A stretch of 64,000 bases of DNA from IMG/VR virus record IMGVR_UViG_3300032144_000005. One strand, written 5' to 3'. Made by a program: the position numbers and the translations under genes. A model generated the notes under the pieces. The model did not search any database, was not told the origin of the DNA, and worked only from the letters and a program-made list of their open reading frames with translations. This stretch comes from a virus. Shown here in pieces: positions 1 through 64,000 of the stretch. Each line of letters opens with the position of its first letter. Positions within the stretch are counted from its first letter, which is position 1.

Positions 1-818
1 GTGTTGTTGACCGGGGTGAACTGCGCCGAGTTGGAGGTGACGGAGTACCCGCCCGGCGTCTGCCAAGACGAGTTGGACCCGTCGGTGAAGAGCACCCTGC
101 CTGAGTTGCCCGCCTGCGTGGGGAGAAGCGCGTTCAGGGCGCCGTTGGCCGTGTTCTGGCCCGTGCCGCCGTTGGCGATGGGCAGGATACCCGTGACATC
201 GAGGCCAGCGAGGTTGACGTTGAAAAGGAGCGGCCCGCGCGTCACGCCGTTCACCCGCGCGAAGACACCAAGCGAGGTGAACCAGATGTCGCCATCGACC
301 GGGGTGGTGGGAGCGACACCCGGAGAGAACCGGATGGACGCGGCGCTTGCCGTGGAGGCCGGGGCGATGATCTGGCCAGTCGAGGTGAGCGACACCGCAT
401 TGATCGTCAGGAATCCGCCGACGGTTAGGGTGTTCGACAGATAGAACAGGTTGGACGCGACGAGATTCCCGGCCCCATTGCCGACGAGGATCGCGTCGGT
501 GTTGATCGTGGCGAGGCCGGTGCCGCCCTTGGACACGGGCAGGATTCCGGTGACCTCCGGGTCGGACAGCGTGATCGAGGGGACGCCTGTGAAGACGCCG
601 AAGCCGTCGCTCTTCACGAAGCCCGCGCCGACGCCCGGAAAGGTGATGCCCGTGGCAACACTCAGGGCGCCAAGCAGGACCAAGTTCTGCGTCCCGCTCG
701 GCACGCGCAGGATCGGCAAGCCCGATGGAGTGAACAGGGTGAAGTCGCCATTAGACCCGGTGAATCCGGTGAGGACTGTCCCGTTGACGGGGTCGCTTGA
801 TAGACTGCCGGGGTCCAT
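1..818 (-). CDS. Tail fibre protein, N-terminal part (runs off the window edge; absent from the ORF track)
   Basis: Manual translation from ATG at 818 (MDPGSLSSDPVNGTVLTGF...) is open to position 3. It contains two VTGILP[V/I]xxGGTG fibre repeats and a PGVAPTTPVDGDIW module, and lies directly downstream of another fibre gene. Confidence 0.8.
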   Translation of the reverse strand, partial: MDPGSLSSDPVNGTVLTGFTGSNGDFTLFTPSGLPILRVPSGTQNLVLLGALSVATGITFPGVGAGFVKSDGFGVFTGVPSITLSDPEVTGILPVSKGGTGLATINTDAILVGNGAGNLVASNLFYLSNTLTVGGFLTINAVSLTSTGQIIAPASTASAASIRFSPGVAPTTPVDGDIWFTSLGVFARVNGVTRGPLLFNVNLAGLDVTGILPIANGGTGQNTANGALNALLPTQAGNSGRVLFTDGSNSSWQTPGGYSVTSNSAQFTPVNN

Positions 819-830
819 GGTGAAGAGGGG

Positions 831-3800
831 TTAGGCGGCTTCCAGTTGGGCGACGCGGGCGCGCAGGGACTTGATCTCGGCAACGAGGATCGGGACGAGC
901 GCCTGATCGGAGCGCTGCCACTGGTCGGTGATGTCGGTCGGGTTGCTGTCGCCCACCGTCACCGCACCGATGCGGGCGAGCAGCGGGTCGACCTCGTTCA
1001 GCTCTTGGGCGATGAAGCCGACGTGGTCGGTCTGCCCGCTCTTCCAGTCGTACCGGCGCGGGCGCAGGGCGTCCATGATCGGGCCGGAGTCCTCGCCGGT
1101 GTAGTCGCGGATGTTGGTCTTCAGGCGACCATCCGAGGTCGTGGCATAGACCGTGGAGGTGGTGGTTACCTGAATGCCACCGACACCCGCTAGATCGCGA
1201 TAGAAGACGAACAGGTTGCCGTCGCCGTTGCGGCGGCGGGCGGCGATAACTCCGCCGTTGTCGCGGCTGATGTTGATGAGGCCGCTGCTTTCGCAAGAAA
1301 TGCCATCCTGAGTTCCGGCGCCGACCGAGAACGCGCTTTCGCAGCCGATGAAAAGCCCATTCGACCTTGTCGTGGTGATGTTGACGCCATTTATACGATG
1401 ACGAAGAACGCTGCCAATAAACGTGAGCGGCTGGGGCACGGAGCCTGCTGGGTTAGTGGAATCGAGCAGGGCTCCATAGGTCGAATCGAAGAACGGGATG
1501 ACGGTCAGTCGCCCGCTCGTGGTCTGAATGATGGCCGCCTGAATACCGTCGCCGCCCCCCGTGGCAACAAGCTGGGTTCCAGAGATGGCGCCAACGACCG
1601 ACAACCCGCTGGGCGAGAAGGTGGCGACATTGGCCGAGGCGGCGTCGATATAGACGTTCTCCGAAACACTGCGCAGGACCAAGTCCGTCGCCGAGCCGCC
1701 GTAGATGGCGTCGCGCGTGCCGATGTAGGCTTTGTCCGCGCCGTTGGTGCGGATCACAAGCAGGCTGCCTTGGCCAGAACCATTGAGCCCGTTGAAGGCG
1801 AAGCGCCCCGCCGCGCCGCTGTTGCCAAAGAGTGCGGTGGAGCCCGACACTGTCAGGTTGCTAGAGCAAGCGAGGGCACCGCCCACGCTCAACGTGCCGC
1901 CTGATGGATTGATCGTGTTGAGCGAGGCCGCCGTGACACCCGCAGCAAGGGTGCCCCCGGTCAACGATCCGGCCTGCGACACATCCGCGAAGCCCACGCG
2001 AGCCGGTGCGCCATGGTTCGAGGTGATGCTCCAGTAGGCCCCGTCCCAGTTGTTCACCAGCCAGTACGTGCCATCGTGCGACGTCGACATGAACAACTTG
2101 GTCCAACCAGCCGAGCCGGAGACGCTCGTCTGGTCGCCCGTGTTCGTGCCGGAACTGGTGCCGGAATGAGTACCCGCGAACGTGCCGGAGAAATTGGCGG
2201 CGCTGATGTTGCCGGTCGCCGTGACGGTGGTGAAGATACCAAAGTTCGCCCCGCTGACGCCAATGGGGCCGTTGATGCCGGAGAAGTAGGCCGTGTTCGC
2301 TCCGGCCAAAGTCCACATGACATCGCTGCCATTGAACAACCGCAGCCTTAGCCCGTAAGTCGAGCCAGAGTGGCCGACAATAACGAGGCCGTCTGCCAAG
2401 GAGCCGTAGATTGCCCCGACGCCAAAGCCCGAAGGAGAGTTGTTTCCGATGGCTACACCGTCCGTCGCCACAATTCTGGTTGTAGCGCTAAGGCTAGTAA
2501 ACGCGCCCGTGTTCGGCGTCGTCGCACCGATGGCGCCTTGGAGGCCGGTGGAGGTGATTCGGATTACCTCGGTGCCACTGACATAGAACCGATGGGCCGT
2601 GTTTCCGCCCATGTAATACGCCATGTCCACCGAGCCGCCGCCCGGATTCATGGACTCGATGTAGTTGGAACTCAGGCCCGCCGACCAACCAATCTCAATC
2701 CGGCGCGTGCCGTCACCGATGCGGACCTTGGGCGTGGCTGCACCGACGAAATCAACAAGGCCCGTTGCGGTAAGCGCGGTGAACGACCCTGTGTTCGGAG
2801 TCGTGGCCCCCATAGTTCCGTTGAACGCGCCGGACAGGTATGTGCCGCCCGTGATCGTCTTGCCGGTGAAGATGACAGAGGCCGGGATCGAGAGTGTGAC
2901 TGCGCCAGTCGCGGCACTGGCGGTGATTTCGCCCGCCGTGCCCGTGATCGAGGTGACGCCCGCCGCGACCGCGCCTGAGAGCGGGCCGACCGTCAGGCCG
3001 TTGATGCGGATGAACAGGCCGGTCGTTGTGGTCCACATGTCGCCGTCAGCGGGCGTCGTGGGTGTCACGCCGTGCGGGAGCCGGATCGTGGAGAGGGCGG
3101 CGGTTGGCGCCGGGCCAAGGATAGTAGCAGAGGCTTCGAGCACGCCGGTCACATGGAACCCCGAGGCATCCAGCTTGGCGGCAGCGGCGGAAGAGCTGCA
3201 CTGGATTTCGCCAGCCGCCCTGAGAATGAGATTCTGAATGCTGGCGCGAACCGCGAAGTCGCTCGTTGAGGTTCCGACAACAAAATCCCCGGAGCCGATG
3301 GCACCGATCTGTGTGCCGTTGACGTTGAACCGCTGAATTAGACCGTTCGCCGTGGTCGTGGACCACTCCGCCACGGTGCCAAGGGGGCGGGTAACGAACA
3401 GCTCAGCGCAGTTGATCGTCCCGGCGGTGATGCCACTGGAGTTGATTGTCAGGCGCGTCACCAGCGCGTTGTCGATGTCGCGGAAGGCGAGGGAACCCTT
3501 GAAGTCGAAGACCGTGTTCGGCCCGGCAATGTTGCCGATCTGGCCGGAGGTGCCAGCCGTGTCACTACCCCAGCGCAGGAAGCTCGCCGTGTAGATTGCG
3601 CCAGTGGATGAAACCGAGGTGACGTTCAGTGTACCGATCAGGGCGGACGGCGTCGCGACCTGATTGAACGTGACGTTGCTCGTCGGCGCGATGTCCTGCG
3701 GCAGGGCGAGCGTGACCGGCCCGACCTGCGGCACGCCAACGGTGCCGTTGACGACCACCTGATTTGCGGTGCCGGTGATCTGGTCGACGACTGACCCAGC

Positions 3801-4292
3801 GTAGGCGATGGTGCCACCCGCGCCGAAGTTTACCGAGGCGCCATCGGCGCTCATCAGGGTCATTGAGTTCTGGACATCGAGCGTCTTGCCGCTGGCGATG
3901 GATAGGTTGGCCCCGGAGGTCGGGATGATCGTCAGGCCGTTGAGTTCACCGTTGAGCGTCAGGCCGCCAAAGATTGGCGTAGAAACGGTGTCGATGTCTT
4001 GCGGGAGCGAGATGGTGACAGGGCCGACCTGCGGCGAGTTGTACGACCCGTTGATCGCCACCTGTCCCGGCGTACCGGTGATCTGGGTAACCGACACCGG
4101 GATCGCGATGGCCAGATACCCCGCGTTGTTGTCGAGGTTGGCGAGGTCCCTGACCAGATAGAAGGCGTCGGTCTCTTGGACATGAACGACCTCGCCGATC
4201 TTGACGAGCGACGGATCGAGCGCGAACCGATCAGAATCGTACGGCGCGTCGATGACGTCCGCCATGAGAATCTGGGCAAGGCTTGTGCGCAT
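831..4292 (-). CDS. Long tail fibre with C-terminal intramolecular chaperone (peptidase S74-like)
   Basis: G/S/T-rich repeats (QITGTxxQV..NG..PQVGPVT..LPQDI x2; IGATTPNTG.FT x2). The C-terminus TSDGRLKTNI..GFIAQEL..LVAEIKSLRARVAQLE is the S74 chaperone signature. Confidence 0.9.
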   Translation of the reverse strand: MRTSLAQILMADVIDAPYDSDRFALDPSLVKIGEVVHVQETDAFYLVRDLANLDNNAGYLAIAIPVSVTQITGTPGQVAINGSYNSPQVGPVTISLPQDIDTVSTPIFGGLTLNGELNGLTIIPTSGANLSIASGKTLDVQNSMTLMSADGASVNFGAGGTIAYAGSVVDQITGTANQVVVNGTVGVPQVGPVTLALPQDIAPTSNVTFNQVATPSALIGTLNVTSVSSTGAIYTASFLRWGSDTAGTSGQIGNIAGPNTVFDFKGSLAFRDIDNALVTRLTINSSGITAGTINCAELFVTRPLGTVAEWSTTTANGLIQRFNVNGTQIGAIGSGDFVVGTSTSDFAVRASIQNLILRAAGEIQCSSSAAAAKLDASGFHVTGVLEASATILGPAPTAALSTIRLPHGVTPTTPADGDMWTTTTGLFIRINGLTVGPLSGAVAAGVTSITGTAGEITASAATGAVTLSIPASVIFTGKTITGGTYLSGAFNGTMGATTPNTGSFTALTATGLVDFVGAATPKVRIGDGTRRIEIGWSAGLSSNYIESMNPGGGSVDMAYYMGGNTAHRFYVSGTEVIRITSTGLQGAIGATTPNTGAFTSLSATTRIVATDGVAIGNNSPSGFGVGAIYGSLADGLVIVGHSGSTYGLRLRLFNGSDVMWTLAGANTAYFSGINGPIGVSGANFGIFTTVTATGNISAANFSGTFAGTHSGTSSGTNTGDQTSVSGSAGWTKLFMSTSHDGTYWLVNNWDGAYWSITSNHGAPARVGFADVSQAGSLTGGTLAAGVTAASLNTINPSGGTLSVGGALACSSNLTVSGSTALFGNSGAAGRFAFNGLNGSGQGSLLVIRTNGADKAYIGTRDAIYGGSATDLVLRSVSENVYIDAASANVATFSPSGLSVVGAISGTQLVATGGGDGIQAAIIQTTSGRLTVIPFFDSTYGALLDSTNPAGSVPQPLTFIGSVLRHRINGVNITTTRSNGLFIGCESAFSVGAGTQDGISCESSGLINISRDNGGVIAARRRNGDGNLFVFYRDLAGVGGIQVTTTSTVYATTSDGRLKTNIRDYTGEDSGPIMDALRPRRYDWKSGQTDHVGFIAQELNEVDPLLARIGAVTVGDSNPTDITDQWQRSDQALVPILVAEIKSLRARVAQLEAA

Positions 4293-4351
4293 TGTGGTGA
4301 GCTGTTGGGCAGCGTCGGGTCGGTAGTGGGTGTATCGCGCCGAAGCGCTTA

Positions 4352-7300
4352 TCAGTCAAGGAATGAGGAGGCGTAGGCGGCGTTGGCGGCGTTCAGGCTG
4401 GAGAGACCGAGGTTCAGGTTGAGGCTCTTGAGCTTCGGGCCGGGCTTCTCCTTCTTGCCGGTGGTCGGCTTCGCGCCGAGCTTCAGCAGGTACTTGTTGA
4501 AGAGCTGGACGCTGGAGCTGACGGCCTCGGAGCCGTGCGAGTTCAGGTTCTCAAGGATGGAGCGGTACTCGCGCTCGGTCGGCTGCACGCGGAACACGCG
4601 CTTCAGCGGGTGGCGCGCCTTGAAGGAGGCGATGACGCGCGCCTGCGGGTCTTCCTCGTCCGGGTGCTCCTCCGCGTAGGCAGAGACCGCCTTCGAGAAG
4701 GAGTCCTTGAACTGGCCGAGATTGTCCTGATAGACGGCCAGCTCCATGCGGGCGACGTACGGCGTGTGCTTGCCGGGGATGCCCTGACCGGAGGACTTGG
4801 ACGGGATGACCTGCAGCTTGAGGTCGCGGCCTGTGGCGCGCAGGTAGTTGCCGACGCTCACGCGCTCATTGAAGGCTGACTCGACGTTGTTCGCGCCGGT
4901 CATTTTATTGAACATCTGTGAGTATTGCAGGACGCTGTTGCCACCCATCACCTGCATCAGCGGGCGGAAGAAGGACTGGTAGTCCATCTTGCCGGTATGG
5001 CGGAGCGTCGAGGCGATCTGCTTGATGCTCTGGAACTGCGACAGGATGAAGATGCGCGAGTCGAAGGAGCCGCCACCGCGTGTGTCATCGCCGTTGATAA
5101 TCCCGTTGGCCACCTCGGAAAGCAGACCGGCGGTGCCGTAGCGGGCCAAGCGCTCCATCGTGGCCGCCGGATCAATGAACGGTGCGACACCGGGAATCAG
5201 GGTCTCCACGTCGGCATCGCGGATGTTCTGCTTCTTGCCAAGCAGCTCCTCGTCGCTCCAGTCGACCGCGAAGGAGGCCGCCATGGTGAGCGGGATGATG
5301 CCCGCCATAAGCGCGATGGTGCCATCCGTGATCGCTGTCGCCGTGTACTGGTTCTGCGCGTTCTGGAAGAGCGTCGGGAAGCGCATCATCGCGGAATACG
5401 GCCAAGTGATGAACGTCATGAACGGCTTCATGATGCCGTTGGTGCGCGCTTCCAGCGGCGTGTTGGTTAGCGTGGAACTGAGCTGGAACTCAGAGACAAC
5501 CAAGCTGCGGATGCGCGAGTATTGCTCGTCGGTGATGATCGGCGCCTGCGGGTTGTTGCGCGTGCGATACCACGCATCGGCGATCATGTGCTCGATAGAG
5601 CCGAGCGCCATCTTGTTGCCGACGGCCTCCTTCATGAAGTCCCACGCCGCCTCATCGTTCAGGACGAGGAACTTCCGGTTGTAGCCCAGATCATTGCCTT
5701 CGAGCTGCATCTCGCCCTCGATCAACTTGCGGGCGAACTCCGCCGGGTTGCCCGAGCTGTTGATGTACTCGATGCCCCGCATGACCATGTCCTTGAAGGT
5801 ATAGTATTGGGAGATCGTCGCACCGTTCAGCATCCACAGGTTGATGGAGTTGAACATGCCGAAGAGGCGGAACTTGGCGGCCAGCGCCTGCTCGCCCTGC
5901 AGGCCACTTAGGTTGACGTCCAGCTTGCCGCGACTGGCCTTGTTGACCGCAGCGGCGGCGACATCAGCAGGCTGCAGGTCGGCGATGCTGCGGGTAAAGC
6001 GCAGTTTGTCGGTGAGCCACTTCGTGACGCGCGAAGTACGACGATCAAGCGGGTCATCCGAGGCCAGCGCGTTGTTCGTTCCGAAGTCGTTCATCATGTC
6101 CTGCGCGTTCAGGAAGTTCGCCGGATCGACGCCACCGACGCGGTTTGTGCGGCGCGCCAGCTCGGCCATGAAGTGATGCTTGGCTCCGATCAGTTCGAGC
6201 GTGGAGGAGACCACCTCGGCGCCTGTACCGCGCACGGCGTTTAGCACGGCTTTCAGTCCGGTGGGTGAGAACTTGTACTTCCACAGTGGCGAGAACATCT
6301 CGGTGATCTGCGAGATCGCTTGGCGGAGGCCCTGCAGGGTGAACGTCGCCGCTACGCCAGTCAGCTCCTCGCCCAGCCGAGCGTCTCCCGAGTGGGTCGC
6401 GTGCGGGTCGTTCAGCTTCGCGATGTTCTTGCGCAGCCCCGTGAGCATCTGGATGTGGTTGGCGGCATCGCGCGCAATCTCGTAGCGCCCCTTGCGGCTG
6501 CCGCGCGTGTCACCCGGCAGATCGGCATCCATGCGCGCCTTGGTCTGCTTGGCCGACAAACCCATGACCTTGCGATATTCACGGTACTCCTCGTCCATCC
6601 CCGCCAGCTCGTGCATCAGGGCTTGGTAGTTCACCATGAACTCGGTGCCGCTGAGGCCGCTCGCGCCGAACGCCTTGTTCATCGCGAAGGAGTGGATGAC
6701 GCCCTTGTTCGAGCCACGGTCGAACAGGTCGACGTCCACCCATTCCGGCGGGAAGTCGTTCGCATCGCGCGATTCCATCATCTGCTTCGGGATGACATGG
6801 ACACCCTCATCGGCCTTCTTGGCGCGCTGGTTGAAAAGGTTGTCCGCCTTGCTGTGCATCTTCGCCAGTGCGGCGATGGTCATCCCGGCGACGTCCGCCT
6901 CAGTGGCAGCGGTGCCGCCCTCCAGCCGGTTTAGCTCGGAGATAAAGGTGGCCAAGTCCGCCTCGTTGCCGGTGGACGCAGCCTTGGCGGTCTCCCACGC
7001 CTGCCGCACGTTGGAGTGCGAGGCGTAGATCGTTACGCCCGCCGACATCGTCTTGGGCGACTCGAAGAGCGGGATGTTGTGATAGACCAGCGGCTCGACG
7101 AAATGCCGCTTCGTTTCGTTGGAGAAGAAGGGCTCGAAGTTCTCGGTGAACTTGGCGCGGCTGATCTTCCAAGAGTCGAAGGCGTTCTTCGCCATCGTCG
7201 GGCCGTCCGTGGTCTGCTGCCACGTCTGGTTCATCTTGGCGATCAGGAGAGCGAGGCTCTCAGTGGGCGAGACGCGACCTGTGAAGATGCCTTGACGGAT

Positions 7301-10300
7301 CAGGCCGCGCACGCGCGCCTGCTCCCTGTCGCCCTCGCCGACGGAGCCGAGCGCCTTGTCGCTGACCTTCAGGCCCTCCTTCTCGAAGATGCGCGCCAGC
7401 TCCTCGTCGATGGCGATGCTCTGGCGGGCCAGCTCGCGCATCGCCGTGGCCCCGTCACCCGTGATCTTGTACTTGGCTGGGCGCAGCGCGTTGAAGACGG
7501 AGATTGCCCGGTTGAGCGGGTCGGTCGTGCCGTCGGGAATATCCATCAAAATCAGCATCAGCGGATTGTAGTACCGCTGGCGGAACTCGTCATAGGTGCC
7601 GTCGAACTTGAGCGCCTTGTAAGCGTTCGTGTAGGCGGTCGACCACTTGCCGCCCAAGATGTCCATCGGCTTGATGTACTCGGCCAGCACCGCCTCCAGC
7701 AGGTACACGCGAGAGGCGAGCGCCTTAGCGGAAGGAGTGCCGATGCCGCGCAGCATGTTGCTCATGGCGTCGTAAGCGGACTTCTGGAGGCGCCGCTTCT
7801 GGTCGCTATAGACCGTGTAGAACGCGGCCTCACTCATGCGCCGGTTCTGGTTGAGGATCGTGTCGTACAGGTCGCCCTGCTTCTTGTTGTCCTCGTTGAG
7901 GAGCCACGCCTTCTGCTTGGCGATGGCCTTCTGCATCTTCTCGCTCTCGGCCTGCGAGAACATGAAGCCCTTCGGCACGGTGCCCTTCTGCATGTCGGAC
8001 GCCTTGGCGTTCGGAGTCGGGGGCACGGTGTACTCCGCACCCTCGGTCATCACGAAGACGAACCCGGTGCCCAGCTTGCCCCGCAGGCGCTCGACCTGAG
8101 CGGTGAGACCGACATCCGGGGTGTTGAGGATGCGGTTGAAAAGCAGGATGTCGCTGTTGAGGTTGGCGAGCAGGATCTCCTCGGCGTCGGTCAGCTCGTT
8201 GCCCTTCTCGACCTTCTTGTCCAGCTCGGCCTTCCGCTTCGTCATAAAGCCGATCTCCCGAACGACGTGCGTCTCCATCTTCTGCGCGTCGATGAGCGCA
8301 GAGCTGACGGCCTGCCGCTGGGCGGAACCCTTCGCGCCGCCCGCGAGATCGTTGATCCGCGCGGTCTCGTCGAACGGGAAGGGTTGCTTGGTCACGACAT
8401 CGACCGCGTTGGTGAACTGGGTCTTCAGCGCCTGAATCTTCTTGCTGAAGGTGTTCTCCTCGCCGCGACCGAAGATCAGGTGCTCCGCCGTGTCCTGACC
8501 GTTGCGCAGGTAGCGCGGCGAGATCGTGCGCTGAATATCCGGCTGCATCAGCAGATTGGCGATCATTGTCCGCAGGAAATTGTTGACCGCGAACTGGGTG
8601 TTGGCGCTGACGGTCGGCTGGATGTCCTGCGCGGTGCGCTGCGTGTACTGCATGCGCTCGGTCGGCGTGAACACGCGGTTGGTGACCGTCTTCACGTTCT
8701 CCGGCTTGAAGGCGATATAGGTCTGGGTGCCCGTGTCGTTGGTCTCCGCGACGTTGTCGTACATCGCGCCGTCGAAGCCCTTGTCGAGCAGCGCCTGCTT
8801 GATGATTTCGACGCTCCCGACGAGGGTCTTCTCGGCGAACGCCCGGTCAGCCGTAGCCTCGTCGATGGCGCCCGCGTTGCGCAGCTCGACGATGTTCTTG
8901 GCGTCGCCCCAGAAGCCGTCGGTCATCTTGATCGGCGTCCTGATGTTCAGGAAGGCGGGGACGAAGTTCACGCCGACGGCGTTGTAGTGCGCCTTGTCGC
9001 CATTGAAGTCGGTGGTGTAGGTGGCCTCCTGCCACGATTCACCGGGCGGCGGGGTGAGCGTCTCGCCGAAGTAGCCCCTCGTGAACCGGACGTTGTTGCC
9101 CTCGACGCGCTTGATCGCCTCCATCAGCTCGCCGAAGTGAAAGCCGTAGTCGGCAGTGATCTTGAAGGTGTCGAAGTCCTTGTTGGTGCCGTGCCACACC
9201 ACGCGCGGCTCCCCGGTCTCGGGGTCGATGACCTTCGAGGCTTTGGCCGGGTCGTTCATCCAGTCGCCAAACCAGCGCTGGAACAGCGGGGTGCGGACGA
9301 TCCGCCAGTGCGACTCCCTGAGCTTGGAGACCTGCCCGTTGGGGGCGAGGAGCTGGCCCTCGGCGTTCCGCTTGAGTTCGACGGCGGCGAGCTGGCGGTC
9401 GGCTTCCTCGGCCAGCCCGACCTGCTGCTCGGTCGTCATCTTGTCCCACGGGATGCCGCCCGTCAGGTAGGGAATGACGTCCATCGGAATCTGGCGCATC
9501 GTCAGGGCCTTGATGCGGCTGTCCAAGTTCTTGTGGTCAATGATCTCCTGCATGCTGAGGGTCTGACCCTCGGTCGTGTTGGTCACGGGCAGGATGGGCG
9601 TCTTGGTCCCGGTGGCCGGGTCGTACTGGAAATGCTGGTCCGCGCCGTCGACGTTCTCGAACACGTCCAGCTTCTCGGTCGGGGTCGGCTCGCCGCCGAT
9701 CCACTGGCGCAGGCTGACAGCCAGCGCGCCGTTGGACTGGGCGAAGTCGCGGTTGATGAACTGGAGGAACAGGTTCTCGACGTACGCCCGCGCCAGCGCC
9801 GGGTTCACGTTGTTCGGACCCTTGATGGCCTTCTGCAGCTCAAGGGCGACGCCCAGAAGGGCACCCTTGATGTACCGGATGATCTGGGAAAGCAGGCTGC
9901 GGGACTCGGTGCGGGAGATGCCGAAGGCCGCGAGGTGGTCCACCGCCCGCTCGATGGCCAGCGTGGTCGGGTCCACGGCGCGCAGCTTCACCATCTCCTC
10001 GGGAGTGATGCTGTCGTAGATGCGCTTCTGCGGCTCAGTAAGCTGCTCGTACGGCGTGTTGGCGATCAGGCGGGGGTCTTGCCCCAACCCGGTCGAGATC
10101 CACGCTTGGGACTGCCAAGGAAGGCCGGAAATGGCCTGATGGTAGAGCCGCTGGGTCCACTCGGGCAGGCCGCGCAGGAAGGGGTGGGCGCCCTCATGGA
10201 ACAGGGCCATCACGTCGTCGCTGGTGATCTCGCCCTTCATGTAGTTGCCGGACAGGCCGACGAAGGCCCGGCCATCCCGGTCGGTCAGCGACACGCCGCG

Positions 10301-13255
10301 CGCCTTACCCTCGTTCGTCACCCGCTTGAGCAGGCTGTCGGCGAGGAAGGCGACGTTCACCCCGGCCAGCTTGAGCGAGGTGATGAAATCGTAGAACTTG
10401 GACTGGGCGACCGGCAGCGTGATCGTGAAGGAGGCCGCCGTGCGCAGGGTCAGCTCCTGCACGGTCGGGCTGCCGGGGCTGAAGGACTTGATTAGGCTCT
10501 CGACCGCTGGGATGGATTCAACATCGGACATCTCCTCGACGATGGCCTTGGTATTGGCGCGCGAGTTACCCGTGACAGCGACGCCCTCGTCGGTGAAGGC
10601 GGCAATGTCGGCATCGCTAAGGGTTTCTCCATCCTCCAGCTTGTTCAGGGCCGCGAGAATCCCCTTCAGCCACACGACGTGGTCGGCCATCTTGCGCGCG
10701 GACATCGCGCGTGGGGATTCGCCCTCGTCGGCGATTTCCTCGGTCTCCTCTTCGCCCACGGGTACGCCGCGCGCCGGTCCCCCCGCCGACTCCTCGTCGC
10801 TCGCGGGTATATCAACGCTGGTGTCCTCCTCGACAATGGTGGCCTCGCCGCCGCCCGCGTCCTCGTCGATGTTGGTCTCGGTTTCCTCAGTGACATCCTC
10901 GCCGCCCACGTCCGTCTCGTCAGCCGTCCGCTCCTCGAAGAGCTGGACGGAACCCGACTGGACGGTGCGCTTGGTGCCCTTGACGTTGTCGGCTGCGGCG
11001 AGGCGCGCTTGCATCTCCGGCGACAGCGTCGCGCGGTCCTTGTAGAAGGCGTCGAAATACTGGGCCAGCTCGCGGTTGTTGCGCACGTCATCGACGCTGT
11101 CGAAGTTGATCGACAGGTCCTTCTCGTTGACGCCCTTGCCCGCGTCCCATTCGAGGTAGCCCAGCACGCGGTAGCGACCGTCGCCGCGCTGCTCCATCTT
11201 ATCCCACTCGGCGGTCTCCTTGCCGGTGACATTGAAGTCCGTGGTGCGATTGTTCTTCCCGGTGCGCTCGTGCTCCTTGGCGATGCGCTGCGAGCGGCCC
11301 ACGCGCAGCCCCTTGCCGGGCTTGCCGGGCAAAGCCTGTGAGTTGCGCCGGACGGTGCGCAGGTGGACCTTGCCGGTCTGGGTGTCTTCGATGAAGACCG
11401 CCTTGCGGGTCAGCTTGCCCGCGTTGCCACCATCGGCAGCGATCTCCATCCGGGTGAAGTTGTTGCCGTCCTCGGGCGTGAACATGTAGCCGCGAATCGG
11501 GGCCGGGATGCCTGAGAATACGGGCTCATCCGGCTTGACCGTCACGAGCGACGGCACCGAGTTGTCTGGGAAGTGAGCGAGGAAGACCTTTTCGGCCACC
11601 TTCGAGCTGTGGCCAGCCTCGGTGGCTTCCTTGAGGAAGGCCGTGCGCACCTCCTCGCGGCTGCGCTCCACCGGGCCGGTGAGGTACTTGGCGAGCAGGG
11701 TGCTCAGTGGCGGCTTGTCGCCCGTCGAGGGAGGAACCGAGGGCTTCACGGGGGCCGGGGCGGGCGCTTCACCTTCCGGCGCGAGGACCGGCGGCGGCGC
11801 GGGTGGCGCAACCACCGGGGCATTGCGCGCGGTGACGGCATCCGCCGCCTCGTTGACTTCGACCGGCGTGACGACCTTGGCGACCGGGATCTCCTCGTGG
11901 TCGGCCACAAGGCTGACGGCACCCTTGGTGTCGAGGGTTTGCTGATAGGCCGGGGTCGCAGGCGGAAGCGCGAGGGTCTGACGGGTCGGGCGGGATGCGC
12001 CGAGCTGCACCGGGCTGCCTTCGCCCAAGACGAAATTCGTGCTGCTGTCGCCGAGCTGGCGCGGGGCCGGGCGCGCGGGCCGGGTGACACCGGGCTGCGG
12101 CTCGCCACCCTCGCCCATGATGAAATTGGGATCGGGCGTACCAGCGGGACCGGGCAACGCGAGCTGTTCGGGCGGCGGCGGAAGCGCGAGGGTCTTGGGC
12201 TTGTAGCCCTCCTCGGACTCCTCCTTCTCGTTGCTCGGGGGCTGCGTGTTGATGAAGCCGGAAGCAGCACCGAAGCCCGCGCCAAGGACGCCGCCGCCAA
12301 CCATGGCTTCCGCAATGCGGTCCTTGATGGCGCTCGCCGAGAGCTGGCGCTTGTTGTTGAACTCCTCGGCGGCGATGGCGACGCCTTCCTGAAGTCCTTC
12401 GGTGAGACCCTCGCTAATGCCGCTCGCGGCCATGTTGCTGAGTGATCCCCAGACGCCGCCGCGCGCCAGAACGTCCTTCACCATCGTCGGGACGAACTTC
12501 CGCTCCACCGCCGGGAAGAGCTTATCCATGATCGGCAACTGGCCGATGTTCTCCAGCTTACCCGCGAGGGCGCCGCCACCGATGGCGCTCAGGATTCCGG
12601 TGCCGGATTCCTTGGCCTCCTCGTCCAGTCCGCCGTAGATGTCCGCCGTGTTCTGGACCGCGTTGGCAATGAACGAGGACTTCTCGGCGGCGGCTCGCGC
12701 CGCCGTACGCGCGGCAAGAGCTTCGAGACCTTCGGCGGCGGCGAGCCGTGCGGCTCGCGCGCCCACACCCACGCCAAGGCCCATCGGGATAGCCATCGAC
12801 GGTAGGTTCTCGCCGCCGATGCGCGCCGCATAGTTGAGGAAGTCGGAAGGGCCTTCGATGTCCCTGAAGCTCTGGACGCCGTAGGGGTCGCGCCTCGCCG
12901 CCGCCTCCTGTTCCTCTTGGGCGGCCTTCTTCGCGAACCAGTCACCAAGATCGCTGAAGGCATCAATCGGATAGACGAGCTTGTTGCTGCGCGCAGCCAG
13001 TTCGCCGACCTGATACAGGGTCTTCGGGAGGAAGTCAGCGATGCCGCTGCCAATCGCAGTCAGTCCCGTCTCCCACGGGCTGTCGCGCCGCTCGCGGCGC
13101 AAGCTCTGGTATTCTTCGTAGAACTCGGGGTCCGTGTCGAAGAGCTGCTTCTTGCCCTCGTTGACCACGCGGTCGCCGAGTTCGAGAATCAAAGACTCGT
13201 CGGAGAGATCACTCCCCTGACGAAGGATGCGATACCTGTCGAGGGTGGCGCTCAC
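4352..13255 (-). CDS. Giant internal virion/ejection protein of the polyvalent type, with zincin-like HExxH and ART-PolyVal-like domains
   Basis: 2967 aa at the large ejection-protein position. HEGAH lies at 10184-10198. LFQRWFGDW..SKVID..GEPRVVWHGT..F..F..GFHFG..FLNIRTP..GFDG..YIAFKPENVK at about 8670-9300 matches the ART-PolyVal pattern. Confidence 0.75.
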   Translation of the reverse strand: MSATLDRYRILRQGSDLSDESLILELGDRVVNEGKKQLFDTDPEFYEEYQSLRRERRDSPWETGLTAIGSGIADFLPKTLYQVGELAARSNKLVYPIDAFSDLGDWFAKKAAQEEQEAAARRDPYGVQSFRDIEGPSDFLNYAARIGGENLPSMAIPMGLGVGVGARAARLAAAEGLEALAARTAARAAAEKSSFIANAVQNTADIYGGLDEEAKESGTGILSAIGGGALAGKLENIGQLPIMDKLFPAVERKFVPTMVKDVLARGGVWGSLSNMAASGISEGLTEGLQEGVAIAAEEFNNKRQLSASAIKDRIAEAMVGGGVLGAGFGAASGFINTQPPSNEKEESEEGYKPKTLALPPPPEQLALPGPAGTPDPNFIMGEGGEPQPGVTRPARPAPRQLGDSSTNFVLGEGSPVQLGASRPTRQTLALPPATPAYQQTLDTKGAVSLVADHEEIPVAKVVTPVEVNEAADAVTARNAPVVAPPAPPPVLAPEGEAPAPAPVKPSVPPSTGDKPPLSTLLAKYLTGPVERSREEVRTAFLKEATEAGHSSKVAEKVFLAHFPDNSVPSLVTVKPDEPVFSGIPAPIRGYMFTPEDGNNFTRMEIAADGGNAGKLTRKAVFIEDTQTGKVHLRTVRRNSQALPGKPGKGLRVGRSQRIAKEHERTGKNNRTTDFNVTGKETAEWDKMEQRGDGRYRVLGYLEWDAGKGVNEKDLSINFDSVDDVRNNRELAQYFDAFYKDRATLSPEMQARLAAADNVKGTKRTVQSGSVQLFEERTADETDVGGEDVTEETETNIDEDAGGGEATIVEEDTSVDIPASDEESAGGPARGVPVGEEETEEIADEGESPRAMSARKMADHVVWLKGILAALNKLEDGETLSDADIAAFTDEGVAVTGNSRANTKAIVEEMSDVESIPAVESLIKSFSPGSPTVQELTLRTAASFTITLPVAQSKFYDFITSLKLAGVNVAFLADSLLKRVTNEGKARGVSLTDRDGRAFVGLSGNYMKGEITSDDVMALFHEGAHPFLRGLPEWTQRLYHQAISGLPWQSQAWISTGLGQDPRLIANTPYEQLTEPQKRIYDSITPEEMVKLRAVDPTTLAIERAVDHLAAFGISRTESRSLLSQIIRYIKGALLGVALELQKAIKGPNNVNPALARAYVENLFLQFINRDFAQSNGALAVSLRQWIGGEPTPTEKLDVFENVDGADQHFQYDPATGTKTPILPVTNTTEGQTLSMQEIIDHKNLDSRIKALTMRQIPMDVIPYLTGGIPWDKMTTEQQVGLAEEADRQLAAVELKRNAEGQLLAPNGQVSKLRESHWRIVRTPLFQRWFGDWMNDPAKASKVIDPETGEPRVVWHGTNKDFDTFKITADYGFHFGELMEAIKRVEGNNVRFTRGYFGETLTPPPGESWQEATYTTDFNGDKAHYNAVGVNFVPAFLNIRTPIKMTDGFWGDAKNIVELRNAGAIDEATADRAFAEKTLVGSVEIIKQALLDKGFDGAMYDNVAETNDTGTQTYIAFKPENVKTVTNRVFTPTERMQYTQRTAQDIQPTVSANTQFAVNNFLRTMIANLLMQPDIQRTISPRYLRNGQDTAEHLIFGRGEENTFSKKIQALKTQFTNAVDVVTKQPFPFDETARINDLAGGAKGSAQRQAVSSALIDAQKMETHVVREIGFMTKRKAELDKKVEKGNELTDAEEILLANLNSDILLFNRILNTPDVGLTAQVERLRGKLGTGFVFVMTEGAEYTVPPTPNAKASDMQKGTVPKGFMFSQAESEKMQKAIAKQKAWLLNEDNKKQGDLYDTILNQNRRMSEAAFYTVYSDQKRRLQKSAYDAMSNMLRGIGTPSAKALASRVYLLEAVLAEYIKPMDILGGKWSTAYTNAYKALKFDGTYDEFRQRYYNPLMLILMDIPDGTTDPLNRAISVFNALRPAKYKITGDGATAMRELARQSIAIDEELARIFEKEGLKVSDKALGSVGEGDREQARVRGLIRQGIFTGRVSPTESLALLIAKMNQTWQQTTDGPTMAKNAFDSWKISRAKFTENFEPFFSNETKRHFVEPLVYHNIPLFESPKTMSAGVTIYASHSNVRQAWETAKAASTGNEADLATFISELNRLEGGTAATEADVAGMTIAALAKMHSKADNLFNQRAKKADEGVHVIPKQMMESRDANDFPPEWVDVDLFDRGSNKGVIHSFAMNKAFGASGLSGTEFMVNYQALMHELAGMDEEYREYRKVMGLSAKQTKARMDADLPGDTRGSRKGRYEIARDAANHIQMLTGLRKNIAKLNDPHATHSGDARLGEELTGVAATFTLQGLRQAISQITEMFSPLWKYKFSPTGLKAVLNAVRGTGAEVVSSTLELIGAKHHFMAELARRTNRVGGVDPANFLNAQDMMNDFGTNNALASDDPLDRRTSRVTKWLTDKLRFTRSIADLQPADVAAAAVNKASRGKLDVNLSGLQGEQALAAKFRLFGMFNSINLWMLNGATISQYYTFKDMVMRGIEYINSSGNPAEFARKLIEGEMQLEGNDLGYNRKFLVLNDEAAWDFMKEAVGNKMALGSIEHMIADAWYRTRNNPQAPIITDEQYSRIRSLVVSEFQLSSTLTNTPLEARTNGIMKPFMTFITWPYSAMMRFPTLFQNAQNQYTATAITDGTIALMAGIIPLTMAASFAVDWSDEELLGKKQNIRDADVETLIPGVAPFIDPAATMERLARYGTAGLLSEVANGIINGDDTRGGGSFDSRIFILSQFQSIKQIASTLRHTGKMDYQSFFRPLMQVMGGNSVLQYSQMFNKMTGANNVESAFNERVSVGNYLRATGRDLKLQVIPSKSSGQGIPGKHTPYVARMELAVYQDNLGQFKDSFSKAVSAYAEEHPDEEDPQARVIASFKARHPLKRVFRVQPTEREYRSILENLNSHGSEAVSSSVQLFNKYLLKLGAKPTTGKKEKPGPKLKSLNLNLGLSSLNAANAAYASSFLD

Positions 13256-13261
13256 GGTGAG

Positions 13262-15154
13262 TTAGCGGTACGGCTGGTACATTCCGCTTTGGAAGAGAAG
13301 CTGGAGCAGGTAGTCCTCCTGAGAGGGTGCGCCCTGAGTTGAAACGGTCGGCATGTCGCCCGTGTACACGATGGGCAGGTCTTCCGTGTACACTGTCGGG
13401 GCCTGATAGCCCGGCGGAAGCCCGGCATCCAGATCGGAGGTGTACACCGTGGCGCCCTGCGGAGGCGTCTGCCGGAACACATCGCTCGCCAGCGCAGCGG
13501 CAATCGCAGCGCGCGAATTGGGAGCAGCCGGGAGACCACCGGAAGACCGGGGGAAGGCTTGTGCCGCCAGCATGGCGGCCTCCGCCCGGTTCTGCGGAAC
13601 GCGCGTGGAGACATTCGGCACGAAGCCGCCAGCGGGCAGTCCGGCATCCAGATCGGACGTGTACACGGTGGGCAGGCCGGAAGTCGGGAAGGACTGCCGG
13701 AAGATGTCAGCCGCAGCCGCAGCCGCCTGTCCACGATTGGGGGCGACGAACGGTGGCGTCCGCATCGAGGTGGCGCTCGCCGCCTTCAGCAGGCGCTGCG
13801 CGGCAGCTTGGCCCCGGTTCATCGGCGTGGCAGCAGGTGTGGAATCCTGCGGCAGGAAGTTGCCGGTGCGCATCCGTTCGGCAGCCGCAGCGCGACCACC
13901 AACGCCGGATGCCGGGATGACAGAAGGAGTCCGCTCGACAAGAGGAACGGCCAAGGCTTGCGCGCGGGCAGCGGCCTGCGCGAGACCTCGGTTGCCGGGG
14001 TTGGCCTGCGCCACCAGCGCCGCGATGCGGGCACGCTCGCGGGTCGCGGCAGCTTCCGGGCTCGCGGAGGCGATAGCCTCACGCTCGTTGGCCGCTCGGT
14101 TGAACGCAGCCATGCGCGAGGCTGCACCGGCACGCCCGCCAGCAGCGGGCAGGAAGGCGGAAGTATCCGTGACCTCTCCGCCGGGAACACGGGTGGATAC
14201 GGTCTGCACCACGGCGTTCGGGTCCAGCCCGCTGTCGAGATCCTTGTCAGCGCTGGGGACGCCGAACGCTTGCTCGACGGTTAGCGCCCCGCCGCCTGTG
14301 CGCGGGAGAAGTTCGTCGGCCCGCGCGGTGGCGGCCTTCATCTGGAAGCGCATCGCGCTCGGGCTCTGGCGCACCAGCTCGGTCAGGTCGCTGATGTTGC
14401 GCTGCATGCCCTTGATCTTGTCCTCGTCTGCTTCGTAGCGCTGACGGGAGAGCTGGCCTGCGAGAGTGTTGTAGGTGCCGACGGCCTGCGTTTCGGCAGC
14501 ACCCAGCTTGCGACGCTTCAGCTCGGCCTTCAGGTCTTCGAGCGTGTTGATGCCGGTGACCTCGCCGAGTTCCTCGCGCACATCCTCGGGAAGATTGGCG
14601 ATGGTCTCGGTCACAAGCGACGCCTTGTCGTTGGCGTTAAACTTCGAGTACGAATCGTAGAGCTTGTTCAGCTCGCTCTTCGCATTGTCGAGGCTCGTGG
14701 AAAGGCCCTTGGCGATGTCGTTCTCCAGACCGGCGATCTGGTCCGCATACCAGTCGATGTTCTGGGAAGTCGTATTCTCGACGCCTTCCTTCGCGGCGGG
14801 CGGTGTGCCGGTGCCGCCGAGCTGCGCGTAGATGCGCTTCAGCTCGCTCTGGGACTTGGACTCCAGCTCGGCCTTGCGGGCAGCGGCCTCAGCCTTCTGC
14901 TCGTCGAGGATGCGCGTGGTCTTCTCGCGCTCGATCTCACGGGCGTTCTCAAGGTTCCGCTCGTTCATCTGGTTCCTCATCCCGAACTCAAGGTAGGCGT
15001 CCTCGATCTTCTGCCGACGCGCGATCTCGCGCAGGCGCTCTTGGGCGCGCATCTGCTCGATCTCGACCTTGGGTGCGTTGATCCCGCTGATGAGCCCGGC
15101 GTTCGGCGCGAACAGGCCCTGCAGGAAGGCGGCGTTCTGGAGTGCGGTGGCCAT
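13262..15154 (-). CDS. Probable internal virion/ejection protein with repetitive C-terminal half
   Basis: Sits between the pilot-like and giant ejection genes. N-terminal half is coiled-coil; C-terminal half has Ala/Pro-rich NRGQAAA and TVYTSDLDAGLP repeats. Confidence 0.6.
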   Translation of the reverse strand: MATALQNAAFLQGLFAPNAGLISGINAPKVEIEQMRAQERLREIARRQKIEDAYLEFGMRNQMNERNLENAREIEREKTTRILDEQKAEAAARKAELESKSQSELKRIYAQLGGTGTPPAAKEGVENTTSQNIDWYADQIAGLENDIAKGLSTSLDNAKSELNKLYDSYSKFNANDKASLVTETIANLPEDVREELGEVTGINTLEDLKAELKRRKLGAAETQAVGTYNTLAGQLSRQRYEADEDKIKGMQRNISDLTELVRQSPSAMRFQMKAATARADELLPRTGGGALTVEQAFGVPSADKDLDSGLDPNAVVQTVSTRVPGGEVTDTSAFLPAAGGRAGAASRMAAFNRAANEREAIASASPEAAATRERARIAALVAQANPGNRGLAQAAARAQALAVPLVERTPSVIPASGVGGRAAAAERMRTGNFLPQDSTPAATPMNRGQAAAQRLLKAASATSMRTPPFVAPNRGQAAAAAADIFRQSFPTSGLPTVYTSDLDAGLPAGGFVPNVSTRVPQNRAEAAMLAAQAFPRSSGGLPAAPNSRAAIAAALASDVFRQTPPQGATVYTSDLDAGLPPGYQAPTVYTEDLPIVYTGDMPTVSTQGAPSQEDYLLQLLFQSGMYQPYR

Positions 15155-15157
15155 GGC

Positions 15158-16732
15158 TTAGCTCGTGCCGCGACGGAACGGCAGCGTGGAGGTGTTTGAA
15201 TTACCCAGCGGATTGACGTTGGTGCCGCCGCCGGTGTTCAGGCCCTTGATGGCGTTGATAAGCTGGTTGTTCTGGTAGTAGCTGGAGAGCCCTTGGCCGA
15301 GACTGCCGAGTGCGCTGCCCGCAATCTGGCCGCCGCTGATCGGCTGCTCGTACTGGGCAGCGGTGTAGCCCGGCGTACCGGGCTGGTTCTGCCGGAAGAA
15401 CTGGAGGGTGCCGAGCAGCGCGTTGATGTCGTTGTAGGGCGCCTGCGCGGCGAGCTGGTCGAGCTGGAGCTTCGTCTGGGCGAGGCCGCCACCCGCGTTC
15501 AGATTGGCGAGGCGGGTCTGGACGTCGTTGCTGAACAGCGCGGCGTTGTCCGTGGTGTTCTGGAGGAGGGCACTCGCCTCGGCGGCGCGGGCGTTGGAGT
15601 CCAAGAACCCGGTGAGCGCCTTGAGATACTCGGAGTTCACGCCGAAGCGGCCCGTGGCGTCCGCCTCGTTGATGCCATACAGGCGGTTCGCCTGCTCAAC
15701 CCCGGCCTGCGCCCGCGCGCCGGACGCCTGCTGGTAGCCTTGCGCGAGGGTTCGGGCGCGCATGAGGGCGTCGCCCGAACCAGAACCAACGAAGCCAGCG
15801 AGGGCGCGCTGGGCGCTCTGGCGCTGGAGTTCGTTCTCGGTCGCCTGCTTGGCAGCGTTGGCGAAAGTGTCGGCCTGCAGCATGGCGGCATCGTAGATGC
15901 CTTGGCTGCCCGTGGTGCGCGTCTGCAGGATGCGGTCGAGATCGGACAACTGGCCTTGGTTCAGCTCGCCGTACTTCTTGCGCAGCTCGTCGATCTTCAT
16001 CTGCTCCGTGCCCGCGAGCTGGCTGCGCGCGGCATTGATCTCGTCCTGCTTGGCCTGCTGCTGGGCGAGGAACTGGCCCTGATAGAGGGCGTCGAGCGTC
16101 TGCGGGCCGTAGTCGAGCAGGCGCTGATACTGCGGCGGAAGCACCCAGCTCTCGGTGCTGGTCGTGCCGCCACCGCCGCCACCCGTCGTGCCACCGCCGC
16201 CGTAGGTGTTGGTGACAAAGGTCTGGAAGTCGCCCATCGAGTCGGGATTGGCGGCAAGGTGATCGCGGAGCCACTGAACCGGGGTCCGGTCATCCTCGCC
16301 CGGCGGGCGGTTGGCGTCGCTCCACGCCATGTGGCGGTTGTACTCGGCGGCAAAGCCGGGGTCCGAGTCGAAGTACGCCTGAGCCACGGCGTCATCGGAG
16401 AGCGACATCTGCGGGCTGACGTTGCCCGGACTCATGCTCGGGCTGATCCCAAGGATTCGATTCAGCAGAACCTGCTCAAGGCCCTGACCGTAGGCGGTGA
16501 AGCCGAGCGGCAGGACGGTGTTGACGGCGCTGCCTGCACCACCGGGAACACCAGCGAGTCCACCGGGATTGATGCCGCGAGACAGGAGGTACTGGTTCCA
16601 GTTGGCCTCGTTCGCCGCTGCGGCCTGTTCGGCGTTCGCGGTGTTCTGCGCTTGCTGGGCCTTCTTCGCGGCATTTCCCGCGATGAGCGACCCGCCTATA
16701 CCGATAACTGCGCCTGTGATTGCTGCGGACAT
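15158..16732 (-). CDS. Probable DNA pilot/ejection protein
   Basis: N-terminus MSAAITGAVIGIGGSLIAGNAAKKAQQAQ and C-terminus GGQIAGSALGSLGQGLSSY, with Q/A/G-rich composition typical of podoviral ejection proteins. Confidence 0.65.
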   Translation of the reverse strand: MSAAITGAVIGIGGSLIAGNAAKKAQQAQNTANAEQAAAANEANWNQYLLSRGINPGGLAGVPGGAGSAVNTVLPLGFTAYGQGLEQVLLNRILGISPSMSPGNVSPQMSLSDDAVAQAYFDSDPGFAAEYNRHMAWSDANRPPGEDDRTPVQWLRDHLAANPDSMGDFQTFVTNTYGGGGTTGGGGGGTTSTESWVLPPQYQRLLDYGPQTLDALYQGQFLAQQQAKQDEINAARSQLAGTEQMKIDELRKKYGELNQGQLSDLDRILQTRTTGSQGIYDAAMLQADTFANAAKQATENELQRQSAQRALAGFVGSGSGDALMRARTLAQGYQQASGARAQAGVEQANRLYGINEADATGRFGVNSEYLKALTGFLDSNARAAEASALLQNTTDNAALFSNDVQTRLANLNAGGGLAQTKLQLDQLAAQAPYNDINALLGTLQFFRQNQPGTPGYTAAQYEQPISGGQIAGSALGSLGQGLSSYYQNNQLINAIKGLNTGGGTNVNPLGNSNTSTLPFRRGTS

Positions 16733-17589
16733 TTTGCGTCGTGGGTCAGTAGCGCATCGAGTTCCAGCGCTGATTTTTTTGCAATCCCATAATCAACTGT
16801 GAGTTCCTCTCCCAGTCCGATCTGGCGCAGCGAAAACATGCCGATGCTCAGGTCCTCTGGGATGCAGCGAAATTCGCAATTCGGCGTGGCCGAATGATTC
16901 GTGTAGCGACCGAGAGGCGTGCGGCACATACCGATCCGCGCGGGCGCAATGCTGACTCCGTCATCGAACTCCATCGCGGCAAACATGCCGATGCCATGGA
17001 TGGATGACTTGTCCGGCCTGACGCGCACGTTCCACGGATAGGCGAGCGGGATCAGGTCATCGCTACCGCAGGTCATCTCCTCGACCTGCTGCTCCGTGTA
17101 GCCAAGCAGCGCGACGGTGCGTGAGAAGCTCTCGTGGTCCTTGACGATCTTGAGTGCCACCTCACCGGCTTTCATCCGGCGCTCGAAGTCGAGCTGGGCC
17201 GGGCTCTTGATGAGCAACTGCTCCTCCAGTGTGGCGATGTCGATCTCGTTGGTCGGGTGAATGGTGAGCCAGCGCGAGTCCTCGTGAATATATCCCACCT
17301 TGCGGTCGAACGCCTTGCCGACGAAGACGTCGCCACCTTTCATCTCGCGGACGTGGCCAGCGATCACCACCGACACGCGCCCGCTGAGAACGACGTTCAT
17401 GCAATCGTGCCGATGGGACATGCCGATAGCCAGCGTGCCCTCCTTGAAGCGAGCCTCGCGCATGTAGATACCGGGCGCGAAATGATGCACGACCTCCGGC
17501 AGCGTCTGCTCGTACTCCAGCATCTTCGCCTCCAGCGCCTCGATCTGCTCGGGCGTCACATAGCGGGACAGCATTAGTTCGAGGTCCAT
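16696..17589 (-). CDS. Cupin-like domain fused to SET-domain lysine methyltransferase
   Basis: N-terminal HHFAPGIYMRE..GTLAIGMSHRH..NVVLSG is cupin-like. C-terminal SSIHGIGMFA, RYTNHSATPNC and GEELTVDY are the three canonical SET motifs. Confidence 0.85.
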   Translation of the reverse strand: MDLELMLSRYVTPEQIEALEAKMLEYEQTLPEVVHHFAPGIYMREARFKEGTLAIGMSHRHDCMNVVLSGRVSVVIAGHVREMKGGDVFVGKAFDRKVGYIHEDSRWLTIHPTNEIDIATLEEQLLIKSPAQLDFERRMKAGEVALKIVKDHESFSRTVALLGYTEQQVEEMTCGSDDLIPLAYPWNVRVRPDKSSIHGIGMFAAMEFDDGVSIAPARIGMCRTPLGRYTNHSATPNCEFRCIPEDLSIGMFSLRQIGLGEELTVDYGIAKKSALELDALLTHDAKCPQQSQAQLSV

Positions 17590-19421
17590 TAGAGTACGGT
17601 GATAAATCCGCCGGAAGCCACGCTCGTACCGGCAGCAGACTTAACGCGGATGGAGTAGGTGTGATTGCCAGCAGGAGGCGTGTCGTTGGCCGTCAGCTCA
17701 ATCGGGATGGATTGACCGGATGCAAGGACGACGCCGCCGCCGTTGCCGACAGAAGCGATAGGATCGGGCGAGCCGTCGCGGTGAATACCGAGGTAGCAGG
17801 TGGTCTGGGCACCACTGGCGTTGGCCAGAGACGCGCCCGAGAATCGGATGGTACGGGCAGTTCCATCACAAAATGCCGTCACATTAAGCGGCGGGGAAAG
17901 CTCGTGATAGACGATGTCGGAGTAGGAGCCGCCGCCGCTGTTTTGCGCGATGTACGCCGGGCCGGGCGGCAGGTTCTGAATCCACTGCGTGCCCGTCCAC
18001 CGGATGTACGCGCCGCCCGGATCACCCACGCGGAACTGGTGGTAGCCGCCTTCGTAGCCCAAGAAGATGCCGACGCCGCTCATCACGCCGGTCACGCCGT
18101 TGGAGATGATGGTGCCTGTGTTGCTGATCGTCAGGCTGCCGCCCGAGATGTTGCCCGCGATACTCAGGTTTGATCCGTCGAACGACAGCTTGTTGCCGAG
18201 CGAGAGCTGCCCGGCGCTGTTGACGTAGAACGGGGTGTCGCTGTTGTTGTAGTTGCCCGCTCCGATGAACACCTTGCCCGCCGTGCTGACGGTGAGCGTG
18301 TCGGCCAGCTTCACATTGCCACCCGAGATATTGAACATCACGACACCCGTGGTGCCGTTGTAGATTTTGAAGTTGGCGGCGACGAACGTGACGTCGGAGA
18401 TATTACCGCCGGGGCCGGAAGCCGACGTGATATTCATGCCGGTCACTACGTTGCCAGCAGCGACAGTCAGGGTGTACTTGCCAGCAAGGTTTCCGTCGGC
18501 AGCAGCACGGGTGTTCGACTCCTGTGTCACCGCTGCCGCCAGCACGCCGTCCTGCTGGTACACCCACGATGAACCGTTCCAGAACTTGTACCGATTCTGG
18601 TCGCCGGTATCCAGCCACAGGTCGTTCAGTTGCGGTGTCGCCGGAGCTGTGTTCTGAACAAGGATCTTGGTGCCGATGCTGGACGTGACTGAACTGATCT
18701 GGGTGCCAAGCGCATTGTCCGCGTTCACGCGAGCGGTCTGCTCATTCGTGATGTTCGTCTGCAGCGTGGTATCGGCGGCTTGGTAGTTGGCGTTGACGGT
18801 CGAAATTTGCGTCGTGAGAACCGAGTCAGCGTTCACGCGGGCTGTCTGCTCGTTCGTGATATTACCCTGCAGCACGGCGTCCGCTGCGATGTAGTCGGCT
18901 GTGACTGTCGTGATCTGAGAAGCTAGCGCGGAGTCGGCGTTGGTGCGCGCCGTGGTCTCGGTGGTGATATTCGCCTGCAGCACGGCGTCCGCTGCCTGAT
19001 ACCCGGTCAGCACCGCATTGATCTGGGTGGCCAGCGTGCCGTCCGCGTTGGCGCGCACGATGGCCTCGTTGGTGATCGCAGCCACGACGACGCCATCAGG
19101 GTTCTCCACCCACGCGAGACCGTCCCAGAACTTGTACTTGCCGCCGTCGCTCAGGTCGATCCACAGGTCGTTGATCGACGGGTTGGCCGGTGCCACGCTG
19201 CTGACCGAGATTTTATTCTTAACCCCAATCGTCGCGACGATGGTGCTGACATCGAAGTTCAGCGAGTCACTGATCTGGCCGATGCCGGTCTGCAGGTCGG
19301 TCTGGTAGCGCTTCACGCGCAGCCACCATTCGCGCAGCTCCTTGAGCGGCGGGTCGGCGATGAGCGCTGGCGACGGCAGGACGCCGAAGACACTCGGGCG
19401 TTTGTTCGGGAATGTGGTCAC
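17589..19421 (-). CDS. Tail protein resembling the coiled-coil/C-terminal part of host-specificity protein J
   Basis: 36-aa repeats ITNEQTARVNAD..L.TQI..V, two AP..P..NDLW.D....KY/RY.FW.G..W modules, and a GKYTLTVAAGNVVTGMNI..FVAANFKI segment. GTG start overlaps the upstream TGA. Confidence 0.65.
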   Translation of the reverse strand: MTTFPNKRPSVFGVLPSPALIADPPLKELREWWLRVKRYQTDLQTGIGQISDSLNFDVSTIVATIGVKNKISVSSVAPANPSINDLWIDLSDGGKYKFWDGLAWVENPDGVVVAAITNEAIVRANADGTLATQINAVLTGYQAADAVLQANITTETTARTNADSALASQITTVTADYIAADAVLQGNITNEQTARVNADSVLTTQISTVNANYQAADTTLQTNITNEQTARVNADNALGTQISSVTSSIGTKILVQNTAPATPQLNDLWLDTGDQNRYKFWNGSSWVYQQDGVLAAAVTQESNTRAAADGNLAGKYTLTVAAGNVVTGMNITSASGPGGNISDVTFVAANFKIYNGTTGVVMFNISGGNVKLADTLTVSTAGKVFIGAGNYNNSDTPFYVNSAGQLSLGNKLSFDGSNLSIAGNISGGSLTISNTGTIISNGVTGVMSGVGIFLGYEGGYHQFRVGDPGGAYIRWTGTQWIQNLPPGPAYIAQNSGGGSYSDIVYHELSPPLNVTAFCDGTARTIRFSGASLANASGAQTTCYLGIHRDGSPDPIASVGNGGGVVLASGQSIPIELTANDTPPAGNHTYSIRVKSAAGTSVASGGFITVL

Positions 19422-21301
19422 ACCATGCGGGTCACCGACCGCGTGCCGACGACGTCGTACTCGGCGAGATAGCCGGTGAGTGAAGGTTGCTCAACCGCAG
19501 CGGAGTCGATGTCGACCCGCATCTCGAAACGGTGATAGATGCCGCGCTGCCACATGGGAACAATGGTGTCGCCGCCGGGAGTCGGCACGATCTGGGTGGT
19601 GCCCTGCGTGTCAACAGCAGCGACGTCCTTCTGGTAGAAGGAAGTGACGGTGAGCGGGAACGCGCCGCTCACGGAATTATACAGCGGGACGAAGGTGCGA
19701 ATATCCTTCTCGTTGAATGAGTCGTTCATCCACAGGAGCCCCGTGTGCAGGTCGGCGCTCCAGTTGGCACTGTTGCGCTGCATGATCGTTAGCTCGCGCG
19801 AGGTGCGACCGTACACGTTGATCATCCCGTTCGCCGTGCCCATGATGAACCACGACTCGGACGGGTCGCCGAGCTGGCCAGCGAGCGGCTTGCGCACCGT
19901 GGCGGCGGATCGGAACTGCCAGTCGTTGTTGATCGTCGAGACCGTGTTATAGAGGTACGAGTAGCAGAGGGTCGTGTACTGGCCCACGCCGAACGGCAGC
20001 ACGAAGAAGATCTCCGAGGTCACGCCGTTGTCCACGGCATAGACCGACTTCAGGTCTGTGACATCGTAGTCCTTGCTGAAGAACTCGGTGAACGCGCACT
20101 TGAATAGCGCCTCGTCGATTGATGGCTCCAGTGAGCCCAGCTCGTATTTGTAGAAGGCGGTCGCTCCAGCGTACAGGTGGAACTGGCCGCGCACATTGAC
20201 CAGTGTATGCGGAAACTTGAGGCCGCGCTCGCCTTGGTAGGTGCGGTCGAACTGGAACGGAAACTCGATGTTGCCCGTGTACACGCCGACGAACAGGGAG
20301 AACGGGCGGTACACCACGAGCCGGTTCTGGAGCGGCATCATTGCCATGATGGCGGAGCCGTCATCCTGAATGTCGTAGTAGCCGACCACTGATCCGATGG
20401 CGTCGGTGTCGCTCATCGGCGTATTGGAGACCGTGGCCCCAAGTGGCGAGAGTAGCACGGCGGTCGTGCCCGCGATGGACACAATGTTGGTGACAAGGTT
20501 GCTGCCGAGCGTGCCGCCACCGACGATAGTCACTTCGTCGCCCGGCTGGAACGAGGCCATCGGCCAGTCGAGCGTGACCGACGTTGACCCCGAGGTGCCG
20601 CTGACGTTCACCGTCGCCGCCCAGTCGGTCGGGTCGCTGACGTTCGACCAGATGATGCGGTACTGGGTGCGGCTCGTGTTGGTGGCAGGCGACGGCACGA
20701 GTCCGTACGGGTCGCCGCTGTTCATCAGCGTGGACATGTAGTCCGAGTTCACCTCGGTAATGTCGCCGAACATGATGAAGCCGGAGTATTCGGTCATCAC
20801 GCCCACGCTGGCGACGCCGCGCTCGCGCAGCTCGTAGAGCGGGGTGACGGACGCATCGCCCACGCGCCAAGACACCGGCAGGTCCACACCGTTGTTGAAC
20901 ACCGCGTAACCGTTCAACTGCTCCATGTCCCAGCGCCGGATTCCGGCGGTCTGGAAACCGGAGCCGATCTGCACCCACAGCCCGGTGTCGTAGTCGAAGT
21001 ACCGGATCGTGCTGCCGACGACGGCCACGACCACCGTCTTGCCCGCCGGGCTGTTCACCTCGGCCAGAAGCAGGACCTCCTGACCTAGTCCGGTGAACGA
21101 TTGCAGCGCGGCGGCAAAGCCGGGGTTCGGCTGCCACAGGCCCCAGCCCTCGCGCACCACCATCGAGTCCAGCCGACGGCGCCACCCGCTGGCCACACGG
21201 AAGTCGTGTGGCGCGATGGAGTCGAAGGAGAGGTCGTCGCAGAGCGAGCCTCCCGTGACGTACTTGGCCTCAAGGGCACCAAATGGACGCTTGTAGGGCA
21301 T
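19418..21301 (-). CDS. Probable tail nozzle/head-closure beta-propeller protein (P22 gp10/T7 gp12-like position)
   Basis: 627 aa, beta-rich with WD/YD-like blades. Start reassigned to the ATG overlapping the upstream TGA (TGATG). Assignment is from synteny after the adaptor. Confidence 0.55.
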   Translation of the reverse strand: MPYKRPFGALEAKYVTGGSLCDDLSFDSIAPHDFRVASGWRRRLDSMVVREGWGLWQPNPGFAAALQSFTGLGQEVLLLAEVNSPAGKTVVVAVVGSTIRYFDYDTGLWVQIGSGFQTAGIRRWDMEQLNGYAVFNNGVDLPVSWRVGDASVTPLYELRERGVASVGVMTEYSGFIMFGDITEVNSDYMSTLMNSGDPYGLVPSPATNTSRTQYRIIWSNVSDPTDWAATVNVSGTSGSTSVTLDWPMASFQPGDEVTIVGGGTLGSNLVTNIVSIAGTTAVLLSPLGATVSNTPMSDTDAIGSVVGYYDIQDDGSAIMAMMPLQNRLVVYRPFSLFVGVYTGNIEFPFQFDRTYQGERGLKFPHTLVNVRGQFHLYAGATAFYKYELGSLEPSIDEALFKCAFTEFFSKDYDVTDLKSVYAVDNGVTSEIFFVLPFGVGQYTTLCYSYLYNTVSTINNDWQFRSAATVRKPLAGQLGDPSESWFIMGTANGMINVYGRTSRELTIMQRNSANWSADLHTGLLWMNDSFNEKDIRTFVPLYNSVSGAFPLTVTSFYQKDVAAVDTQGTTQIVPTPGGDTIVPMWQRGIYHRFEMRVDIDSAAVEQPSLTGYLAEYDVVGTRSVTRMV

Positions 21302-22380
21302 CAGGGCGGAGAGACTCGGCCAAGGACTGTGCTCCGGCGGCGAGTGCAATCCACCCACAGCATGCGGACACCGCGCGCATAGAGGGCGAGGTGCTGCGAA
21401 GCGTTGCGCGAGTCGGCGTTGAGGGTTTGTTCGATGTTGCCACGAATGTAGTGCGCCAGCGGCTCATGCGTGGGGAAGTCGAAGGTGACGTCGTCGGCGT
21501 CGAGGAAGTCCTGCTTGAGCCCGTTGTACTGGACGCGGACCTGCAGGTCGGTATCGGTCGGCTTGAGCGCCGGGTACACGTACATCTTCCGACCCGTCGG
21601 ATCGACTGTGTAGCAATGCGAATGACCGGGCACCTTGCGCTCGGTCAGCTCCGGGTTGTTGAGCCAGTTGAGCGCACCGATAGGAGTCCAGCCGACGGTG
21701 TTCAGGAACTTAAACGTCGCCGTGCCGAGCACTTCGTCCTTGCCGTCCATCGACAGGAGTCCGCCACCAACCACCGACACCGTGCCGGGGACTACGCAGT
21801 GATAGATGCGACCGTTCGAGATCACCTTGTCGTTGGCGAGATATGCCTGCGCCGCGAGCGCTGGATAGAAGCGGCCAATCTCCACGCTGAGCAGCTCAGG
21901 GTTCGAGAGCACCGACAGGTCGATGAACGAGGCCATGCCGACATTGGTGACCTGCGCGTTGGTGTAGTACGAGTAGTTGCCGATCTGGTAGCACATCACC
22001 TTGCGCTGGAGGTCCACGCAGCCCGCCTTGAGCAGCGCGTCGAAGATGACCTTCATGGCGTCGAGGTCATCCATTGCCTCCTGAATCCACTTGTCCACGA
22101 CGGCAGCAATGGCGGTGCGCTGTGAGTCCACCGTGATGCGCACGAGCACCTCTGGCTTCATGACGGCGAACGACACCGTGACGAGCGTGCCAGCCAGCCC
22201 GACCTTGTGCTCGTTCCACGAGTTGAAGTACGACTTCGAGCGCTCAAGGTCTTGGTTCACCTCGCGCTCGATCTTGTACTTCACGTAGTTCGCCACGGCG
22301 TCGTACTGCATCTTGAGCATCTCTGCCCCGGCGTCGTAGAACGCCTGCACGCCCAGTCGGAGTTGTGCGAAGGTGGCCAT
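21301..22380 (-). CDS. Probable head-tail adaptor/tail tubular protein A
   Basis: Starts MATFAQLRLGV, has central KMYVYP and C-terminal PLAHYIRG..LYA. Size and position precede the nozzle. Based on synteny only. Confidence 0.5.
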   Translation of the reverse strand: MATFAQLRLGVQAFYDAGAEMLKMQYDAVANYVKYKIEREVNQDLERSKSYFNSWNEHKVGLAGTLVTVSFAVMKPEVLVRITVDSQRTAIAAVVDKWIQEAMDDLDAMKVIFDALLKAGCVDLQRKVMCYQIGNYSYYTNAQVTNVGMASFIDLSVLSNPELLSVEIGRFYPALAAQAYLANDKVISNGRIYHCVVPGTVSVVGGGLLSMDGKDEVLGTATFKFLNTVGWTPIGALNWLNNPELTERKVPGHSHCYTVDPTGRKMYVYPALKPTDTDLQVRVQYNGLKQDFLDADDVTFDFPTHEPLAHYIRGNIEQTLNADSRNASQHLALYARGVRMLWVDCTRRRSTVLGRVSPP

Positions 22381-22383
22381 CGG

Positions 22384-22641
22384 TTAGTCCGTCGCCGGAG
22401 TAGTGGGGCGCTTATCGAGTCCCTTCTCGGCGAGGATGGCCGCGAGGTCGTCGACGTGGAGGCAGTCACACATGCAGGCGCCGCTTTGCTGGGCGGGAAC
22501 TGCGATGCTGCCGTTGCAGTAGTCGTTGCCGGGCGTGGCGTCGTGCAGGATGCCGAACGAGACGATCTTTGCCGGGCCGCTCGACGTTAGCTGGATGATC
22601 TTGTCCCCATTCTGGGCGGGGCGCCCGTTGCGATAGTGCAT
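22384..22641 (-). CDS. Small hypothetical protein (MHYRNGRPAQNGDKI...)
   Basis: Tightly packed ORF with typical codon bias; Cys/His/Asp cluster CMCDCLHVDD. Confidence 0.7.
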   Translation of the reverse strand: MHYRNGRPAQNGDKIIQLTSSGPAKIVSFGILHDATPGNDYCNGSIAVPAQQSGACMCDCLHVDDLAAILAEKGLDKRPTTPATD

Positions 22642-22643
22642 GG

Positions 22644-23108
22644 TTAAGCTGCCTTCCGACGGGGTTTGGTTTTGATCGGGGCCAGCCGGTCCTTCTCGTC
22701 GATGAAGGGTTCGGGGCTCGCGACCGCGCCGAGCGCGACGCAGTCCTTGGGTTCGAGAATCTTAGTCGAGGACGACTCCGGCACCACGGGCCTTTCCGCA
22801 GACACCACACCCACGACCTCGCTCAGGGTCGGCCCCCGCTGAGCGGGCTGGCTTGATGCTTGCGAGGGAGTCGAGCTGGGAATTTTTTTTTTACGCTCCA
22901 GTTCCTTGAGGTACTCGCCCTCCGTGATCTCGGAGACGCCCAGCTTTTTCGCGATGGCAGCGAGCACGAGTTGCAGCTTCGGACCTTCATCGACAGCGAC
23001 TACGCCGAAGAGGCGTCCGCCGAATATCCCAGTGGGCTCGAAGGTGACGGTCGTCGCGCCTGAGATCAGCGGCCTATTGGCCATCTCGCTATGGAAGTAC
23101 CTTGGCAT
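22644..23108 (-). CDS. Hypothetical structural-operon protein; N-terminal domain paralogous to the C-terminus of the GT-like gene; internal A10 run
   Basis: Manual alignment YF-x11-G..T[IV][ST]F[KE]P..GG..[WF]GV..G[IV]..EY; T10 on the plus strand at 22883-22892. Confidence 0.75.
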   Translation of the reverse strand: MPRYFHSEMANRPLISGATTVTFEPTGIFGGRLFGVVAVDEGPKLQLVLAAIAKKLGVSEITEGEYLKELERKKKIPSSTPSQASSQPAQRGPTLSEVVGVVSAERPVVPESSSTKILEPKDCVALGAVASPEPFIDEKDRLAPIKTKPRRKAA

Positions 23109-23109
23109 G

Positions 23110-23433
23110 TTAATTCCTTTTTGCGAAGCCGCTCCGGTGGCGACCCTTCTCTACACAATCGCGCGTGTTTTCAGAGGCCGTTCCTAGCCACAGGTGGTCG
23201 GGGTGGATGCAGAGCGGCGTGTCGCACTCGTGGCAAACCACCATGCCATCAGGTATCGGGCCGTGCAGAAGTTCATATACCACGCGGTGGCAAAGATGGG
23301 TGCGGCCTTCGTGGCGAATCTGACCGTAGCCCCTTTTTGAGCGCAGTCCGGTCCAGATCAAGCACTCGCCATCGACCTGACATTCATCGGCAAGTCGATG
23401 ACCAACAGGCTCAGTTAGTCGTGGCATCACCAT
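23110..23433 (-). mobile_element. Free-standing HNH homing endonuclease
   Basis: CLIWTG..GYGQI..HRVVYEL.HGPIPDGMVVCHECDTPLCIHPDHLWLGTASEN; lower GC3 than neighbours. Confidence 0.9.
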
Positions 23434-23470
23434 GCGGACCTTCTGGGGCCTTCACCAAAAAATGCAACCC

Positions 23471-24490
23471 TCAAGCCTGCGCGAGCAGGGCGTTGTACTC
23501 CTCCTGCGGCACGCGCTTGATGCCAAACCTGCCCTCGTGGTCGGTGAGAAGGTACTCCTCGAACAGGCTCTTCGGTCGGTACACTCCCCATGCGGAGCCG
23601 CCCGGCCCGAGGGCGCAGGGCTTGAAGCTGATCGTGACGTGCCCGAGACGGAACTGGTGCTGGCTGCCAAGGACGGCGAAGTAGGCGGATGGCGAGACAG
23701 ACTCGGCGAGGAAGCGCGGGTACTTCAGCTTGGCCAGCGTGTTCATGAACGTGCTGTCCTTGTTCTGGTGGAACAGCGCGGTCTCCGGCTTCAGGATCGT
23801 CAGCAGGTTTTTCTCGTCGAAGACTGGCGGGCGCCATACGTGCTGGATGGAAGTGCACCGCGACATCTGCGGGATGATCTGCGGGCCTGCCCAGATGTCC
23901 CATGGCTGGCCCATCATGCCCGCGCTGGGTCCGGTCTTCGGGCCGGGAGCGGTCACGCTGTCGACGATTGCCGGAGCCAGCTTGCGCCAGTTGTGCGGGT
24001 ACACCGCATTGCCGGACATGTGTGGTGAACTCTTCTCGACATACACCCCCATGAAGGGCTTGCCCAAGGTGACGTACTCGTCGGCGATCTGGTCGAACCA
24101 GCCGGGCTTCGTCGGGATGGCATCGGGCTCGATCCACAGGACGGAGCGACCGGGGAACTCCCGCTCGCAGAACTCCAGCGAGCGCTCGAACAGGTGCGAG
24201 GCGCTGCGCGGGTAGCCGTCCTCACACTCATCCGGGCAGGTGGTGACGGTCAGCTCGAAGAACTCCGCCGACCACTGCGCGATCTGTCGCAGCTTCTCGC
24301 GCTGCGCGTCCGTCACGCGGCGGCTGGTGAAGATCACCAAGTGGTCGCCCGCGCACATGCCGCCTTCCTGCCGCGCGAGGAACACAGCCCACGTCATCCA
24401 TATTCGCGCCAGCCCAAAGTCGCGGTGAGATACTCCAAGAACGGCAACAGGGCGGGGCAGCGGCTTCGGCTTTTTCACGTAGTGCAACAT
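23471..24490 (-). CDS. Putative GT-A-fold glycosyltransferase-like protein with extra C-terminal domain
   Basis: beta-strand LWIEPDAIP (DxD-like, EPD), followed by GWFDQIADEY..GKPFMG..HMSGNAVYP. Lies immediately downstream of the capsid gene. Confidence 0.55.
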   Translation of the reverse strand: MLHYVKKPKPLPRPVAVLGVSHRDFGLARIWMTWAVFLARQEGGMCAGDHLVIFTSRRVTDAQREKLRQIAQWSAEFFELTVTTCPDECEDGYPRSASHLFERSLEFCEREFPGRSVLWIEPDAIPTKPGWFDQIADEYVTLGKPFMGVYVEKSSPHMSGNAVYPHNWRKLAPAIVDSVTAPGPKTGPSAGMMGQPWDIWAGPQIIPQMSRCTSIQHVWRPPVFDEKNLLTILKPETALFHQNKDSTFMNTLAKLKYPRFLAESVSPSAYFAVLGSQHQFRLGHVTISFKPCALGPGGSAWGVYRPKSLFEEYLLTDHEGRFGIKRVPQEEYNALLAQA

Positions 24491-24510
24491 GTGCAACGTG
24501 CTGCATTTCG

Positions 24511-24546
24511 GTCAAAACAAAACCCCAGCCCTTTCGAGCTGGGGTT
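24511..24546 (-). terminator. Intrinsic terminator after major capsid gene
   Basis: Minus strand AACCCCAGC-TCGAAAGG-GCTGGGGTT followed by TTGTTTT. Confidence 0.85.
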
Positions 24547-24597
24547 CTATGCCGAGACCGACGCAGCCGTGACACTGCGTAAGTATCGAAGGTTGGT

Positions 24598-26259
24598 TTA
24601 GCTCTCGTACACCGGGCAAGGACCGGCGCTGAGGATCGGGCACTCGGAGCTGAAGTTCTTGGCGATGAGGTGGCGCTCAGGGCGGTACACCGCAGCGGTC
24701 CAAGTGGTGGACTCCAGCTTGTACGTCTTCTCGTTCATCGCGATGACGCAGCGGTAGTCGCTCGGGATGACCTTCGGGTCAGGGAAGTTCCGGGTGACCG
24801 AGGCCGTCTTGGCGATGCCGATGTCGATGTCCGAGTAGTCGAGGAACCACATGTAGCGGTTCGCCGACTTGTGGGCATCGGGCGTGGCGAGGAGCAGGTC
24901 GTTGAAGAACGGGTCCGACACGACGTCCAGCTCGACACCGGCTTCGTCGAAGTCGTACGTGTTCACCGACAGGCCGGAGGTCTGGGAGAACTTCTCCGCC
25001 GGACCCTTGCCGATTTCCTGCGTGTAGGTGATGCCGTACTTGTCCTTGTAGTAGGCCGCGAAGATCTTCTTCACGCCGTTGGCGGTCGCGCGATCCGTCT
25101 GGGCCGGGATGACCTCGACGGCGTCCGACTGGCCGGACGTGGACTCGCGGTTGCGCTTGAGGTTGTACAGCGACTCGGAGAGCGAGTCGAAGTTCAACGG
25201 GGCGCCCGCGAAATCCGTGATGCGCGAGCACTTGGCGAGCTGGTACTCGATGCCCTCGGCGTTCGCCTTGTACTCCAGCACGCAGGTCGGGTCGTCGATG
25301 TCAGTGACCTCGGGCAGCTTGCCCGGCCCCTGCCAGTTGTTGACGTCCTGATACTCGTTGATCGGCTGGCCCTTGAAGATCGAGGTCCACCACTCGTCGT
25401 AGTAGATCTTGGTCTGCTGCACGAGCTGCTCCGAGTACGGCAGCATGTTGAAGACCTTGAAGAACTCGTTCATGTTCGGAGCCTGAATCGCCTTCAGGTA
25501 CTCCGAGGAAACAACGTGCGCCTTGCGGCTGGTCTGCAGCCAGAAGAAGATCAGGTTGTTCGGGTTGTTGATCGCGTTGTTATTGCACCACTGCTCGAAG
25601 TCCGAGATCGAGTTGGCGCCGGTCATGATCATGCCGCCCGTCGGCTGCCACGCTTCCTTCTGCGTGGGCGTGTAGCCCGCGAAGGTGGCGGAGGTGACGT
25701 TCGGCTCGACGACGACCGTGGCCTTCGGGTAGGTGACCGTGGAATCCACGGCGGAGATCACCTTGAAGGCGGAGTTCACCGCGACGCCCGTGCCGGAGAG
25801 GAACGTGACGAAGATGTACTTGCCCGCGATGAAGTAGCGGTCGATGCGGGGGAGCACGTTCTGCCACGGCGACGCCGTGTTCACGACTTCGAGATTCCAG
25901 CGGTAGCCGTTGTTGTCGGAGCCGGACTCGATGGTGAAGTAGCCGGAGTTGACCACCGTCTTCTGCCGGTACGGGACGTACGGCGCGATGATGGACTTGG
26001 GCTGGCCGATGTTGATCTGGGAGATCTTCTGCTTAAAATCGCGGAGGCGACCCTGCAGAATCATCGAAATGGGACGCTGGACAACGCCACGCATCCCGGC
26101 CTCGGCAGCCTGAGCATAGACCCGCTGAAGGTCTTCTTGGTCGCCGAGTGCCGCGAACTCGTCGGGGGTCATCGCGATGGCGGATGCACGGGTGAACGAG
26201 CAGCCGGAACCGTCACGAATGTTGACCACCTTCGGGAGACACTGGTTGAAATAAGCCAT
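24598..26259 (-). CDS. Major capsid protein
   Basis: 553 aa from MAYFNQCLPK. Follows portal and scaffold, has very strong codon bias and is flanked by terminators. No family match could be confirmed by eye. Confidence 0.7.
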   Translation of the reverse strand: MAYFNQCLPKVVNIRDGSGCSFTRASAIAMTPDEFAALGDQEDLQRVYAQAAEAGMRGVVQRPISMILQGRLRDFKQKISQINIGQPKSIIAPYVPYRQKTVVNSGYFTIESGSDNNGYRWNLEVVNTASPWQNVLPRIDRYFIAGKYIFVTFLSGTGVAVNSAFKVISAVDSTVTYPKATVVVEPNVTSATFAGYTPTQKEAWQPTGGMIMTGANSISDFEQWCNNNAINNPNNLIFFWLQTSRKAHVVSSEYLKAIQAPNMNEFFKVFNMLPYSEQLVQQTKIYYDEWWTSIFKGQPINEYQDVNNWQGPGKLPEVTDIDDPTCVLEYKANAEGIEYQLAKCSRITDFAGAPLNFDSLSESLYNLKRNRESTSGQSDAVEVIPAQTDRATANGVKKIFAAYYKDKYGITYTQEIGKGPAEKFSQTSGLSVNTYDFDEAGVELDVVSDPFFNDLLLATPDAHKSANRYMWFLDYSDIDIGIAKTASVTRNFPDPKVIPSDYRCVIAMNEKTYKLESTTWTAAVYRPERHLIAKNFSSECPILSAGPCPVYES

Positions 26260-26311
26260 GGGGATTAACCTTGTTGAGGTTGGCAGCAGTATGCCAGAGA
26301 CCATGGCTCCC

Positions 26312-26349
26312 AAAAAGAAAACACCCTCAACGATTTACCGTTGAGGGTG
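26312..26349 (-). terminator. Intrinsic terminator between scaffold and capsid genes
   Basis: 11-bp stem CACCCTCAACG/CGTTGAGGGTG followed on the minus strand by TTTTCTTTTT. Confidence 0.8.
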
Positions 26350-26388
26350 CCTTTCCGTTATGAGCTAACACTGACGAACAGGTGTTCG

Positions 26389-27864
26389 TCAAACTTTGTC
26401 GTATCCGAGGGCGGCGAGGACTGGGTTGGCGGGCGGCTTGGCAGCGCCCTTCGCGCCGACCGTCGCGCCCGGTGCGGGTTGCGATCCGCCCTTCGGCGGC
26501 GGGGGTGTGGCGGCCTTCGGTGCAGCGGCAGCAGCGGGCTTCGCGGGCGCGGCGGCGGGAGAGGTTGCAGCGGCAGCGGGCTTCGCCGCTGGTGCCGCCT
26601 GCGTGGCAGCCACCTTTTTGTAGCCGGAGGCTTCGAGCTTCGCGTGCTCGGCCTTGATCGTGGCCGTCAGGTAGTTTTTCCCTGACGCGGCGAGCATGTC
26701 CACGACGTCCATGGTGGTGAACGTGCGGATGCCGGTGCGCTTGTGCTCGGGCGTCTCGTTGAACTTCTTCACCGAGACGAGCAGCTTGCCGTCGCGCATG
26801 CGCTTGTCCTCGGGCATTGCATCGAGCAGCTCGCCCTGACGCTTCACGAAGTTGGCGACCGTCTTGTGGATGCCGTTGTCGGGGTTGAACTCGATGACGC
26901 CGTTGGCGATCAGCATGTACTGGCGCACGTTTTCCTTCGTGTCCTCCATGATGATCGTGGCAACCGGGGCCTCCACACCGTACGACTTGAGGGCGGCGCT
27001 CGGGTTGGCCTTCATCGCCTCGGCGATGGGTTTGTCCAGCGCGCTGAGCACGTCGTCCTCGACGGCCTTCAGGGTGTCGCGCACGAGCGGCGTGACCTGC
27101 ACCTCGTTCAGCTTGCGGCGGTAGGCTTCGAGCTGGGGCATCAGTTTCTCCTGCGCCTTCTGCGCGCCACGCTCTTCGGCGCGCGTGAGCATCAGCTCCT
27201 CGCGGTCGCCGGGCCGGTAGGTCGGGCGGTTCTTCCGCAGGAAGTCCTGATACTCCTCGGTCGTGTGGTCGAACTTGCCGTCGGTGTCCGTGTTCTCGGC
27301 GATGAACGTCCGGTGCTTGGCGATGAAGTCGATCTCGCGCTTCTCCATGTCGGCGTACACGTCCGGCAGTGCCTTGGCCGCGAACTGGGCCAGCTCCAGC
27401 GAGCGGCGTTCCTGCGGGAGGAGCTTGCCGTACTTGGCCAGCGGGTCGTCGGCGGTGCCGGGGTCGGGCTTCTTGGTGGTGGCCTCCCTGATGGCCTCGT
27501 CCAGCTCCTCGCGGGTAACCGCCTTGGGCTCGTCCGGGCGCACCTTCTTGGCGCGCTCGGTCGGCGGCGTGGTTACAGGGGGCGCTTCAGCAGCGGGTTC
27601 AGCAGGTGGAGCCGCCTCACCCTCTGGCGTCGCAGGTTCCGCTTCGGCGGCAGGGGCTGCGGCTTCGGGATCAGGTTCCGCTCCCGGCGCCGGATCAGCA
27701 GGTGTAGTGGCTTCCCCAGCATCGGGATCAGGTACTTCGGTTTGGGCCTTCTTGTCGACGTAGTAGCCGAGTATTTTCAGCATGTTGTCCGGCGAGGCTT
27801 CCGCCTTCGCGGGAGCTGCGGGCGCCTCTGCGGGCGCGGGGGTGGTCGGTTCATCGGGTGGCAT
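26389..27864 (-). CDS. Probable capsid scaffolding protein
   Basis: Pro/Ala/Glu-rich termini and helical core; lies between portal and capsid. Confidence 0.65.
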   Translation of the reverse strand: MPPDEPTTPAPAEAPAAPAKAEASPDNMLKILGYYVDKKAQTEVPDPDAGEATTPADPAPGAEPDPEAAAPAAEAEPATPEGEAAPPAEPAAEAPPVTTPPTERAKKVRPDEPKAVTREELDEAIREATTKKPDPGTADDPLAKYGKLLPQERRSLELAQFAAKALPDVYADMEKREIDFIAKHRTFIAENTDTDGKFDHTTEEYQDFLRKNRPTYRPGDREELMLTRAEERGAQKAQEKLMPQLEAYRRKLNEVQVTPLVRDTLKAVEDDVLSALDKPIAEAMKANPSAALKSYGVEAPVATIIMEDTKENVRQYMLIANGVIEFNPDNGIHKTVANFVKRQGELLDAMPEDKRMRDGKLLVSVKKFNETPEHKRTGIRTFTTMDVVDMLAASGKNYLTATIKAEHAKLEASGYKKVAATQAAPAAKPAAAATSPAAAPAKPAAAAAPKAATPPPPKGGSQPAPGATVGAKGAAKPPANPVLAALGYDKV

Positions 27865-27867
27865 AAG

Positions 27868-30351
27868 TTACATCGAGGGCACGCCCACTGGCTCCTGCAT
27901 GGCCTGCGGCGGAGGCGGCAGTCCGCCGCGTCCCATGCCGCCCTGCATCATCATCTGCATGAGCTGTTGGATAGTCTGCTTCAGTTCTCCGATGGTGCCG
28001 GAGTCCGCCTGCTGCTTCTGGGTGAGCTGCTGCACGGCCTGACCGATCTGCTGCATCGCGCCCTGCATCTCCTCGTTCGGAGCGCCCATCGGCTGCGAGC
28101 CGTCCGTGCCGGGCGGCAGGGCGATGCGCAGGTCGAAGCCCGCGCCCATGTTGCGGGACGCCTCGTTGATCAGCTCCACCACCTTCTCCTTCGGGATCAC
28201 GCTGGCCATCGGGCCGGAGCTGATGACCTGCAGGAGCTGGATCATGTTGTTCGCCGTGGCCTGCGAGGACGGGCGCTCAAGGCCGTCGCGTGTGGTGAAG
28301 AGGTACTCGGCGACGAGCTGCGTCTTGTTGCCCGTTACCGTGAAACGACCGCTGTCGAGTGGCTTGAACTCGGTGGTTGTCGGATCTCCGTCGGACTCGA
28401 CGATGACGAACCCGGCATCCGTGATGGTCTTCGCGGTGTAGCGGTCCTGCACGGACAGGTTGATCTCGTCCGAGCCGAAGGCCATCGACGCCTCGTACAG
28501 GATGCGCTTCTTCGCAGCCAGTCCCTCCTCGATGCCGATGGTGTGGAAGTCGCGGACGCCAAGGGTGGTGTTGTTCACCATGTTCGCCTCGGTCGCGGTG
28601 ATCTCGCGGGGCGCAACCTGACCGAGTTCCTGCGGGGAGAAGAACAGGAGGCGCTCGCAGAAGGCCAGAAGTTGAACGATGGTCCGCAGAATCTCGGCGG
28701 TCTTCTCGGCGGTCTGAACCTCGACAGCCCGCACGCGCTGCACGGTGCGCGGGTCCACGCCCATGTCCTTCAGGTTCTCGGCGGAGTATTTGACGATGAT
28801 GTTCGACGCCGCGTAGTAGTTGCGGTTGCGCATCGAGTCCTCGAAGGACTTGATGTCGCCCTCCTCCATGCCGTCGATGTTCAGCTCGTAGATCTTTGTC
28901 AGCCCTTGGAGCTGGATCTCCAGCATCTGCGAGAGGAGGTTGGAAACTTGATCCTGCGTGGGCAGCACGGCATGCGCGAACGAGGTCGAGTACATCCGAC
29001 TGTCATTCTCGTTGTAGCTGTACACCACGGCAGGATTGGAAGGCATCGGTTCCGCGTACATGATGGTGCGCGTCCCGCCCACCATGAATCGCAGCCACAC
29101 GTCGGCGTCGTACTTGCAGATCCCGTACTTCTTCGGGTTCAGCTTCATGAAGACCTCGGCCTTCGTGCACGACACGTCGTCGCTTTGCTGCGCCCAGTAC
29201 CCGACGTTCGCCAGCCGGTCGTTGCCCATCGAGTAGGCGTTCCCGAGATTGTCCTTGGTCGGGAAGACGATGGCGTCCGGGTAGTAGATGCGGAAGTACG
29301 CATCGTTCGAGGCAAGGAACTCGTAGGCTGCCGGGTTCAGCTCAATCGCATCGCGGTTCCAGTAGTCGGTATTGGTGCGGATTTCGCGCAGCCGAACGAT
29401 GTCCCAGTACCCGACGTACTCCGGCCCGCAGTTGTTGTTCAGCTTGGAGAGGGGCTTCGAGATGTCCCAGAAGGTGCGGCTCGGGTGCGGCGCGGTGAAC
29501 TCGACACCCTCGCGGGCGATCCGGTCCTCGACCACGTAGTCCGTCTCCTCCGGCCCGATCCCTGTCGCGTCGTCCTTGGGCTTGGCCACGTAGGCTGGCT
29601 CCATGTCGCGGGTCCATGAGCTGCGACAGAACTCGATCTGGTGGGCGTAGCACGAGGAGTCGCGGACGGACTGGACGATGTCGTGCTTGTACCCGAACGC
29701 CTCACTCATCTTCTCGACGTACTGGGTCACCAAGTCGGCGCGGAACTTCGAGGTCTGACTGGTGCCCGCCGGGTCGTAGCGCAGGAAGGGGAAGCGGGTG
29801 GCTATCGGTGTCGCCACACTGGCGACGCGGCGACTGACCATCGAGTGCGTGATGTTGTACGACACCTCGAAGAAGCGCGGCCAGTTCACCTTGAACGGCC
29901 TGCCATCCTTGCTCTCGATGATGCGGCCCCGCAATTCCGGCGAGAGCTGGTCGAGCTGCTTGGCGCAGGTGTCGAGGTTGATTAGACCTTGGCCGAGCAT
30001 GACCAGCGGGAAGGTGGTCTTGTTGTACGGCGTCGAATCCATCGCGATGTCAACCGGCGCGTACAGGCGGAACGAATCGAAGCTGCGTTGCCATCCTTCC
30101 GTGAGCCGGGCCTCGATCAATCCTTCGAGATAGCACCGCAGCTCGTAGTCGGTCGGATTCTCCGGCAACCGGAAGACCTCAGAGGTGGGCTCGACCCACT
30201 GCATGCTGTACTTGTCGCCCGATTTCAGGAACGCGCTCATCTTGACGCGCGAGGGCGCCTGATCCTTGGTCGGTGGCTCAGCGGTGGCGATTGCCTTGAG
30301 ACGCTCCACCGTTAGTCCGAGCGATGACGCAATATCCGGGTCGAAGGCCAT
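27868..30351 (-). CDS. Portal protein
   Basis: 827 aa, helical, with Q/M/P-rich C-terminal tail. Downstream of terminase and upstream of scaffold/capsid. Confidence 0.7.
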   Translation of the reverse strand: MAFDPDIASSLGLTVERLKAIATAEPPTKDQAPSRVKMSAFLKSGDKYSMQWVEPTSEVFRLPENPTDYELRCYLEGLIEARLTEGWQRSFDSFRLYAPVDIAMDSTPYNKTTFPLVMLGQGLINLDTCAKQLDQLSPELRGRIIESKDGRPFKVNWPRFFEVSYNITHSMVSRRVASVATPIATRFPFLRYDPAGTSQTSKFRADLVTQYVEKMSEAFGYKHDIVQSVRDSSCYAHQIEFCRSSWTRDMEPAYVAKPKDDATGIGPEETDYVVEDRIAREGVEFTAPHPSRTFWDISKPLSKLNNNCGPEYVGYWDIVRLREIRTNTDYWNRDAIELNPAAYEFLASNDAYFRIYYPDAIVFPTKDNLGNAYSMGNDRLANVGYWAQQSDDVSCTKAEVFMKLNPKKYGICKYDADVWLRFMVGGTRTIMYAEPMPSNPAVVYSYNENDSRMYSTSFAHAVLPTQDQVSNLLSQMLEIQLQGLTKIYELNIDGMEEGDIKSFEDSMRNRNYYAASNIIVKYSAENLKDMGVDPRTVQRVRAVEVQTAEKTAEILRTIVQLLAFCERLLFFSPQELGQVAPREITATEANMVNNTTLGVRDFHTIGIEEGLAAKKRILYEASMAFGSDEINLSVQDRYTAKTITDAGFVIVESDGDPTTTEFKPLDSGRFTVTGNKTQLVAEYLFTTRDGLERPSSQATANNMIQLLQVISSGPMASVIPKEKVVELINEASRNMGAGFDLRIALPPGTDGSQPMGAPNEEMQGAMQQIGQAVQQLTQKQQADSGTIGELKQTIQQLMQMMMQGGMGRGGLPPPPQAMQEPVGVPSM

Positions 30352-30387
30352 GGCCGTATCTCTCGCGCTGCTGACGGGGAGTCAATC

Positions 30388-31029
30388 TCAATGCCCGCTG
30401 GGCGTGACGGCGGCGGCCCGCTTCTTGGCCTCGAAGGCGAGGCGGGTGGCACTGATGGTGGCTGCGTTCGCGGTCTGCGTGGCGCGAATCTTTTCGCGGC
30501 GCTCCATCTCTTTCTGTCGTACCAGCTCGGGGTTGGCTGCCATCCACGCCAGCTTCTCCGCGCGCTTCTTGGCGAGCAGGATGGCGCTGCTCTTTTTCTG
30601 GAGCGCCAAGGAGTGACCTACCGTACTGGTGTTCGGCTCGTCCACGCGCAGGTGGTCGTCGGGATTGATCCCGGCCAGCGAGCCGCAGATATAGTTCCAG
30701 AGCTGCTGGAGCAGGATGCCCTCGGACAGCATGAAGCTGTTTTCTTTCAGACGCCGCTTGACGGTGTACGGCGGCATCCCGCATCGCAGCCCGACTTCCT
30801 CGATGGTTTCGTTCAGCGCAACACACAGCTTGTAGAACCGCTCGCGGTTCCACTTCTTGGCACCGGACAGGTTCTGGTGCTGCTCGATCAGCGCGTAGGT
30901 GGGTGTCCGATGAAGGTGCCTCGGCATCTCAACCGTCACCTTGTCGGCCTTCCTCCGGCCTGAACCAAGCTGGATCTCGGAGTCGAACTCTCGGTCCCGG
31001 TCTTCCGGCTTAGTATTCGTCGTCGTCAC
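30388..31029 (-). CDS. Hypothetical protein with HTH-like segment (start uncertain; alternative ATG at 30927)
   Basis: LNETIEEVGLRCGMPPYTVKRRL resembles a helix-turn-helix; coiled-coil C-terminus. Confidence 0.55.
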   Translation of the reverse strand: MTTTNTKPEDRDREFDSEIQLGSGRRKADKVTVEMPRHLHRTPTYALIEQHQNLSGAKKWNRERFYKLCVALNETIEEVGLRCGMPPYTVKRRLKENSFMLSEGILLQQLWNYICGSLAGINPDDHLRVDEPNTSTVGHSLALQKKSSAILLAKKRAEKLAWMAANPELVRQKEMERREKIRATQTANAATISATRLAFEAKKRAAAVTPSGH

Positions 31030-31465
31030 CTTCAACGAGGAGCATGCTCACGGGCTCGTTGGAGACATCGACTTCCTCATCGTCGGGCTTGCCGTCGATG
31101 TTCTTGTCCTCGCCCTTGTCGAGCAGGTCGGAAGTCTTGCAGATCTCGAAGTCGATGCAGATGTCGCGGGTGACCTTGTCGCCGGAGCGACGGGAATCAT
31201 CGCGCTTTCCCTTGACGCGCAGGAGCATCGTGACCTCAACGAGGTCATCGACCTGCAGGTCCTCAGCACCCATCAGCTCGGCATGCTTGCCGCTGACCGT
31301 GAAGCACGGGTAGTTGAGCGTGCGCTCCCACTTGCGCTTCTCGGAGGCGGAGTCGCTGCCGCAGGGCTCACACGGCGAGGGCGCGCAGCCGTAGTAAGAA
31401 GAATCTTTCATCTCCTTATTCGTCACACCCATGCTGACAGTGGCGTCCATGGGCAGATCCTTCAA
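31010..31465 (-). CDS. Acidic hypothetical protein, possibly minor head protein
   Basis: Good codon bias; between terminase and portal; beta-rich core YPCFTV..VEVTMLLRV..ICIDFEI. Confidence 0.6.
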   Translation of the reverse strand: MKDLPMDATVSMGVTNKEMKDSSYYGCAPSPCEPCGSDSASEKRKWERTLNYPCFTVSGKHAELMGAEDLQVDDLVEVTMLLRVKGKRDDSRRSGDKVTRDICIDFEICKTSDLLDKGEDKNIDGKPDDEEVDVSNEPVSMLLVEGDDDEY

Positions 31466-31499
31466 ACGACTAAGGCCGTGGAGTCAACGAGATAACTGG

Positions 31500-33173
31500 T
31501 CACGCCACGACGGTCACCGCCTTGTTCGAGGTCTCGGCGAACCCGGACAGCGCGACGTGCTTGCGGTAGAATACGGGGTAGGTGCTCGCGTCGAAGACGT
31601 GCAGGTACTTCTGGGGCTTCTTCGGTTCGAGCACCGTCTTGTCGTCCTGTGTCAGGTGCAGCAACATCGAGCGAGTCCACGGGCAGGCGGCGGAGACCAT
31701 GATCTGCGCGTCGCGCAGCAGGTCGATCATGATGCTGGCGCGCTCCTCGACGGAGCCGGGCGGCTTCGGGCACTCGATCAACCGGATCGGCACAAGCCCC
31801 TCGAAGCGCACCTTGTTCTCGCGGATCAGTTTCGCGCTCCAGTTCTGGACCTCCTGCGCGTGCACGCTGCCGGTGGCGCCGACGAACTGGTTGAACGCCG
31901 AGTTGTCCGAGATGTGCTTGAACTGGAACTTGTACTTCATGCGCCGGTTCCAGTACGCCATCTTCTCCAGCAGCGCGCGGACGACGCGACCGTAGGGGAT
32001 CTTCTCGTGGTAGTAGCACAGCTCGTCGAAGATGATCCAGTACGGGCCGAACTCGGTCTCGAAGCACTGCATGAACACGATGCCCGTGTTCACGTTGCCC
32101 AAGTCGTAGCCGATGATGATCGGGTGGCCCTCCTTCGGGAGGATGCCACGGTTGGTCTCCGCGTTCCCGGCGATGTGTTTCTTCTCGGAGAAGTAGTGCT
32201 TGAACAGCGCGATGCCGGAGGGGCGGGCGAGCCACTTCCCCTCGATCATGCGCGCCCACAGGATCGGATCGGAGCGGAAGGTGGACTCAAGGTTCTGCCG
32301 GTAAGCAAGGCCGAGCCGGTGCACGTTCTCGCTGTATGGGACGTAGTGCACGGCGACCAGTGGGTCGCGCCTGATGCCCGGCTCGTGCTTGTCGCGCGGC
32401 CACGGGACACCGTTCGGGTCCTTCATGTCCTTGTACAGTAGCTCGAAGGTCCAGTCGGTGTCCGGGTCGCCGGGGTTGCACGACGACAGGAACTGCTGCG
32501 GACCCTTGATGTAGCGGCGGCGACCGAGCTGGGCGCGCGGGAACGTGAAGTATTCCTTCCCTTCGCAGACCGTGGACTCCTCAAGGTACACGAGTGACGG
32601 CGCGGGGCCGCGCACGCGGGCGTCCACCTGTGAGGGGAACAGGATGGACTTGAGCATGACCTTGGACCACAGGCCGTACACGTTCTGAATCCAGAGGTGG
32701 CGGTCCTTGGTGACCGGGTCGAGCCGCCACTGGGTGTACTCCAGCCCGATGCCGTGATCGAGCAGTTCTCCTGACCGGGGGTTGGGGATCATGACCCCGT
32801 CCTTGTAGAGGAACGGCGCTTCACGATTCCCGTCTTTCCATGTCGGCAGCGCGAGGTTCACGAGATCATGGCCCGCTCCCTCGTAGCCCGACGATTGCGT
32901 CGGCGCGATGATGTACGCCAGCGCGTTGAAATTCTCATAGCAGTGCCGGATCACCCGGTGCAGGAACCCGAGCGTCTTGCCCGAGCCCTTCTCCCCGATG
33001 CCCCACACGACGTCATGCTCGTCGTTAAAGATGTCGAGCTGGGTCGGGTTGAGGTCCGGCCACCATTTGCCATCGCCCGCCTCGCCACGGGGCTTGCCGG
33101 GGTTCTCCGGGGGAAGCTCCGTGTCGTCGTCGGCAGCGACCGCCTGTGCCAGCCTGTCGAGGTCCTTGCTCAC
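31500..33173 (-). CDS. terL: Terminase large subunit
   Basis: Walker A GEKGSGKT, YIIAPT, Walker B LVYLEE, coupling motif SCNP, and RNase H-like nuclease motifs IIIGYDLG, IFDEL and HVFDASTY. Confidence 0.92.
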   Translation of the reverse strand: MSKDLDRLAQAVAADDDTELPPENPGKPRGEAGDGKWWPDLNPTQLDIFNDEHDVVWGIGEKGSGKTLGFLHRVIRHCYENFNALAYIIAPTQSSGYEGAGHDLVNLALPTWKDGNREAPFLYKDGVMIPNPRSGELLDHGIGLEYTQWRLDPVTKDRHLWIQNVYGLWSKVMLKSILFPSQVDARVRGPAPSLVYLEESTVCEGKEYFTFPRAQLGRRRYIKGPQQFLSSCNPGDPDTDWTFELLYKDMKDPNGVPWPRDKHEPGIRRDPLVAVHYVPYSENVHRLGLAYRQNLESTFRSDPILWARMIEGKWLARPSGIALFKHYFSEKKHIAGNAETNRGILPKEGHPIIIGYDLGNVNTGIVFMQCFETEFGPYWIIFDELCYYHEKIPYGRVVRALLEKMAYWNRRMKYKFQFKHISDNSAFNQFVGATGSVHAQEVQNWSAKLIRENKVRFEGLVPIRLIECPKPPGSVEERASIMIDLLRDAQIMVSAACPWTRSMLLHLTQDDKTVLEPKKPQKYLHVFDASTYPVFYRKHVALSGFAETSNKAVTVVA

Positions 33174-34060
33174 TCGCTGGCCTCGGAGACCTTGACCTCA
33201 GCCGGGCCGGTGGAGTTGACCTGCACCAAGACAGGCGGCGGTCCATCAGTGAAGCCGGGTTTCGCCTTCTTGGTCGCAGCCCGCTTCGTGGTCCCGCGCT
33301 TCTGCATCTCAAGCTCCTCGACCTTCAGCTTGAGCAGGTTGGAGCGCTGGACCTGCAGGTTGATGTTGCGGATCTCAGCGGAGAGCGACGCCAGCACGTA
33401 GGAGTATTCCTTCTTGGAATCCTTGGGGCCGAACTCGCCCTCCTCGATGGGCAGCGCGTCTGAGTCGTACATCTGCTTCGTAGTAACGAAGAGATCGAGC
33501 ATCTCGGCGAAGCATCGGAGCATGCCGCCGTGCGTGAGGTCGAGCGAGGAGCGCAGGCTTCCGCGCGCAAACTCCTCGATCTCCATCAGTCTCGCAGCCC
33601 GCTCCGGGGATAGCCCCAGCTTCTCCCATTGCAGGGAGGAAAGTGCTTTATCCGTCTTGATCAGCGCCCGCATCTCCGTGAGTTCGCCTTCGGTGAGCGC
33701 CTCGCGCTCAAGGGCCTCTTCGGAGTCAGGGATCTTCTTGGCCGGATCGGTCGCGCCGTTCACCGTGCGCAGGTATCCATTCGATTGAATGAGATTCCAG
33801 ACGGTCTTGTAGCTGAGGTTCATCTCGGCGGCGCACCCCGAGATATTGCCGTTAATGTGAGGCTGGGTGATCACCCGCGCGATCTCGCGGTGGATCAATG
33901 CAACCGCACGCTTGCGGTCTATGCCTGCCACATCGGCAGCCAGTGCTGGTGTCGCATCTGGCTGCCGAAGGGCGGTGAGAAGTTCCTCGATCTCGTCTTC
34001 ACGGGCGAACCGAGGATTTTTATACTGCTTGGCTACGAGGTCAGACGGCGGCTCGGACAT
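33170..34060 (-). CDS. Probable terminase small subunit
   Basis: Overlaps the terL start; HTH-like ISGCAAEMNLSYKTVWNLI followed by oligomerisation-type helices. Confidence 0.5.
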   Translation of the reverse strand: MSEPPSDLVAKQYKNPRFAREDEIEELLTALRQPDATPALAADVAGIDRKRAVALIHREIARVITQPHINGNISGCAAEMNLSYKTVWNLIQSNGYLRTVNGATDPAKKIPDSEEALEREALTEGELTEMRALIKTDKALSSLQWEKLGLSPERAARLMEIEEFARGSLRSSLDLTHGGMLRCFAEMLDLFVTTKQMYDSDALPIEEGEFGPKDSKKEYSYVLASLSAEIRNINLQVQRSNLLKLKVEELEMQKRGTTKRAATKKAKPGFTDGPPPVLVQVNSTGPAEVKVSEASE

Positions 34061-34078
34061 GAGCCAGCCGGTATCACA

Positions 34079-34375
34079 TCAGGTGGCGCTTGTCCACTGC
34101 GCGGGCTCCGTCACGAAGTACCCGCCCGCTCGGTGCACATGTAGGCTATAAGGCTTACCGTCAGGGCCGACCATGATGCACGAGCCCCGGCTGTTGTCGT
34201 GCCGCCACGACCACCGCTCAGGGAACTTGAAGCCGAGCTTCGCAAGGTCAGCCTTCGCGCGCTCAAGGCTCTCCTTCAGCTCTTCGTGCGCCTTCTTCTC
34301 CTCTGCCTCCTTGGCGCTGGCTGCAGCGACCGCGAGTTCGCGCCTGCGTTGCAGCCAGTTCTTGATGGCGTTCAT
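34079..34375 (-). CDS. Hypothetical protein
   Basis: Compact ORF in operon with ATG start. Confidence 0.6.
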   Translation of the reverse strand: MNAIKNWLQRRRELAVAAASAKEAEEKKAHEELKESLERAKADLAKLGFKFPERWSWRHDNSRGSCIMVGPDGKPYSLHVHRAGGYFVTEPAQWTSAT

Positions 34376-34376
34376 A

Positions 34377-35438
34377 TCACTCCGAGTTCATCGGCACGAT
34401 GCACGACATGAGCAGCAGCTTGGCGAGGTACATCGTCTGCTGCTTCGTCAGCTTGTTGCCGGTCAGGTCCACCTTCACAGCGGAGGACGTGGGCGATCCG
34501 TTCACCATGATGTCCTTGTACTTCATGGCACCGATCAGGCCGGGCGCACCACCACCCGAATCGAAGAACGAGGCTTCGTCCGCCGCGCCGTCGAACACCG
34601 CCGACTCATTCGGCGGCGGCTCGTTCACGCGGATGTCGAACTGGTACTCGCCCTCGCCGCTGAGCTTGCGGTTCGGCGACTCCACCCAGCGGATGTTGCC
34701 GGTCAGCTTGTCCTCAAGCTGCTTGCCGTCCACGGCGTAGCGCACGGTGATGTTCTGCAGATACCACGCCGAGCGGTCGTAGTCGTACAGCATGACGCCG
34801 TCGACCGTGACCTCCGGGTATATCTGCACCGGGCCTGCGGACAGGACGTGGCGCTGGAACTCCATCTTGTCGTAGTTGGTGACCTTGATGCCCACGGTCT
34901 TCCCGCTCGACGCGGTGCGGGTCAGGCTCACCACCTCCTTCTTGATGGACTCGAACATGCCGACCGACTGCGCAGGCGGCTTGCCCAGCGCGAGGCCACC
35001 GGCCTTGCTGTCGAATCCCTTGGCGGTTCCGGCACCGAAGACGCCGATCTTTAGGTTGCCATCTTGGAAGCGGTACACGTTCTTGCCGTCGATGGGCACG
35101 ATGCCGCTCAGGCGTCCGACGTTGCGCGTCTGCGCCGGGTTCTTCGGGTTCACCACATCGCACTCGATGGAGTGGATGAGCTGGCCCATCTTGTCAGACG
35201 AGAACGTCCCGCCCTTGGCGAAGGGGCGGTGCTCGATGGTCCCGTAGAACAGGGCGCTATTCGAGACGTTGAGCTTGAGCGTGTACTTGTCGGTGACGCC
35301 CTCGGTCCCAGATTGGGTGCGGGTGTCGAAGCGGATGTTCAGGTCTCCGCGAATGAATGGCTGCTCGGGCGTCTGTCCGAAGGCGGACAGGACGACCACG
35401 GCGCCAGCGATGAGGGCTGTCACGGTCTTGAGGTTCAT
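34377..35438 (-). CDS. Exported beta-rich protein with signal peptide
   Basis: MNLKTVTALIAGAVVVLSAFG/Q is Sec-type; very strong codon bias. Confidence 0.75.
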   Translation of the reverse strand: MNLKTVTALIAGAVVVLSAFGQTPEQPFIRGDLNIRFDTRTQSGTEGVTDKYTLKLNVSNSALFYGTIEHRPFAKGGTFSSDKMGQLIHSIECDVVNPKNPAQTRNVGRLSGIVPIDGKNVYRFQDGNLKIGVFGAGTAKGFDSKAGGLALGKPPAQSVGMFESIKKEVVSLTRTASSGKTVGIKVTNYDKMEFQRHVLSAGPVQIYPEVTVDGVMLYDYDRSAWYLQNITVRYAVDGKQLEDKLTGNIRWVESPNRKLSGEGEYQFDIRVNEPPPNESAVFDGAADEASFFDSGGGAPGLIGAMKYKDIMVNGSPTSSAVKVDLTGNKLTKQQTMYLAKLLLMSCIVPMNSE

Positions 35439-35444
35439 GTATTT

Positions 35445-35564
35445 TTAGGCTGAGGTTTCGTATTGGGTGGTCTCGCTCTCCGTGTCGGAGCAGGAGTGGG
35501 CGAGGAACAGGAGGATGAGCAACGTGGCAATCGTCGCCCAGATGCGGAACGTGAGGTTCTTCAT
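35445..35564 (-). CDS. 39-aa membrane peptide/possible lipoprotein (not in ORF track)
   Basis: MKNLTFRIWATIATLLILLFLAHSCSDTESETTQYETSA exactly fills the gap between neighbours. Confidence 0.65.
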   Translation of the reverse strand: MKNLTFRIWATIATLLILLFLAHSCSDTESETTQYETSA

Positions 35565-35567
35565 GGC

Positions 35568-36338
35568 TTACTTTTGTTGGAGGATTGGTGAGACCTCGAT
35601 GTCGAGGTCGAGGGACGGCTTGCCATCGGGGGACGGCAGCGCCTGTTGCGCGGACACGGCCAGCTTGGCGGCAGGCTGACCCGACTCGTCGAGGAGCGAG
35701 GTTTCGAGATCGGCGAAGGCCATGCCCAGCGCCTTCTGCACGGCGTCCAGTGCGGTGTCGCGCTGGATCTTAGCGACGATGGACTCGTTGTCCACGGACG
35801 CCGCCTTGTTCATCTCGGCAGTGGCGAGCGCCATTTCCCAGATTGCAGACGCGCGCTCGATCTCGGCCTCGTACAGCGCCAGCTTCTCCCGGCCTTCCTT
35901 GTAGCGCTGCTTGCGCCGGTCCAGAAGCTCCACCGCCTGCGCGTACTGCTTGTCGTAGTTCGCAGCGTCAGCCGGGAACTTCTTCTTGAAGCCCTCCAGC
36001 TTGCCCCGGAACTTGAACAGCTCGCCGACGGTGGACTCGATGCGCTGCTTGAACTCGATCAGGGCTTGTCGCTTCTGAGCGTAGTCATTCTGTAGCGTCT
36101 CGATGGGGTTCTTCGATGCCTCGTACTTGATGGCCTTGAGGCGCCAGTTCGCCAGTGCGGAGGCGAACCATGGCACGAAGTTGATTACGATCACTCCGAT
36201 GATCCCGGCGGTGAGGATGCCCAAGGCACCCCCGATGGTCGCCCAGATGAAGGGCGACACGAGGAAGGCGACAACGAGGAACCCGCCAATCTTGGCGAAC
36301 TTCTCGATGCGCTCACGTTTCAGTTCGAGGTCTTGCAT
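35568..36338 (-). CDS. Two-TM membrane protein with long coiled coil
   Basis: Start at MQDLELK; two hydrophobic helices, then NWRLKAIKYEASKNPIETLQ and a heptad coil. Confidence 0.75.
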   Translation of the reverse strand: MQDLELKRERIEKFAKIGGFLVVAFLVSPFIWATIGGALGILTAGIIGVIVINFVPWFASALANWRLKAIKYEASKNPIETLQNDYAQKRQALIEFKQRIESTVGELFKFRGKLEGFKKKFPADAANYDKQYAQAVELLDRRKQRYKEGREKLALYEAEIERASAIWEMALATAEMNKAASVDNESIVAKIQRDTALDAVQKALGMAFADLETSLLDESGQPAAKLAVSAQQALPSPDGKPSLDLDIEVSPILQQK

Positions 36339-36592
36339 TTTGTTTTTGGTTTTCTCCGAAGGAGAATTGTTGGGATCTGGGCGAGTGCTTTGGCGAGCAT
36401 GTCCCGCATCCATTCCACCTCGCGCTTTGTATCGCAGATCGGGTTGAACGGATTCAGATCGAAGTATTGATGGGCGACCTTGAGTACCGCCCGGTGTCTA
36501 TCGCCGATGTCTCCGATGCGTTCGCGCTGGGTGAACAGGCGACGGCACTTACGCTCAAGCGGAGTGAGCTTAACTCTCTGATAGTCTTTCAT
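36320..36592 (-). CDS. Hypothetical protein
   Basis: MKDYQRVKL start overlaps the upstream TGA. Confidence 0.55.
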   Translation of the reverse strand: MKDYQRVKLTPLERKCRRLFTQRERIGDIGDRHRAVLKVAHQYFDLNPFNPICDTKREVEWMRDMLAKALAQIPTILLRRKPKTKCKTSN

Positions 36593-37056
36593 CAGAAGTT
36601 CCCCTCCGCGACTTGGTAGCAGATGATCCCGTTCTTGCGCCACATGTCGACGACCCGCTTGCGGTCCTCGAAGGCGGCGACGATCTGGCGGCGGGCGAGC
36701 GGGTCGAGTTCGTCGAGCCACTCCTGCTTGACGACGACGTCCTCGCGGTGGTCTCCGTCCTTGCGCATGCGCAGGCGGCAGCGGTCGACGATGTTCTGCG
36801 GGATGCAACTGTACAGCCAGTCGCGCGTCTGCGGCAGCACCTTGTCACCGCGCCCGGTCCAGATCAGGCAGGTGGCGCCAGATTCGTGCAGGCTGGTGAG
36901 CGTGTCGATGGTTCCCCAGATCGGCTTGTCGTGGACGCACTGTTCGTAGAACAGGTCCCAGTCCTTGCGCCCGTTTTGGATGAGATGAAGACGATGCGTG
37001 GCGTCAGCCAGCGTGCCGTCGAGGTCGAAGATATAGATGCGTTCAAGTACACTCAT
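36592..37056 (-). CDS. HAD-family polynucleotide 3'-phosphatase-like protein (PseT C-terminal-like)
   Basis: IFDLDGTLAD, WTGR, MR..GDHRED..VK and FEDR..VV.MWR..G..C.QV motifs. Confidence 0.88.
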   Translation of the reverse strand: MSVLERIYIFDLDGTLADATHRLHLIQNGRKDWDLFYEQCVHDKPIWGTIDTLTSLHESGATCLIWTGRGDKVLPQTRDWLYSCIPQNIVDRCRLRMRKDGDHREDVVVKQEWLDELDPLARRQIVAAFEDRKRVVDMWRKNGIICYQVAEGNF

Positions 37057-37334
37057 GGTTGTTCCTCCTCGTCGATGATCTCTGGGTTGATGAGCGATAC
37101 CGTGACGAGTAGCTGGTAGCGCTTGTTGCCGTAATAGACGTGGTCCATGCCGACGTGCTTGAGGTACTCCATGATATGGACCCGGAGGTCATACTCGGAT
37201 TCCTTCTTGTCCTCGCTGCGGTATTTGCCGCAGCGATAGAGGCGGCAGGGACGCACCTTGTAGTTGCGCTTGGGCTCTTCCGCCGGGGCGGGAGCGGTTG
37301 GCTGTTCGGGAGCGGGGTTCTCGGTGGTGCTCAT
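37053..37334 (-). CDS. Hypothetical protein
   Basis: Overlapping start/stop with both neighbours. Confidence 0.6.
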   Translation of the reverse strand: MSTTENPAPEQPTAPAPAEEPKRNYKVRPCRLYRCGKYRSEDKKESEYDLRVHIMEYLKHVGMDHVYYGNKRYQLLVTVSLINPEIIDEEEQP

Positions 37335-38311
37335 TCAGTCATCCGTGCTTCCACGGCCTCCATTTTCTCGAAGCTCACCGGGCGTTGGTCCTCAGCCGCC
37401 ATGAAGATCTGCGGCTCGTAGAAGGTCTTCGGCATGCGACCGCCATAGACCTCACGCACCACGGGCTCGATGCGCTTGGCCGTCGCCTCGCGCTGCCACT
37501 TCAGGCCCTCCGTCGTGATCTTCAGGATCTTCAGCGGATCGCCGCGCAGCTTGCAGCACAGGGCGTGGCAGGTCTTGTAGTGCAGCGCGTCCTTGGAGTC
37601 ACGACGACCGCCGATCTGGAGCTGCTCATTCAGGTAGAAGTGCAGCGCCCGCATCGGGTCGCGCTCCGTGAAGCCGACCGCCTCGCGCAGCGACGTGACC
37701 ATGAGGTCGGTCATGCCGGGGTTGATGAGGCGGCACAGGAACAACGACGACACCACCGGGCGCTGCGCCAGCTTGCGCAGCTTCTTCTTGTCCTCGGTGG
37801 CGGCGATCAACTCGGGCGTGAACGCATCGAATATCACGCGCACCTGCCACGCGGAGATGGGATCGGTGTGGCTGAAGCCGTAGCGGAGGAGCGACGTAAT
37901 GACCGAGGTGGTCGTGGTCGGGTCCTTCAGCTCCGGGTGATTGACCGCCATGATGTCGCCCTGCGTGCGGGTGGCGCCCTGACCGATCACCTCGAACTCG
38001 TCCTTCTCGCAGCCGAACCACACGGTCATCTGCACCGTGACGCCCGAGTTGACGACAGCCCACAGCCGGTGCTGACCTTCGATCAGCGTCTCCTTGTGGT
38101 GAACCCCTGCCGTGTCGATGAACGGCTTCGAGAAGGCGATGGGCTCGGCGGTCAGCCGCCACTCACCAGCCTTCATCGCCTTGACATACTTCTCCACCAG
38201 CAGGTCGCGGAGCGGTCGGTTGTGCGTGTTCGCGTTCAGCCACTTCTCGGCAACCGCCGGAGTGACGTCCATGATTTTGACCTTTCGGCCACCTTCGAGT
38301 TTGGTACTCAT
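37331..38311 (-). CDS. ParB/Srx-fold (DGQHR-like) protein
   Basis: VTP..AEKWL..NTHNR.L..V..Y..AM.AGEW.L..EPIAF..LIEGQHRL.AVV.SG. Confidence 0.8.
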   Translation of the reverse strand: MSTKLEGGRKVKIMDVTPAVAEKWLNANTHNRPLRDLLVEKYVKAMKAGEWRLTAEPIAFSKPFIDTAGVHHKETLIEGQHRLWAVVNSGVTVQMTVWFGCEKDEFEVIGQGATRTQGDIMAVNHPELKDPTTTTSVITSLLRYGFSHTDPISAWQVRVIFDAFTPELIAATEDKKKLRKLAQRPVVSSLFLCRLINPGMTDLMVTSLREAVGFTERDPMRALHFYLNEQLQIGGRRDSKDALHYKTCHALCCKLRGDPLKILKITTEGLKWQREATAKRIEPVVREVYGGRMPKTFYEPQIFMAAEDQRPVSFEKMEAVEARMTE

Positions 38312-38323
38312 TTCGTTTTTTGT

Positions 38324-39391
38324 TTATGGTTTGGGTTCATTGCCCAGCTCCAGATAGTGGCGCTGGGTTGTAGCTGGGGTCGTATGCCCCAGTAATTCTT
38401 GGGAGCTGCGGATCGCGCGCTCCTTCATCATCTCTTCGAGCTGGTCATAGGTGCGCTTGTAGTTGTGCTGGCTCGCGGTCTTGCGCATGCTGCGCATCGT
38501 TCCGACGCTGATCCCGGCCTTGGCCCTGATCTCGCGGAAGGTGATGCTGACGATGCTGCGACTGTAGCGTTTCCACTCGGGAAATAGGTAGCGCTCACCG
38601 GGCTGGAGTGGGGCCATCGCCTCATAGAGGATGGCTCGCATCTCCGGCGTGATCTCGAATGACAATTCGCGTTTCGTCTTTCCGGTGGAAATGCGAATGT
38701 CCTTCTCGTGGATGCACGACCGCTCCATCCGACTGAGGTCACTCAGGCGCAGGCCCGTTTGATAGGAGAAGAGGATCAGGTAGCGCCAGAACAGGGCGTA
38801 GGATTTCGATGCCGCGATGATCTTCTGCACCTCCTCGACGGAGTAGTGAGCCGTCTTCACTGGCACGAGCTGGGCCTGAGTCATGCCATCGCGCTTCACA
38901 TTCACATCGAGCGATGGGTCGATCAGGATCGAGCGCTTGGCATGGTGGTATTTGAAGAACGACCGATAGTATTTCAGTTTCCGAATCTTCGTGGACACGG
39001 CGAGTCCATCCATCGCATTGATCGCGACGTCGATGTGGCATGCCTTGGTGTCACTCACACGGCTGAGCCGGTTCGCCGTGGCGAAACTCTGCATCTCGTC
39101 GCAGGTGGCGGAAACAGTTCGCTCCGATACACCGCGTGCGGTTGCTGCGTTCATCCACTCGTAGATCGCATCCTTGAATAGCACCTCGCGAAGTGCGCCC
39201 AGCTTGACGATGGCATCGAGCGCCACGGGTCCGGCCAGTGCAGCGTATTCCTTTTGCTGGAGCCCTGCGGCCTCCGCAATTTTCTCCGCCGACTTCATGT
39301 CGGTGGCGCCACGGAGCGGGACCTTAGCTCTGCGTCCGCTCTCCGTCTGCAGGAGAGCGTAGTACACTCCCCGGATTTGTTTTATTTCCAT
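38324..39391 (-). CDS. int: Tyrosine recombinase/integrase
   Basis: TGLRLSDL (R), TGKTK (K), MRSMRKT (HxxR equivalent with H>R), LLGH and RHY (catalytic Y). Confidence 0.85.
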   Translation of the reverse strand: MEIKQIRGVYYALLQTESGRRAKVPLRGATDMKSAEKIAEAAGLQQKEYAALAGPVALDAIVKLGALREVLFKDAIYEWMNAATARGVSERTVSATCDEMQSFATANRLSRVSDTKACHIDVAINAMDGLAVSTKIRKLKYYRSFFKYHHAKRSILIDPSLDVNVKRDGMTQAQLVPVKTAHYSVEEVQKIIAASKSYALFWRYLILFSYQTGLRLSDLSRMERSCIHEKDIRISTGKTKRELSFEITPEMRAILYEAMAPLQPGERYLFPEWKRYSRSIVSITFREIRAKAGISVGTMRSMRKTASQHNYKRTYDQLEEMMKERAIRSSQELLGHTTPATTQRHYLELGNEPKP

Positions 39392-39638
39392 ACATTTTTG
39401 GTCTCAGAAGTTTGCGTTTAATTCTCTCTGCTGCTCTCGACTTGATAATGACAACGCGAGCGCGGATCGCCCGCTCCAGCTCGGAGACGTCGTCGTGAGC
39501 TTTCTGTCTTTCTACATCGAGCCGGTCCTTCCGCTTCTTGATCCGCTGCTTGAGCTGAATGATTATGCCATCGGAGGCGGACATCTCTTCGATCAGCCGC
39601 TCGTATTCATCCACCAGTTTCTCCGGCTGCTCACTCAT
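39324..39638 (-). CDS. Coiled-coil hypothetical protein
   Basis: Helical basic ORF overlapping both neighbours. Confidence 0.55.
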   Translation of the reverse strand: MSEQPEKLVDEYERLIEEMSASDGIIIQLKQRIKKRKDRLDVERQKAHDDVSELERAIRARVVIIKSRAAERIKRKLLRPKMYGNKTNPGSVLRSPADGERTQS

Positions 39639-39999
39639 GGTGCAGTCCCCTCCAGTAGGCGATCATGGGCTTGAACTGTGAGTCCCACAGGTCGTGCTTG
39701 CGCAGGTAGAGGAAGCCGCCCGACTTCATCATCTCGGTGTTGTACTTCACGGAGAGGCGATCATCGAAGTCGATGCCGCATCCCTTGAGGTAGGCGAACA
39801 TCACGTCGACACGGATCGGCTTCCAGTCCAGCGACCACGCGCAGAACTTCACGTCGCTGAGGGCGAGGCCACCATCACGCGCAATGTCCACGTCGGTCTT
39901 CGCTGTCACGTTGTTGCCCCCGTGCTGGTAGCGGGCCAGCAGGCGGCAGGCGATGGGCGGGAACCGCTCAGTCTTCTTTTGGAACGTCAGCAGTTTCAC
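39631..39999 (-). CDS. Hypothetical protein, possible HTH
   Basis: TDVDIARDGGLALSDVK segment; GTG start. Confidence 0.55.
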   Translation of the reverse strand: MKLLTFQKKTERFPPIACRLLARYQHGGNNVTAKTDVDIARDGGLALSDVKFCAWSLDWKPIRVDVMFAYLKGCGIDFDDRLSVKYNTEMMKSGGFLYLRKHDLWDSQFKPMIAYWRGLHHE

Positions 40000-40333
40000 G
40001 TTTCAGGCTTTTCTTGAGGTTGGCGATGGCGTCGAACTTGATCAGGAGCGCGGCCTTGCAGAGGGCCAGCGCGGGTGAGGCAGTGACCACCATCAGCAGG
40101 TTCTCGTCACCCGCCCAGTAGGGACGGCCCGCCTTGTAGCGGCTGTCGCTTGGGTGCATCTGGCCGACGCTGATCGGCATCAGGGTCACGATGTTGATGG
40201 CGTGCTCGATGTCGGTGGAGTAGGGCGGGATTCGCCCCTTCTCCTGACCGAAGAGCTGTTCATGGACGAGCGTGTCCAGCTCCTTACCGGCTGGCATGGC
40301 GACGACTCTTTCGCGGGGTGGTAGTGGTGTCAT
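39968..40333 (-). CDS. Phage ABA-sandwich domain protein
   Basis: AGKELDTLVHE..PPYSTDIEHA..V..TASPALALCKAAL matches the family pattern. Confidence 0.7.
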   Translation of the reverse strand: MTPLPPRERVVAMPAGKELDTLVHEQLFGQEKGRIPPYSTDIEHAINIVTLMPISVGQMHPSDSRYKAGRPYWAGDENLLMVVTASPALALCKAALLIKFDAIANLKKSLKRETADVPKED

Positions 40334-40351
40334 ATGGTATGATGGTTCTTA

Positions 40352-40376
40352 ACCCACGGGTGGTTAGCCCGTGGGT
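40352..40376. other. Intergenic hairpin without U-tract
   Basis: ACCCACGGG-TGGTTAG-CCCGTGGGT, 9-bp perfect stem. Confidence 0.7.
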
Positions 40377-40403
40377 CAAGACCATTCACAGAACTACCGT
40401 TCG

Positions 40404-40775
40404 TCAGTTCTCGTCGTATATCATCCGCGCCTCAGCCAACACGCGCTCGGTGTTGTAGTGGTCGGGCAGGCTCTCCTCGGTCATCGACGACACGAGATAA
40501 ACCCCCTTCCCCTTCCTCGTTAGGACCATGTAGAGCGTGTGCTCCGGGTAGCGGGCAGCCTTGGTTCCAAAGCAGAGCGCGGTGAACGTATGCGACTTCA
40601 ACTTCTGGAAGAAGTCGACGTTCGCATAGTGCTCCTCGAACTTGGCAATGGATTCCTCGATGCGCTGCCGGTACAGATCGCTCTCCACGTCCGTCCTTGG
40701 CCTCCTGTACAGCTTCTTGTGGTAGGCGTTGATCTCACTCAACGCCGTAGCTGTTAGCTCCACCTTCGTTTTCAT
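40404..40775 (-). CDS. Hypothetical protein
   Basis: AGGAGG 4 nt before ATG, a rare SD in this genome; overlaps the JAB gene end. Confidence 0.65.
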   Translation of the reverse strand: MKTKVELTATALSEINAYHKKLYRRPRTDVESDLYRQRIEESIAKFEEHYANVDFFQKLKSHTFTALCFGTKAARYPEHTLYMVLTRKGKGVYLVSSMTEESLPDHYNTERVLAEARMIYDEN

Positions 40776-42012
40776 ATGCCTCCTGTATTGCCTGTTGGTT
40801 GGCGTGTCCCTTGAACACCTTCTGGGCGTCGTAGGCCGCGTTGATCTTGGCGACTGACTCGGTGGTGCACCACGTCCCTTCCTTGGTGGTGGTGTACCCG
40901 TGCTTGGCGAGGAACGTGGCCGCAGCGGTGAAGCTCTCGAACTCGATCCATTGCCACAGGTACTTCAGGTCGAAGTCGTAGCCGCAGATGCCTTCGCTCG
41001 GGTGGATCACCGGCTCGCTGCGAGCGGTGATGTTGTCGAGGGTCCACTGCTCGTCGGCAGCGATCTCTAGCTGTCCTGCAACGTCCCCTGCAGGACCTTG
41101 CGTGCCTCCCCCTTGCTGATTCGCATGGCCTTGCGCAGCGTGGAAACTGCCCGGCGGAAGCTCGTGGTCCCAGCGCGCACCTCCTTGGCCAGCAAGCCCG
41201 CCGCCAGCATGCAGCCGATGGTTGCTCGGGGCATAGACGGTTCGCGGGAACTGCTCCCACTCCTCTCCGCCCTGCCGTGGCCATGTCGTCGGTGTGTATG
41301 TTGGCTGCTGAAATCGGATGAGGTTCTCCGACCATCTGGCCGGGAACCCCACCTCGTTGCTGACGGGCGCCTTCAGCAGGGCCATCAAGATTTCATTGTG
41401 GGTGGATACGGGCAGCATCGTCGCGAGCGCACTCGGAATCTCGAACCAGTCGGAGGCCACCACGTTCTCGAAGAAGTGTTGGATGCCGGGACGGATGACG
41501 TTACCGGCGCTGTCCAGCTCGCCGGGGAACTTCATCGACACGCGGCTGTGCAGGTCGAGCTTCGCCTGACCGAGGTGACCGACCGTCATGTGCAGGCCGA
41601 CGATGGTCTCCTCGTTGCTCTTGTCCGTGCCGGACTGGAAGGCGCCCGCCGAACAGTGGTGGTGCACGGTGCCCATGTACAGCCACGGGTCGCCGAAGAT
41701 GGCGAGGTCGATGGCCATGTGGGCGTGGTCGGGCAGCTCACGGGTGGTCATGCCCGTCCCGTATTGCTGCGGGAAGGCATGCGGCATCCACTCGCGGGTG
41801 ACCGGGTTGTAGTACAGGCGCACCTGCACCTCGTGTTCCTTGTGGGCAAGGAAGAACGCGATGATGGTGTGCCATGTGGTGACGGGGATCTTGGCCCCGC
41901 GCCAACGGACGCCGGGCACTCCTTCCTTCGCTTCGACAAAGGGCGAGAAGCCCTCGAATAGGTCGCTCTGGAATGGCTTCCAGATCTTCCCTGAGTTGAT
42001 GATATATGTCAT
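40735..42012 (-). CDS. JAB/MPN metalloprotease (prokaryotic deubiquitinase-like) with C-terminal extension
   Basis: Upstream Glu (HEVQ), GTVHHHC (HxH), AFQSGTD..E (S-x2-D) and GLHMTVG. Confidence 0.85.
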   Translation of the reverse strand: MTYIINSGKIWKPFQSDLFEGFSPFVEAKEGVPGVRWRGAKIPVTTWHTIIAFFLAHKEHEVQVRLYYNPVTREWMPHAFPQQYGTGMTTRELPDHAHMAIDLAIFGDPWLYMGTVHHHCSAGAFQSGTDKSNEETIVGLHMTVGHLGQAKLDLHSRVSMKFPGELDSAGNVIRPGIQHFFENVVASDWFEIPSALATMLPVSTHNEILMALLKAPVSNEVGFPARWSENLIRFQQPTYTPTTWPRQGGEEWEQFPRTVYAPSNHRLHAGGGLAGQGGARWDHELPPGSFHAAQGHANQQGGGTQGPAGDVAGQLEIAADEQWTLDNITARSEPVIHPSEGICGYDFDLKYLWQWIEFESFTAAATFLAKHGYTTTKEGTWCTTESVAKINAAYDAQKVFKGHANQQAIQEAYENEGGANSYGVE

Positions 42013-42030
42013 GGGATTGTTGGTTGGGGG

Positions 42031-43500
42031 TTAGAGAACCTCGATGCGTTGGATGTGGGTGCCCGTGCACTCGCTGTCGGTCACGTCGCTGTCGCGCAAC
42101 TCACTATCCATCTCGCTGAAGTAATCCATCTTGTCGTTGTCTCGCAGCCACTGCAGGACAGCTTCGGTGCCCTCCTCGTAGATGCTGCGCGGGATGTCGA
42201 ACTCGCCCTCCTCGAACACGCGGTGGTATTCGGTAACGAACTTGGTGACGTCCTTCTTGATCTTGATGGTGACCTCGACCGTGTCTTCGTCGCTGTCGGT
42301 GCCGGATTCCTGCTCCGGCAGCAGCTCGATGATGCGCAGGTGGTGCACACCGATGGCCGCGTTGATCAGGTCCTCGCTCAGCACCTTCTCGCGCCTCGGC
42401 GCCAACTGGCCGGGATTGGCCATCAAGTGCGCCATCACCTTCTCGGTGGTGTCGCACTCGACGGGGAGCTGGACGCCCGTGATCTGGAAGCACCGGCCAC
42501 GGCAGAACGTGGTGGCCGGATACTGGCGGATGATGTCAACCATCTGCTCACCGAGCCAGTCATGCAGCATCTGCTCTGTGATCTCGGGCGGTGCGTCCGG
42601 CGCGTTCAGAATCTCCTGCCACTCGCGCGGGCACTCGATCAGGCAGCTCTTGGCGATCAGCATGGGGATGCTGTCATCCCGTGTGCCCAAGTAATAGCCG
42701 GGGCTACTCACCTCGACCTTGACCGGCTGCCTGCTGCCGAGCGCCGTGAGGACAGGCAGCATCCACTCCTGCATGGCGTGCAGCTCCTCCGGCACCTCGA
42801 CGTAGTGGCAATAGCGGAGCTGCAGCCAGTAGTCGGACGACCCGTTGTGGGTGACGTGGATGGCGGCGTGCTGGTTGGCATCGTCGTTCACCCGCATGTC
42901 GATCACCGAGAACTCAAGGTAGCCGTTGCTGCGCAGGCGCTGTTCGAGGTGCTCGGGCAGGTCGCCGTTGTCCTCCTCGTGGAGCGCGATTACCTTGCCG
43001 ACGAGCGACGCCGCTTGGACGGCTTCGATCACGCACTCGTGGTCGAGCAGGTTCGGCTCGGCGTCAGCGTCGGGGATGATGTCCCACGGATTCACCCGGT
43101 CGAACTGGATGCGGGTGTCGAGGATCTCCGCCGTGACGTAGATCTCGTTCCGGTCTTCCGTGGTGTTGTTCACCCCGTCGAAGATGATGCGCACCAGTGC
43201 CTCGCCATCGAGGTTGTCGTACGCCTCCTCGTACTCGCCGAGATATTCCTCGGAGAAGCCAAGGTTCTTGACCCTGACCCTGCCGTCGTGGAACGGGTTG
43301 CGGCACAGTGAGAGGTGCTCACGGGCCACCTGATAGAAGTCCTCGTCGCCCTCGCCATAGCGGAGGATGACTTGGCCGTTGATGTCGACGTACGGTGAGT
43401 ACCACACGTCGGTCAGGGGACCGTTCTCACCGCTGTACTGGTGAAGAAAGTCCGGTTGGATTCGGGCGAATAGAAACCCGATGCGGGTTGGCTTATTCAT
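42031..43500 (-). CDS. Acidic 489-aa hypothetical protein inside the Ubl operon
   Basis: Strong codon bias; between E1 and JAB genes; no recognised motif. Confidence 0.75.
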   Translation of the reverse strand: MNKPTRIGFLFARIQPDFLHQYSGENGPLTDVWYSPYVDINGQVILRYGEGDEDFYQVAREHLSLCRNPFHDGRVRVKNLGFSEEYLGEYEEAYDNLDGEALVRIIFDGVNNTTEDRNEIYVTAEILDTRIQFDRVNPWDIIPDADAEPNLLDHECVIEAVQAASLVGKVIALHEEDNGDLPEHLEQRLRSNGYLEFSVIDMRVNDDANQHAAIHVTHNGSSDYWLQLRYCHYVEVPEELHAMQEWMLPVLTALGSRQPVKVEVSSPGYYLGTRDDSIPMLIAKSCLIECPREWQEILNAPDAPPEITEQMLHDWLGEQMVDIIRQYPATTFCRGRCFQITGVQLPVECDTTEKVMAHLMANPGQLAPRREKVLSEDLINAAIGVHHLRIIELLPEQESGTDSDEDTVEVTIKIKKDVTKFVTEYHRVFEEGEFDIPRSIYEEGTEAVLQWLRDNDKMDYFSEMDSELRDSDVTDSECTGTHIQRIEVL

Positions 43501-44230
43501 TACTGGGGTCCTTTTTCTTGAGGGTTGTGATGCGACTGAAGTTCGAGGCGTGACGAATCGGCGAGTAATCGAGCGCCTCCTGCTCGATGTCCGATGCCAT
43601 CTGGTAGTGATACCACATGAGATGAAGTCCGTAGGTGGCGGCGCACAGGTTCGCGATGGCGAGCTGCGGCGTCTGCTCCTGCGCCTGCCCCGTGCACCCC
43701 GCCTGTGCGGCGAAGGGATCGTCCTCCTTGTTGGTGAGGATCTCGGGGAACATGACGCGCGGGTCGAGCTTGGTGCCCTTCCATTGCGGCGTGTAGAACT
43801 GGGCCTCGGCGTCGGTGTAGCCGTTGCCCGTCATGATGACGTCGCAGCCCTTGCGGTCGGCGGCGTCGAGGATGCGCACGCGACCCGGATGGTTGTCAAC
43901 GCAGGCGAACACCAGCGCGCCCGCCTTCAACCACGGCTCGTCGCCGCTGAAGAAGCTGGTGATCGCACTGAAGCGGCCCTTGTAGTAGTCGTCGCTCGCA
44001 TCGAAGAGGGCGATGGACTTGTACTGCCCGAGGTTGGACTCACTGAAGAGCTGCCGGTCCATGTTCTTTTCTTCGAGCGTGTCGCCGTCGACCAAGACGA
44101 TCTCGGGAGAACGGCTCGGGTTGCGGTGGTTGCGAACGGAGCGGAGGAGCGGCGGAATGAGATAGCTGCCGACCCCACCGCAGCCGACGATGACGATCTG
44201 GTCGGGCCAAGGTTTGAGTTCTGATTTCAT
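43493..44230 (-). CDS. E1-like (ThiF/MoeB family) Ubl-activating enzyme
   Basis: IVIVGCGGVGS, VDGDTLEEKNMDRQLF, K, FACVDN, R, TGN and candidate catalytic Cys in AGCTG..QLAIAN. Start reassigned to MKSELKPW. Confidence 0.92.
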   Translation of the reverse strand: MKSELKPWPDQIVIVGCGGVGSYLIPPLLRSVRNHRNPSRSPEIVLVDGDTLEEKNMDRQLFSESNLGQYKSIALFDASDDYYKGRFSAITSFFSGDEPWLKAGALVFACVDNHPGRVRILDAADRKGCDVIMTGNGYTDAEAQFYTPQWKGTKLDPRVMFPEILTNKEDDPFAAQAGCTGQAQEQTPQLAIANLCAATYGLHLMWYHYQMASDIEQEALDYSPIRHASNFSRITTLKKKDPSNE

Positions 44231-44481
44231 GATTTGATGAGGAGCTGGAAGAGCCGTTGGGTTTTGGCTCGGTTGAAGATTTCGTTGTGGATGGCGACGA
44301 ACTCGGCGGCCTTGGTGGCGGCCTCCCGATACTTGGTGGGCGACAGGAGGTACGCCATCGTCGATGGATTGAGCGCCATCTCCTCGATGGTGGAGCCGAT
44401 CTTGCCTTGCGTGACCAAGTCGACTGGCACCGGGTAGGTGCGGAGCTGGTCGCTCAACAGGGTGTGGAGGAGCTTGCTCAT
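44227..44481 (-). CDS. 84-aa hypothetical protein between E2 and E1
   Basis: Translationally coupled by overlaps on both sides. Confidence 0.7.
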   Translation of the reverse strand: MSKLLHTLLSDQLRTYPVPVDLVTQGKIGSTIEEMALNPSTMAYLLSPTKYREAATKAAEFVAIHNEIFNRAKTQRLFQLLIKS

Positions 44482-45191
44482 AGCATGGCCACCCAGTTGA
44501 AGGACTCACCCGAGATGACCGGGCTGTAGTTGTGCCACTCCTGCCGGGGCGGGAGCGGCTGTCCGTTCATGTCGAAGCGCATGAACTCGGCGAGGTACGA
44601 CCGCCGCTCCTTGCCGCTCAGGTCGGTGTTCCAGATCGAGGAGCTGAAGTGAACAAGCGCCTCCCGCAGGAACATGACCGAGTTGAAGTAGGGGCTGCGG
44701 TCCTTCTCGTCCTTGAAGTTGCCCATGCAGATCTCCGCGTGGTCGTAGATGTTCGGCATGGGCAGACGATGGATCGTGGTGCGATCCGTCTGCTTGCGCA
44801 GGGCCACGAGGTAGCACTTCATCTGGTGCGCCACGAAGAACAGGCGGCAGTCCTTGGGGACCGGCCAGTCGTTGGCGTACTCGATGGCGTCGAGCGACTC
44901 GAACCACGGCACGAGGCACAGTTCCTTGCCGGTGCCGCGCGCCATGTAGTAGGTGCGCACCCGGAGATACGGCAGCTCGACCGCCATCTTCATCTCCTTG
45001 CCCTGAAGGCAGAGATGCACGGGCAGGCCGTCGATGGTGGTGAAGCTCGGGAACGTGTGCGGCACCTGCTCCGCCATCATGGAGACGATGTCCGAGCGCG
45101 GGCCGAGCGGGTCCACTTGGAGGCTCAGCCGATGGAAGTTGCCCTGCTGATCGAGCAGGATCAACGGGGTCTTTTGATTGAATGGAATCAT
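44478..45191 (-). CDS. Prokaryotic E2-like protein (family D/PRTRC protein B-like)
   Basis: RLPMPNIYDHAEICMG (PN..G/A.IC.G with Cys) followed by F.SSIWNTDL; operon context. Confidence 0.75.
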   Translation of the reverse strand: MIPFNQKTPLILLDQQGNFHRLSLQVDPLGPRSDIVSMMAEQVPHTFPSFTTIDGLPVHLCLQGKEMKMAVELPYLRVRTYYMARGTGKELCLVPWFESLDAIEYANDWPVPKDCRLFFVAHQMKCYLVALRKQTDRTTIHRLPMPNIYDHAEICMGNFKDEKDRSPYFNSVMFLREALVHFSSSIWNTDLSGKERRSYLAEFMRFDMNGQPLPPRQEWHNYSPVISGESFNWVAML

Positions 45192-45206
45192 GATTTATGA
45201 GGGGTG

Positions 45207-45243
45207 AAAAATAAGGCGGGCGCCCCCTTTCGAGGGCGCCCGC
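45207..45243 (-). terminator. Intrinsic terminator between Ubl and E2 genes
   Basis: GCGGGCGCCC-TCGAAAGG-GGGCGCCCGC followed by CTTATTTTT. Confidence 0.85.
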
Positions 45244-45275
45244 ACAGTGCACTGATACGATCAGCTCGTTGCTGA

Positions 45276-45734
45276 TTACGACGCCTTGGACGCCTTGGTG
45301 TTGGCCTGCGTCTCGATGGAGATCACCATGCCATGACGAATCACGACATCATCGGTGATCTGCGCACCGTCGATGCGGCACACGGAGTTGCGACCGAAGC
45401 CCAGCACCTGCTGATACGAGACATTGGTGAGAATGTCGCGGATCGTGGTGCCCTCCGGCAGCTCACGGGTGATGCTGTTGCCCGGCCCGTGGCTCAGCGT
45501 GACGGAGACGTTCGCCGCCTTTCGGTTGGCGACCGTCTCGACATCCACGACGTCACCCGGCTGGATAACATACGTCGACGGCTGGACCTGACCACGGACA
45601 CGCGCCTGAACATTGTCGCCAATGCCGAGCGCCATCTTGATCGAGGTGTTGGACAGAAGGTCGGCGATGGTACGTCCAGCCCAGTTCTGGGTGATGGAGT
45701 TGCCGTAGCCGAACTTGATGGTTGTGGAGGACAT
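45276..45734 (-). CDS. Tandem di-ubiquitin-like (beta-grasp) protein
   Basis: Two ~74-aa units alignable by eye (GNSIT, G.TI.D.L.N, LG.G.N, VI..G.V..ET.AN.KA); directly upstream of E2/E1/JAB. Confidence 0.82.
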   Translation of the reverse strand: MSSTTIKFGYGNSITQNWAGRTIADLLSNTSIKMALGIGDNVQARVRGQVQPSTYVIQPGDVVDVETVANRKAANVSVTLSHGPGNSITRELPEGTTIRDILTNVSYQQVLGFGRNSVCRIDGAQITDDVVIRHGMVISIETQANTKASKAS

Positions 45735-45748
45735 GTTGTATCTTTTCT

Positions 45749-46405
45749 TTAACTATCGTTGTTTGTTTTGTGCGTAGTTTCCTGATGACCCTGTTGCACA
45801 TTCAGGGACGGTGTTACCCGCTCAGAAAGTAGGTGCGCTGTGTTCTTGCGAACACGGTGGCGCAAAGTGTTTCGGTTGATCCCGAGCAAGCGGGCTGCTT
45901 CAGAGCAGCACACCCGCTTGCCGTCGACAATAACCCACACCGTTCTCGTGGTGTTGGCGTTCTGCTTGTCTCTCGGAATCCAGATGCAGTTTTCCTTGGT
46001 GTAGTCTCCAGTGACCTCTTGCCTTTCTAGCGACATTCCGGGCGGACATTCGCCCATGTCCTCAAGGAAGTTCTCGAAGCTCATCCATCTGGCGCAAACC
46101 TTGATTCGAGAATAGGTCTTGTACTTCGGGTTCTTGCTGTCGGGCCTGCACCTTTGGATCATGGCGTCCCAAACATGATAGGTCTTGGAATAGCTATGGC
46201 CGTGGGTGGTCTTCGCCTTTCTCGACAGATCAATCTTCAGGCAGCCGCACGACTTAGAGTCGCCGTATATCAGGTTGAAGGCGTCGCACGCTTTCTCTTT
46301 GCCGCAGTCACATCGGCAGAGGTACTTGATCCTTCGCGCTCCGCCTCTCGACACCTGCCTGACAACAAGAAGCCTTCCGAATCTTTCACCAGTTAGATCT
46401 TTCAT
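45749..46405 (-). mobile_element. Free-standing HNH homing endonuclease (Zn-ribbon + HNH + HTH type)
   Basis: DLTGERFGRL, CRCDCG, SCGC, W.AMIQRC, IKVCARW.SFENFLEDMG, SLER..GDY..ENC.W; markedly lower GC than flanks. Confidence 0.88.
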
Positions 46406-46407
46406 GG

Positions 46408-46635
46408 TCAGTTCCTGTGTCTCCCGTAGTAGTGCTGAACCTTGCGCTGAAAGTCCTCAGCCTGCTCACGGGAAGAGAACAGGTGCTGGGTGTACGGAAT
46501 GTCACCAAGCAGGCCGGGACCGTAGAGCATCCCGAGGAACACGACTCCCTTGGAGCCGTGCCCTAGGATGTACCTCAAGTCATCCCCATCCAGAGTGATC
46601 GCGACAACTTCGCCTCGTTCATTCTTTTCGAGCAT
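46408..46635 (-). CDS. Hypothetical protein
   Basis: Packed ORF with C/A-rich leader. Confidence 0.6.
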   Translation of the reverse strand: MLEKNERGEVVAITLDGDDLRYILGHGSKGVVFLGMLYGPGLLGDIPYTQHLFSSREQAEDFQRKVQHYYGRHRN

Positions 46636-46671
46636 GACTGGTTTTGTTTTGGGGTTGGGGTGAAGGCGAGA

Positions 46672-47028
46672 TCAGTCCTCCCGTCCGGGCAGCGTGGTGC
46701 TGTCCGCCTGCCGCTGGAGCTTCTCGTCGATCTCACGCTCCGCATCGACGCGCTGCATGTGGCGCTCGATGATTTCCATGACGACCTTCTCGATCTCGAC
46801 GAGACGCGCGGGCGTCAGCTTCGAGGGATGGTCGGCATAGACAGCGAGGCTGACGGTGCCACGAAAGTCATTGATGCTGTCAATGAATGGCAGGTCCATC
46901 AGCTCCATGTGGCACTGGTCGTCGTCGTGCCCGTACTGGGGCAGCTCGAAGATCTCGCCGTCGGGGCCGGTGATGTTGAGGTCGATGGTGGTGTAGGCGG
47001 GGGTGAACTTCAGATGTGGCTGTGTCAT
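46672..47028 (-). CDS. Hypothetical protein
   Basis: ATGA overlap with upstream gene (MTQPHLKF). Confidence 0.6.
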   Translation of the reverse strand: MTQPHLKFTPAYTTIDLNITGPDGEIFELPQYGHDDDQCHMELMDLPFIDSINDFRGTVSLAVYADHPSKLTPARLVEIEKVVMEIIERHMQRVDAEREIDEKLQRQADSTTLPGRED

Positions 47029-47462
47029 GTCGGTTGTTGGGTGGAGAGGTTTTGCTTGAACATGGCGTCGTGGGTCTCCGGCGACATCACGCTGGTCAGG
47101 AGGTACACCTCGCACCACAGGTGCGGGATCGGTCCCTTGCAGCGCATGTCGCGGGTGGCCACGAGATCATTGACGGTTTCGATTTCACTGAGGAATTCGA
47201 CGCCGTGCTGGCAGTAGGGGCAGCGCGTGCCGCCCTGCTTGATGAAGCGGCGCTGCACCGGCTTGGTGAGGAAGGTCGATGGCACGCCTTCAAGGGCGAT
47301 GACCGGCTCGACTGGCGGCACGGTCCGGTGCAGGGCTGGTCGCAGGTTGGCGAAAGAGTGGGGACATGCCTGCTTGCGGCACATCTTCCACTCGAAGTTG
47401 TTCACCGCGCAGTGGCAGTTGGTGCACTCGCGCAGTTCCAGTTCGGATGGATCAGGGTTCAT
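47025..47462 (-). CDS. Cys-rich Zn-finger-like protein
   Basis: CTNC..C.KQACPH and CPYC..C..C clusters. Confidence 0.6.
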   Translation of the reverse strand: MNPDPSELELRECTNCHCAVNNFEWKMCRKQACPHSFANLRPALHRTVPPVEPVIALEGVPSTFLTKPVQRRFIKQGGTRCPYCQHGVEFLSEIETVNDLVATRDMRCKGPIPHLWCEVYLLTSVMSPETHDAMFKQNLSTQQPT

Positions 47463-47800
47463 GTCGATGGGATGTATTCGGTGTCGATGATATGGCGGGC
47501 ATAGATTCGGAGCACGTCACCCTTCTTCAGGGTGTGGATGTAGGTGCCCTTGAGTTCGTTCATGATCTCCGCGTCGATCCAATCGAGCGGGGAGGAGGCG
47601 ATGAAGAGAACCTTGCACCAGAACGCTTCGGAGTTGTCGTCCGGCGGATACGCCCAGACGGCAGCGACCTTGATGAAGTCCGGCGACAGGAAGCGCACGT
47701 CGTCGATCTTCATCTCCGGGCTTTGCATCTGATTGCGTAGCCAGAACGGCTGCGTCGTGGCGTTCATGTTCCTCGGGTTGGGATAGCATGGATTACTCAC
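47459..47800 (-). CDS. Hypothetical protein (start uncertain)
   Basis: Overlap-coupled ORF. Confidence 0.5.
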   Translation of the reverse strand: MSNPCYPNPRNMNATTQPFWLRNQMQSPEMKIDDVRFLSPDFIKVAAVWAYPPDDNSEAFWCKVLFIASSPLDWIDAEIMNELKGTYIHTLKKGDVLRIYARHIIDTEYIPST

Positions 47801-48035
47801 CTACCACCTCCTTCCGGTTCTGGTTCAGGGCGTGCTCCAGAACGTAGGCGAAGTAGGTGAGGAGGAGCTGGCGCTCGTTCATCGTCTTCAGGATCTCCGG
47901 CTGGGTGCCAAGCCAGTCGATGATACTGTCGCGGACGTACGAGTTCGGATGCGCGTTCACATAATCGACCAGCTCGTTGAGCTTCTCGATGGGGACGATC
48001 TCGGTGAGCGGGATCGTCCGGGGTTTATCTTTCAT
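47793..48035 (-). CDS. Hypothetical protein
   Basis: Overlap-coupled ORF. Confidence 0.6.
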   Translation of the reverse strand: MKDKPRTIPLTEIVPIEKLNELVDYVNAHPNSYVRDSIIDWLGTQPEILKTMNERQLLLTYFAYVLEHALNQNRKEVVGE

Positions 48036-48246
48036 TGCGGGGGTCCTTTTTGGTGGTGATGTACCAGCCCATGATGCAGGGCCAGAAGATGGCGTGGACG
48101 CACAGAGAGACCGGGACGGCGATGAGGATCACGATTCCCTGATACTTCTTGTGCCTCTCGTAGGTGAAGAAGGCGGTGATGTTCCCGACCGAGAACAGCA
48201 GGCCGACGATGATGTAGAACCAGATGAAGTCGGTCAGGTCATTCAT
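48025..48246 (-). CDS. Small two-TM membrane protein
   Basis: Two hydrophobic helices. Confidence 0.6.
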   Translation of the reverse strand: MNDLTDFIWFYIIVGLLFSVGNITAFFTYERHKKYQGIVILIAVPVSLCVHAIFWPCIMGWYITTKKDPRNER

Positions 48247-48664
48247 CGGCGGCGTACTCCAGTTCGTTGCCCTCGTCGTCGCCGATGGGGTTGGGCAGGT
48301 TGTACTTCAGGGCGACGGCCTTGAAGAAGGGCAGCCCATATTGGGCGTAGTCGTTGAACTCGTGGAGCGGATCGTCGAGGACCCACATCCACATCTTGAC
48401 GACGGAGTGCATGAGCGAGGCGGAGATGCCGCGCTTGTTGAGCGCCTTCTCGAAACCGAAGGCCACGTCCAAGGCGAGCTGCGCCTTGATCGCTTCCTCG
48501 GTCCACGGTCGGGGTGTGTAGGTGCTGACATCGAAGCCGTCAGCGGGCTTCAGTCCCAGCTTCTCCCACTCCTCCGGCTTGAAGTACATGCCAAGGCGAC
48601 CGGCATCACGCCCGTCGAGGCAGTCGATCTTGAACGTATCCAATACTACTTGTTGTGTTTTCAT
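48239..48664 (-). CDS. Phage hypothetical protein
   Basis: LDGRD..RL..DVAFGFEKALNKRGISASLM..YGLP.FKA.A.KY..NPIG; I recall this pattern from other phages. ATGA overlap. Confidence 0.7.
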   Translation of the reverse strand: MKTQQVVLDTFKIDCLDGRDAGRLGMYFKPEEWEKLGLKPADGFDVSTYTPRPWTEEAIKAQLALDVAFGFEKALNKRGISASLMHSVVKMWMWVLDDPLHEFNDYAQYGLPFFKAVALKYNLPNPIGDDEGNELEYAADE

Positions 48665-49149
48665 AGGGAAAGTTTGGCGAGGATGGCGCGCAGCTCGGCG
48701 GCGAACTTCTCGTGGGCAATGCGCGCCCACTGGTTCCAGTGGCTGGCGGCGTTGCTGTCGTTGATGACGGCGAGCACCTTCAGCTCGTCGACGAGGCGGC
48801 GCCTCTCGTCGAGCAGACGACGGGAGATCTCGTCGTCGGCAGCCATCATGTCGTCGGCCATGGCGCAGCCGGGGAATCCAGACGGGCACTCCGACATCGT
48901 CTGCTTGCCGCAGTACACGCAGGGCGTCGGCAGCTTGGCGATGATACCGCGCAGGATGGTGTTCTCCTTCAGCTTCTGGGCATAGTGCGCCTCGATGGTG
49001 CGCAGCAGTTCGAGGCAGGCCGTGTCGCTGTGCCCGTGGTAGTGGCGCATGATCACGGGGCGGATCGCCTCGAACAGGGCGTCCACGTCTTGGCGTTTCA
49101 GGTAGGCGAGGTCCTTCTGGAATTGTTCGTCGTTGGTTTCTTCACTCAT
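48661..49149 (-). CDS. Hypothetical protein with Cys cluster
   Basis: PCVYCG..ECPSGFPGC; start MSEETND. Confidence 0.6.
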   Translation of the reverse strand: MSEETNDEQFQKDLAYLKRQDVDALFEAIRPVIMRHYHGHSDTACLELLRTIEAHYAQKLKENTILRGIIAKLPTPCVYCGKQTMSECPSGFPGCAMADDMMAADDEISRRLLDERRRLVDELKVLAVINDSNAASHWNQWARIAHEKFAAELRAILAKLSL

Positions 49150-49420
49150 GATCGGACTCCATGATGGCCTTGCGCAGGGCGTCGTGCAGCGCAGCGTACT
49201 GTCCCTTGCTGCGGTTGAGGTCGCCCTGCACGGTGCGGCACAGGTTGGTGGCGATGACGGCACGGGTCTCTGCGCTTTGAACACGCGCCTCGCATATGTG
49301 GATGAAGTTCTCCAGCTCCTTGCGGACGAGCGGCCACTCCGAGAACTTGCCGGAGATGGTGCCTTGCAGGATGGCTTCGAGGTTGGGGTGGTTCTTTAGT
49401 ATCTCTTCGATGTCTTTCAT
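49142..49420 (-). CDS. Hypothetical protein
   Basis: MKDIEEIL; overlap-coupled. Confidence 0.55.
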   Translation of the reverse strand: MKDIEEILKNHPNLEAILQGTISGKFSEWPLVRKELENFIHICEARVQSAETRAVIATNLCRTVQGDLNRSKGQYAALHDALRKAIMESDHE

Positions 49421-49545
49421 TTCGATTTGAGTTCGATGAGCAGCATCTTCTCCAGCGCTTTCGCGGTGGCGTTGTATCCCTTGAGTCGCATGACCTGCGC
49501 TGCTCCATGCAGGGTGCGGATGTACTCGGTGATCTTGATCTTCAT
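49417..49545 (-). CDS. 42-aa hypothetical protein
   Basis: MKIKITEYIR; ATGA overlaps. Confidence 0.45.
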   Translation of the reverse strand: MKIKITEYIRTLHGAAQVMRLKGYNATAKALEKMLLIELKSK

Positions 49546-49994
49546 GGCAGGTGGAGGATGGTTTGGGTGGGTGGGCATGGCAGCAGTCCCTCTTTGCGCA
49601 GGGCCTTGGCAAACTGCCATGCGTGCAGCGCGTTCTCCCGCTGCTTGCGCACACGGGAGAACACGCCGTGCATCTTGGTCCAGCGCTGGCGCCAGTTGTC
49701 GACGAGCGTGCTCCATTCCCGCCGGATCTCGTACGGCATTTCGAGATCACGAGTGGCGAGGACGAAGTCATCGCACTCCTGCATCGCCTTGCGTGCAGCG
49801 GCAGACTTGCTCACGCGAAGCTGCGCATCGGTGGCAGCGAAGACCGCCTTGTTATCGAGGCTGGACGAGCTGATGTAGTGGAAGCAACGGGCGCAGCCGT
49901 GGACGTAGAGCGATACCGCCTTGCGGTAGTCACCCTTCACGCCAGCGGCGACGGCCTTGGGATTGCAGACGGCGAAGTCATCGAGCGGCTTCAC
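49542..49994 (-). CDS. Hypothetical protein
   Basis: GTG start overlapping the upstream stop. Confidence 0.55.
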   Translation of the reverse strand: MKPLDDFAVCNPKAVAAGVKGDYRKAVSLYVHGCARCFHYISSSSLDNKAVFAATDAQLRVSKSAAARKAMQECDDFVLATRDLEMPYEIRREWSTLVDNWRQRWTKMHGVFSRVRKQRENALHAWQFAKALRKEGLLPCPPTQTILHLP

Positions 49995-50242
49995 GGTCCC
50001 TCCTCCTTCTTGCCCTTGAAGGCTTCACTCTCCTCCCGCTTCTTGCGGAACTCGTTCAGCTCCTCTTGAATCAGGTCGATGGTGATGGGCTTGGCGCCGC
50101 CTGCGAGGATGCGCCGCATGCAGGCGGTGCCGATGATGGACAGGCTTTCCTTGAGGGCGAGGAGATGGAGCATGGTCTCTCCATCCACCTCGTGCACTTC
50201 CATCCTTGGTTTATCTTCGTGGTCTCGGGTGTTGTCTTTCAT
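49991..50242 (-). CDS. Hypothetical protein
   Basis: Packed ORF. Confidence 0.55.
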   Translation of the reverse strand: MKDNTRDHEDKPRMEVHEVDGETMLHLLALKESLSIIGTACMRRILAGGAKPITIDLIQEELNEFRKKREESEAFKGKKEEGP

Positions 50243-50244
50243 GG

Positions 50245-50439
50245 TTAGTCTTCGATGACGGTTGGATATTTCTTGAGGTCAGCCTCGGTGGCCGGGCCTT
50301 CATCAACCCAGCCGATGCCGACCCAGCGGTGACGGTGCAATACCTGTGGAGGCATGAGCACGCACTTGATGCGCTTCTCCTTGCCAGCGACCATTGAGAT
50401 CGTGCTGAGTTCGGAGCGCTTAATGGTACGCTTCTTCAT
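50245..50439 (-). CDS. Hypothetical protein
   Basis: Packed ORF. Confidence 0.55.
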   Translation of the reverse strand: MKKRTIKRSELSTISMVAGKEKRIKCVLMPPQVLHRHRWVGIGWVDEGPATEADLKKYPTVIED

Positions 50440-50627
50440 GGCAGGATGGCGGTGAAGGTTTCGCCCGTGCCGAGTATCTCGACACGGGAACAGAGGCGGT
50501 CTGGCTCATCGCCGAATAGTTTGTAGGCTGGCTTCGGGTCTTCGAGCAGGCGGCACGGACGGGTGTCGTCCATGCCGTTGTACCCGCAGTCGAGGTCGAC
50601 CTCGTCGCCTTTCTTGTAGGTCCTCAT
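50436..50627 (-). CDS. Hypothetical protein
   Basis: MRTYKKGDEV; ATGA overlap. Confidence 0.5.
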   Translation of the reverse strand: MRTYKKGDEVDLDCGYNGMDDTRPCRLLEDPKPAYKLFGDEPDRLCSRVEILGTGETFTAILP

Positions 50628-50824
50628 TCGATGTTGGCCATGTATGCCACGGCGGCATGCAGCAGTTGCCTGCGGCGGGTGATGAGCCGGTTGCGGGCGG
50701 TGCTCCTTCTCTTCGGGCAGCCGTCCTTGCAACTGGCCTTGTGGTGGTACGCCGCCGCATGGAAATTACCGGCGGCCTTGACGAGCGCCTTGTGCTGGCG
50801 CTCCCAGTCTTGCATGGTTTTCAT
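50624..50824 (-). CDS. Basic hypothetical protein
   Basis: MKTMQDWERQ; ATGA overlap. Confidence 0.5.
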   Translation of the reverse strand: MKTMQDWERQHKALVKAAGNFHAAAYHHKASCKDGCPKRRSTARNRLITRRRQLLHAAVAYMANIE

Positions 50825-51249
50825 TTGCGGGGGAGTCGGTTGTGGGCGTGGGTCGCAGCCTGTCCGGCGGCGAGCAGTTCCTGTAGCTTGCTGGCGATGA
50901 TGTCCAAGCCCTGACGCAGGGCGGTGCGCAGCTTCTTGTGCTGCGTGTAGAACACACCGCCCGTGCTCTCGGGTGATAGCCAGAAGACGGTGAAGGTGTC
51001 GATGGCCCGGTCGTAGTGCACCTTCACGTTGTTGCACTCGGAGTTGACGGCATAGAACCACCCGCAGTTCTCCCACACGCGCGGCTTGAAGTCGGGGCCG
51101 AGCGCAAGGGCGAGGGCTTCGGCGTTTGCCGTCGCCTCGTTGAACATGTCGATGGTGCAGCCGTGGCCACAGGCGGGTGAGCAGTATCGCTTGCCCTTGC
51201 GGACAGGTGTCCACGACAGGGCTTCAGGTTTCTTTTTCTTGGTCTTCAT
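50821..51249 (-). CDS. Hypothetical protein with C/H cluster
   Basis: YCSPACGHGC..WEN.GWFY. Confidence 0.6.
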   Translation of the reverse strand: MKTKKKKPEALSWTPVRKGKRYCSPACGHGCTIDMFNEATANAEALALALGPDFKPRVWENCGWFYAVNSECNNVKVHYDRAIDTFTVFWLSPESTGGVFYTQHKKLRTALRQGLDIIASKLQELLAAGQAATHAHNRLPRK

Positions 51250-51665
51250 GAGGATTGTTTGTTGGCGAGTTCGAGGGCGTCTCGAACCTGCTTTGTATTC
51301 TGGCGCACGCTCTCGGGGAGGAAGTCCTCGATGACGGCGACGAGCGCCGCGATCTTGTCGGCATCGGTCACCGGCTTATCGACCAGCTCGAAGTAGGTGT
51401 GTCCACGCCGACCGCACACGTCACGCCTGCGCTTGACCTTACCGAGCTTGATCAGATGCAGGATGATGGGTCGGGCATCGAAGCGGTCGGGCCAGTAGCT
51501 ATGGGCGCGGCGACGCAGCTCGCGCGCCTTGGTATCCAGCTTGCTAGTGCGGTCGGGCTCGACAGGGATGGCGATGAGGACGGGACCGCCGTCATCCATC
51601 AGCCCGTGCTTGGCGAGGGCCTCAAGCACGAGGGCTTTCTTTTGTTTGGATGTGGGATGTTTCAT
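51246..51665 (-). CDS. Hypothetical protein
   Basis: MKHPTSK; ATGA overlap. Confidence 0.55.
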   Translation of the reverse strand: MKHPTSKQKKALVLEALAKHGLMDDGGPVLIAIPVEPDRTSKLDTKARELRRRAHSYWPDRFDARPIILHLIKLGKVKRRRDVCGRRGHTYFELVDKPVTDADKIAALVAVIEDFLPESVRQNTKQVRDALELANKQSS

Positions 51666-51859
51666 GACACGCGGAGGACGATGCAGCCGGAGGCGTGCGG
51701 CACGGTGCACACGGTGACGGGGCTGTTGTCCTCGTCATCGGGGTCGTTGGCGACGAGGGCGCTTACGTTGTCCTCGGTGTAGAGGTCGTCGGCCTGCACG
51801 GTCTTGATGTGTTCACCGTTGGAGGCGGTGATATGGTAGGTATGTTTTCCTTGGATCAT
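51662..51859 (-). CDS. Hypothetical protein
   Basis: AACCTCAAC leader motif upstream. Confidence 0.55.
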   Translation of the reverse strand: MIQGKHTYHITASNGEHIKTVQADDLYTEDNVSALVANDPDDEDNSPVTVCTVPHASGCIVLRVS

Positions 51860-51877
51860 TGTCGTGGTGGGTTGAGG

Positions 51878-52252
51878 TTACTTCTTCTTGGTCTTGGTGA
51901 CCTTCTCGAAGGCCGCCATGTATTCGGCGTAGCACTTCTTGAGATTCTTCTCCGTGCGGGCGTGGTCGTACCGCCCGTTCTTCGTGAAGCAGAGCGCACC
52001 CCAGCTATGGTTGGGGTAGAAGCTGAGCGCGTGGTTGGCGAAGACGTACACGTCGGGCGCGATGTTCACGACCCAGATGTTCTCGGAGATGCTCTCGCCG
52101 GGAATCTTGACGGACAGCTTGGTGTGGCGGGGCGTGGGGTTGTCGCCCTTGCCGAAGACGATCTCGACTTCATCGGAGGCGACGTAGCCACGGGCGATGA
52201 TGGCGGCCACGGTTTCAGGGCTGAGGGATTTTTCTTGGACGTTGGATTTCAT
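51878..52252 (-). CDS. Hypothetical protein
   Basis: MKSNVQEK; AACCTCAAC leader after a terminator. Confidence 0.6.
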   Translation of the reverse strand: MKSNVQEKSLSPETVAAIIARGYVASDEVEIVFGKGDNPTPRHTKLSVKIPGESISENIWVVNIAPDVYVFANHALSFYPNHSWGALCFTKNGRYDHARTEKNLKKCYAEYMAAFEKVTKTKKK

Positions 52253-52276
52253 GGGTGGTTGAGGTTGACTGACGGG

Positions 52277-52313
52277 AAAAAGAAACCCCGCCACGCACGA
52301 GGCATGGCGGGGT
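52277..52313 (-). terminator. Intrinsic terminator in early gene cluster
   Basis: ACCCCGCCA...TGGCGGGGT stem followed by TTCTTTTT on the minus strand. Confidence 0.8.
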
Positions 52314-52344
52314 CGGTGCTATGATGACCAAAGCGGACTGAGCA

Positions 52345-52662
52345 TCAGCCCAGTCCGAAGTGAACGACGTTGGCGAGGGCGTCGGGTTTCTCACAGGGAA
52401 TCCAGCCATCGTCGGCTTTGTTGCGGGCGTACCATTCCTCGGACTTGGACATGGCGAGGTATCCGGGTGAGAACGTCTCGATGACGACGTACATGTACCA
52501 GCCTGCCTCAGTGTCGAGGTAGTCGAGGCACCTGACCGCCTCCTCGTGCGTGAAGTAGAAGGCGACGGCGTGTGCGATGGAGCACTTCATGTCGCGCGTC
52601 TGTATCTGGCTGACGATCCAGATCTTTTTGTCGGCGTCAGTGACGGGGTTGGTTGTGGTCAT
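52345..52662 (-). CDS. Hypothetical protein
   Basis: MTTTNPVTDADK. Confidence 0.55.
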   Translation of the reverse strand: MTTTNPVTDADKKIWIVSQIQTRDMKCSIAHAVAFYFTHEEAVRCLDYLDTEAGWYMYVVIETFSPGYLAMSKSEEWYARNKADDGWIPCEKPDALANVVHFGLG

Positions 52663-52883
52663 AGCTGGGTGAGTTTGAGGAGAAGCATGCAGCAGGTGGT
52701 CTCGCACAGCAGGGCGCCGACGAAGTACAGCACCTGCATTGGCGTGCAGTCCCGGCTCACATGCGAGTGGTGCATCATCATGGCGAAGAGCAGGCCCGCT
52801 GCTTGGACGGCGAAGTACGCAGCAGCGAGGATCATGATGAAGATGACCGCGCCGGGCGGGATGGTGATGGTGATGGATTGCAT
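52659..52883 (-). CDS. Small two-TM membrane protein
   Basis: Two hydrophobic segments. Confidence 0.55.
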   Translation of the reverse strand: MQSITITIPPGAVIFIMILAAAYFAVQAAGLLFAMMMHHSHVSRDCTPMQVLYFVGALLCETTCCMLLLKLTQL

Positions 52884-52887
52884 AAGA

Positions 52888-53169
52888 TCAGCGCAGTTGG
52901 CTGCGGTTGAAGACGAGCACGGTGCCGACAACGGTCGAGCCACCGCCGGAGCGCAGCCACAGGTGGGTGGCCTTGGGGTTGGGCTTGAGGCGCAGGCTGA
53001 TGCCGTCCTCGTTCAGTGCCATGCGGCGCAGGCGGTCGCCGTCCCGCACGATGACGGTCTCGACGTAGCCGCCGACGATTCGCTGCATTTCTTCGAGGGT
53101 AAAGGTCTGCCCGTTGGCGGGTTCGACCTCGGTCTCTTCGCCTTCGGGGGTGATGATGCGGGCTTTCAT
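52888..53169 (-). CDS. DUF3846-like protein
   Basis: TLEEMQ.IVGGYVE..NEDG..L.PN..AT..VVG.V pattern. Confidence 0.7.
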   Translation of the reverse strand: MKARIITPEGEETEVEPANGQTFTLEEMQRIVGGYVETVIVRDGDRLRRMALNEDGISLRLKPNPKATHLWLRSGGGSTVVGTVLVFNRSQLR

Positions 53170-53378
53170 GGTGGGGGTTCTGCGGTGGGCTGCTCGGGTT
53201 GGGGTTTCAGTTTGCATGTCAGGAGGAACAGGTGGTTGTGGGCGTCGATCCGCTTCATGCCACGCTCACGGGTGAGCAGGCGCAGGGCGGCGCTGTAGTC
53301 CATCAGCATCCCGTCGAGCCGGAACATCAGCTCGTCGCAGCCGGGCAGGTCGACGGACTCGTCGGGTGGTGAGGTCAT
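53166..53378 (-). CDS. Hypothetical protein
   Basis: Packed ORF. Confidence 0.5.
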   Translation of the reverse strand: MTSPPDESVDLPGCDELMFRLDGMLMDYSAALRLLTRERGMKRIDAHNHLFLLTCKLKPQPEQPTAEPPP

Positions 53379-53379
53379 G

Positions 53380-53799
53380 TCAGTTGTTGTCGGGTTTGGG
53401 CAGCGGCTTGATGTCGCCCGTGCCGTTGGGTTTGCTGTCGGGGATGGTGATGGGTGTGTACTCGTGCAGCTCGGCGCTCCTGATCCAGTCGCGCAGGAGT
53501 CCGAACTTCTGGCCGTTGGAGATCACCTTGATCTCGGGGTCGGTCCAGATGAGCTTCTTCTCCTCGCACCAGACGACGACGGGCCAGCACTCGGGGTGGG
53601 TCTGGAGTTTCGTCGTCACCTTGGCGATGGCCTGCTCTACGGTGAAGTCCTTGTCGGTGAGGCGCAGGCCGAAGTAGTGCGGGTCCATCTCGACGACGCA
53701 CTTGAAGCGCTCGAACATGTCGGCGTTGCGCAGGATCTGGGTGGTCTGCCGGTTGGCGATGAGCACGCCGAGGCTGTACTCGGGTTCGAGGTTGGGCAT
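53380..53799 (-). CDS. Hypothetical protein
   Basis: Packed ORF with strong codon bias. Confidence 0.6.
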   Translation of the reverse strand: MPNLEPEYSLGVLIANRQTTQILRNADMFERFKCVVEMDPHYFGLRLTDKDFTVEQAIAKVTTKLQTHPECWPVVVWCEEKKLIWTDPEIKVISNGQKFGLLRDWIRSAELHEYTPITIPDSKPNGTGDIKPLPKPDNN

Positions 53800-53800
53800 G

Positions 53801-53968
53801 TCAGGATTGGAAGTAGAGATGGACGATGAGGAAGAAGACGGCGGTGAGGATTCCCATCACGATAGGGAATCCGAACTTCTTCGGTGGCCCGTCGGGTTGC
53901 TTGGCGAGGGCGACGAGGAACCCGAAGGCTCCGAGGAGAAGGCAGGTGATGATGTCTTGCGGTGTCAT
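53801..53968 (-). CDS. Small two-TM membrane protein
   Basis: MTPQDIITCLLLGAFGFLVAL...PIVMGILTAVFFLIV. Confidence 0.55.
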   Translation of the reverse strand: MTPQDIITCLLLGAFGFLVALAKQPDGPPKKFGFPIVMGILTAVFFLIVHLYFQS

Positions 53969-53975
53969 GGCTGGG

Positions 53976-54356
53976 TTAGATGAAGGCGATGTTGGCGACG
54001 GCGAGGCCGAAGCGTTCGCCGATCTTGGTGATCTTGGTGCGCCAGTCGGTGGGCGCGTAGTTGTCGTGCATCTGCTGGAGGCTCGACAGCAGGTCGGCGA
54101 TGTCGTCGTCGTGCATGTCGATGCCGCTGTCGAGGAGCGCCTCACGCACGGCGTTGTCGTGCACGTCGTGGCCTTCCAGTCCGGGCGTGTAGAACTGGTC
54201 GGGGATCAGGCAGCCGACGGCGCATTGCAGGCCGTCGTTGCCACGGTAGGCGCAGTGGTTGCTGCTGCTGCCGTCGCCCCGGACCTTGATGGACTGGGCG
54301 TTTTGCTTGAGCAGGTGCGTGGCGACCTGCATGAACACTTCCTGTTTGGTTTTCAT
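53976..54356 (-). CDS. Phage hypothetical protein with conserved-looking Cys motif
   Basis: QEVF.QV.THL.KQ..CAYRG.DG.QCAVGCLIPD..Y..LEG. Confidence 0.7.
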   Translation of the reverse strand: MKTKQEVFMQVATHLLKQNAQSIKVRGDGSSSNHCAYRGNDGLQCAVGCLIPDQFYTPGLEGHDVHDNAVREALLDSGIDMHDDDIADLLSSLQQMHDNYAPTDWRTKITKIGERFGLAVANIAFI

Positions 54357-54658
54357 GGTTCGTTGAGGACGAGGCGGGGTTGCATTTGGAGGGTGGCAAA
54401 TCCGTAGAGCATGTTGGCGAGGTGCCGGACCTCGATCTCGCCTTCCATGATCACGGCGTCCCGCTGGGTGCGGCTGCGCAGCGTGAGGTAGGCGGTCTCG
54501 GCGGACTCGTGCTCCATGCGGACGTGCACGACGAGCTGGTTGCGGGCGCCGGGCGTGTCGTCGTAAGGCAGGTTGAACACGGCCTCGAAGAGGAGGGCGT
54601 TCTCGTCCTCCTCGCGTTCGCCGTGGACCAGCTTGAAGGGTGAGGGGAGTTTGCTCAT
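54353..54658 (-). CDS. Hypothetical protein
   Basis: MSKLPSPF. Confidence 0.55.
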   Translation of the reverse strand: MSKLPSPFKLVHGEREEDENALLFEAVFNLPYDDTPGARNQLVVHVRMEHESAETAYLTLRSRTQRDAVIMEGEIEVRHLANMLYGFATLQMQPRLVLNEP

Positions 54659-54662
54659 GGGA

Positions 54663-54866
54663 TCAGTAGTGGCGGCGGCCATTGGAGAGGGCGAACAGGA
54701 CGGCGAGGAAGCCGATGATCGGAATGAGTATGGCGAAGAAGGCAGCGATCCCCTCCTTGGCGTTGGCCTTCAGCTTGTCGGTCGTCTCCTTGGTCTGGAG
54801 CATGTACCAGTAGCCGCCGAAGAAGACGAAGAGGAATAGGCCGCAGAGGAAGTCATCGAGTTTCAT
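54663..54866 (-). CDS. Small two-TM membrane protein
   Basis: Two hydrophobic helices. Confidence 0.55.
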   Translation of the reverse strand: MKLDDFLCGLFLFVFFGGYWYMLQTKETTDKLKANAKEGIAAFFAILIPIIGFLAVLFALSNGRRHY

Positions 54867-55189
54867 GGTGAGACGGGGATGGAGACTTCGAGGAGGGGGA
54901 GTGCCGCTTGCTCGCGCTCGCGGTTCATGTTGATGAGGAGCCCGCGCAGGCCGGGCTCGTAGTAGCCGGGCTTGGCGACGTGTTCTTCCGCGCGCCGGAT
55001 ATAGCTGAGTGCGGCCAGCGTGTGCGTGTAGTGGTTCATCAGCCGCTGCTTTTCGGACGGCGGCAGGATCTTGGAGCCGGTGGCGAGGCGGACTCGTTCG
55101 CTGGCGTGCTCGCAGTCCAAGCCGGACATGGCGAGCGCCTGTTCCAAGGTGACTTGGATGGGCGAGGTGACTGAGGTTACTGTGTTCAT
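54863..55189 (-). CDS. Hypothetical protein
   Basis: MNTVTSV; ATGA overlap. Confidence 0.55.
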   Translation of the reverse strand: MNTVTSVTSPIQVTLEQALAMSGLDCEHASERVRLATGSKILPPSEKQRLMNHYTHTLAALSYIRRAEEHVAKPGYYEPGLRGLLINMNREREQAALPLLEVSIPVSP

Positions 55190-55416
55190 GGGAGATTGTC
55201 GCCGGGCATGATGACCTTGGGCAGGTTGCGGCCTTGGGCTTTGGTGGCGCAGCAGGTGCACTGGCCGCAGCCGCAGGCGTAGCCGATGGCCATGCGTTCC
55301 TCGGTGGCGTGCGTCATGCGCAGGTAGGTTTCGGGGCGCTCGCTGACCCGCTCGAAGACGATGTAGCGGGCGATGCGGCGGGCGGGTTCGTACTGGATGA
55401 GGTTGGGTGTGCTCAT
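55186..55416 (-). CDS. Hypothetical protein with CGCGQCTCC motif
   Basis: MSTPNLIQY; Cys cluster. Confidence 0.55.
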   Translation of the reverse strand: MSTPNLIQYEPARRIARYIVFERVSERPETYLRMTHATEERMAIGYACGCGQCTCCATKAQGRNLPKVIMPGDNLP

Positions 55417-55547
55417 GGGAAATACTGGTCGAGGAGGCCGAAGAAGCCGGACAGCAGCAGGGCGCCCATGCTGCCGATCAGGGCCATGCACAGGACGTAG
55501 AGGACGGCGTCGATGACGCGGTGCCGGAGTGGGAGTTTGTTTTTCAT
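55413..55547 (-). CDS. Single-TM small protein
   Basis: MKNKLPLRHRVIDAVLYVLCMALIGSMGALLL. Confidence 0.5.
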   Translation of the reverse strand: MKNKLPLRHRVIDAVLYVLCMALIGSMGALLLSGFFGLLDQYFP

Positions 55548-55774
55548 CAGGAAGAGGACGTGCATCGGAAGGAGGCGGGGAAGGTGCGGTGGAGGGCCTG
55601 CATGGTGCGCAGGCGCTCGGGTGTGGACGCGGTGCCGCAGTTGATCTGGAGGCACTGCACGTCGTGCCATGCGCGGCTGGCGGGCAGCCAGTGCAGCCGC
55701 TGGCGGTAGGCGAAGTACGCCTCGCGCAGCAGTCCGCGCTGGGCGAGAGCCTTGATCTGGGAGATGGTGTGCAT
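55547..55774 (-). CDS. Hypothetical protein
   Basis: MHTISQIK; TGATG overlap with the next gene. Confidence 0.5.
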   Translation of the reverse strand: MHTISQIKALAQRGLLREAYFAYRQRLHWLPASRAWHDVQCLQINCGTASTPERLRTMQALHRTFPASFRCTSSS

Positions 55775-55779
55775 GGGGC

Positions 55780-55968
55780 TCAGAGGTTGCCGCCGATAGC
55801 GGCGCAGACGAAGGCGATGGCGATGACACCGAGGGCCAGCATGAGGACGATGGCCACGCCAGCCGCGACGCCATCGCCGATGGTTTTGGCGGCGTGCTTG
55901 ATGCCATCCTTGCCGAGGATGAGGCCGATGATGAGAACGAAGGGTGAGAGGCCGATGATGAGGTCCAT
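55780..55968 (-). CDS. Small two-TM membrane protein
   Basis: MDLIIGLSPFVLIIGLIL...VAIVLMLALGVIAIAF. Confidence 0.6.
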   Translation of the reverse strand: MDLIIGLSPFVLIIGLILGKDGIKHAAKTIGDGVAAGVAIVLMLALGVIAIAFVCAAIGGNL

Positions 55969-55976
55969 GGGAGGGA

Positions 55977-56186
55977 TCAGTTGAAGGTGATGGAGGGCTG
56001 GTCGAGCTGGGCGCGCAGCCGCGCGACGAGATCGGCGGACGCGGGCTGGTGCGGGACACACACCTGCTGCCAGTTGAACTTGGCGTGGGCGAAGCGCTCA
56101 GGGTCGCCGATCTTGAACGCCGAGGCGAGGTCCTCGGAGGCGAGGGCGCGCACGCGCTCCAGCGTGAAGGGGATGAGGGTCTTCAT
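55977..56186 (-). CDS. Hypothetical protein
   Basis: Packed ORF. Confidence 0.55.
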   Translation of the reverse strand: MKTLIPFTLERVRALASEDLASAFKIGDPERFAHAKFNWQQVCVPHQPASADLVARLRAQLDQPSITFN

Positions 56187-56187
56187 G

Positions 56188-56523
56188 TCAGGGCTGGCGG
56201 TAGAGGGTGGTGCCGCGCATGAGGATGGCGTTGAGTCGATTCGAGATGTCGACGACCTCCATCGGGTCCGCGCCCGCCTGCTTCTGCTCGGGCGTGTGCA
56301 CGGGTGCCGTGATGCCGCTGGGTGCGGCGACGATCTCGGGCATGATGATGGGCACGAGCTTGTCGGTGTCGACGGGCGTGAACTTGTGCACGGGCATCTT
56401 CACGTCGCGCGGGCGCTTGGCACCCGTGGTGGCGGTCGACCAAGCCGACACGTCGCCGAAGCGGACTTCTTTCGTGTTGAGCACTTCGTGCTCGGGATAT
56501 TTCCAGCGATGGTTGTGGGCCAT
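56188..56523 (-). CDS. Hypothetical protein, first gene of the early cluster
   Basis: MAHNHRWKY. Confidence 0.55.
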   Translation of the reverse strand: MAHNHRWKYPEHEVLNTKEVRFGDVSAWSTATTGAKRPRDVKMPVHKFTPVDTDKLVPIIMPEIVAAPSGITAPVHTPEQKQAGADPMEVVDISNRLNAILMRGTTLYRQP

Positions 56524-56560
56524 GGGCTCAATGTGGACAGGTGCGGGATTGCACCCGGAC

Positions 56561-56709
56561 ACAACAAAGCCCCGGACCTTGGGAGATCCGGGGCTGGAAT
56601 GATCGCGCGACTAGAAGCCATGTCGTCGCGCTTGGCGCGCGGTTCATCCGTATGAACGCGCGTTCCCCGACGGGCTAGGTCGGGTGAGCAAAGTTAGATA
56701 GCACTTTGC
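56561..56709 (-). ncRNA. Candidate structured ncRNA/leader: five consecutive hairpins ending in a terminator
   Basis: Stems at 56688-56709, 56666-56684, 56636-56662, 56605-56631 and 56568-56595 (followed by TTGTTGT on minus); intergenic. Confidence 0.45.
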
Positions 56710-57115
56710 GGGCTGCGATGCGGTGAATACTCGAAGCTGTCTCCGATTCACTGGCACACGGTTTGGTAAGGCTGTCCGAGAACCTTCTTGCATGGACCCG
56801 CTTGTCTGGGTCCGACGTCAAAATTCTTCACGCGCAAAACTCCTTTTGGGACGTGTTGCGAACGCAAGTTGCCTTCAGCTTTGTCATGCTCCGCGCGACC
56901 TTCATTTCCGTCCCATACAGTCACCGCACTTCGCTTCGCCCAAACAGGACAAAGCTCCGCACGGGAGATATGGTTTTTTACTCGGTTTAATCCACGTCCC
57001 GCTAGGCAGGAATTGCTGTGGCATTATTTGTCGCGCTCGATTTGCGCACACGTCGTTTCAAGTTTTGAACGGAGACCCGCTTTCCGGCGGACTCAAACGG
57101 CACGTTTTTCCCTAT

Positions 57116-57268
57116 GGAGCACAGCTCCGCCTAGCACAGCTAGGACTTGGGCAAACGGGCAGGACACGGCGCAACCTTGCGCCCGAAAACCTGCATCATA
57201 CGGCATCGCCCCCCGTCCGCCTCACAAATCGCACTATGGGACCAGCCCACCGCGCACAGCGCGGACTT
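57116..57268. repeat. Three hairpins sharing a GC-ACA-GC triloop with different stems
   Basis: GGAGC-ACA-GCTCC (57116-57128), CCTAGC-ACA-GCTAGG (57130-57144) and CCGCGC-ACA-GCGCGG (57250-57264); the last two are followed by ACTT. Confidence 0.8.
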
Positions 57269-57330
57269 CGCACGAAACCAAGGGAAAGGACAGGGTGGAA
57301 AAAGACACCGCGAATCAAAGAACAGCGTAG

Positions 57331-57358
57331 GGGAACCCCTCAGAAGAGAGGGGTTCCC
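57331..57358. other. Strong hairpin downstream of the 116-aa gene (terminator-like, weak U-tract)
   Basis: GGGAACCCCTC-AGAAGA-GAGGGGTTCCC, 11-bp stem. Confidence 0.65.
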
Positions 57359-57370
57359 GTGGCGCTGTCC

Positions 57371-57721
57371 TCAGAGGCGCGCGGCAGCGTAGGTGGCCGC
57401 CATCTTCACGCGCTCGGAGTGCGAGAGCGAGACGGCGCCCGACTTGGACACGCTCGCGCCATACGTCTCCGTGACCGCGAGACCGGCGTTGCGCGCAGCG
57501 ATGAAGAAGTGCTTCTTCTGCTTGCGCTCGGAATCCCAGAGGTTCATCGCCTCCTTGTACTCCTCCTTGGTCTCGTAGTCGCCGGACTTGGGCTTGGGTC
57601 CGGTCAGCTCCGCGATTTGGTAAATCGCGTTGCGGATTCCGGCGACGTCCCCGGCGTTAATCGCCTCGATGCCAGAGGCAACGGCGGCTTCGACAGGGGT
57701 CTGGATGGTGGTTGTGGACAT
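57371..57721 (-). CDS. Stand-alone hypothetical protein in the control region
   Basis: MSTTTIQTPV; good codon bias; isolated by hairpins. Confidence 0.7.
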   Translation of the reverse strand: MSTTTIQTPVEAAVASGIEAINAGDVAGIRNAIYQIAELTGPKPKSGDYETKEEYKEAMNLWDSERKQKKHFFIAARNAGLAVTETYGASVSKSGAVSLSHSERVKMAATYAAARL

Positions 57722-58070
57722 GGCATTTGCTGGACTAGTCACCCCCTGAGAGAGGGGGGTCAGAAGCGGTCTGACGGCCTGCCGGAACGTCCGGCATCAT
57801 CAGGCCGTTGCTAGCTTGTGACTTATTCCCCCCTCTAGGGTGGCACCTAAAACCGGGGGGAAAGGACAGCCGGGGGGAGGGGGAAACGCGCAACAGCCTC
57901 GCTGAGAGAGAGATAAGCTGGCTCGCGAAGTTCTGGCCACCGCTGGCGAGGTCTGGACCCGGTTTCCGGGCTCCATTGGGTCTGTCCGGCCCCTATTCTG
58001 GGGTGGCATCTCAAACTGGGGGTGGTTTCCGGCATCTCGTCAAGCCTTCTGGGACGAAACGCGCAACTCT

Positions 58071-58099
58071 AAGGGTATCCTTACCCTTAGCTAAGGGTA
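58071..58099. promoter_or_regulatory. Phased iteron-like array upstream of the replication operon
   Basis: AAGGGTA (58071), TACCCTT (58082) and AAGGGTA (58093) at exact 11-bp spacing. Confidence 0.65.
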
Positions 58100-58203
58100 C
58101 ACGGTACTCTACAGGACAAAGACAAGGAAGAGGATATGGACATTGTATTGGGTGGACCATCTTTTTCCTTGCTTTCGTCTTAGTCCTCGTCTTGCTCTTG
58201 GGT

Positions 58204-58419
58204 ATGGACAGACCACTTATCGAGGATGGGGTGCCGCCCCCGCCTGTTCGGGTGACCAAGCGGCGACTGACGGATGCACACCGGGCCATTGGGCCGGGCC
58301 AGTCCATCCTGTGTGAGCCGAAGACGGCCCTGTGCCTGATGGCGTGGGGGAGAAGCAAGGGCTTCAAGATGCAGCAGCGTCAGGAGGGGGACGCCCTTCG
58401 CGTCTGGAGGCTGACGTGA
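58204..58419 (+). CDS. Small putative DNA-binding protein
   Basis: IGPGQSI..GRSKGFK..RQEG..LRVWRL pattern seen in small phage DNA-binding proteins. Confidence 0.55.
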   Translation: MDRPLIEDGVPPPPVRVTKRRLTDAHRAIGPGQSILCEPKTALCLMAWGRSKGFKMQQRQEGDALRVWRLT

Positions 58420-58772
58420 GCACCTATTTCGAGAAGCTGCAGGACCCGCGTTGGCAGAAGAAGCGGTTGGAGGTGTTCAAGCGGGACAACTTCACCTGCC
58501 GGGACTGCGGCAACGCCGAGTCCACCCTGCACGTCCACCACTGCGCCTACTGCGGGAACCCTTGGGAGGCGCCGCTCTCGGTGCTGCTGACCCTGTGCGC
58601 CGAGTGCCACGAGTTCCGTCAGGTGGTCGAGAACGAAGCCCACGTCCTTCTGGGGACGCTGATGGCCAAGCGCAGCGCGATGGGGAATCTCCAAAGCCCG
58701 CTCGCTGATTTCGTCTATCTGGAACTCCTGCCTGCCGCTGCGGGCAAGCGCGCGGCGGAGGTGCCGTCATGA
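58416..58772 (+). CDS. HNH endonuclease-like protein
   Basis: KLQDPRWQKKRLE..RD.FTC..CG..TLHVHH..PWE..L.TLC..CH; GTGA overlap. Confidence 0.85.
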   Translation: MSTYFEKLQDPRWQKKRLEVFKRDNFTCRDCGNAESTLHVHHCAYCGNPWEAPLSVLLTLCAECHEFRQVVENEAHVLLGTLMAKRSAMGNLQSPLADFVYLELLPAAAGKRAAEVPS

Positions 58773-59476
58773 AGCGCTTCACCGAGGCCAACAAGTGGCG
58801 GGACGCATGGTTCCGACAGCTTCCGCCGCCCGTGAAACTGGCGTTCCTGTACCTCGTGGACAACTGCGACTCGTCCGGGGTGTGGGACAACGACTTTGGG
58901 ATGGCTGACTTCAGCATCGGGCAGAAGATCGACTGGGAGTTGGTGCTGCGGGAGTTGGGTGGTCGCGTGCAGGTGATGCCCAACGGCAAGTGGTGGCTCA
59001 CCCGCTTCTGCGAGTTCCAGTACGGCGTGCTGTCCGTCGAGTGCCGCCCGCACGTCGGGATCATCAAGGTCGCACAGGCCAACGGGCTCAAGGTCGAGAA
59101 CGGTATCGTTACCCTTGGGCTACCCTTGGCCAACGGTAACGCCCACCCTATCGCCATCCCTACGCTGCCTGTCCGCGCCCGCAAGGTGGTGGCCGCCGCG
59201 ACCCCCGAGGAAGAGACGGTGTACGCCGCCTATCCGCACAAGATCGCCCGCGCTGACGCCGTGAAGGCCATCCGCAAGGCCCTCCCGGTCGCCGGGTACG
59301 AGCGGCTCCTTGAGCGCACCAAGGCTTTCGCCGCCGCCGTCGCGCTGTGGCCCGAGCACGACAAGAAATACATCCCTCACCCCGCGACGTGGTACAACGG
59401 CGGCAGGTACGACGACGACCCCGCGACATGGGTCAAAGGCCGCCCCCAACTCCAAATCGACTACTCCAAAATCTGA
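58769..59476 (+). CDS. Replication initiator/replisome organiser
   Basis: N-terminal KRFT..KW.D.WFR.L..KL.FLYL.DNCD..G.W wHTH-like; C-terminal YPHKI....A..YIPHPATWYNGGRYDD; precedes a DnaC-like ATPase. Confidence 0.8.
   Translation: MKRFTEANKWRDAWFRQLPPPVKLAFLYLVDNCDSSGVWDNDFGMADFSIGQKIDWELVLRELGGRVQVMPNGKWWLTRFCEFQYGVLSVECRPHVGIIKVAQANGLKVENGIVTLGLPLANGNAHPIAIPTLPVRARKVVAAATPEEETVYAAYPHKIARADAVKAIRKALPVAGYERLLERTKAFAAAVALWPEHDKKYIPHPATWYNGGRYDDDPATWVKGRPQLQIDYSKI
59099..59138. promoter_or_regulatory. Iteron array inside the initiator gene (candidate ori)
   Basis: AACGGTA (59099), TACCCTT (59110), TACCCTT (59121) and AACGGTA (59132) at 11-bp spacing; 17/20 identity with 58071-58090. Confidence 0.65.
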
Positions 59477-60255
59477 TGGCCTCCCAAATCCAGTTCATCC
59501 CGATGGGTCCGCTCATGGCGGACATGACCTTGAACCAGCTCTCCGACCTCACCGACCCCAAAGCCCACCCCGAACTGCAGGAGTGGATCAAGTTCGAGTG
59601 CCGCTTCTGTGGCCGCGAGATGGAAGCCACCCGGCTCGCCCAAGCCTTCGGCACCTGCTGCGACTCCTGCCGCGAGGCCCGCGAGACCAAGGAAAAACGC
59701 GAGCTGTGCGGCGCCGCGTGGCAGGACATCTGCCCGGCCTCCTACCGCGACCGCGACATGAAGGACCCGCGCTTCCCGGCTGCCGCATGGGACAAGGTCA
59801 AGCTGTGGTCCCGCCAGAAGAGCCTCTTCCTCCTTGGCCCGTCCGGCGTCGGCAAAACGTGGGTGGCCCTCGAAACCCTCAAACGCTGCCTGTGGAAGGG
59901 CCTGTCGGTCGGCGTCGTGTGGCCCGAACAGATGGAAGCCGTCAAGTTCAGCCGCGACCCGATGCGCTTCATCACCGACAACAACCAGTACGTCCTCATG
60001 CTCGACGACTGCGTCATGGCCGCCGCCCGCTCGGAAGCGTCACTCGACGCCCTGCGCAACCTGATCGACGTCCGCATGAGGAACCGGATGCCCTTCATCA
60101 TCACCTCCCAAGTCGGCGGCGCGGCCCTTGAGGAACACATCGACAAGTACGACCGGGGGACCGGCGTCGACCGCGCCAAGCTCGAAGCCCTGCTCCGCCG
60201 CCTCCGCCAAGAGTGCGAGGTCGTAGAATTTCAACCCCAACCCGTGACCCCATGA
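59476..60255 (+). CDS. DnaC/IstB-like AAA+ helicase loader
   Basis: CRFC..CCDSC Zn motif, Walker A GPSGVGKT, Walker B LMLDD, IITSQ and RL.Q.CEVV; TGATG overlap. Confidence 0.85.
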   Translation: MASQIQFIPMGPLMADMTLNQLSDLTDPKAHPELQEWIKFECRFCGREMEATRLAQAFGTCCDSCREARETKEKRELCGAAWQDICPASYRDRDMKDPRFPAAAWDKVKLWSRQKSLFLLGPSGVGKTWVALETLKRCLWKGLSVGVVWPEQMEAVKFSRDPMRFITDNNQYVLMLDDCVMAAARSEASLDALRNLIDVRMRNRMPFIITSQVGGAALEEHIDKYDRGTGVDRAKLEALLRRLRQECEVVEFQPQPVTP

Positions 60256-60434
60256 AAACCCCCGACCCCACCTCCCTCGTCAGCCCCAAGATGGAGCGCC
60301 TGATCCACCTCGCCGCCACCGTGCGGCTGCCCGCCAACGCCGCCAAGGCCGTCCTCAACTCGTGGCTCGACGAAAAAGCCCGCTACCTCGACGACCTTGC
60401 CGTCGGCCACTTCCCCCGGAGGACCCGCGCATGA
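60252..60434 (+). CDS. Hypothetical protein
   Basis: MKTPDPTS; overlap-coupled. Confidence 0.5.
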   Translation: MKTPDPTSLVSPKMERLIHLAATVRLPANAAKAVLNSWLDEKARYLDDLAVGHFPRRTRA

Positions 60435-61174
60435 CCACCACCCCGAGAACCGACGCCGAGGAACAGCTCTGCGTACGCGACGGCATGCAGGTCTTCGCCG
60501 TCCGCTCCCACTTCGCCCGCAAACTCGAAGAGGAACTCGACGAGGCCAAGCGCCTCTTCGCCGCCGAACGCTTCAACTACATCGAGCAGCGCAAGGACCT
60601 CGTCCACCTCCAGAAAAACTACCACGAACTCGGCGAGGCCATCGTCGGCGAGGGCGTCTTCGTCGGCCACCCGCTGCCCTACGCCGCCGCGAAGCAACTC
60701 CACGAACTGCTCAAGGAATCCGAGGCCGGGAACGTCCAGTACCGCGCGAAGATCGACAAACTCGAAGCCGACATCGCCGACCTGCACGCCGAGCGCGAGA
60801 ACTGGCGCGTGTCCAGCGTGTGCCGCGAACTGCAGCACAGCATCGAACTGCTGCGCGACGACCTGATCACGCAGGCCAAGGAACTCGAAGAAGCCAAGCG
60901 CGAGAGGGACTGCGCCATCGCCTCCGAGGAAGCCATGGCCGTTACCTTCAACGAGGGCTGCGCGAAGATGGCCGACCTCGAACGCTGGAAAACCGAACAG
61001 CTCGCCGTCGAGGCGCAGTGGGATGCGCAGAAGGTCGGTGCCCTCCTCGGCGTGCCCCTTGGCGCCGACATCCGCCCGCAGATCGAGCCCCGCGTGCAGG
61101 AACTGCTGAACGAAATCCACGACAACTACATCCTGATCGACCAACTGCGGGCCGCGCTCGCGAACTACCAATGA
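60431..61174 (+). CDS. Coiled-coil protein (TPRTDA start, Ead/Ea22-like position)
   Basis: MTTTPRTDA followed by long heptad coils. Confidence 0.6.
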   Translation: MTTTPRTDAEEQLCVRDGMQVFAVRSHFARKLEEELDEAKRLFAAERFNYIEQRKDLVHLQKNYHELGEAIVGEGVFVGHPLPYAAAKQLHELLKESEAGNVQYRAKIDKLEADIADLHAERENWRVSSVCRELQHSIELLRDDLITQAKELEEAKRERDCAIASEEAMAVTFNEGCAKMADLERWKTEQLAVEAQWDAQKVGALLGVPLGADIRPQIEPRVQELLNEIHDNYILIDQLRAALANYQ

Positions 61175-61425
61175 CAACCCACGCCCCTTGGTTCCGCTGC
61201 CGCTTCCAAACGGACGCGAATGATCCGCGTCCGGTAAAATTCCCGCCGCCCGGTCCGTGGTGGCACTCCGGCAGTGGCGACGATTTCGCCGTCGTCATCG
61301 CCTACCTGAAGACCGAGAAGCAGATCAAGGAATACTGGCCCGATGCCACGCACATCGACGTCTTCCCGGTCGACGAGATCGTGTACACCGACCGCTTCCC
61401 GAAGCCCGACTGGTACAAGCCATGA
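61171..61425 (+). CDS. Phage hypothetical protein
   Basis: D.RPV.FP..PWW.SG..AY..EYWP.A..TDRFPKP.W. Confidence 0.65.
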   Translation: MTTHAPWFRCRFQTDANDPRPVKFPPPGPWWHSGSGDDFAVVIAYLKTEKQIKEYWPDATHIDVFPVDEIVYTDRFPKPDWYKP

Positions 61426-61688
61426 AACCCAAGTGTTCTGTCCGCGTGCAGGTCAACAAGAAGTGGCGCAACTGCCCGCAGCCCGTCGCCCTCACCATCG
61501 ACCTCAAGGGCCAGCCCACCCCCCTGTGCATGCGCTGCGCCCACAACGTCCGCGACGGCAGCTACGGCTCCGACATGCGACTCCAGATCCTCCGCCAATG
61601 GCCCATCCTTGACCAGCCAGAGGCCCCACGAATGATCAAACTGCCCCGGTACGGCATCGAGTACCCCTTTCAAACCGGAACGCTATAA
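61422..61688 (+). CDS. Hypothetical protein with Cys motif
   Basis: MKPKC..NC..LCMRCAH; ATGA overlap. Confidence 0.55.
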   Translation: MKPKCSVRVQVNKKWRNCPQPVALTIDLKGQPTPLCMRCAHNVRDGSYGSDMRLQILRQWPILDQPEAPRMIKLPRYGIEYPFQTGTL

Positions 61689-61701
61689 ATCAATTCCCAC
61701 C

Positions 61702-62031
61702 ATGCCTGACATCATCCGCTGTAAAATCGACGTCCTCAAGATCCAGAAAGAGTACCTGTACGCCGCCAAGTCAGGCGCCAAGTACCTCGACATCACGCTG
61801 CTGCCATCGAAGAACAGCCCATACGGGGACGACTACATGATCATCCAAGACCTCGGCAAGGACGCGCGGGCGCGCGGCGAGCGCGGCAAGATCCTCGGCA
61901 ACGGCAAATTCTTCTTCCCGAAAGGTAAGCCGAATCCGCCCGCCGCCGACCGCGAGCCGGAGCAGACCCGCTTCCCGACCCGGCCACCAGCTCAGAGCCC
62001 GATGGACGACACGGACGAGCCGCCCTTCTGA
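61702..62031 (+). CDS. Single-stranded DNA-binding protein (small OB type)
   Basis: KIDV.KI.KE.L..G.KYLDITL..YGDDY.I.Q..KD.R..G..G.ILGNGK with acidic ..DEPPF tail. Confidence 0.8.
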   Translation: MPDIIRCKIDVLKIQKEYLYAAKSGAKYLDITLLPSKNSPYGDDYMIIQDLGKDARARGERGKILGNGKFFFPKGKPNPPAADREPEQTRFPTRPPAQSPMDDTDEPPF

Positions 62032-62121
62032 TCGGCAAAGGATCTCATATCGCAAACAAACGATCTCATTTACCTGCGTCCACAGCACCGCTAAAATCGA
62101 GGCCACAGGCCGAGTACAGTT

Positions 62122-62148
62122 GAAGCCGACCAACGGAAGGCTTCTTTT
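62122..62148 (+). terminator. Terminator of the replication operon
   Basis: GAAGCC...GGCTTC followed by TTTT at the convergence of operons. Confidence 0.55.
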
Positions 62149-62241
62149 GGGTTTTCGATGTGCATAGGGTGCGACCGTGTTATCACTTTCGTACCTGTAC
62201 GGAACAGGCTCCCAAGGGAGGAATTTGTGCTGGGCGCGCCC

Positions 62242-62445
62242 CTATTCCTCCACCTGCACGATCCTGACATTGTCGCGGGACCGCGCCGCCTTGGGCAACC
62301 CCCGCTCCGCCTCGTCCAGCGTGTCGAACAGCAGCGGCTTGAACAGGTCGCCGGGCTCCGGCCTGAGCGACCCCCACGCCATCTCGCCGCCGCCACCCCA
62401 GTAGAAGCGGTCGTAAACGGCGTTCCACTCGATGGCGTACTTCAT
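62242..62445 (-). CDS. Hypothetical protein
   Basis: Packed ORF. Confidence 0.55.
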   Translation of the reverse strand: MKYAIEWNAVYDRFYWGGGGEMAWGSLRPEPGDLFKPLLFDTLDEAERGLPKAARSRDNVRIVQVEE

Positions 62446-62451
62446 GGCGGA

Positions 62452-62727
62452 TCACTGATCGTAGGGTAAATCCAGCTCCAGCTCAGCCCGCCACGAGATC
62501 ACAACATCCGGTGAATCCTTGTTGGGCTTTGCGACCACCTCGACAAAGGTGTCGCCCGCAGTGAAACTCAGCACCTCGGGGTCGGTATTAACGTCTAGCT
62601 GGGCGTCACGGGCCAGTTCTGCCATGCGCCGCGCCGCCTTGCTCGCGTCATTGAAGATCATCACCTTCTCGGGTAAACCCGGAACGTAGAGCGCGATCCG
62701 ATGGTAGCGCGGGGTCATGTCGATCAT
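62452..62727 (-). CDS. Hypothetical protein
   Basis: Packed ORF. Confidence 0.55.
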   Translation of the reverse strand: MIDMTPRYHRIALYVPGLPEKVMIFNDASKAARRMAELARDAQLDVNTDPEVLSFTAGDTFVEVVAKPNKDSPDVVISWRAELELDLPYDQ

Positions 62728-62730
62728 AGG

Positions 62731-63036
62731 CTACAAACTTGTGACCTTGTAGGCGTTCGGGTGCTTCTCCAGCCACTCCTTGACGTCCGGCGCGTCGGAG
62801 GCGCGGATGCCTTCGGGCTCCATCAGGCAGGCGATCATGTCGTACTTGAAGACCATCTCGCAGTCAACAGCGACGGTCTCGGCGGCGGTCACGGTGCGCG
62901 TCGCCTGCGCTTTCTCGATGGCCTCCCGCGCCGCCCGGCCCCACTCGGCGTCAACTACCTTGGTGAAACGCAGGACCGCGCCGGGGGTTTCCCAGCGGTA
63001 GTCCGGCGACTTGGGAATTTCGGGCAGCTCGCTCAT
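62731..63036 (-). CDS. Hypothetical protein
   Basis: Packed ORF; ATGA overlap. Confidence 0.55.
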   Translation of the reverse strand: MSELPEIPKSPDYRWETPGAVLRFTKVVDAEWGRAAREAIEKAQATRTVTAAETVAVDCEMVFKYDMIACLMEPEGIRASDAPDVKEWLEKHPNAYKVTSL

Positions 63037-63299
63037 GCGGGGCTCTGGTGGTGTTCGACGCTCAGCTTGCGCACCGGGCGGTCGGGTTGCAGGAGCCGCC
63101 CGTAGCGGATTAGGCGGCAGACGCTGGAAAACTCAACATCCGTCGTCTCGTCCGTGAAGGGCGGCACGTTGTACAGGCTCATGGCCGCGCGCAGCACGGG
63201 CCAGTCGCCCAAGGTCCCGCGCATCAGGCCGTGGGCTGCGAGCGTGAGCTGGGTCTTGGCCCAGCCGGGTGCGGTGGCAGCGGTGTTCTTGCGGCTCAT
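63033..63299 (-). CDS. Hypothetical protein
   Basis: Packed ORF; ATGA overlap. Confidence 0.55.
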   Translation of the reverse strand: MSRKNTAATAPGWAKTQLTLAAHGLMRGTLGDWPVLRAAMSLYNVPPFTDETTDVEFSSVCRLIRYGRLLQPDRPVRKLSVEHHQSPA

Positions 63300-63601
63300 G
63301 GCTCACGCATGATTTCGCGGCAGCGTTGCAGCTTGTTCATCATGCCGTGGTAGTAGAGCGACGCCTTGGCGGACAGGTTGTCCAGCGTGGCGCGCGTGTT
63401 CCAGCGCTTGATCGCCGCCTCCTTGTAGGCGTCGGAGCCGCGCTCGTCGGAGACCCCGACGCCGTCGCGCACCGAGGGCTTGGCGACGCACTGGGAAGAG
63501 ACGCAGCGCACCTCGCCCCAAGCGTTGCCCTCCTTGGTGGGATCGGTCGGGATGATGACCGGCTGGAGCCCGCAGAACGGGCAGGGGAGTGGTTCAGTCA
63601 T
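63296..63601 (-). CDS. Lar-like (restriction alleviation family) Zn-finger protein
   Basis: PLPCPFCG..V.C..C..EAAIKRWNTRA pattern. Confidence 0.7.
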   Translation of the reverse strand: MTEPLPCPFCGLQPVIIPTDPTKEGNAWGEVRCVSSQCVAKPSVRDGVGVSDERGSDAYKEAAIKRWNTRATLDNLSAKASLYYHGMMNKLQRCREIMREP

Positions 63602-63698
63602 GGTAGTCGGTGGGATCTTTCTTGTCGCAGAACACGCCGCAGGCGAAGCCGACGATGAACACGACGACGCACAGGACGAAGATGGAGACGGGGCTCAT
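63594..63698 (-). CDS. 34-aa single-TM peptide (not in ORF track)
   Basis: MSPVSIFVLCVVVFIVGFACGVFCDKKDPTDYHD; overlaps both neighbours. Confidence 0.5.
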   Translation of the reverse strand: MSPVSIFVLCVVVFIVGFACGVFCDKKDPTDYHD

Positions 63699-64000
63699 GG
63701 GGTGAGTTGCCCGAGGACACCGCGCCCGTGGCGCTCGATGGTGCGCCGGTTCATGCGGAGCATGGCGTCCTCAAGGTGCGTGATGATGATGGCGTTGTCC
63801 CGGCACTTGAAGGGGCCGGACTGGAAGCCCGCCATGCGGTGCAGGAGCACGGCAAGGAGGGCTTCGTTGGAGAGGCCGTTGATCTCGGCGGCAGGATCTC
63901 CCTGCTGGAACTTCAGGCACGCGACCGCGTCACCGCTGGGTGACTTGTGGCCGAGCGTGTACATGAAGTGCGCGCCGCCGTTGCCCGGCGCGCCGCAGGC
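63695..64000 (-). CDS. tad1: Tad1-family anti-defence sponge protein (N-terminus beyond the window)
   Basis: Frame is open to the window edge. PGNGGAHFMY..LKFQQG..NGLSNEALLAVLLHRMAGFQSGPFKCRDN...THLEDAMLRMNRRT.ER..RGVLG parallels the Tad1 pattern as I recall it (GPGGAYH..IKFQKG..RL.SFQAGPF.SREN..LTHVEEAL.WMNRR..R.VLG). Confidence 0.85.
   Translation of the reverse strand, partial: ACGAPGNGGAHFMYTLGHKSPSGDAVACLKFQQGDPAAEINGLSNEALLAVLLHRMAGFQSGPFKCRDNAIIITHLEDAMLRMNRRTIERHGRGVLGQLTP

Follow-up and report, generated by a model that had tools for sequence, protein, structure and literature searches.

The window studied here is a stretch of 64,000 nucleotides from the IMG/VR virus record IMGVR_UViG_3300032144_000005, which is assigned to a phage by its genes for a tail fibre with an S74 chaperone domain, virion structural proteins and an integrase. 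It contains a cassette of six co-directional genes, partly overlap-coupled, in the order Ubl (ubiquitin-like protein), E2, small ORF, E1, variable protein and JAB, with the Ubl gene first. The features of the cassette are as follows:

45276-45734, minus strand: di-unit ubiquitin-like precursor gene (P0001), from the translation of a 152-aa ORF, an AF2 model and Foldseek
45516-45734, minus strand: unit 1 (aa 1-73) of the translation, ending in ETVANRKA (motif at 45516-45539)
45291-45515, minus strand: unit 2 (aa 74-148) of the translation, ending in ETQANTKA (motif at 45291-45314)
45279-45290, minus strand: SKAS tail (aa 149-152), followed by the stop codon at 45276-45278
45281-45298, no strand assigned: tandem 9-bp duplication, read from the sequence as two copies of acgccttgg on the plus strand
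45216-45243, minus strand: hairpin resembling an intrinsic terminator in the gap between Ubl and E2, with a 12-bp stem (11 G-C pairs) and a T run
44478-45191, minus strand: E2-like protein (P0002) with Cys155; Pfam Prok-E2_D, 27.4 bits (cut-off 25)
44227-44481, minus strand: 84-aa ORF, overlap-coupled between E2 and E1, without a family match
43493-44230, minus strand: ThiF-type E1 of 245 aa, with an internal ATG start at 44230; Pfam ThiF, 1.3e-12
42031-43500, minus strand: acidic protein of 489 aa between E1 and JAB, of no known family
40735-42012, minus strand: JAMM/MPN+ (JAB) protease (P0005) of 425 aa, catalytic domain roughly aa 1-235, from invariant zinc-site residues, AF2 and Foldseek

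Outside the cassette, a tyrosine recombinase gene of the phage integrase family (38324-39391, minus strand) lies downstream of the JAB gene, with a few small ORFs in between, and the phage may be temperate in view of this gene. Another large gene of the window, an ORF of 2967 aa (4352-13255, minus strand), is conserved in a short segment only (aa ~1290-1530), with matches in unrelated phages to proteins annotated as crAss-like RNAP-associated, zincin, DarB-like or methyltransferase; it probably encodes a giant virion protein or an ejected protein.

The two units of P0001 follow each other without a spacer: the first closes with ETVANRKA (residues 66-73), directly followed by ANVSVT as the start of the second, which closes with ETQANTKA (residues 141-148) before SKAS and the stop codon. 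Alignment of the halves 1-74 and 75-152 gives 42% identity, and the unit bodies are 39% identical. The 152-aa translation thus bears out the unit ends proposed in the initial annotation, as well as its statement that a GG or KG terminus is missing, as the protein ends in ...TKASKAS. The terminal 9-bp tandem duplication that it described is also present: CCAAGGCGT occurs twice on the coding strand, corresponding to perfect plus-strand copies of the repeat at 45281-45289 and 45290-45298, and the last codons of the gene are ACC AAG GCG TCC AAG GCG TCG TAA. Four contigs, which come from at least three samples, encode an identical protein ending in SKAS, and the SKAS end is therefore no assembly slip. 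The closest relative of P0001 (P0007, 81% identity, from a different sample and sequencing run) does not have the duplication and ends in ...ETQANTKAV, and the duplication is absent from locus L001, which encodes a relative 81% identical to P0001.

An AF2 model of P0001, built on an alignment of 34 di-unit relatives, consists of two beta-grasp domains (mean pLDDT 86.6), the last strands of which (residues 62-67 and 136-142) are each followed by a flexible, ubiquitin-like tail of ~5-6 residues, with lower confidence in the tails (68-74 and 143-152). Both predicted units have the beta-beta-alpha-beta-beta core with flexible C-terminal tail of ubiquitin-like beta-grasp proteins. The top PDB matches of the model in Foldseek were ISG15 and linear di-ubiquitin (E about 1e-8), and the matching AlphaFold DB clusters were ubiquitin-like and polyubiquitin entries. 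With sequence profiles, P0001 gave a sub-threshold match to ThiS only in Pfam, 82 family units gave scattered weak matches to ThiS, TGS, SAMP2 and Rad60-SLD, and the NCBIfam models, PRTRC_C included, gave no relevant match to either P0001 or the 82 units; this beta-grasp family falls in no curated family.

A word-index protein search yielded one close relative only; when 1.84 billion representatives were searched exhaustively with an HMMER profile, there were 142 matches at E<=1e-3, typically ~73 aa (one unit) or ~148 aa (two units) in length. Two of the HMMER matches, P0067 (with LysM repeats) and P0068, were false positives and were dropped as relatives. The tail motif was scored when located <=6 residues from the C-terminus, and was present in 123/144 sequences examined. 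In these 123 proteins Ala follows the Lys in 94 cases, Gly in 22 and some other residue (among Q, N, D, T and S) in 7, which corresponds to about 77% of the family for Ala and about 18% for Gly. Beyond the K-[A/G] position there are no further residues in 45 proteins, one in 47, two in 15, three in 9 and more than three in 7; the sequence of this tail is not conserved and has no preference beyond small residues, and none of the family members examined stops at the Lys itself. The Lys residues K72 and K147 are the sole invariant columns in the alignment of 34 di-unit sequences, and the same Lys is the sole invariant column in an alignment of 82 units. As this Lys alone is invariant per unit across about 140 relatives, the tail motif goes beyond what is expected by chance.

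A last conserved residue followed by a short unconstrained tail is the classical sign of the mature, activated C-terminus of a Ubl, and Ala148 is likely to be that end in P0001, judged by this conservation pattern. The alignment of homologous Ubls proposed in the initial annotation, asking whether KA is conserved at both units, thus gave a clearly positive outcome, in the form of K-[A/G] plus 0-6 unconstrained residues. The 9-bp duplication appears to have changed a ...TKAS end into ...TKASKAS: in the former a single residue follows K-A, the layout met most often in the family, and among one-residue tails Ser ranks second. The slip is best read as a neutral change in a tail that would be discarded.

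Some family members deviate from the common architecture. The single units P0037, P0043, P0046, P0073, P0128 and P0135 have extensions of 18-60 residues past K-A or K-G, which are acidic, Lys/Ala-rich, Pro/Gln-rich, low-complexity or hydrophobic and are reminiscent of ubiquitin-fusion precursors. P0099, P0121 and P0075 have an ISG15-like arrangement, with a divergent, motif-less beta-grasp-like domain at the N-terminus, a Pro/Ala-rich linker and a canonical unit ending in K-A.

Around distant relatives the gene order is the same, with Ubl, an E2 of ~235-265 aa, a small ORF in most, an E1 of ~240 aa and a variable protein, and single-unit Ubls with an exact KA end (P0038) or KG end (P0047) are encoded in the same operon. 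A JAB homologue was found at the end of the cassette in L009 and L011, and the gene in the JAB position of L003 could not be aligned with JAB. The hairpin between Ubl and E2 is conserved in L001 (about 720-770), which suggests that the Ubl may be made in excess over the cassette enzymes. All 5 orthologues of the E2-like protein that were compared have Cys155, Pro144 and Asn147 unchanged, and an E2 with the invariant Cys is present in each cassette of which downstream DNA was recovered. The E1 has PRTRC_ThiF as its best NCBIfam match (50.7 bits vs a cut-off of 144.75), and its GxGG (G16/G18/G19), DxD (D48/D50), RQ (R59-Q60), D112 and C179 are invariant; it has the predicted Rossmann loop, Arg finger (RQ), Mg-binding Asp and crossover Cys of E1-like adenylating enzymes. 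Comparison of the five E1 sequences gave no convincing residue that tracks an Ala vs a Gly terminus of the Ubl. In the same five sequences, the nucleotide-binding loop reads GGV in the three K-Ala E1s (window, L003 and L009) and GGI in the two K-Gly E1s (L012 and L011), and a Leu/Val difference two residues past the DGD motif also splits the two groups; with so small a set, these differences carry no weight. A complex prediction of E1 with ATP and Ubl residues 75-148 scored 0.27 against a mark of 0.34, and counts for neither side.

The residues E61, H117, H119, S127 and D130 of the JAB protein do not vary among the 10 sequences compared, and sequence and model together predict the E...HxH(x7)SxxD zinc site on an MPN fold that is typical of JAMM/MPN+ proteases. 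Its match to Prok-JAB is weak (E=2.6e-4 in an orthologue), and the AF2 model (pLDDT 84.6) matches Rpn11, CSN5, AMSH and the bacterial Ubl-deubiquitinase complex 8tyx in Foldseek. Of the remaining two genes, the small ORF has a counterpart of 63-124 aa between E2 and E1 in most of the relatives' cassettes examined and of 222 aa in the P0060 contigs, while the slot between E1 and JAB is occupied in relatives by barely conserved proteins of 221-541 aa, with weak similarity between the 489-aa protein of the window and the 541-aa protein in the same slot of L009. As neither the small ORF nor the slot protein matches any family, both are candidate adaptor, E3-like or substrate proteins.

This gene content also bears on two readings in which no protein would be modified with the Ubl. 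The units could act as a carrier of the ThiS/MoaD type, with adenylation and perhaps thiocarboxylation serving a phage-specific modification of small molecules or nucleic acids and with JAB merely exposing the C-terminus. The Pfam similarity of the units, which is confined to ThiS, TGS and SAMP2 if the weak Rad60-SLD matches are left aside, and the minimal ThiF-type E1 of 245 aa are in line with such a carrier. We nevertheless consider it very unlikely, since an E2-fold protein with invariant Cys occurs in every cassette with downstream DNA recovered, a rhodanese, sulfurtransferase or biosynthetic gene was not recognised among the cassette genes, and sulfur carriers are known to end in Gly-Gly (PMC1779556). 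Alternatively, the K-A motif could serve binding or structure only and the Ubl act non-covalently, for example by serving as a decoy for the Ubl or CBASS machinery of the host or by inhibiting it. A role in counter-defence is plausible in a phage, and conjugation is a proposal drawn from comparison; however, every cassette seen combines the Ubl with an intact E1, E2 and JAB that are inherited along with it, and a fixed small residue plus variable tail, with many proteins stopping exactly at that residue, fits an activated terminus far better, which makes a non-covalent role most improbable.

If the Ubl is conjugated, its two units could be used as monomers or as one di-Ubl. The Ala-terminated conjugation put forward in the initial annotation is partly supported: the K-A conservation is strong, and as to the two outcomes offered there, two monomers or a di-Ubl, sequence can at most favour one. 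The motif at the internal junction is complete in 34/34 di-unit relatives, all of which thus have the layout of polyubiquitin genes (tandem units, each with the full terminal motif) as far as sequence layout is concerned, and in all 34 the choice between A and G is the same in both units (27 A/A and 7 G/G). Identity between the sister units of a protein amounts to 47% for the body and 81% for the 9-residue tail, vs 28% and 47% for units of different proteins; the ratio of tail to body identity is equal within and between proteins, and hence no tail co-evolution beyond shared ancestry was found. For the 68 units, the best match was the unit's own partner in 27 cases, the same position in another protein in 19, the other position in 7 and a single-unit protein in 15. 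P0010 is a possible three-unit member, with two extra copies that are nearly identical and end in K-T-A. Duplication or homogenisation of units has, to judge from these patterns, recurred, with the junction tail staying complete each time, and the combination of a labile unit number with a full motif at every junction favours monomers.

In the opposing, ISG15-like reading only SKAS is trimmed and residues 1-148 are conjugated intact via Ala148, with the inner ETVANRKA as a relic of the duplication. The modelled fold of P0001 resembles ISG15 as well as linear di-ubiquitin, the similarity of tails within proteins is accounted for by overall unit similarity, and Bil systems make use of uncut Ubls that have two or three beta-grasp domains (PMC11601603). 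Uncleaved multi-domain forms are also expected in the present family, as P0099, P0121, P0075, P0019 and P0022 contain an N-terminal or middle beta-grasp domain without the motif. This has to be set against the clade of P0001, P0007, P0008 and P0011, where orthology of the units follows their position and the identity of their bodies is as low as 33-39%, yet both tails are intact, with the full motif and the invariant Lys in each. The repeated switches between one and two units, possibly three in P0010, with a complete junction motif, and the majority of relatives being single units in the same operon, also argue against an intact di-Ubl, and we regard it as rather unlikely. Internal cleavage of P0001 into monomers is, on balance, the reading towards which the comparison leans.

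The family has so far been found on phage or phage-like contigs only, in about 140 sequence clusters. A scan of IMG/VR with a JAB profile identified eight viral contigs of 35-113 kb, and all eight encode a family Ubl about 4 kb upstream of JAB, which ends in K[A/G] plus 1-2 residues and is a di-unit protein in 4/8. The same profile found no relative in one genome per GTDB species, a scan of limited sensitivity by which absence is not proven. No deposited phage is closely related to the window: with the whole cassette as query, blastn gave a trivial 48-bp match only, and a tblastn search for the Ubl in 50,697 deposited phage genomes gave no match.

To our knowledge, every system for bacterial Ubl conjugation characterised so far (type II CBASS, Bil and Bub) is host-owned. 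The nearest described kind to the window cassette is the class 6d operon (Iyer, Burroughs and Aravind 2006, PMC1779556), which corresponds to the PRTRC cassettes of NCBIfam (TIGR03735-03742). In both, individual genes encode a small beta-grasp Ubl, an E2 that lacks the His and resembles the Prok-E2_D type, a minimal ThiF-type E1 and a JAB protein; the E2 and E1 of the window match PRTRC_B/Prok-E2_D and PRTRC_ThiF best, and both are found on mobile elements, e.g. proteobacterial plasmids and Ralstonia phage Dina in the case of PRTRC. The layout of the Ubl tail is also shared (small-x-x-Lys-small): five canonical PRTRC_C proteins, from four plasmids and phage Dina, end in [A/I]-G-x-K-G plus 0-60 residues, a minority of the window's Ubl family reads A-G-x-K-G, and the class 6d terminus has been described as a 'highly conserved glycine' (PMC1779556). 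The differences are that the Ubl ends in Ala and often consists of two tandem units, and that a small ORF and a variable large protein are peculiar to the cassette of the window.

The cultured Ralstonia phage Dina (L005, NC_055026.1) has all genes of the canonical PRTRC set (E, C, F, B, A and ThiF) at 1398-5750, where about 60 residues follow ...VGRKG in PRTRC_C, which would need cleavage before activation for this reason. Membership of the window cassette in PRTRC was considered and rejected: the Ubl ends in Ala, has no match to TIGR03738 and aligned with PRTRC_C of phage Dina in hhalign at a probability of 0.3, the E1 and E2 are far below the cut-offs (for the E2, 20.3 bits vs 131 for NCBIfam PRTRC_B), and the PRTRC A, E and F models had no match among the six proteins of the cassette region that were scanned.

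Activation of a terminal Ala has a precedent in type II CBASS, where a bacterial E1/E2 activates a Gly or Ala end and the JAB protein Cap3 reverses the conjugation (Jenson 2023; Ledvina 2022). The CD-NTases of these systems end in Gly or Ala, the Ala-ended enzyme of E. cloacae is conjugated by Cap2, and thioesters are still formed with G-to-A mutants of CBASS CD-NTases (PMC10097602); in a Cap2 structure the C-terminus of the E. cloacae CD-NTase lies in the adenylation site as an AMP adduct (10.1101/2022.03.31.486616). The suggestion in the initial annotation that Ala-terminated conjugation would be unusual substrate specificity for an E1 was therefore overstated, given the conjugation of the E. 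cloacae enzyme by Cap2 (PMC10097602). The E1 of the window weakly matches Cap2-type 'E1-E2' models in PADLOC. Unlike the window cassette, CBASS has an enzyme as its substrate in place of a beta-grasp Ubl, a fusion of E1 with E2 and a penultimate residue that varies, and it serves host defence and is not phage-borne.

The Bil system (Chambers 2023, PMC10557695; Gong 2024, PMC11601603) resembles the window family in the layout of the Ubl end: in Bil, a universally conserved C-terminal residue is followed by <=9 non-conserved residues that are removed by a JAB protein, with BilC removing the residues past the conserved Gly of its Ubl (PMC10557695). In addition, the JAB model of the window resembles the bacterial Ubl-deubiquitinase complex 8tyx. 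It differs in that its Ubls end in Gly, that its multi-domain Ubls lack a terminal motif in each unit and that it is a host anti-phage system. Classification of the window cassette as Bil (BilABCD) was rejected, since the terminus is Ala and PADLOC matched the E1 alone, weakly and as Cap2-like, with no match for Ubl, E2 or JAB of the cassette.

Polyubiquitin genes resemble the P0001 family in having head-to-tail units with complete C-terminal motifs and a short tail past the last unit, in the variable number of units and in signs of concerted evolution or recurrent duplication. They differ in ending their units with Gly-Gly vs Lys-Ala here and in having identical units vs diverged units here (39% in the body), and the processing of the window precursor is predicted only.

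From these comparisons we consider it fairly probable that P0001 is a polyubiquitin-like precursor in a phage cassette, which is trimmed and probably also cut at the junction by JAB, and the Ala-terminated units of which are conjugated by the E1 and E2. The JAMM protease would cut after Ala148, removing SKAS, and probably also between Ala73 and Ala74, which would give two Ala-terminated monomers. The ThiF-type E1 would then adenylate the Ala carboxylate and form a thioester on Cys179, from where the Ubl would be passed to Cys155 of the E2 and become attached to lysines of host or phage proteins during infection, in a conjugation that JAB would probably be able to reverse. That many uncultured phages own a complete ubiquitination-like pathway of this kind, from a poly-Ubl precursor through JAMM-cut Lys-Ala monomers to conjugation through alanine, is put forward as a realistic but tentative possibility.

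A beta-grasp Ubl family that normally ends in Lys-Ala, with tandem units and in a phage-borne cassette, appears to be new: in the searchable literature, including that on PRTRC function and on phage-encoded Ubl systems, no description of this family was found. The Ubls of Bil, ThiS/MoaD and class 6d have been described with Gly ends (PMC10557695, PMC11601603, PMC1779556). Should the Ala indeed be activated, E1 chemistry that accepts Ala would reach from CBASS enzymes to genuine ubiquitin-fold modifiers, and the natural A/G series within the family allows the reading of the last residue by E1 and JAMM proteins to be studied. Due to the penultimate Lys, trypsin would leave a single-Ala (+71 Da) remnant on modified lysines, and conjugates formed via Lys-Ala would escape standard di-Gly proteomics entirely. 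The finding also raises the question which proteins the phage tags during infection, and, if the proposed pathway is true, phages would have a counterpart of their own to the host's Bil and CBASS conjugation systems, one that does not rely on glycine.

Follow-up and report, generated by a model that had tools for sequence, protein, structure and literature searches.

Three short hairpins with the same loop lie close together in a gene-free part of a phage-like contig, and the question that they raise is what could read them, and in which form of the nucleic acid. The window analyzed here, a stretch of 64,000 nucleotides, belongs to a 62%-GC phage-like contig from soil metagenomes, the parent contig being of ~73 kb in public records, with about 9 kb of it falling outside the window. 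The window includes tail-fibre, portal-like, and virion genes (an 827-aa protein has the portal look), a 2967-aa ART-PolyVal polyvalent protein and an integrase, as well as a replication module made up of an HNH endonuclease, an O-like initiator, and a DnaC-like loader. Nothing similar to the hairpin region was found among the INPHARED phages with megablast and blastn. All the genes near the hairpins and below position 57721 lie on the minus strand, so that on the sense strand the loops read UGU and an AAGU stands ahead of each unit. The hairpins and the repeats that contain them are the following:

57116-57128, minus strand: hairpin H1 (hairpin a, unit 2), GGAGC-ACA-GCTCC on the plus strand and GGAGC-UGU-GCUCC in the sense, 1 nt after H2
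57130-57144, minus strand: hairpin H2 (hairpin b, unit 2), CCTAGC-ACA-GCTAGG on the plus strand and AAGU-CCUAGC-UGU-GCUAGG in the sense
57237-57249, minus strand: degenerate partner hairpin a' (unit 1), UGGG-CUGGU-CCCA in the sense and TGGG-accag-CCCA on the plus strand, which aligns with H1
57250-57264, minus strand: hairpin H3 (hairpin b, unit 1), CCGCGC-ACA-GCGCGG on the plus strand and AAGU-CCGCGC-UGU-GCGCGG in the sense
57111-57175, minus strand: repeat unit A, on the plus strand CTATGG, H1, H2, ACTT, and then a GGGnAnGGACA box
57233-57301, minus strand: repeat unit B, containing the 12-mer GGGAAAGGACAG at 57282-57293

The sequences and coordinates of the three hairpins, as well as the ACTT that follows H2 and H3 on the plus strand, were as described in the original prediction. 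All the stems are perfect, of 5-6 bp around GC-ACA-GC, and, unlike intrinsic terminators, they are not accompanied by a U tract on either strand. H3, the counterpart of the b hairpins of the relatives described below, forms a perfect 6-bp stem plus triloop with an RNA fold energy of -9.5 kcal/mol, and the degenerate hairpin a' showed a fold energy of -3.0 kcal/mol and a mean base-pair probability of 0.88. The heptamer GCACAGC is present in 10 copies in the window versus 17 expected, and only three of these 10 are embedded in hairpins, all of them inside 150 nt. A search of the window detected these three GC-ACA-GC hairpins only (57116-57264), with no comparable site outside the cluster, the module being single-copy per window. 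Three triloop hairpins of the same core within 200 nt appeared in none of 200 dinucleotide-preserving shuffles of the window (192 of them gave one and eight gave two). The original prediction had also spoken of fully covarying stems, which is not the case within this genome, where covariation is modest: H2 and H3 differ at two of six pairs, both compensated, and H1 and H2 show two compensated pairs and have three inner pairs in common. Covariation became strong once the relatives were added.

Hairpins H1 to H3 are parts of a duplicated unit of about 65-70 nt, and the local alignment of unit A with unit B scored 44, compared with 18 +/- 3.6 for shuffled sequence. The 12-mer GGGAAAGGACAG, which has a weaker copy in unit A (57158-57170), may be a box of an operator or promoter, although it was not apparent in the relatives. 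The possibility of each unit being a three-way junction with a closing helix was discarded, as it was no better than in shuffled flanks. Among DNA strain variants, the hairpin region was unchanged where covered, and the neighbouring 116-aa gene differed by ~7%.

The gap that houses the hairpins and the elements that bound it, together with the other terminators of the window, are as follows:

57371-57721, minus strand: 116-aa gene, upstream of the module
56524-57370, minus strand: gene-free gap (leader/ncRNA region), 847 nt, with no gene in public calls
57317-57372, upper stem 57331-57358, minus strand: T1, a long hairpin in two parts, located immediately 3' of the 116-aa stop codon, with UUCUUUGAUU as its U-rich tail
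56560-56595, stem 56568-56595, minus strand: T2, a canonical intrinsic terminator with a 12-bp stem and then UUUGUUGU
56540-56555, minus strand: small hairpin after T2, GGUGC-AAUCCC-GCACC
56188-56523, minus strand: 111-aa gene, downstream of the module
52284-52314, 45216-45243, 26320-26351, and 24520-24547, minus strand: another four strong intrinsic terminators (12-bp stems, U tracts), located at operon ends of the coding strand

The hairpins had been predicted to lie in a gene-free stretch, and this was borne out by the public gene calls, which leave 56524-57370 empty, and by the codon positions, as no frame of the gap has the high GC3 typical of real genes. Folding of the gap gave z-scores of -5.7 for the minus strand and -4.0 for the plus strand with respect to shuffled sequence. 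Rfam returned nothing at gathering score in the gap or in the relatives, with chance-level matches only, up to E = 10; the covariance models of the Y RNA/YrlA, tRNA, tmRNA, 6S, and c4 families gave no match in the gap or the relatives, and ARAGORN detected no tRNA or tmRNA in this gap or in those of the relatives. No promoter was recognized in the gap, including those of the sigma-70 type. Outside the window, about 9-10 kb past 57721, the contig has genes for a Ro60/TROVE protein that includes a vWA domain and for a second VWA protein, in addition to those for Acb2/Tad1 and Lar. A phage with a Ro60 should also have a partner RNA similar to Y RNA, and the Rfam models gave no match to one in 56524-57370.

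The base-pair probability of T1 was 1.00, and a T1-like hairpin with a T-rich tail was found 3' of the homologous gene in every relative. The coding strand of the window has only five strong terminators with a U tail, T2 among them, and the presence of canonical terminators at four further operon ends indicates that the host uses them. T2 is conserved and covarying in five of the five gaps compared, with G-U pairs on the sense strand that correspond to A-C mismatches on the opposite one. Its end is 45 nt ahead of the ATG of the 111-aa gene, so that the early genes need either read-through or a very compact promoter. The small hairpin that follows T2 is the counterpart of a covarying AGUGCYC...GCACUG hairpin of the relatives; each of the five gaps carries such a second covarying hairpin between T2 and the next gene, in addition to conserved 3' sequence blocks.

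A boxA-like sequence, UGUUCUUUGA/TGTTCTTTGA, was found once in the window (57315-57324, minus strand), resembling the rrn/nut boxA consensuses (GYTCTTTAANA or UGCUCUUUAACA; PMC5725501, PMC13753749), a boxA being expected only a few nt away from its hairpin. Its TGTTCTTTGA form lies ~50 nt upstream of H3 and constitutes the tail of the T1 hairpin, and the boxA reading of UGUUCUUUGA was downgraded, as it is probably just the U-tail of the extended T1 hairpin. The relative L055 carries GUUCCUUUGAC at the place equivalent to UGUUCUUUGA.

In two soil metatranscriptome libraries, contigs within a 2-kb stretch matched only the 116-aa gene (57367-57760); this evidence consists of contigs, is weak, and says nothing on the absence of transcription of the gap, although it is consistent with T1 stopping most transcription in the sampled conditions. 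The same contigs are compatible with a prophage-expressed gene that is stopped at T1.

The comparison with relatives was based on a sample of five lineages and one divergent subfamily, all of them metagenomic. Record L052 corresponds to the same phage (99.98% identity) and thus supplies no covariation. Four further lineages (L053/L054, L055, L056, and L057, the latter taken from a 65.9-kb contig) presented a homologue of the 116-aa gene, a gene-free gap of 794-877 nt, and then small genes. With the window included, the gaps are pairwise 41-55% identical, and the order of the module is a 116-aa-type gene, T1, a C/U-rich spacer, two tandem twin-hairpin units, ~500 nt partly conserved, T2, the small hairpin, a 111-aa-type gene, and many small early genes in a row. 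Each gap of the relatives contains two pairs of adjacent triloop hairpins located 89-275 nt past the stop codon, with 5-7-bp stems and C-(N)GU-G triloops, the loops being CGU, UGU, or, rarely, AGU or GGU. Examples are CCGUGC-CGU-GCACGG, CUAGGC-CGU-GCCUAG, CUCGGC-UGU-GCCGAG, and GCAAC-UGU-GUUGC, as well as the pair CCACGC-CGU-GCGUGG, followed directly by UGCGGAC-CGU-GUCCGCA; the stem of H2 is also present in L057. The twin-hairpin unit is 29-40 nt long and consists of AARY, hairpin b, 0-10 nt, hairpin a, and a purine-rich RAGUA-like tail. The distant subfamily (L058, L059) showed a longer gap, without clean twin NGU hairpins.

Alignment A3, with 19 hairpins, showed loop positions 2-3 to be invariant (G and T/U), the closing pair to be C-G in 17 of the 18 distinct rows, and double changes at all six of the six stem pairs. 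In this alignment, 94% of the cells were paired versus 58% in shuffles, with a covariation score of 0.95 versus 0.22 (0 of 500 shuffles), although the hairpins had been chosen by a perfect-stem scan, so that the pairing percentage is partly circular, whereas the statistics of loop and orientation are not. Because of this choice, a loop-blind test was added, in which perfect triloop hairpins of at least 5 bp were taken: within the five gaps, NGT was found on the sense strand in 17 of 29 hairpins and in the reverse orientation in none of the 29, compared with 10 of 170 outside the gaps (Fisher p = 1.4e-10). The evidence from G-U versus A-C pairs inside the hairpins is balanced (2 vs. 2), so that within the hairpins the active strand and its chemistry, RNA or DNA, are not proven thereby. 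The original prediction had taken the covariation as a sign of selection for structure, to be dropped if relatives conserved neither loop nor pairing. Both are kept in the relatives, as the four other lineages retain G-T at loop positions 2-3 and the C-G closing pair on different stems at the same place, and the claim stands.

Further scans were carried out on public contigs. The tandem GCACAGC hairpin pattern gave chance non-hairpin matches only in IMG/VR and in a collection of JGI metagenome contigs that does not include L052, and patterns for the T2 region of the relatives gave 0 matches in contigs from viruses and from genomes. In the relatives, the module was found downstream of a DUF5906 primase-helicase and a small DPBB_1 protein (L053:264-2378, L056:476-2626, L057:494-2659), and in the window it lies beside the O/DnaC-type replication module; these different neighbours indicate that the hairpin module travels independently of replication genes. 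In addition, T-arm-like hairpins were observed in the gaps of relatives: GAGGG-UUUGAAU-CCCUC (L056:4556-4572), GGGGAUCAAAUCCCC, and GGGUUCAAAUCCC, the sites being at about 216-230 of the L057 gap and at about 322-336 and 628-640 of the L059 gap, with GGGUUCAAAUCCC in L059. No equivalent of these was seen in the gap of the window.

Regarding the flanking proteins, the 116-aa protein belongs to a small phage protein family, with homologues P0017-P0020, P0022, and P0023, which are small proteins of metagenomic phages at 28-38% identity, found by an exhaustive HMMER search; two other HMMER matches, P0016 and P0021, were discarded as low-complexity artefacts (a mucin-like protein and a DUF11 repeat protein). 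A word-indexed protein search detected no homologues of the 116-aa or 111-aa proteins. The AF2 model of the 116-aa protein consists of three helices and a beta hairpin (pLDDT 76), and structure searches with it gave generic helical-bundle matches only, with nothing usable from the ESM Atlas. The 111-aa proteins are 25-32% identical across the relatives (alignment A5), which share the motif RFGxISxWAxATTxAKRP; the protein is predicted to be mostly disordered (AF2 pLDDT 54, two short helices), and no homology, including to lambda N, and no arginine-rich motif were detected in it. Sequence and structure searches revealed no RNA-binding or antiterminator fold in either flanking protein, and the neighbouring proteins in the relatives showed no Pfam domain, ANTAR included. 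Locus searches of IMG/VR with single proteins (116-aa, 111-aa, initiator, DnaC-like, and 126-aa) gave nothing useful, and their sole match, L025, was rejected as an unrelated 39%-GC contig. Upstream, where the 116-aa gene and the replication operon diverge, a 26-nt direct repeat (57834-57859 and 57997-58022, 85% identical) containing GGTGGCAYCT-AAAC-GGGGG was noted as a candidate operator pair.

The 116-aa protein family and the hairpin module co-occur in five lineages, each with a 111-aa-type gene after T2. A link between the hairpins and the adjacent 116-aa protein, the binding of which the original prediction had suggested testing, gains support from this co-occurrence and may be considered a candidate interaction.

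A fixed loop and closing pair on freely covarying stems, in a fixed orientation and position, point to a single-stranded hairpin read by a sequence-specific factor. In turn, the conserved sense-strand terminators that frame the element, and its placement ahead of the early genes with T2 next to the first of them, point to a leader RNA by which read-through is controlled. We tentatively favour, by analogy with nut and put and at somewhat less than even odds, that the hairpins could be recognition sites for a protein or for RNA polymerase in an early-leader RNA governing the read-through of a terminator. In this scheme, transcription of the conserved untranslated region that precedes the early genes would give a minus-strand (sense) RNA carrying the recognition hairpins, and this RNA, rather than single-stranded DNA, would be the active form. 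On the nascent RNA, the invariable loops of the twin hairpins would be bound by a protein, either RNA polymerase itself or one of the small proteins conserved with the module, and the elongation complex would thereby resist T2, with the result that the early genes would be switched on as in lambda N/nut, HK022 put, and Tn916 canT. Antitermination was one of the functions that the original prediction had listed, along with packaging and ejection, for which no support was found. Against antitermination, the hairpins lie >450 nt upstream of T2 and downstream of T1, in a gap without a recognized promoter, and the soil RNA contigs lie only on the 116-aa gene. It is also conceivable, if rather doubtful, that the two ORFan proteins and the ~750-850-nt RNA between them make up a self-contained and undescribed phage device, which could be a ribonucleoprotein or else a system of processive antitermination that depends on a protein, with the twin hairpins docking the 116-aa- or the 111-aa-type protein.

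The strong structure of the gap (z = -5.7), its conserved length and 3' sequence blocks, and the absence of any Rfam family match would also suit a separate gene for a non-coding RNA of ~700-800 nt, starting past T1 and ending at T2, with a role other than antitermination. Such an RNA could join both flanking proteins in a ribonucleoprotein, serve as a decoy or in anti-defence, or be the precursor of small RNAs, with the twin hairpins as protein-binding or processing sites; it would have its own strong terminator in T2 and two dedicated conserved ORFan genes at its flanks. The T-arm-like hairpins in the gaps of several relatives (L056, and L059 with GGGUUCAAAUCCC) and the Ro60/TROVE protein encoded elsewhere on the contig go in the same direction, as bacterial Ro60 partners are tRNA-like Y RNAs (PMC4201824). 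However, the Y-RNA, tRNA, and tmRNA models were silent, and Ro60 is ~9 kb away across an operon of the opposite strand, whereas the known YrlA genes are within 4 kb of Ro60 (PMC4201824). Moreover, no promoter was identified and none of the RNA contigs fell on the gap, and a leader is the better fit for a region that opens the early operon and has T2 next to the first gene. We consider this alternative possible but doubtful.

The two remaining alternatives place the signal in DNA. That the hairpins act as single-stranded DNA or extruded cruciforms, either as N4-style promoters for an unrecognized polymerase or as priming or replication signals, seems unlikely to us, even if their architecture is that of the N4 early promoters, in which a GC-rich heptamer is centred on a 3-nt loop within variable inverted repeats that only need to pair (PMC4496689). 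The N4 rule (purine at -11, G at -10, and G at -8, with the start ~11 nt from the loop centre) does not hold for the loop on the plus strand, the template of the local genes, which is A-C-A or A-C-G with C at its centre; read on the sense strand, both the loop centre and the base matching -8 are G, but that at -10 is C or T (Y), in place of the required G. Taking the sense strand as template would, in addition, send transcription backwards into the 116-aa gene, against T1 and T2. Searches of the 2967-aa protein and other large proteins of the window for a phage RNA polymerase in PHROGs, Pfam, and PDB sequences gave only ART-PolyVal, virion-structural, tail-fibre, and portal-like signals, with no RNA-polymerase domain detected, and the loop is not a GNA/GNNA extra-stable DNA mini-hairpin (PMC13037366). 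The DUF5906 primase-helicase near the module in the relatives would fit a replication signal, but the module is kept beside differing replication modules, O/DnaC-like here and DUF5906 there. The analogy to N4-type hairpin promoters that had been drawn from the sequence is not supported, given that no polymerase domain was detected in the large proteins of the window, and given the misfit of the template-strand loop bases, and the conserved, covarying sense-strand terminators that frame the element. Very unlikely, in our opinion, is that the repeat units are control sites in double-stranded DNA, such as operators or elements of an early-left promoter, with a secondary role for the hairpin potential. 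The unit does reach past the hairpins to the GGGnAnGGACA box, the box 12-mer GGGAAAGGACAG of unit B recurs exactly at 57858-57869 in the divergent promoter region, and TGTCC was counted by eye ~5 times on the sense strand of the gap; yet a dimer that binds duplex DNA reads half-sites, and here it is the half-sites that vary while remaining complementary, with only the centre being fixed. Furthermore, the GGACA box is not evident in the relatives, and no sigma-70-type promoter was found. Inspection by eye for CsrA-type GGA motifs, sigma-54 promoters, end hairpins of the IS200/IS605 type, CRISPR-repeat mimicry, and an antisense scheme of the P1 c4 / P4 CI type gave no specific match.

If the early-leader reading is true, the module would represent a new family of phage regulatory RNA, in which twin triloop hairpins go together with a long conserved leader and a dedicated pair of small proteins, and another case of a terminator-insulated mobile-element operon opened by an RNA element. 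The source phages are uncultured, high-GC phages of soil, whose early regions otherwise consist of ORFans only, so the module would provide an entry point to early gene control in such phages, with a short and well-defined RNA-protein recognition pair that could be tested with oligonucleotides. The rule for the hairpins (adjacent pairs, each hairpin with C-NGU-G and a 5-7-bp stem) lends itself, by its simplicity, to searches elsewhere.

None of the closest known systems fits the module by its defining features, although they share part of them. The N4 early promoters have in common with it a GC-rich heptamer on a 3-nt loop, a 5-7-bp stem with non-conserved bases that are only required to pair, clustered copies, and a location upstream of early genes (PMC4496689). 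They differ in the -11 purine/-10 G rule, which fails here on the template strand, and in that the element described here is framed by RNA terminators of the sense strand, the polarity of which is opposite to an N4-type reading of this strand and argues against its membership. The RNAs read by ANTAR antiterminators are likewise built of small hairpins side by side, two per site, in which stems covary and certain loop positions are conserved (PMC3369931, PMC8934654), but they have hexaloops, and their second hairpin competes or overlaps with the terminator, in contrast to the triloops found here, located >450 nt from T2 and without an ANTAR domain in the neighbourhood.

Like lambda nut, the module would present short RNA hairpins, of 13-15 nt and with an unvarying loop, in the leader of the early-left transcript of a temperate phage and upstream of a terminator to be passed. 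In both systems the gene of a small, apparently disordered protein adjoins the site, the lambda N protein being largely disordered. Nevertheless, the triloop (N)GU replaces the GNRA-like pentaloop of boxB, the hairpins come in adjacent pairs, in two tandem units per transcript and with stems that differ within one genome, there is no convincing boxA, and the candidate proteins show no similarity to N. In addition, the site described here follows a terminator, and about 450 nt separate it from the next.

Finally, put and canT are cis-acting RNAs of two stem-loops that make RNA polymerase resistant to terminators. The two stem-loops of put are located downstream of early promoters (PMC9378689), and canT overrides the insulating terminators of the mobile element Tn916 (PMC11658703). 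Compared with HK022 put, which is ~70 nt long with long irregular stems and a triplex, the units described here are of 29-40 nt and have two plain hairpins of 5-7 bp. The put RNA binds to the zinc-binding domain of the RNA polymerase beta' subunit without a protein factor, whereas the plain hairpins with sequence-specific triloops found in these soil phages suggest a protein reader.
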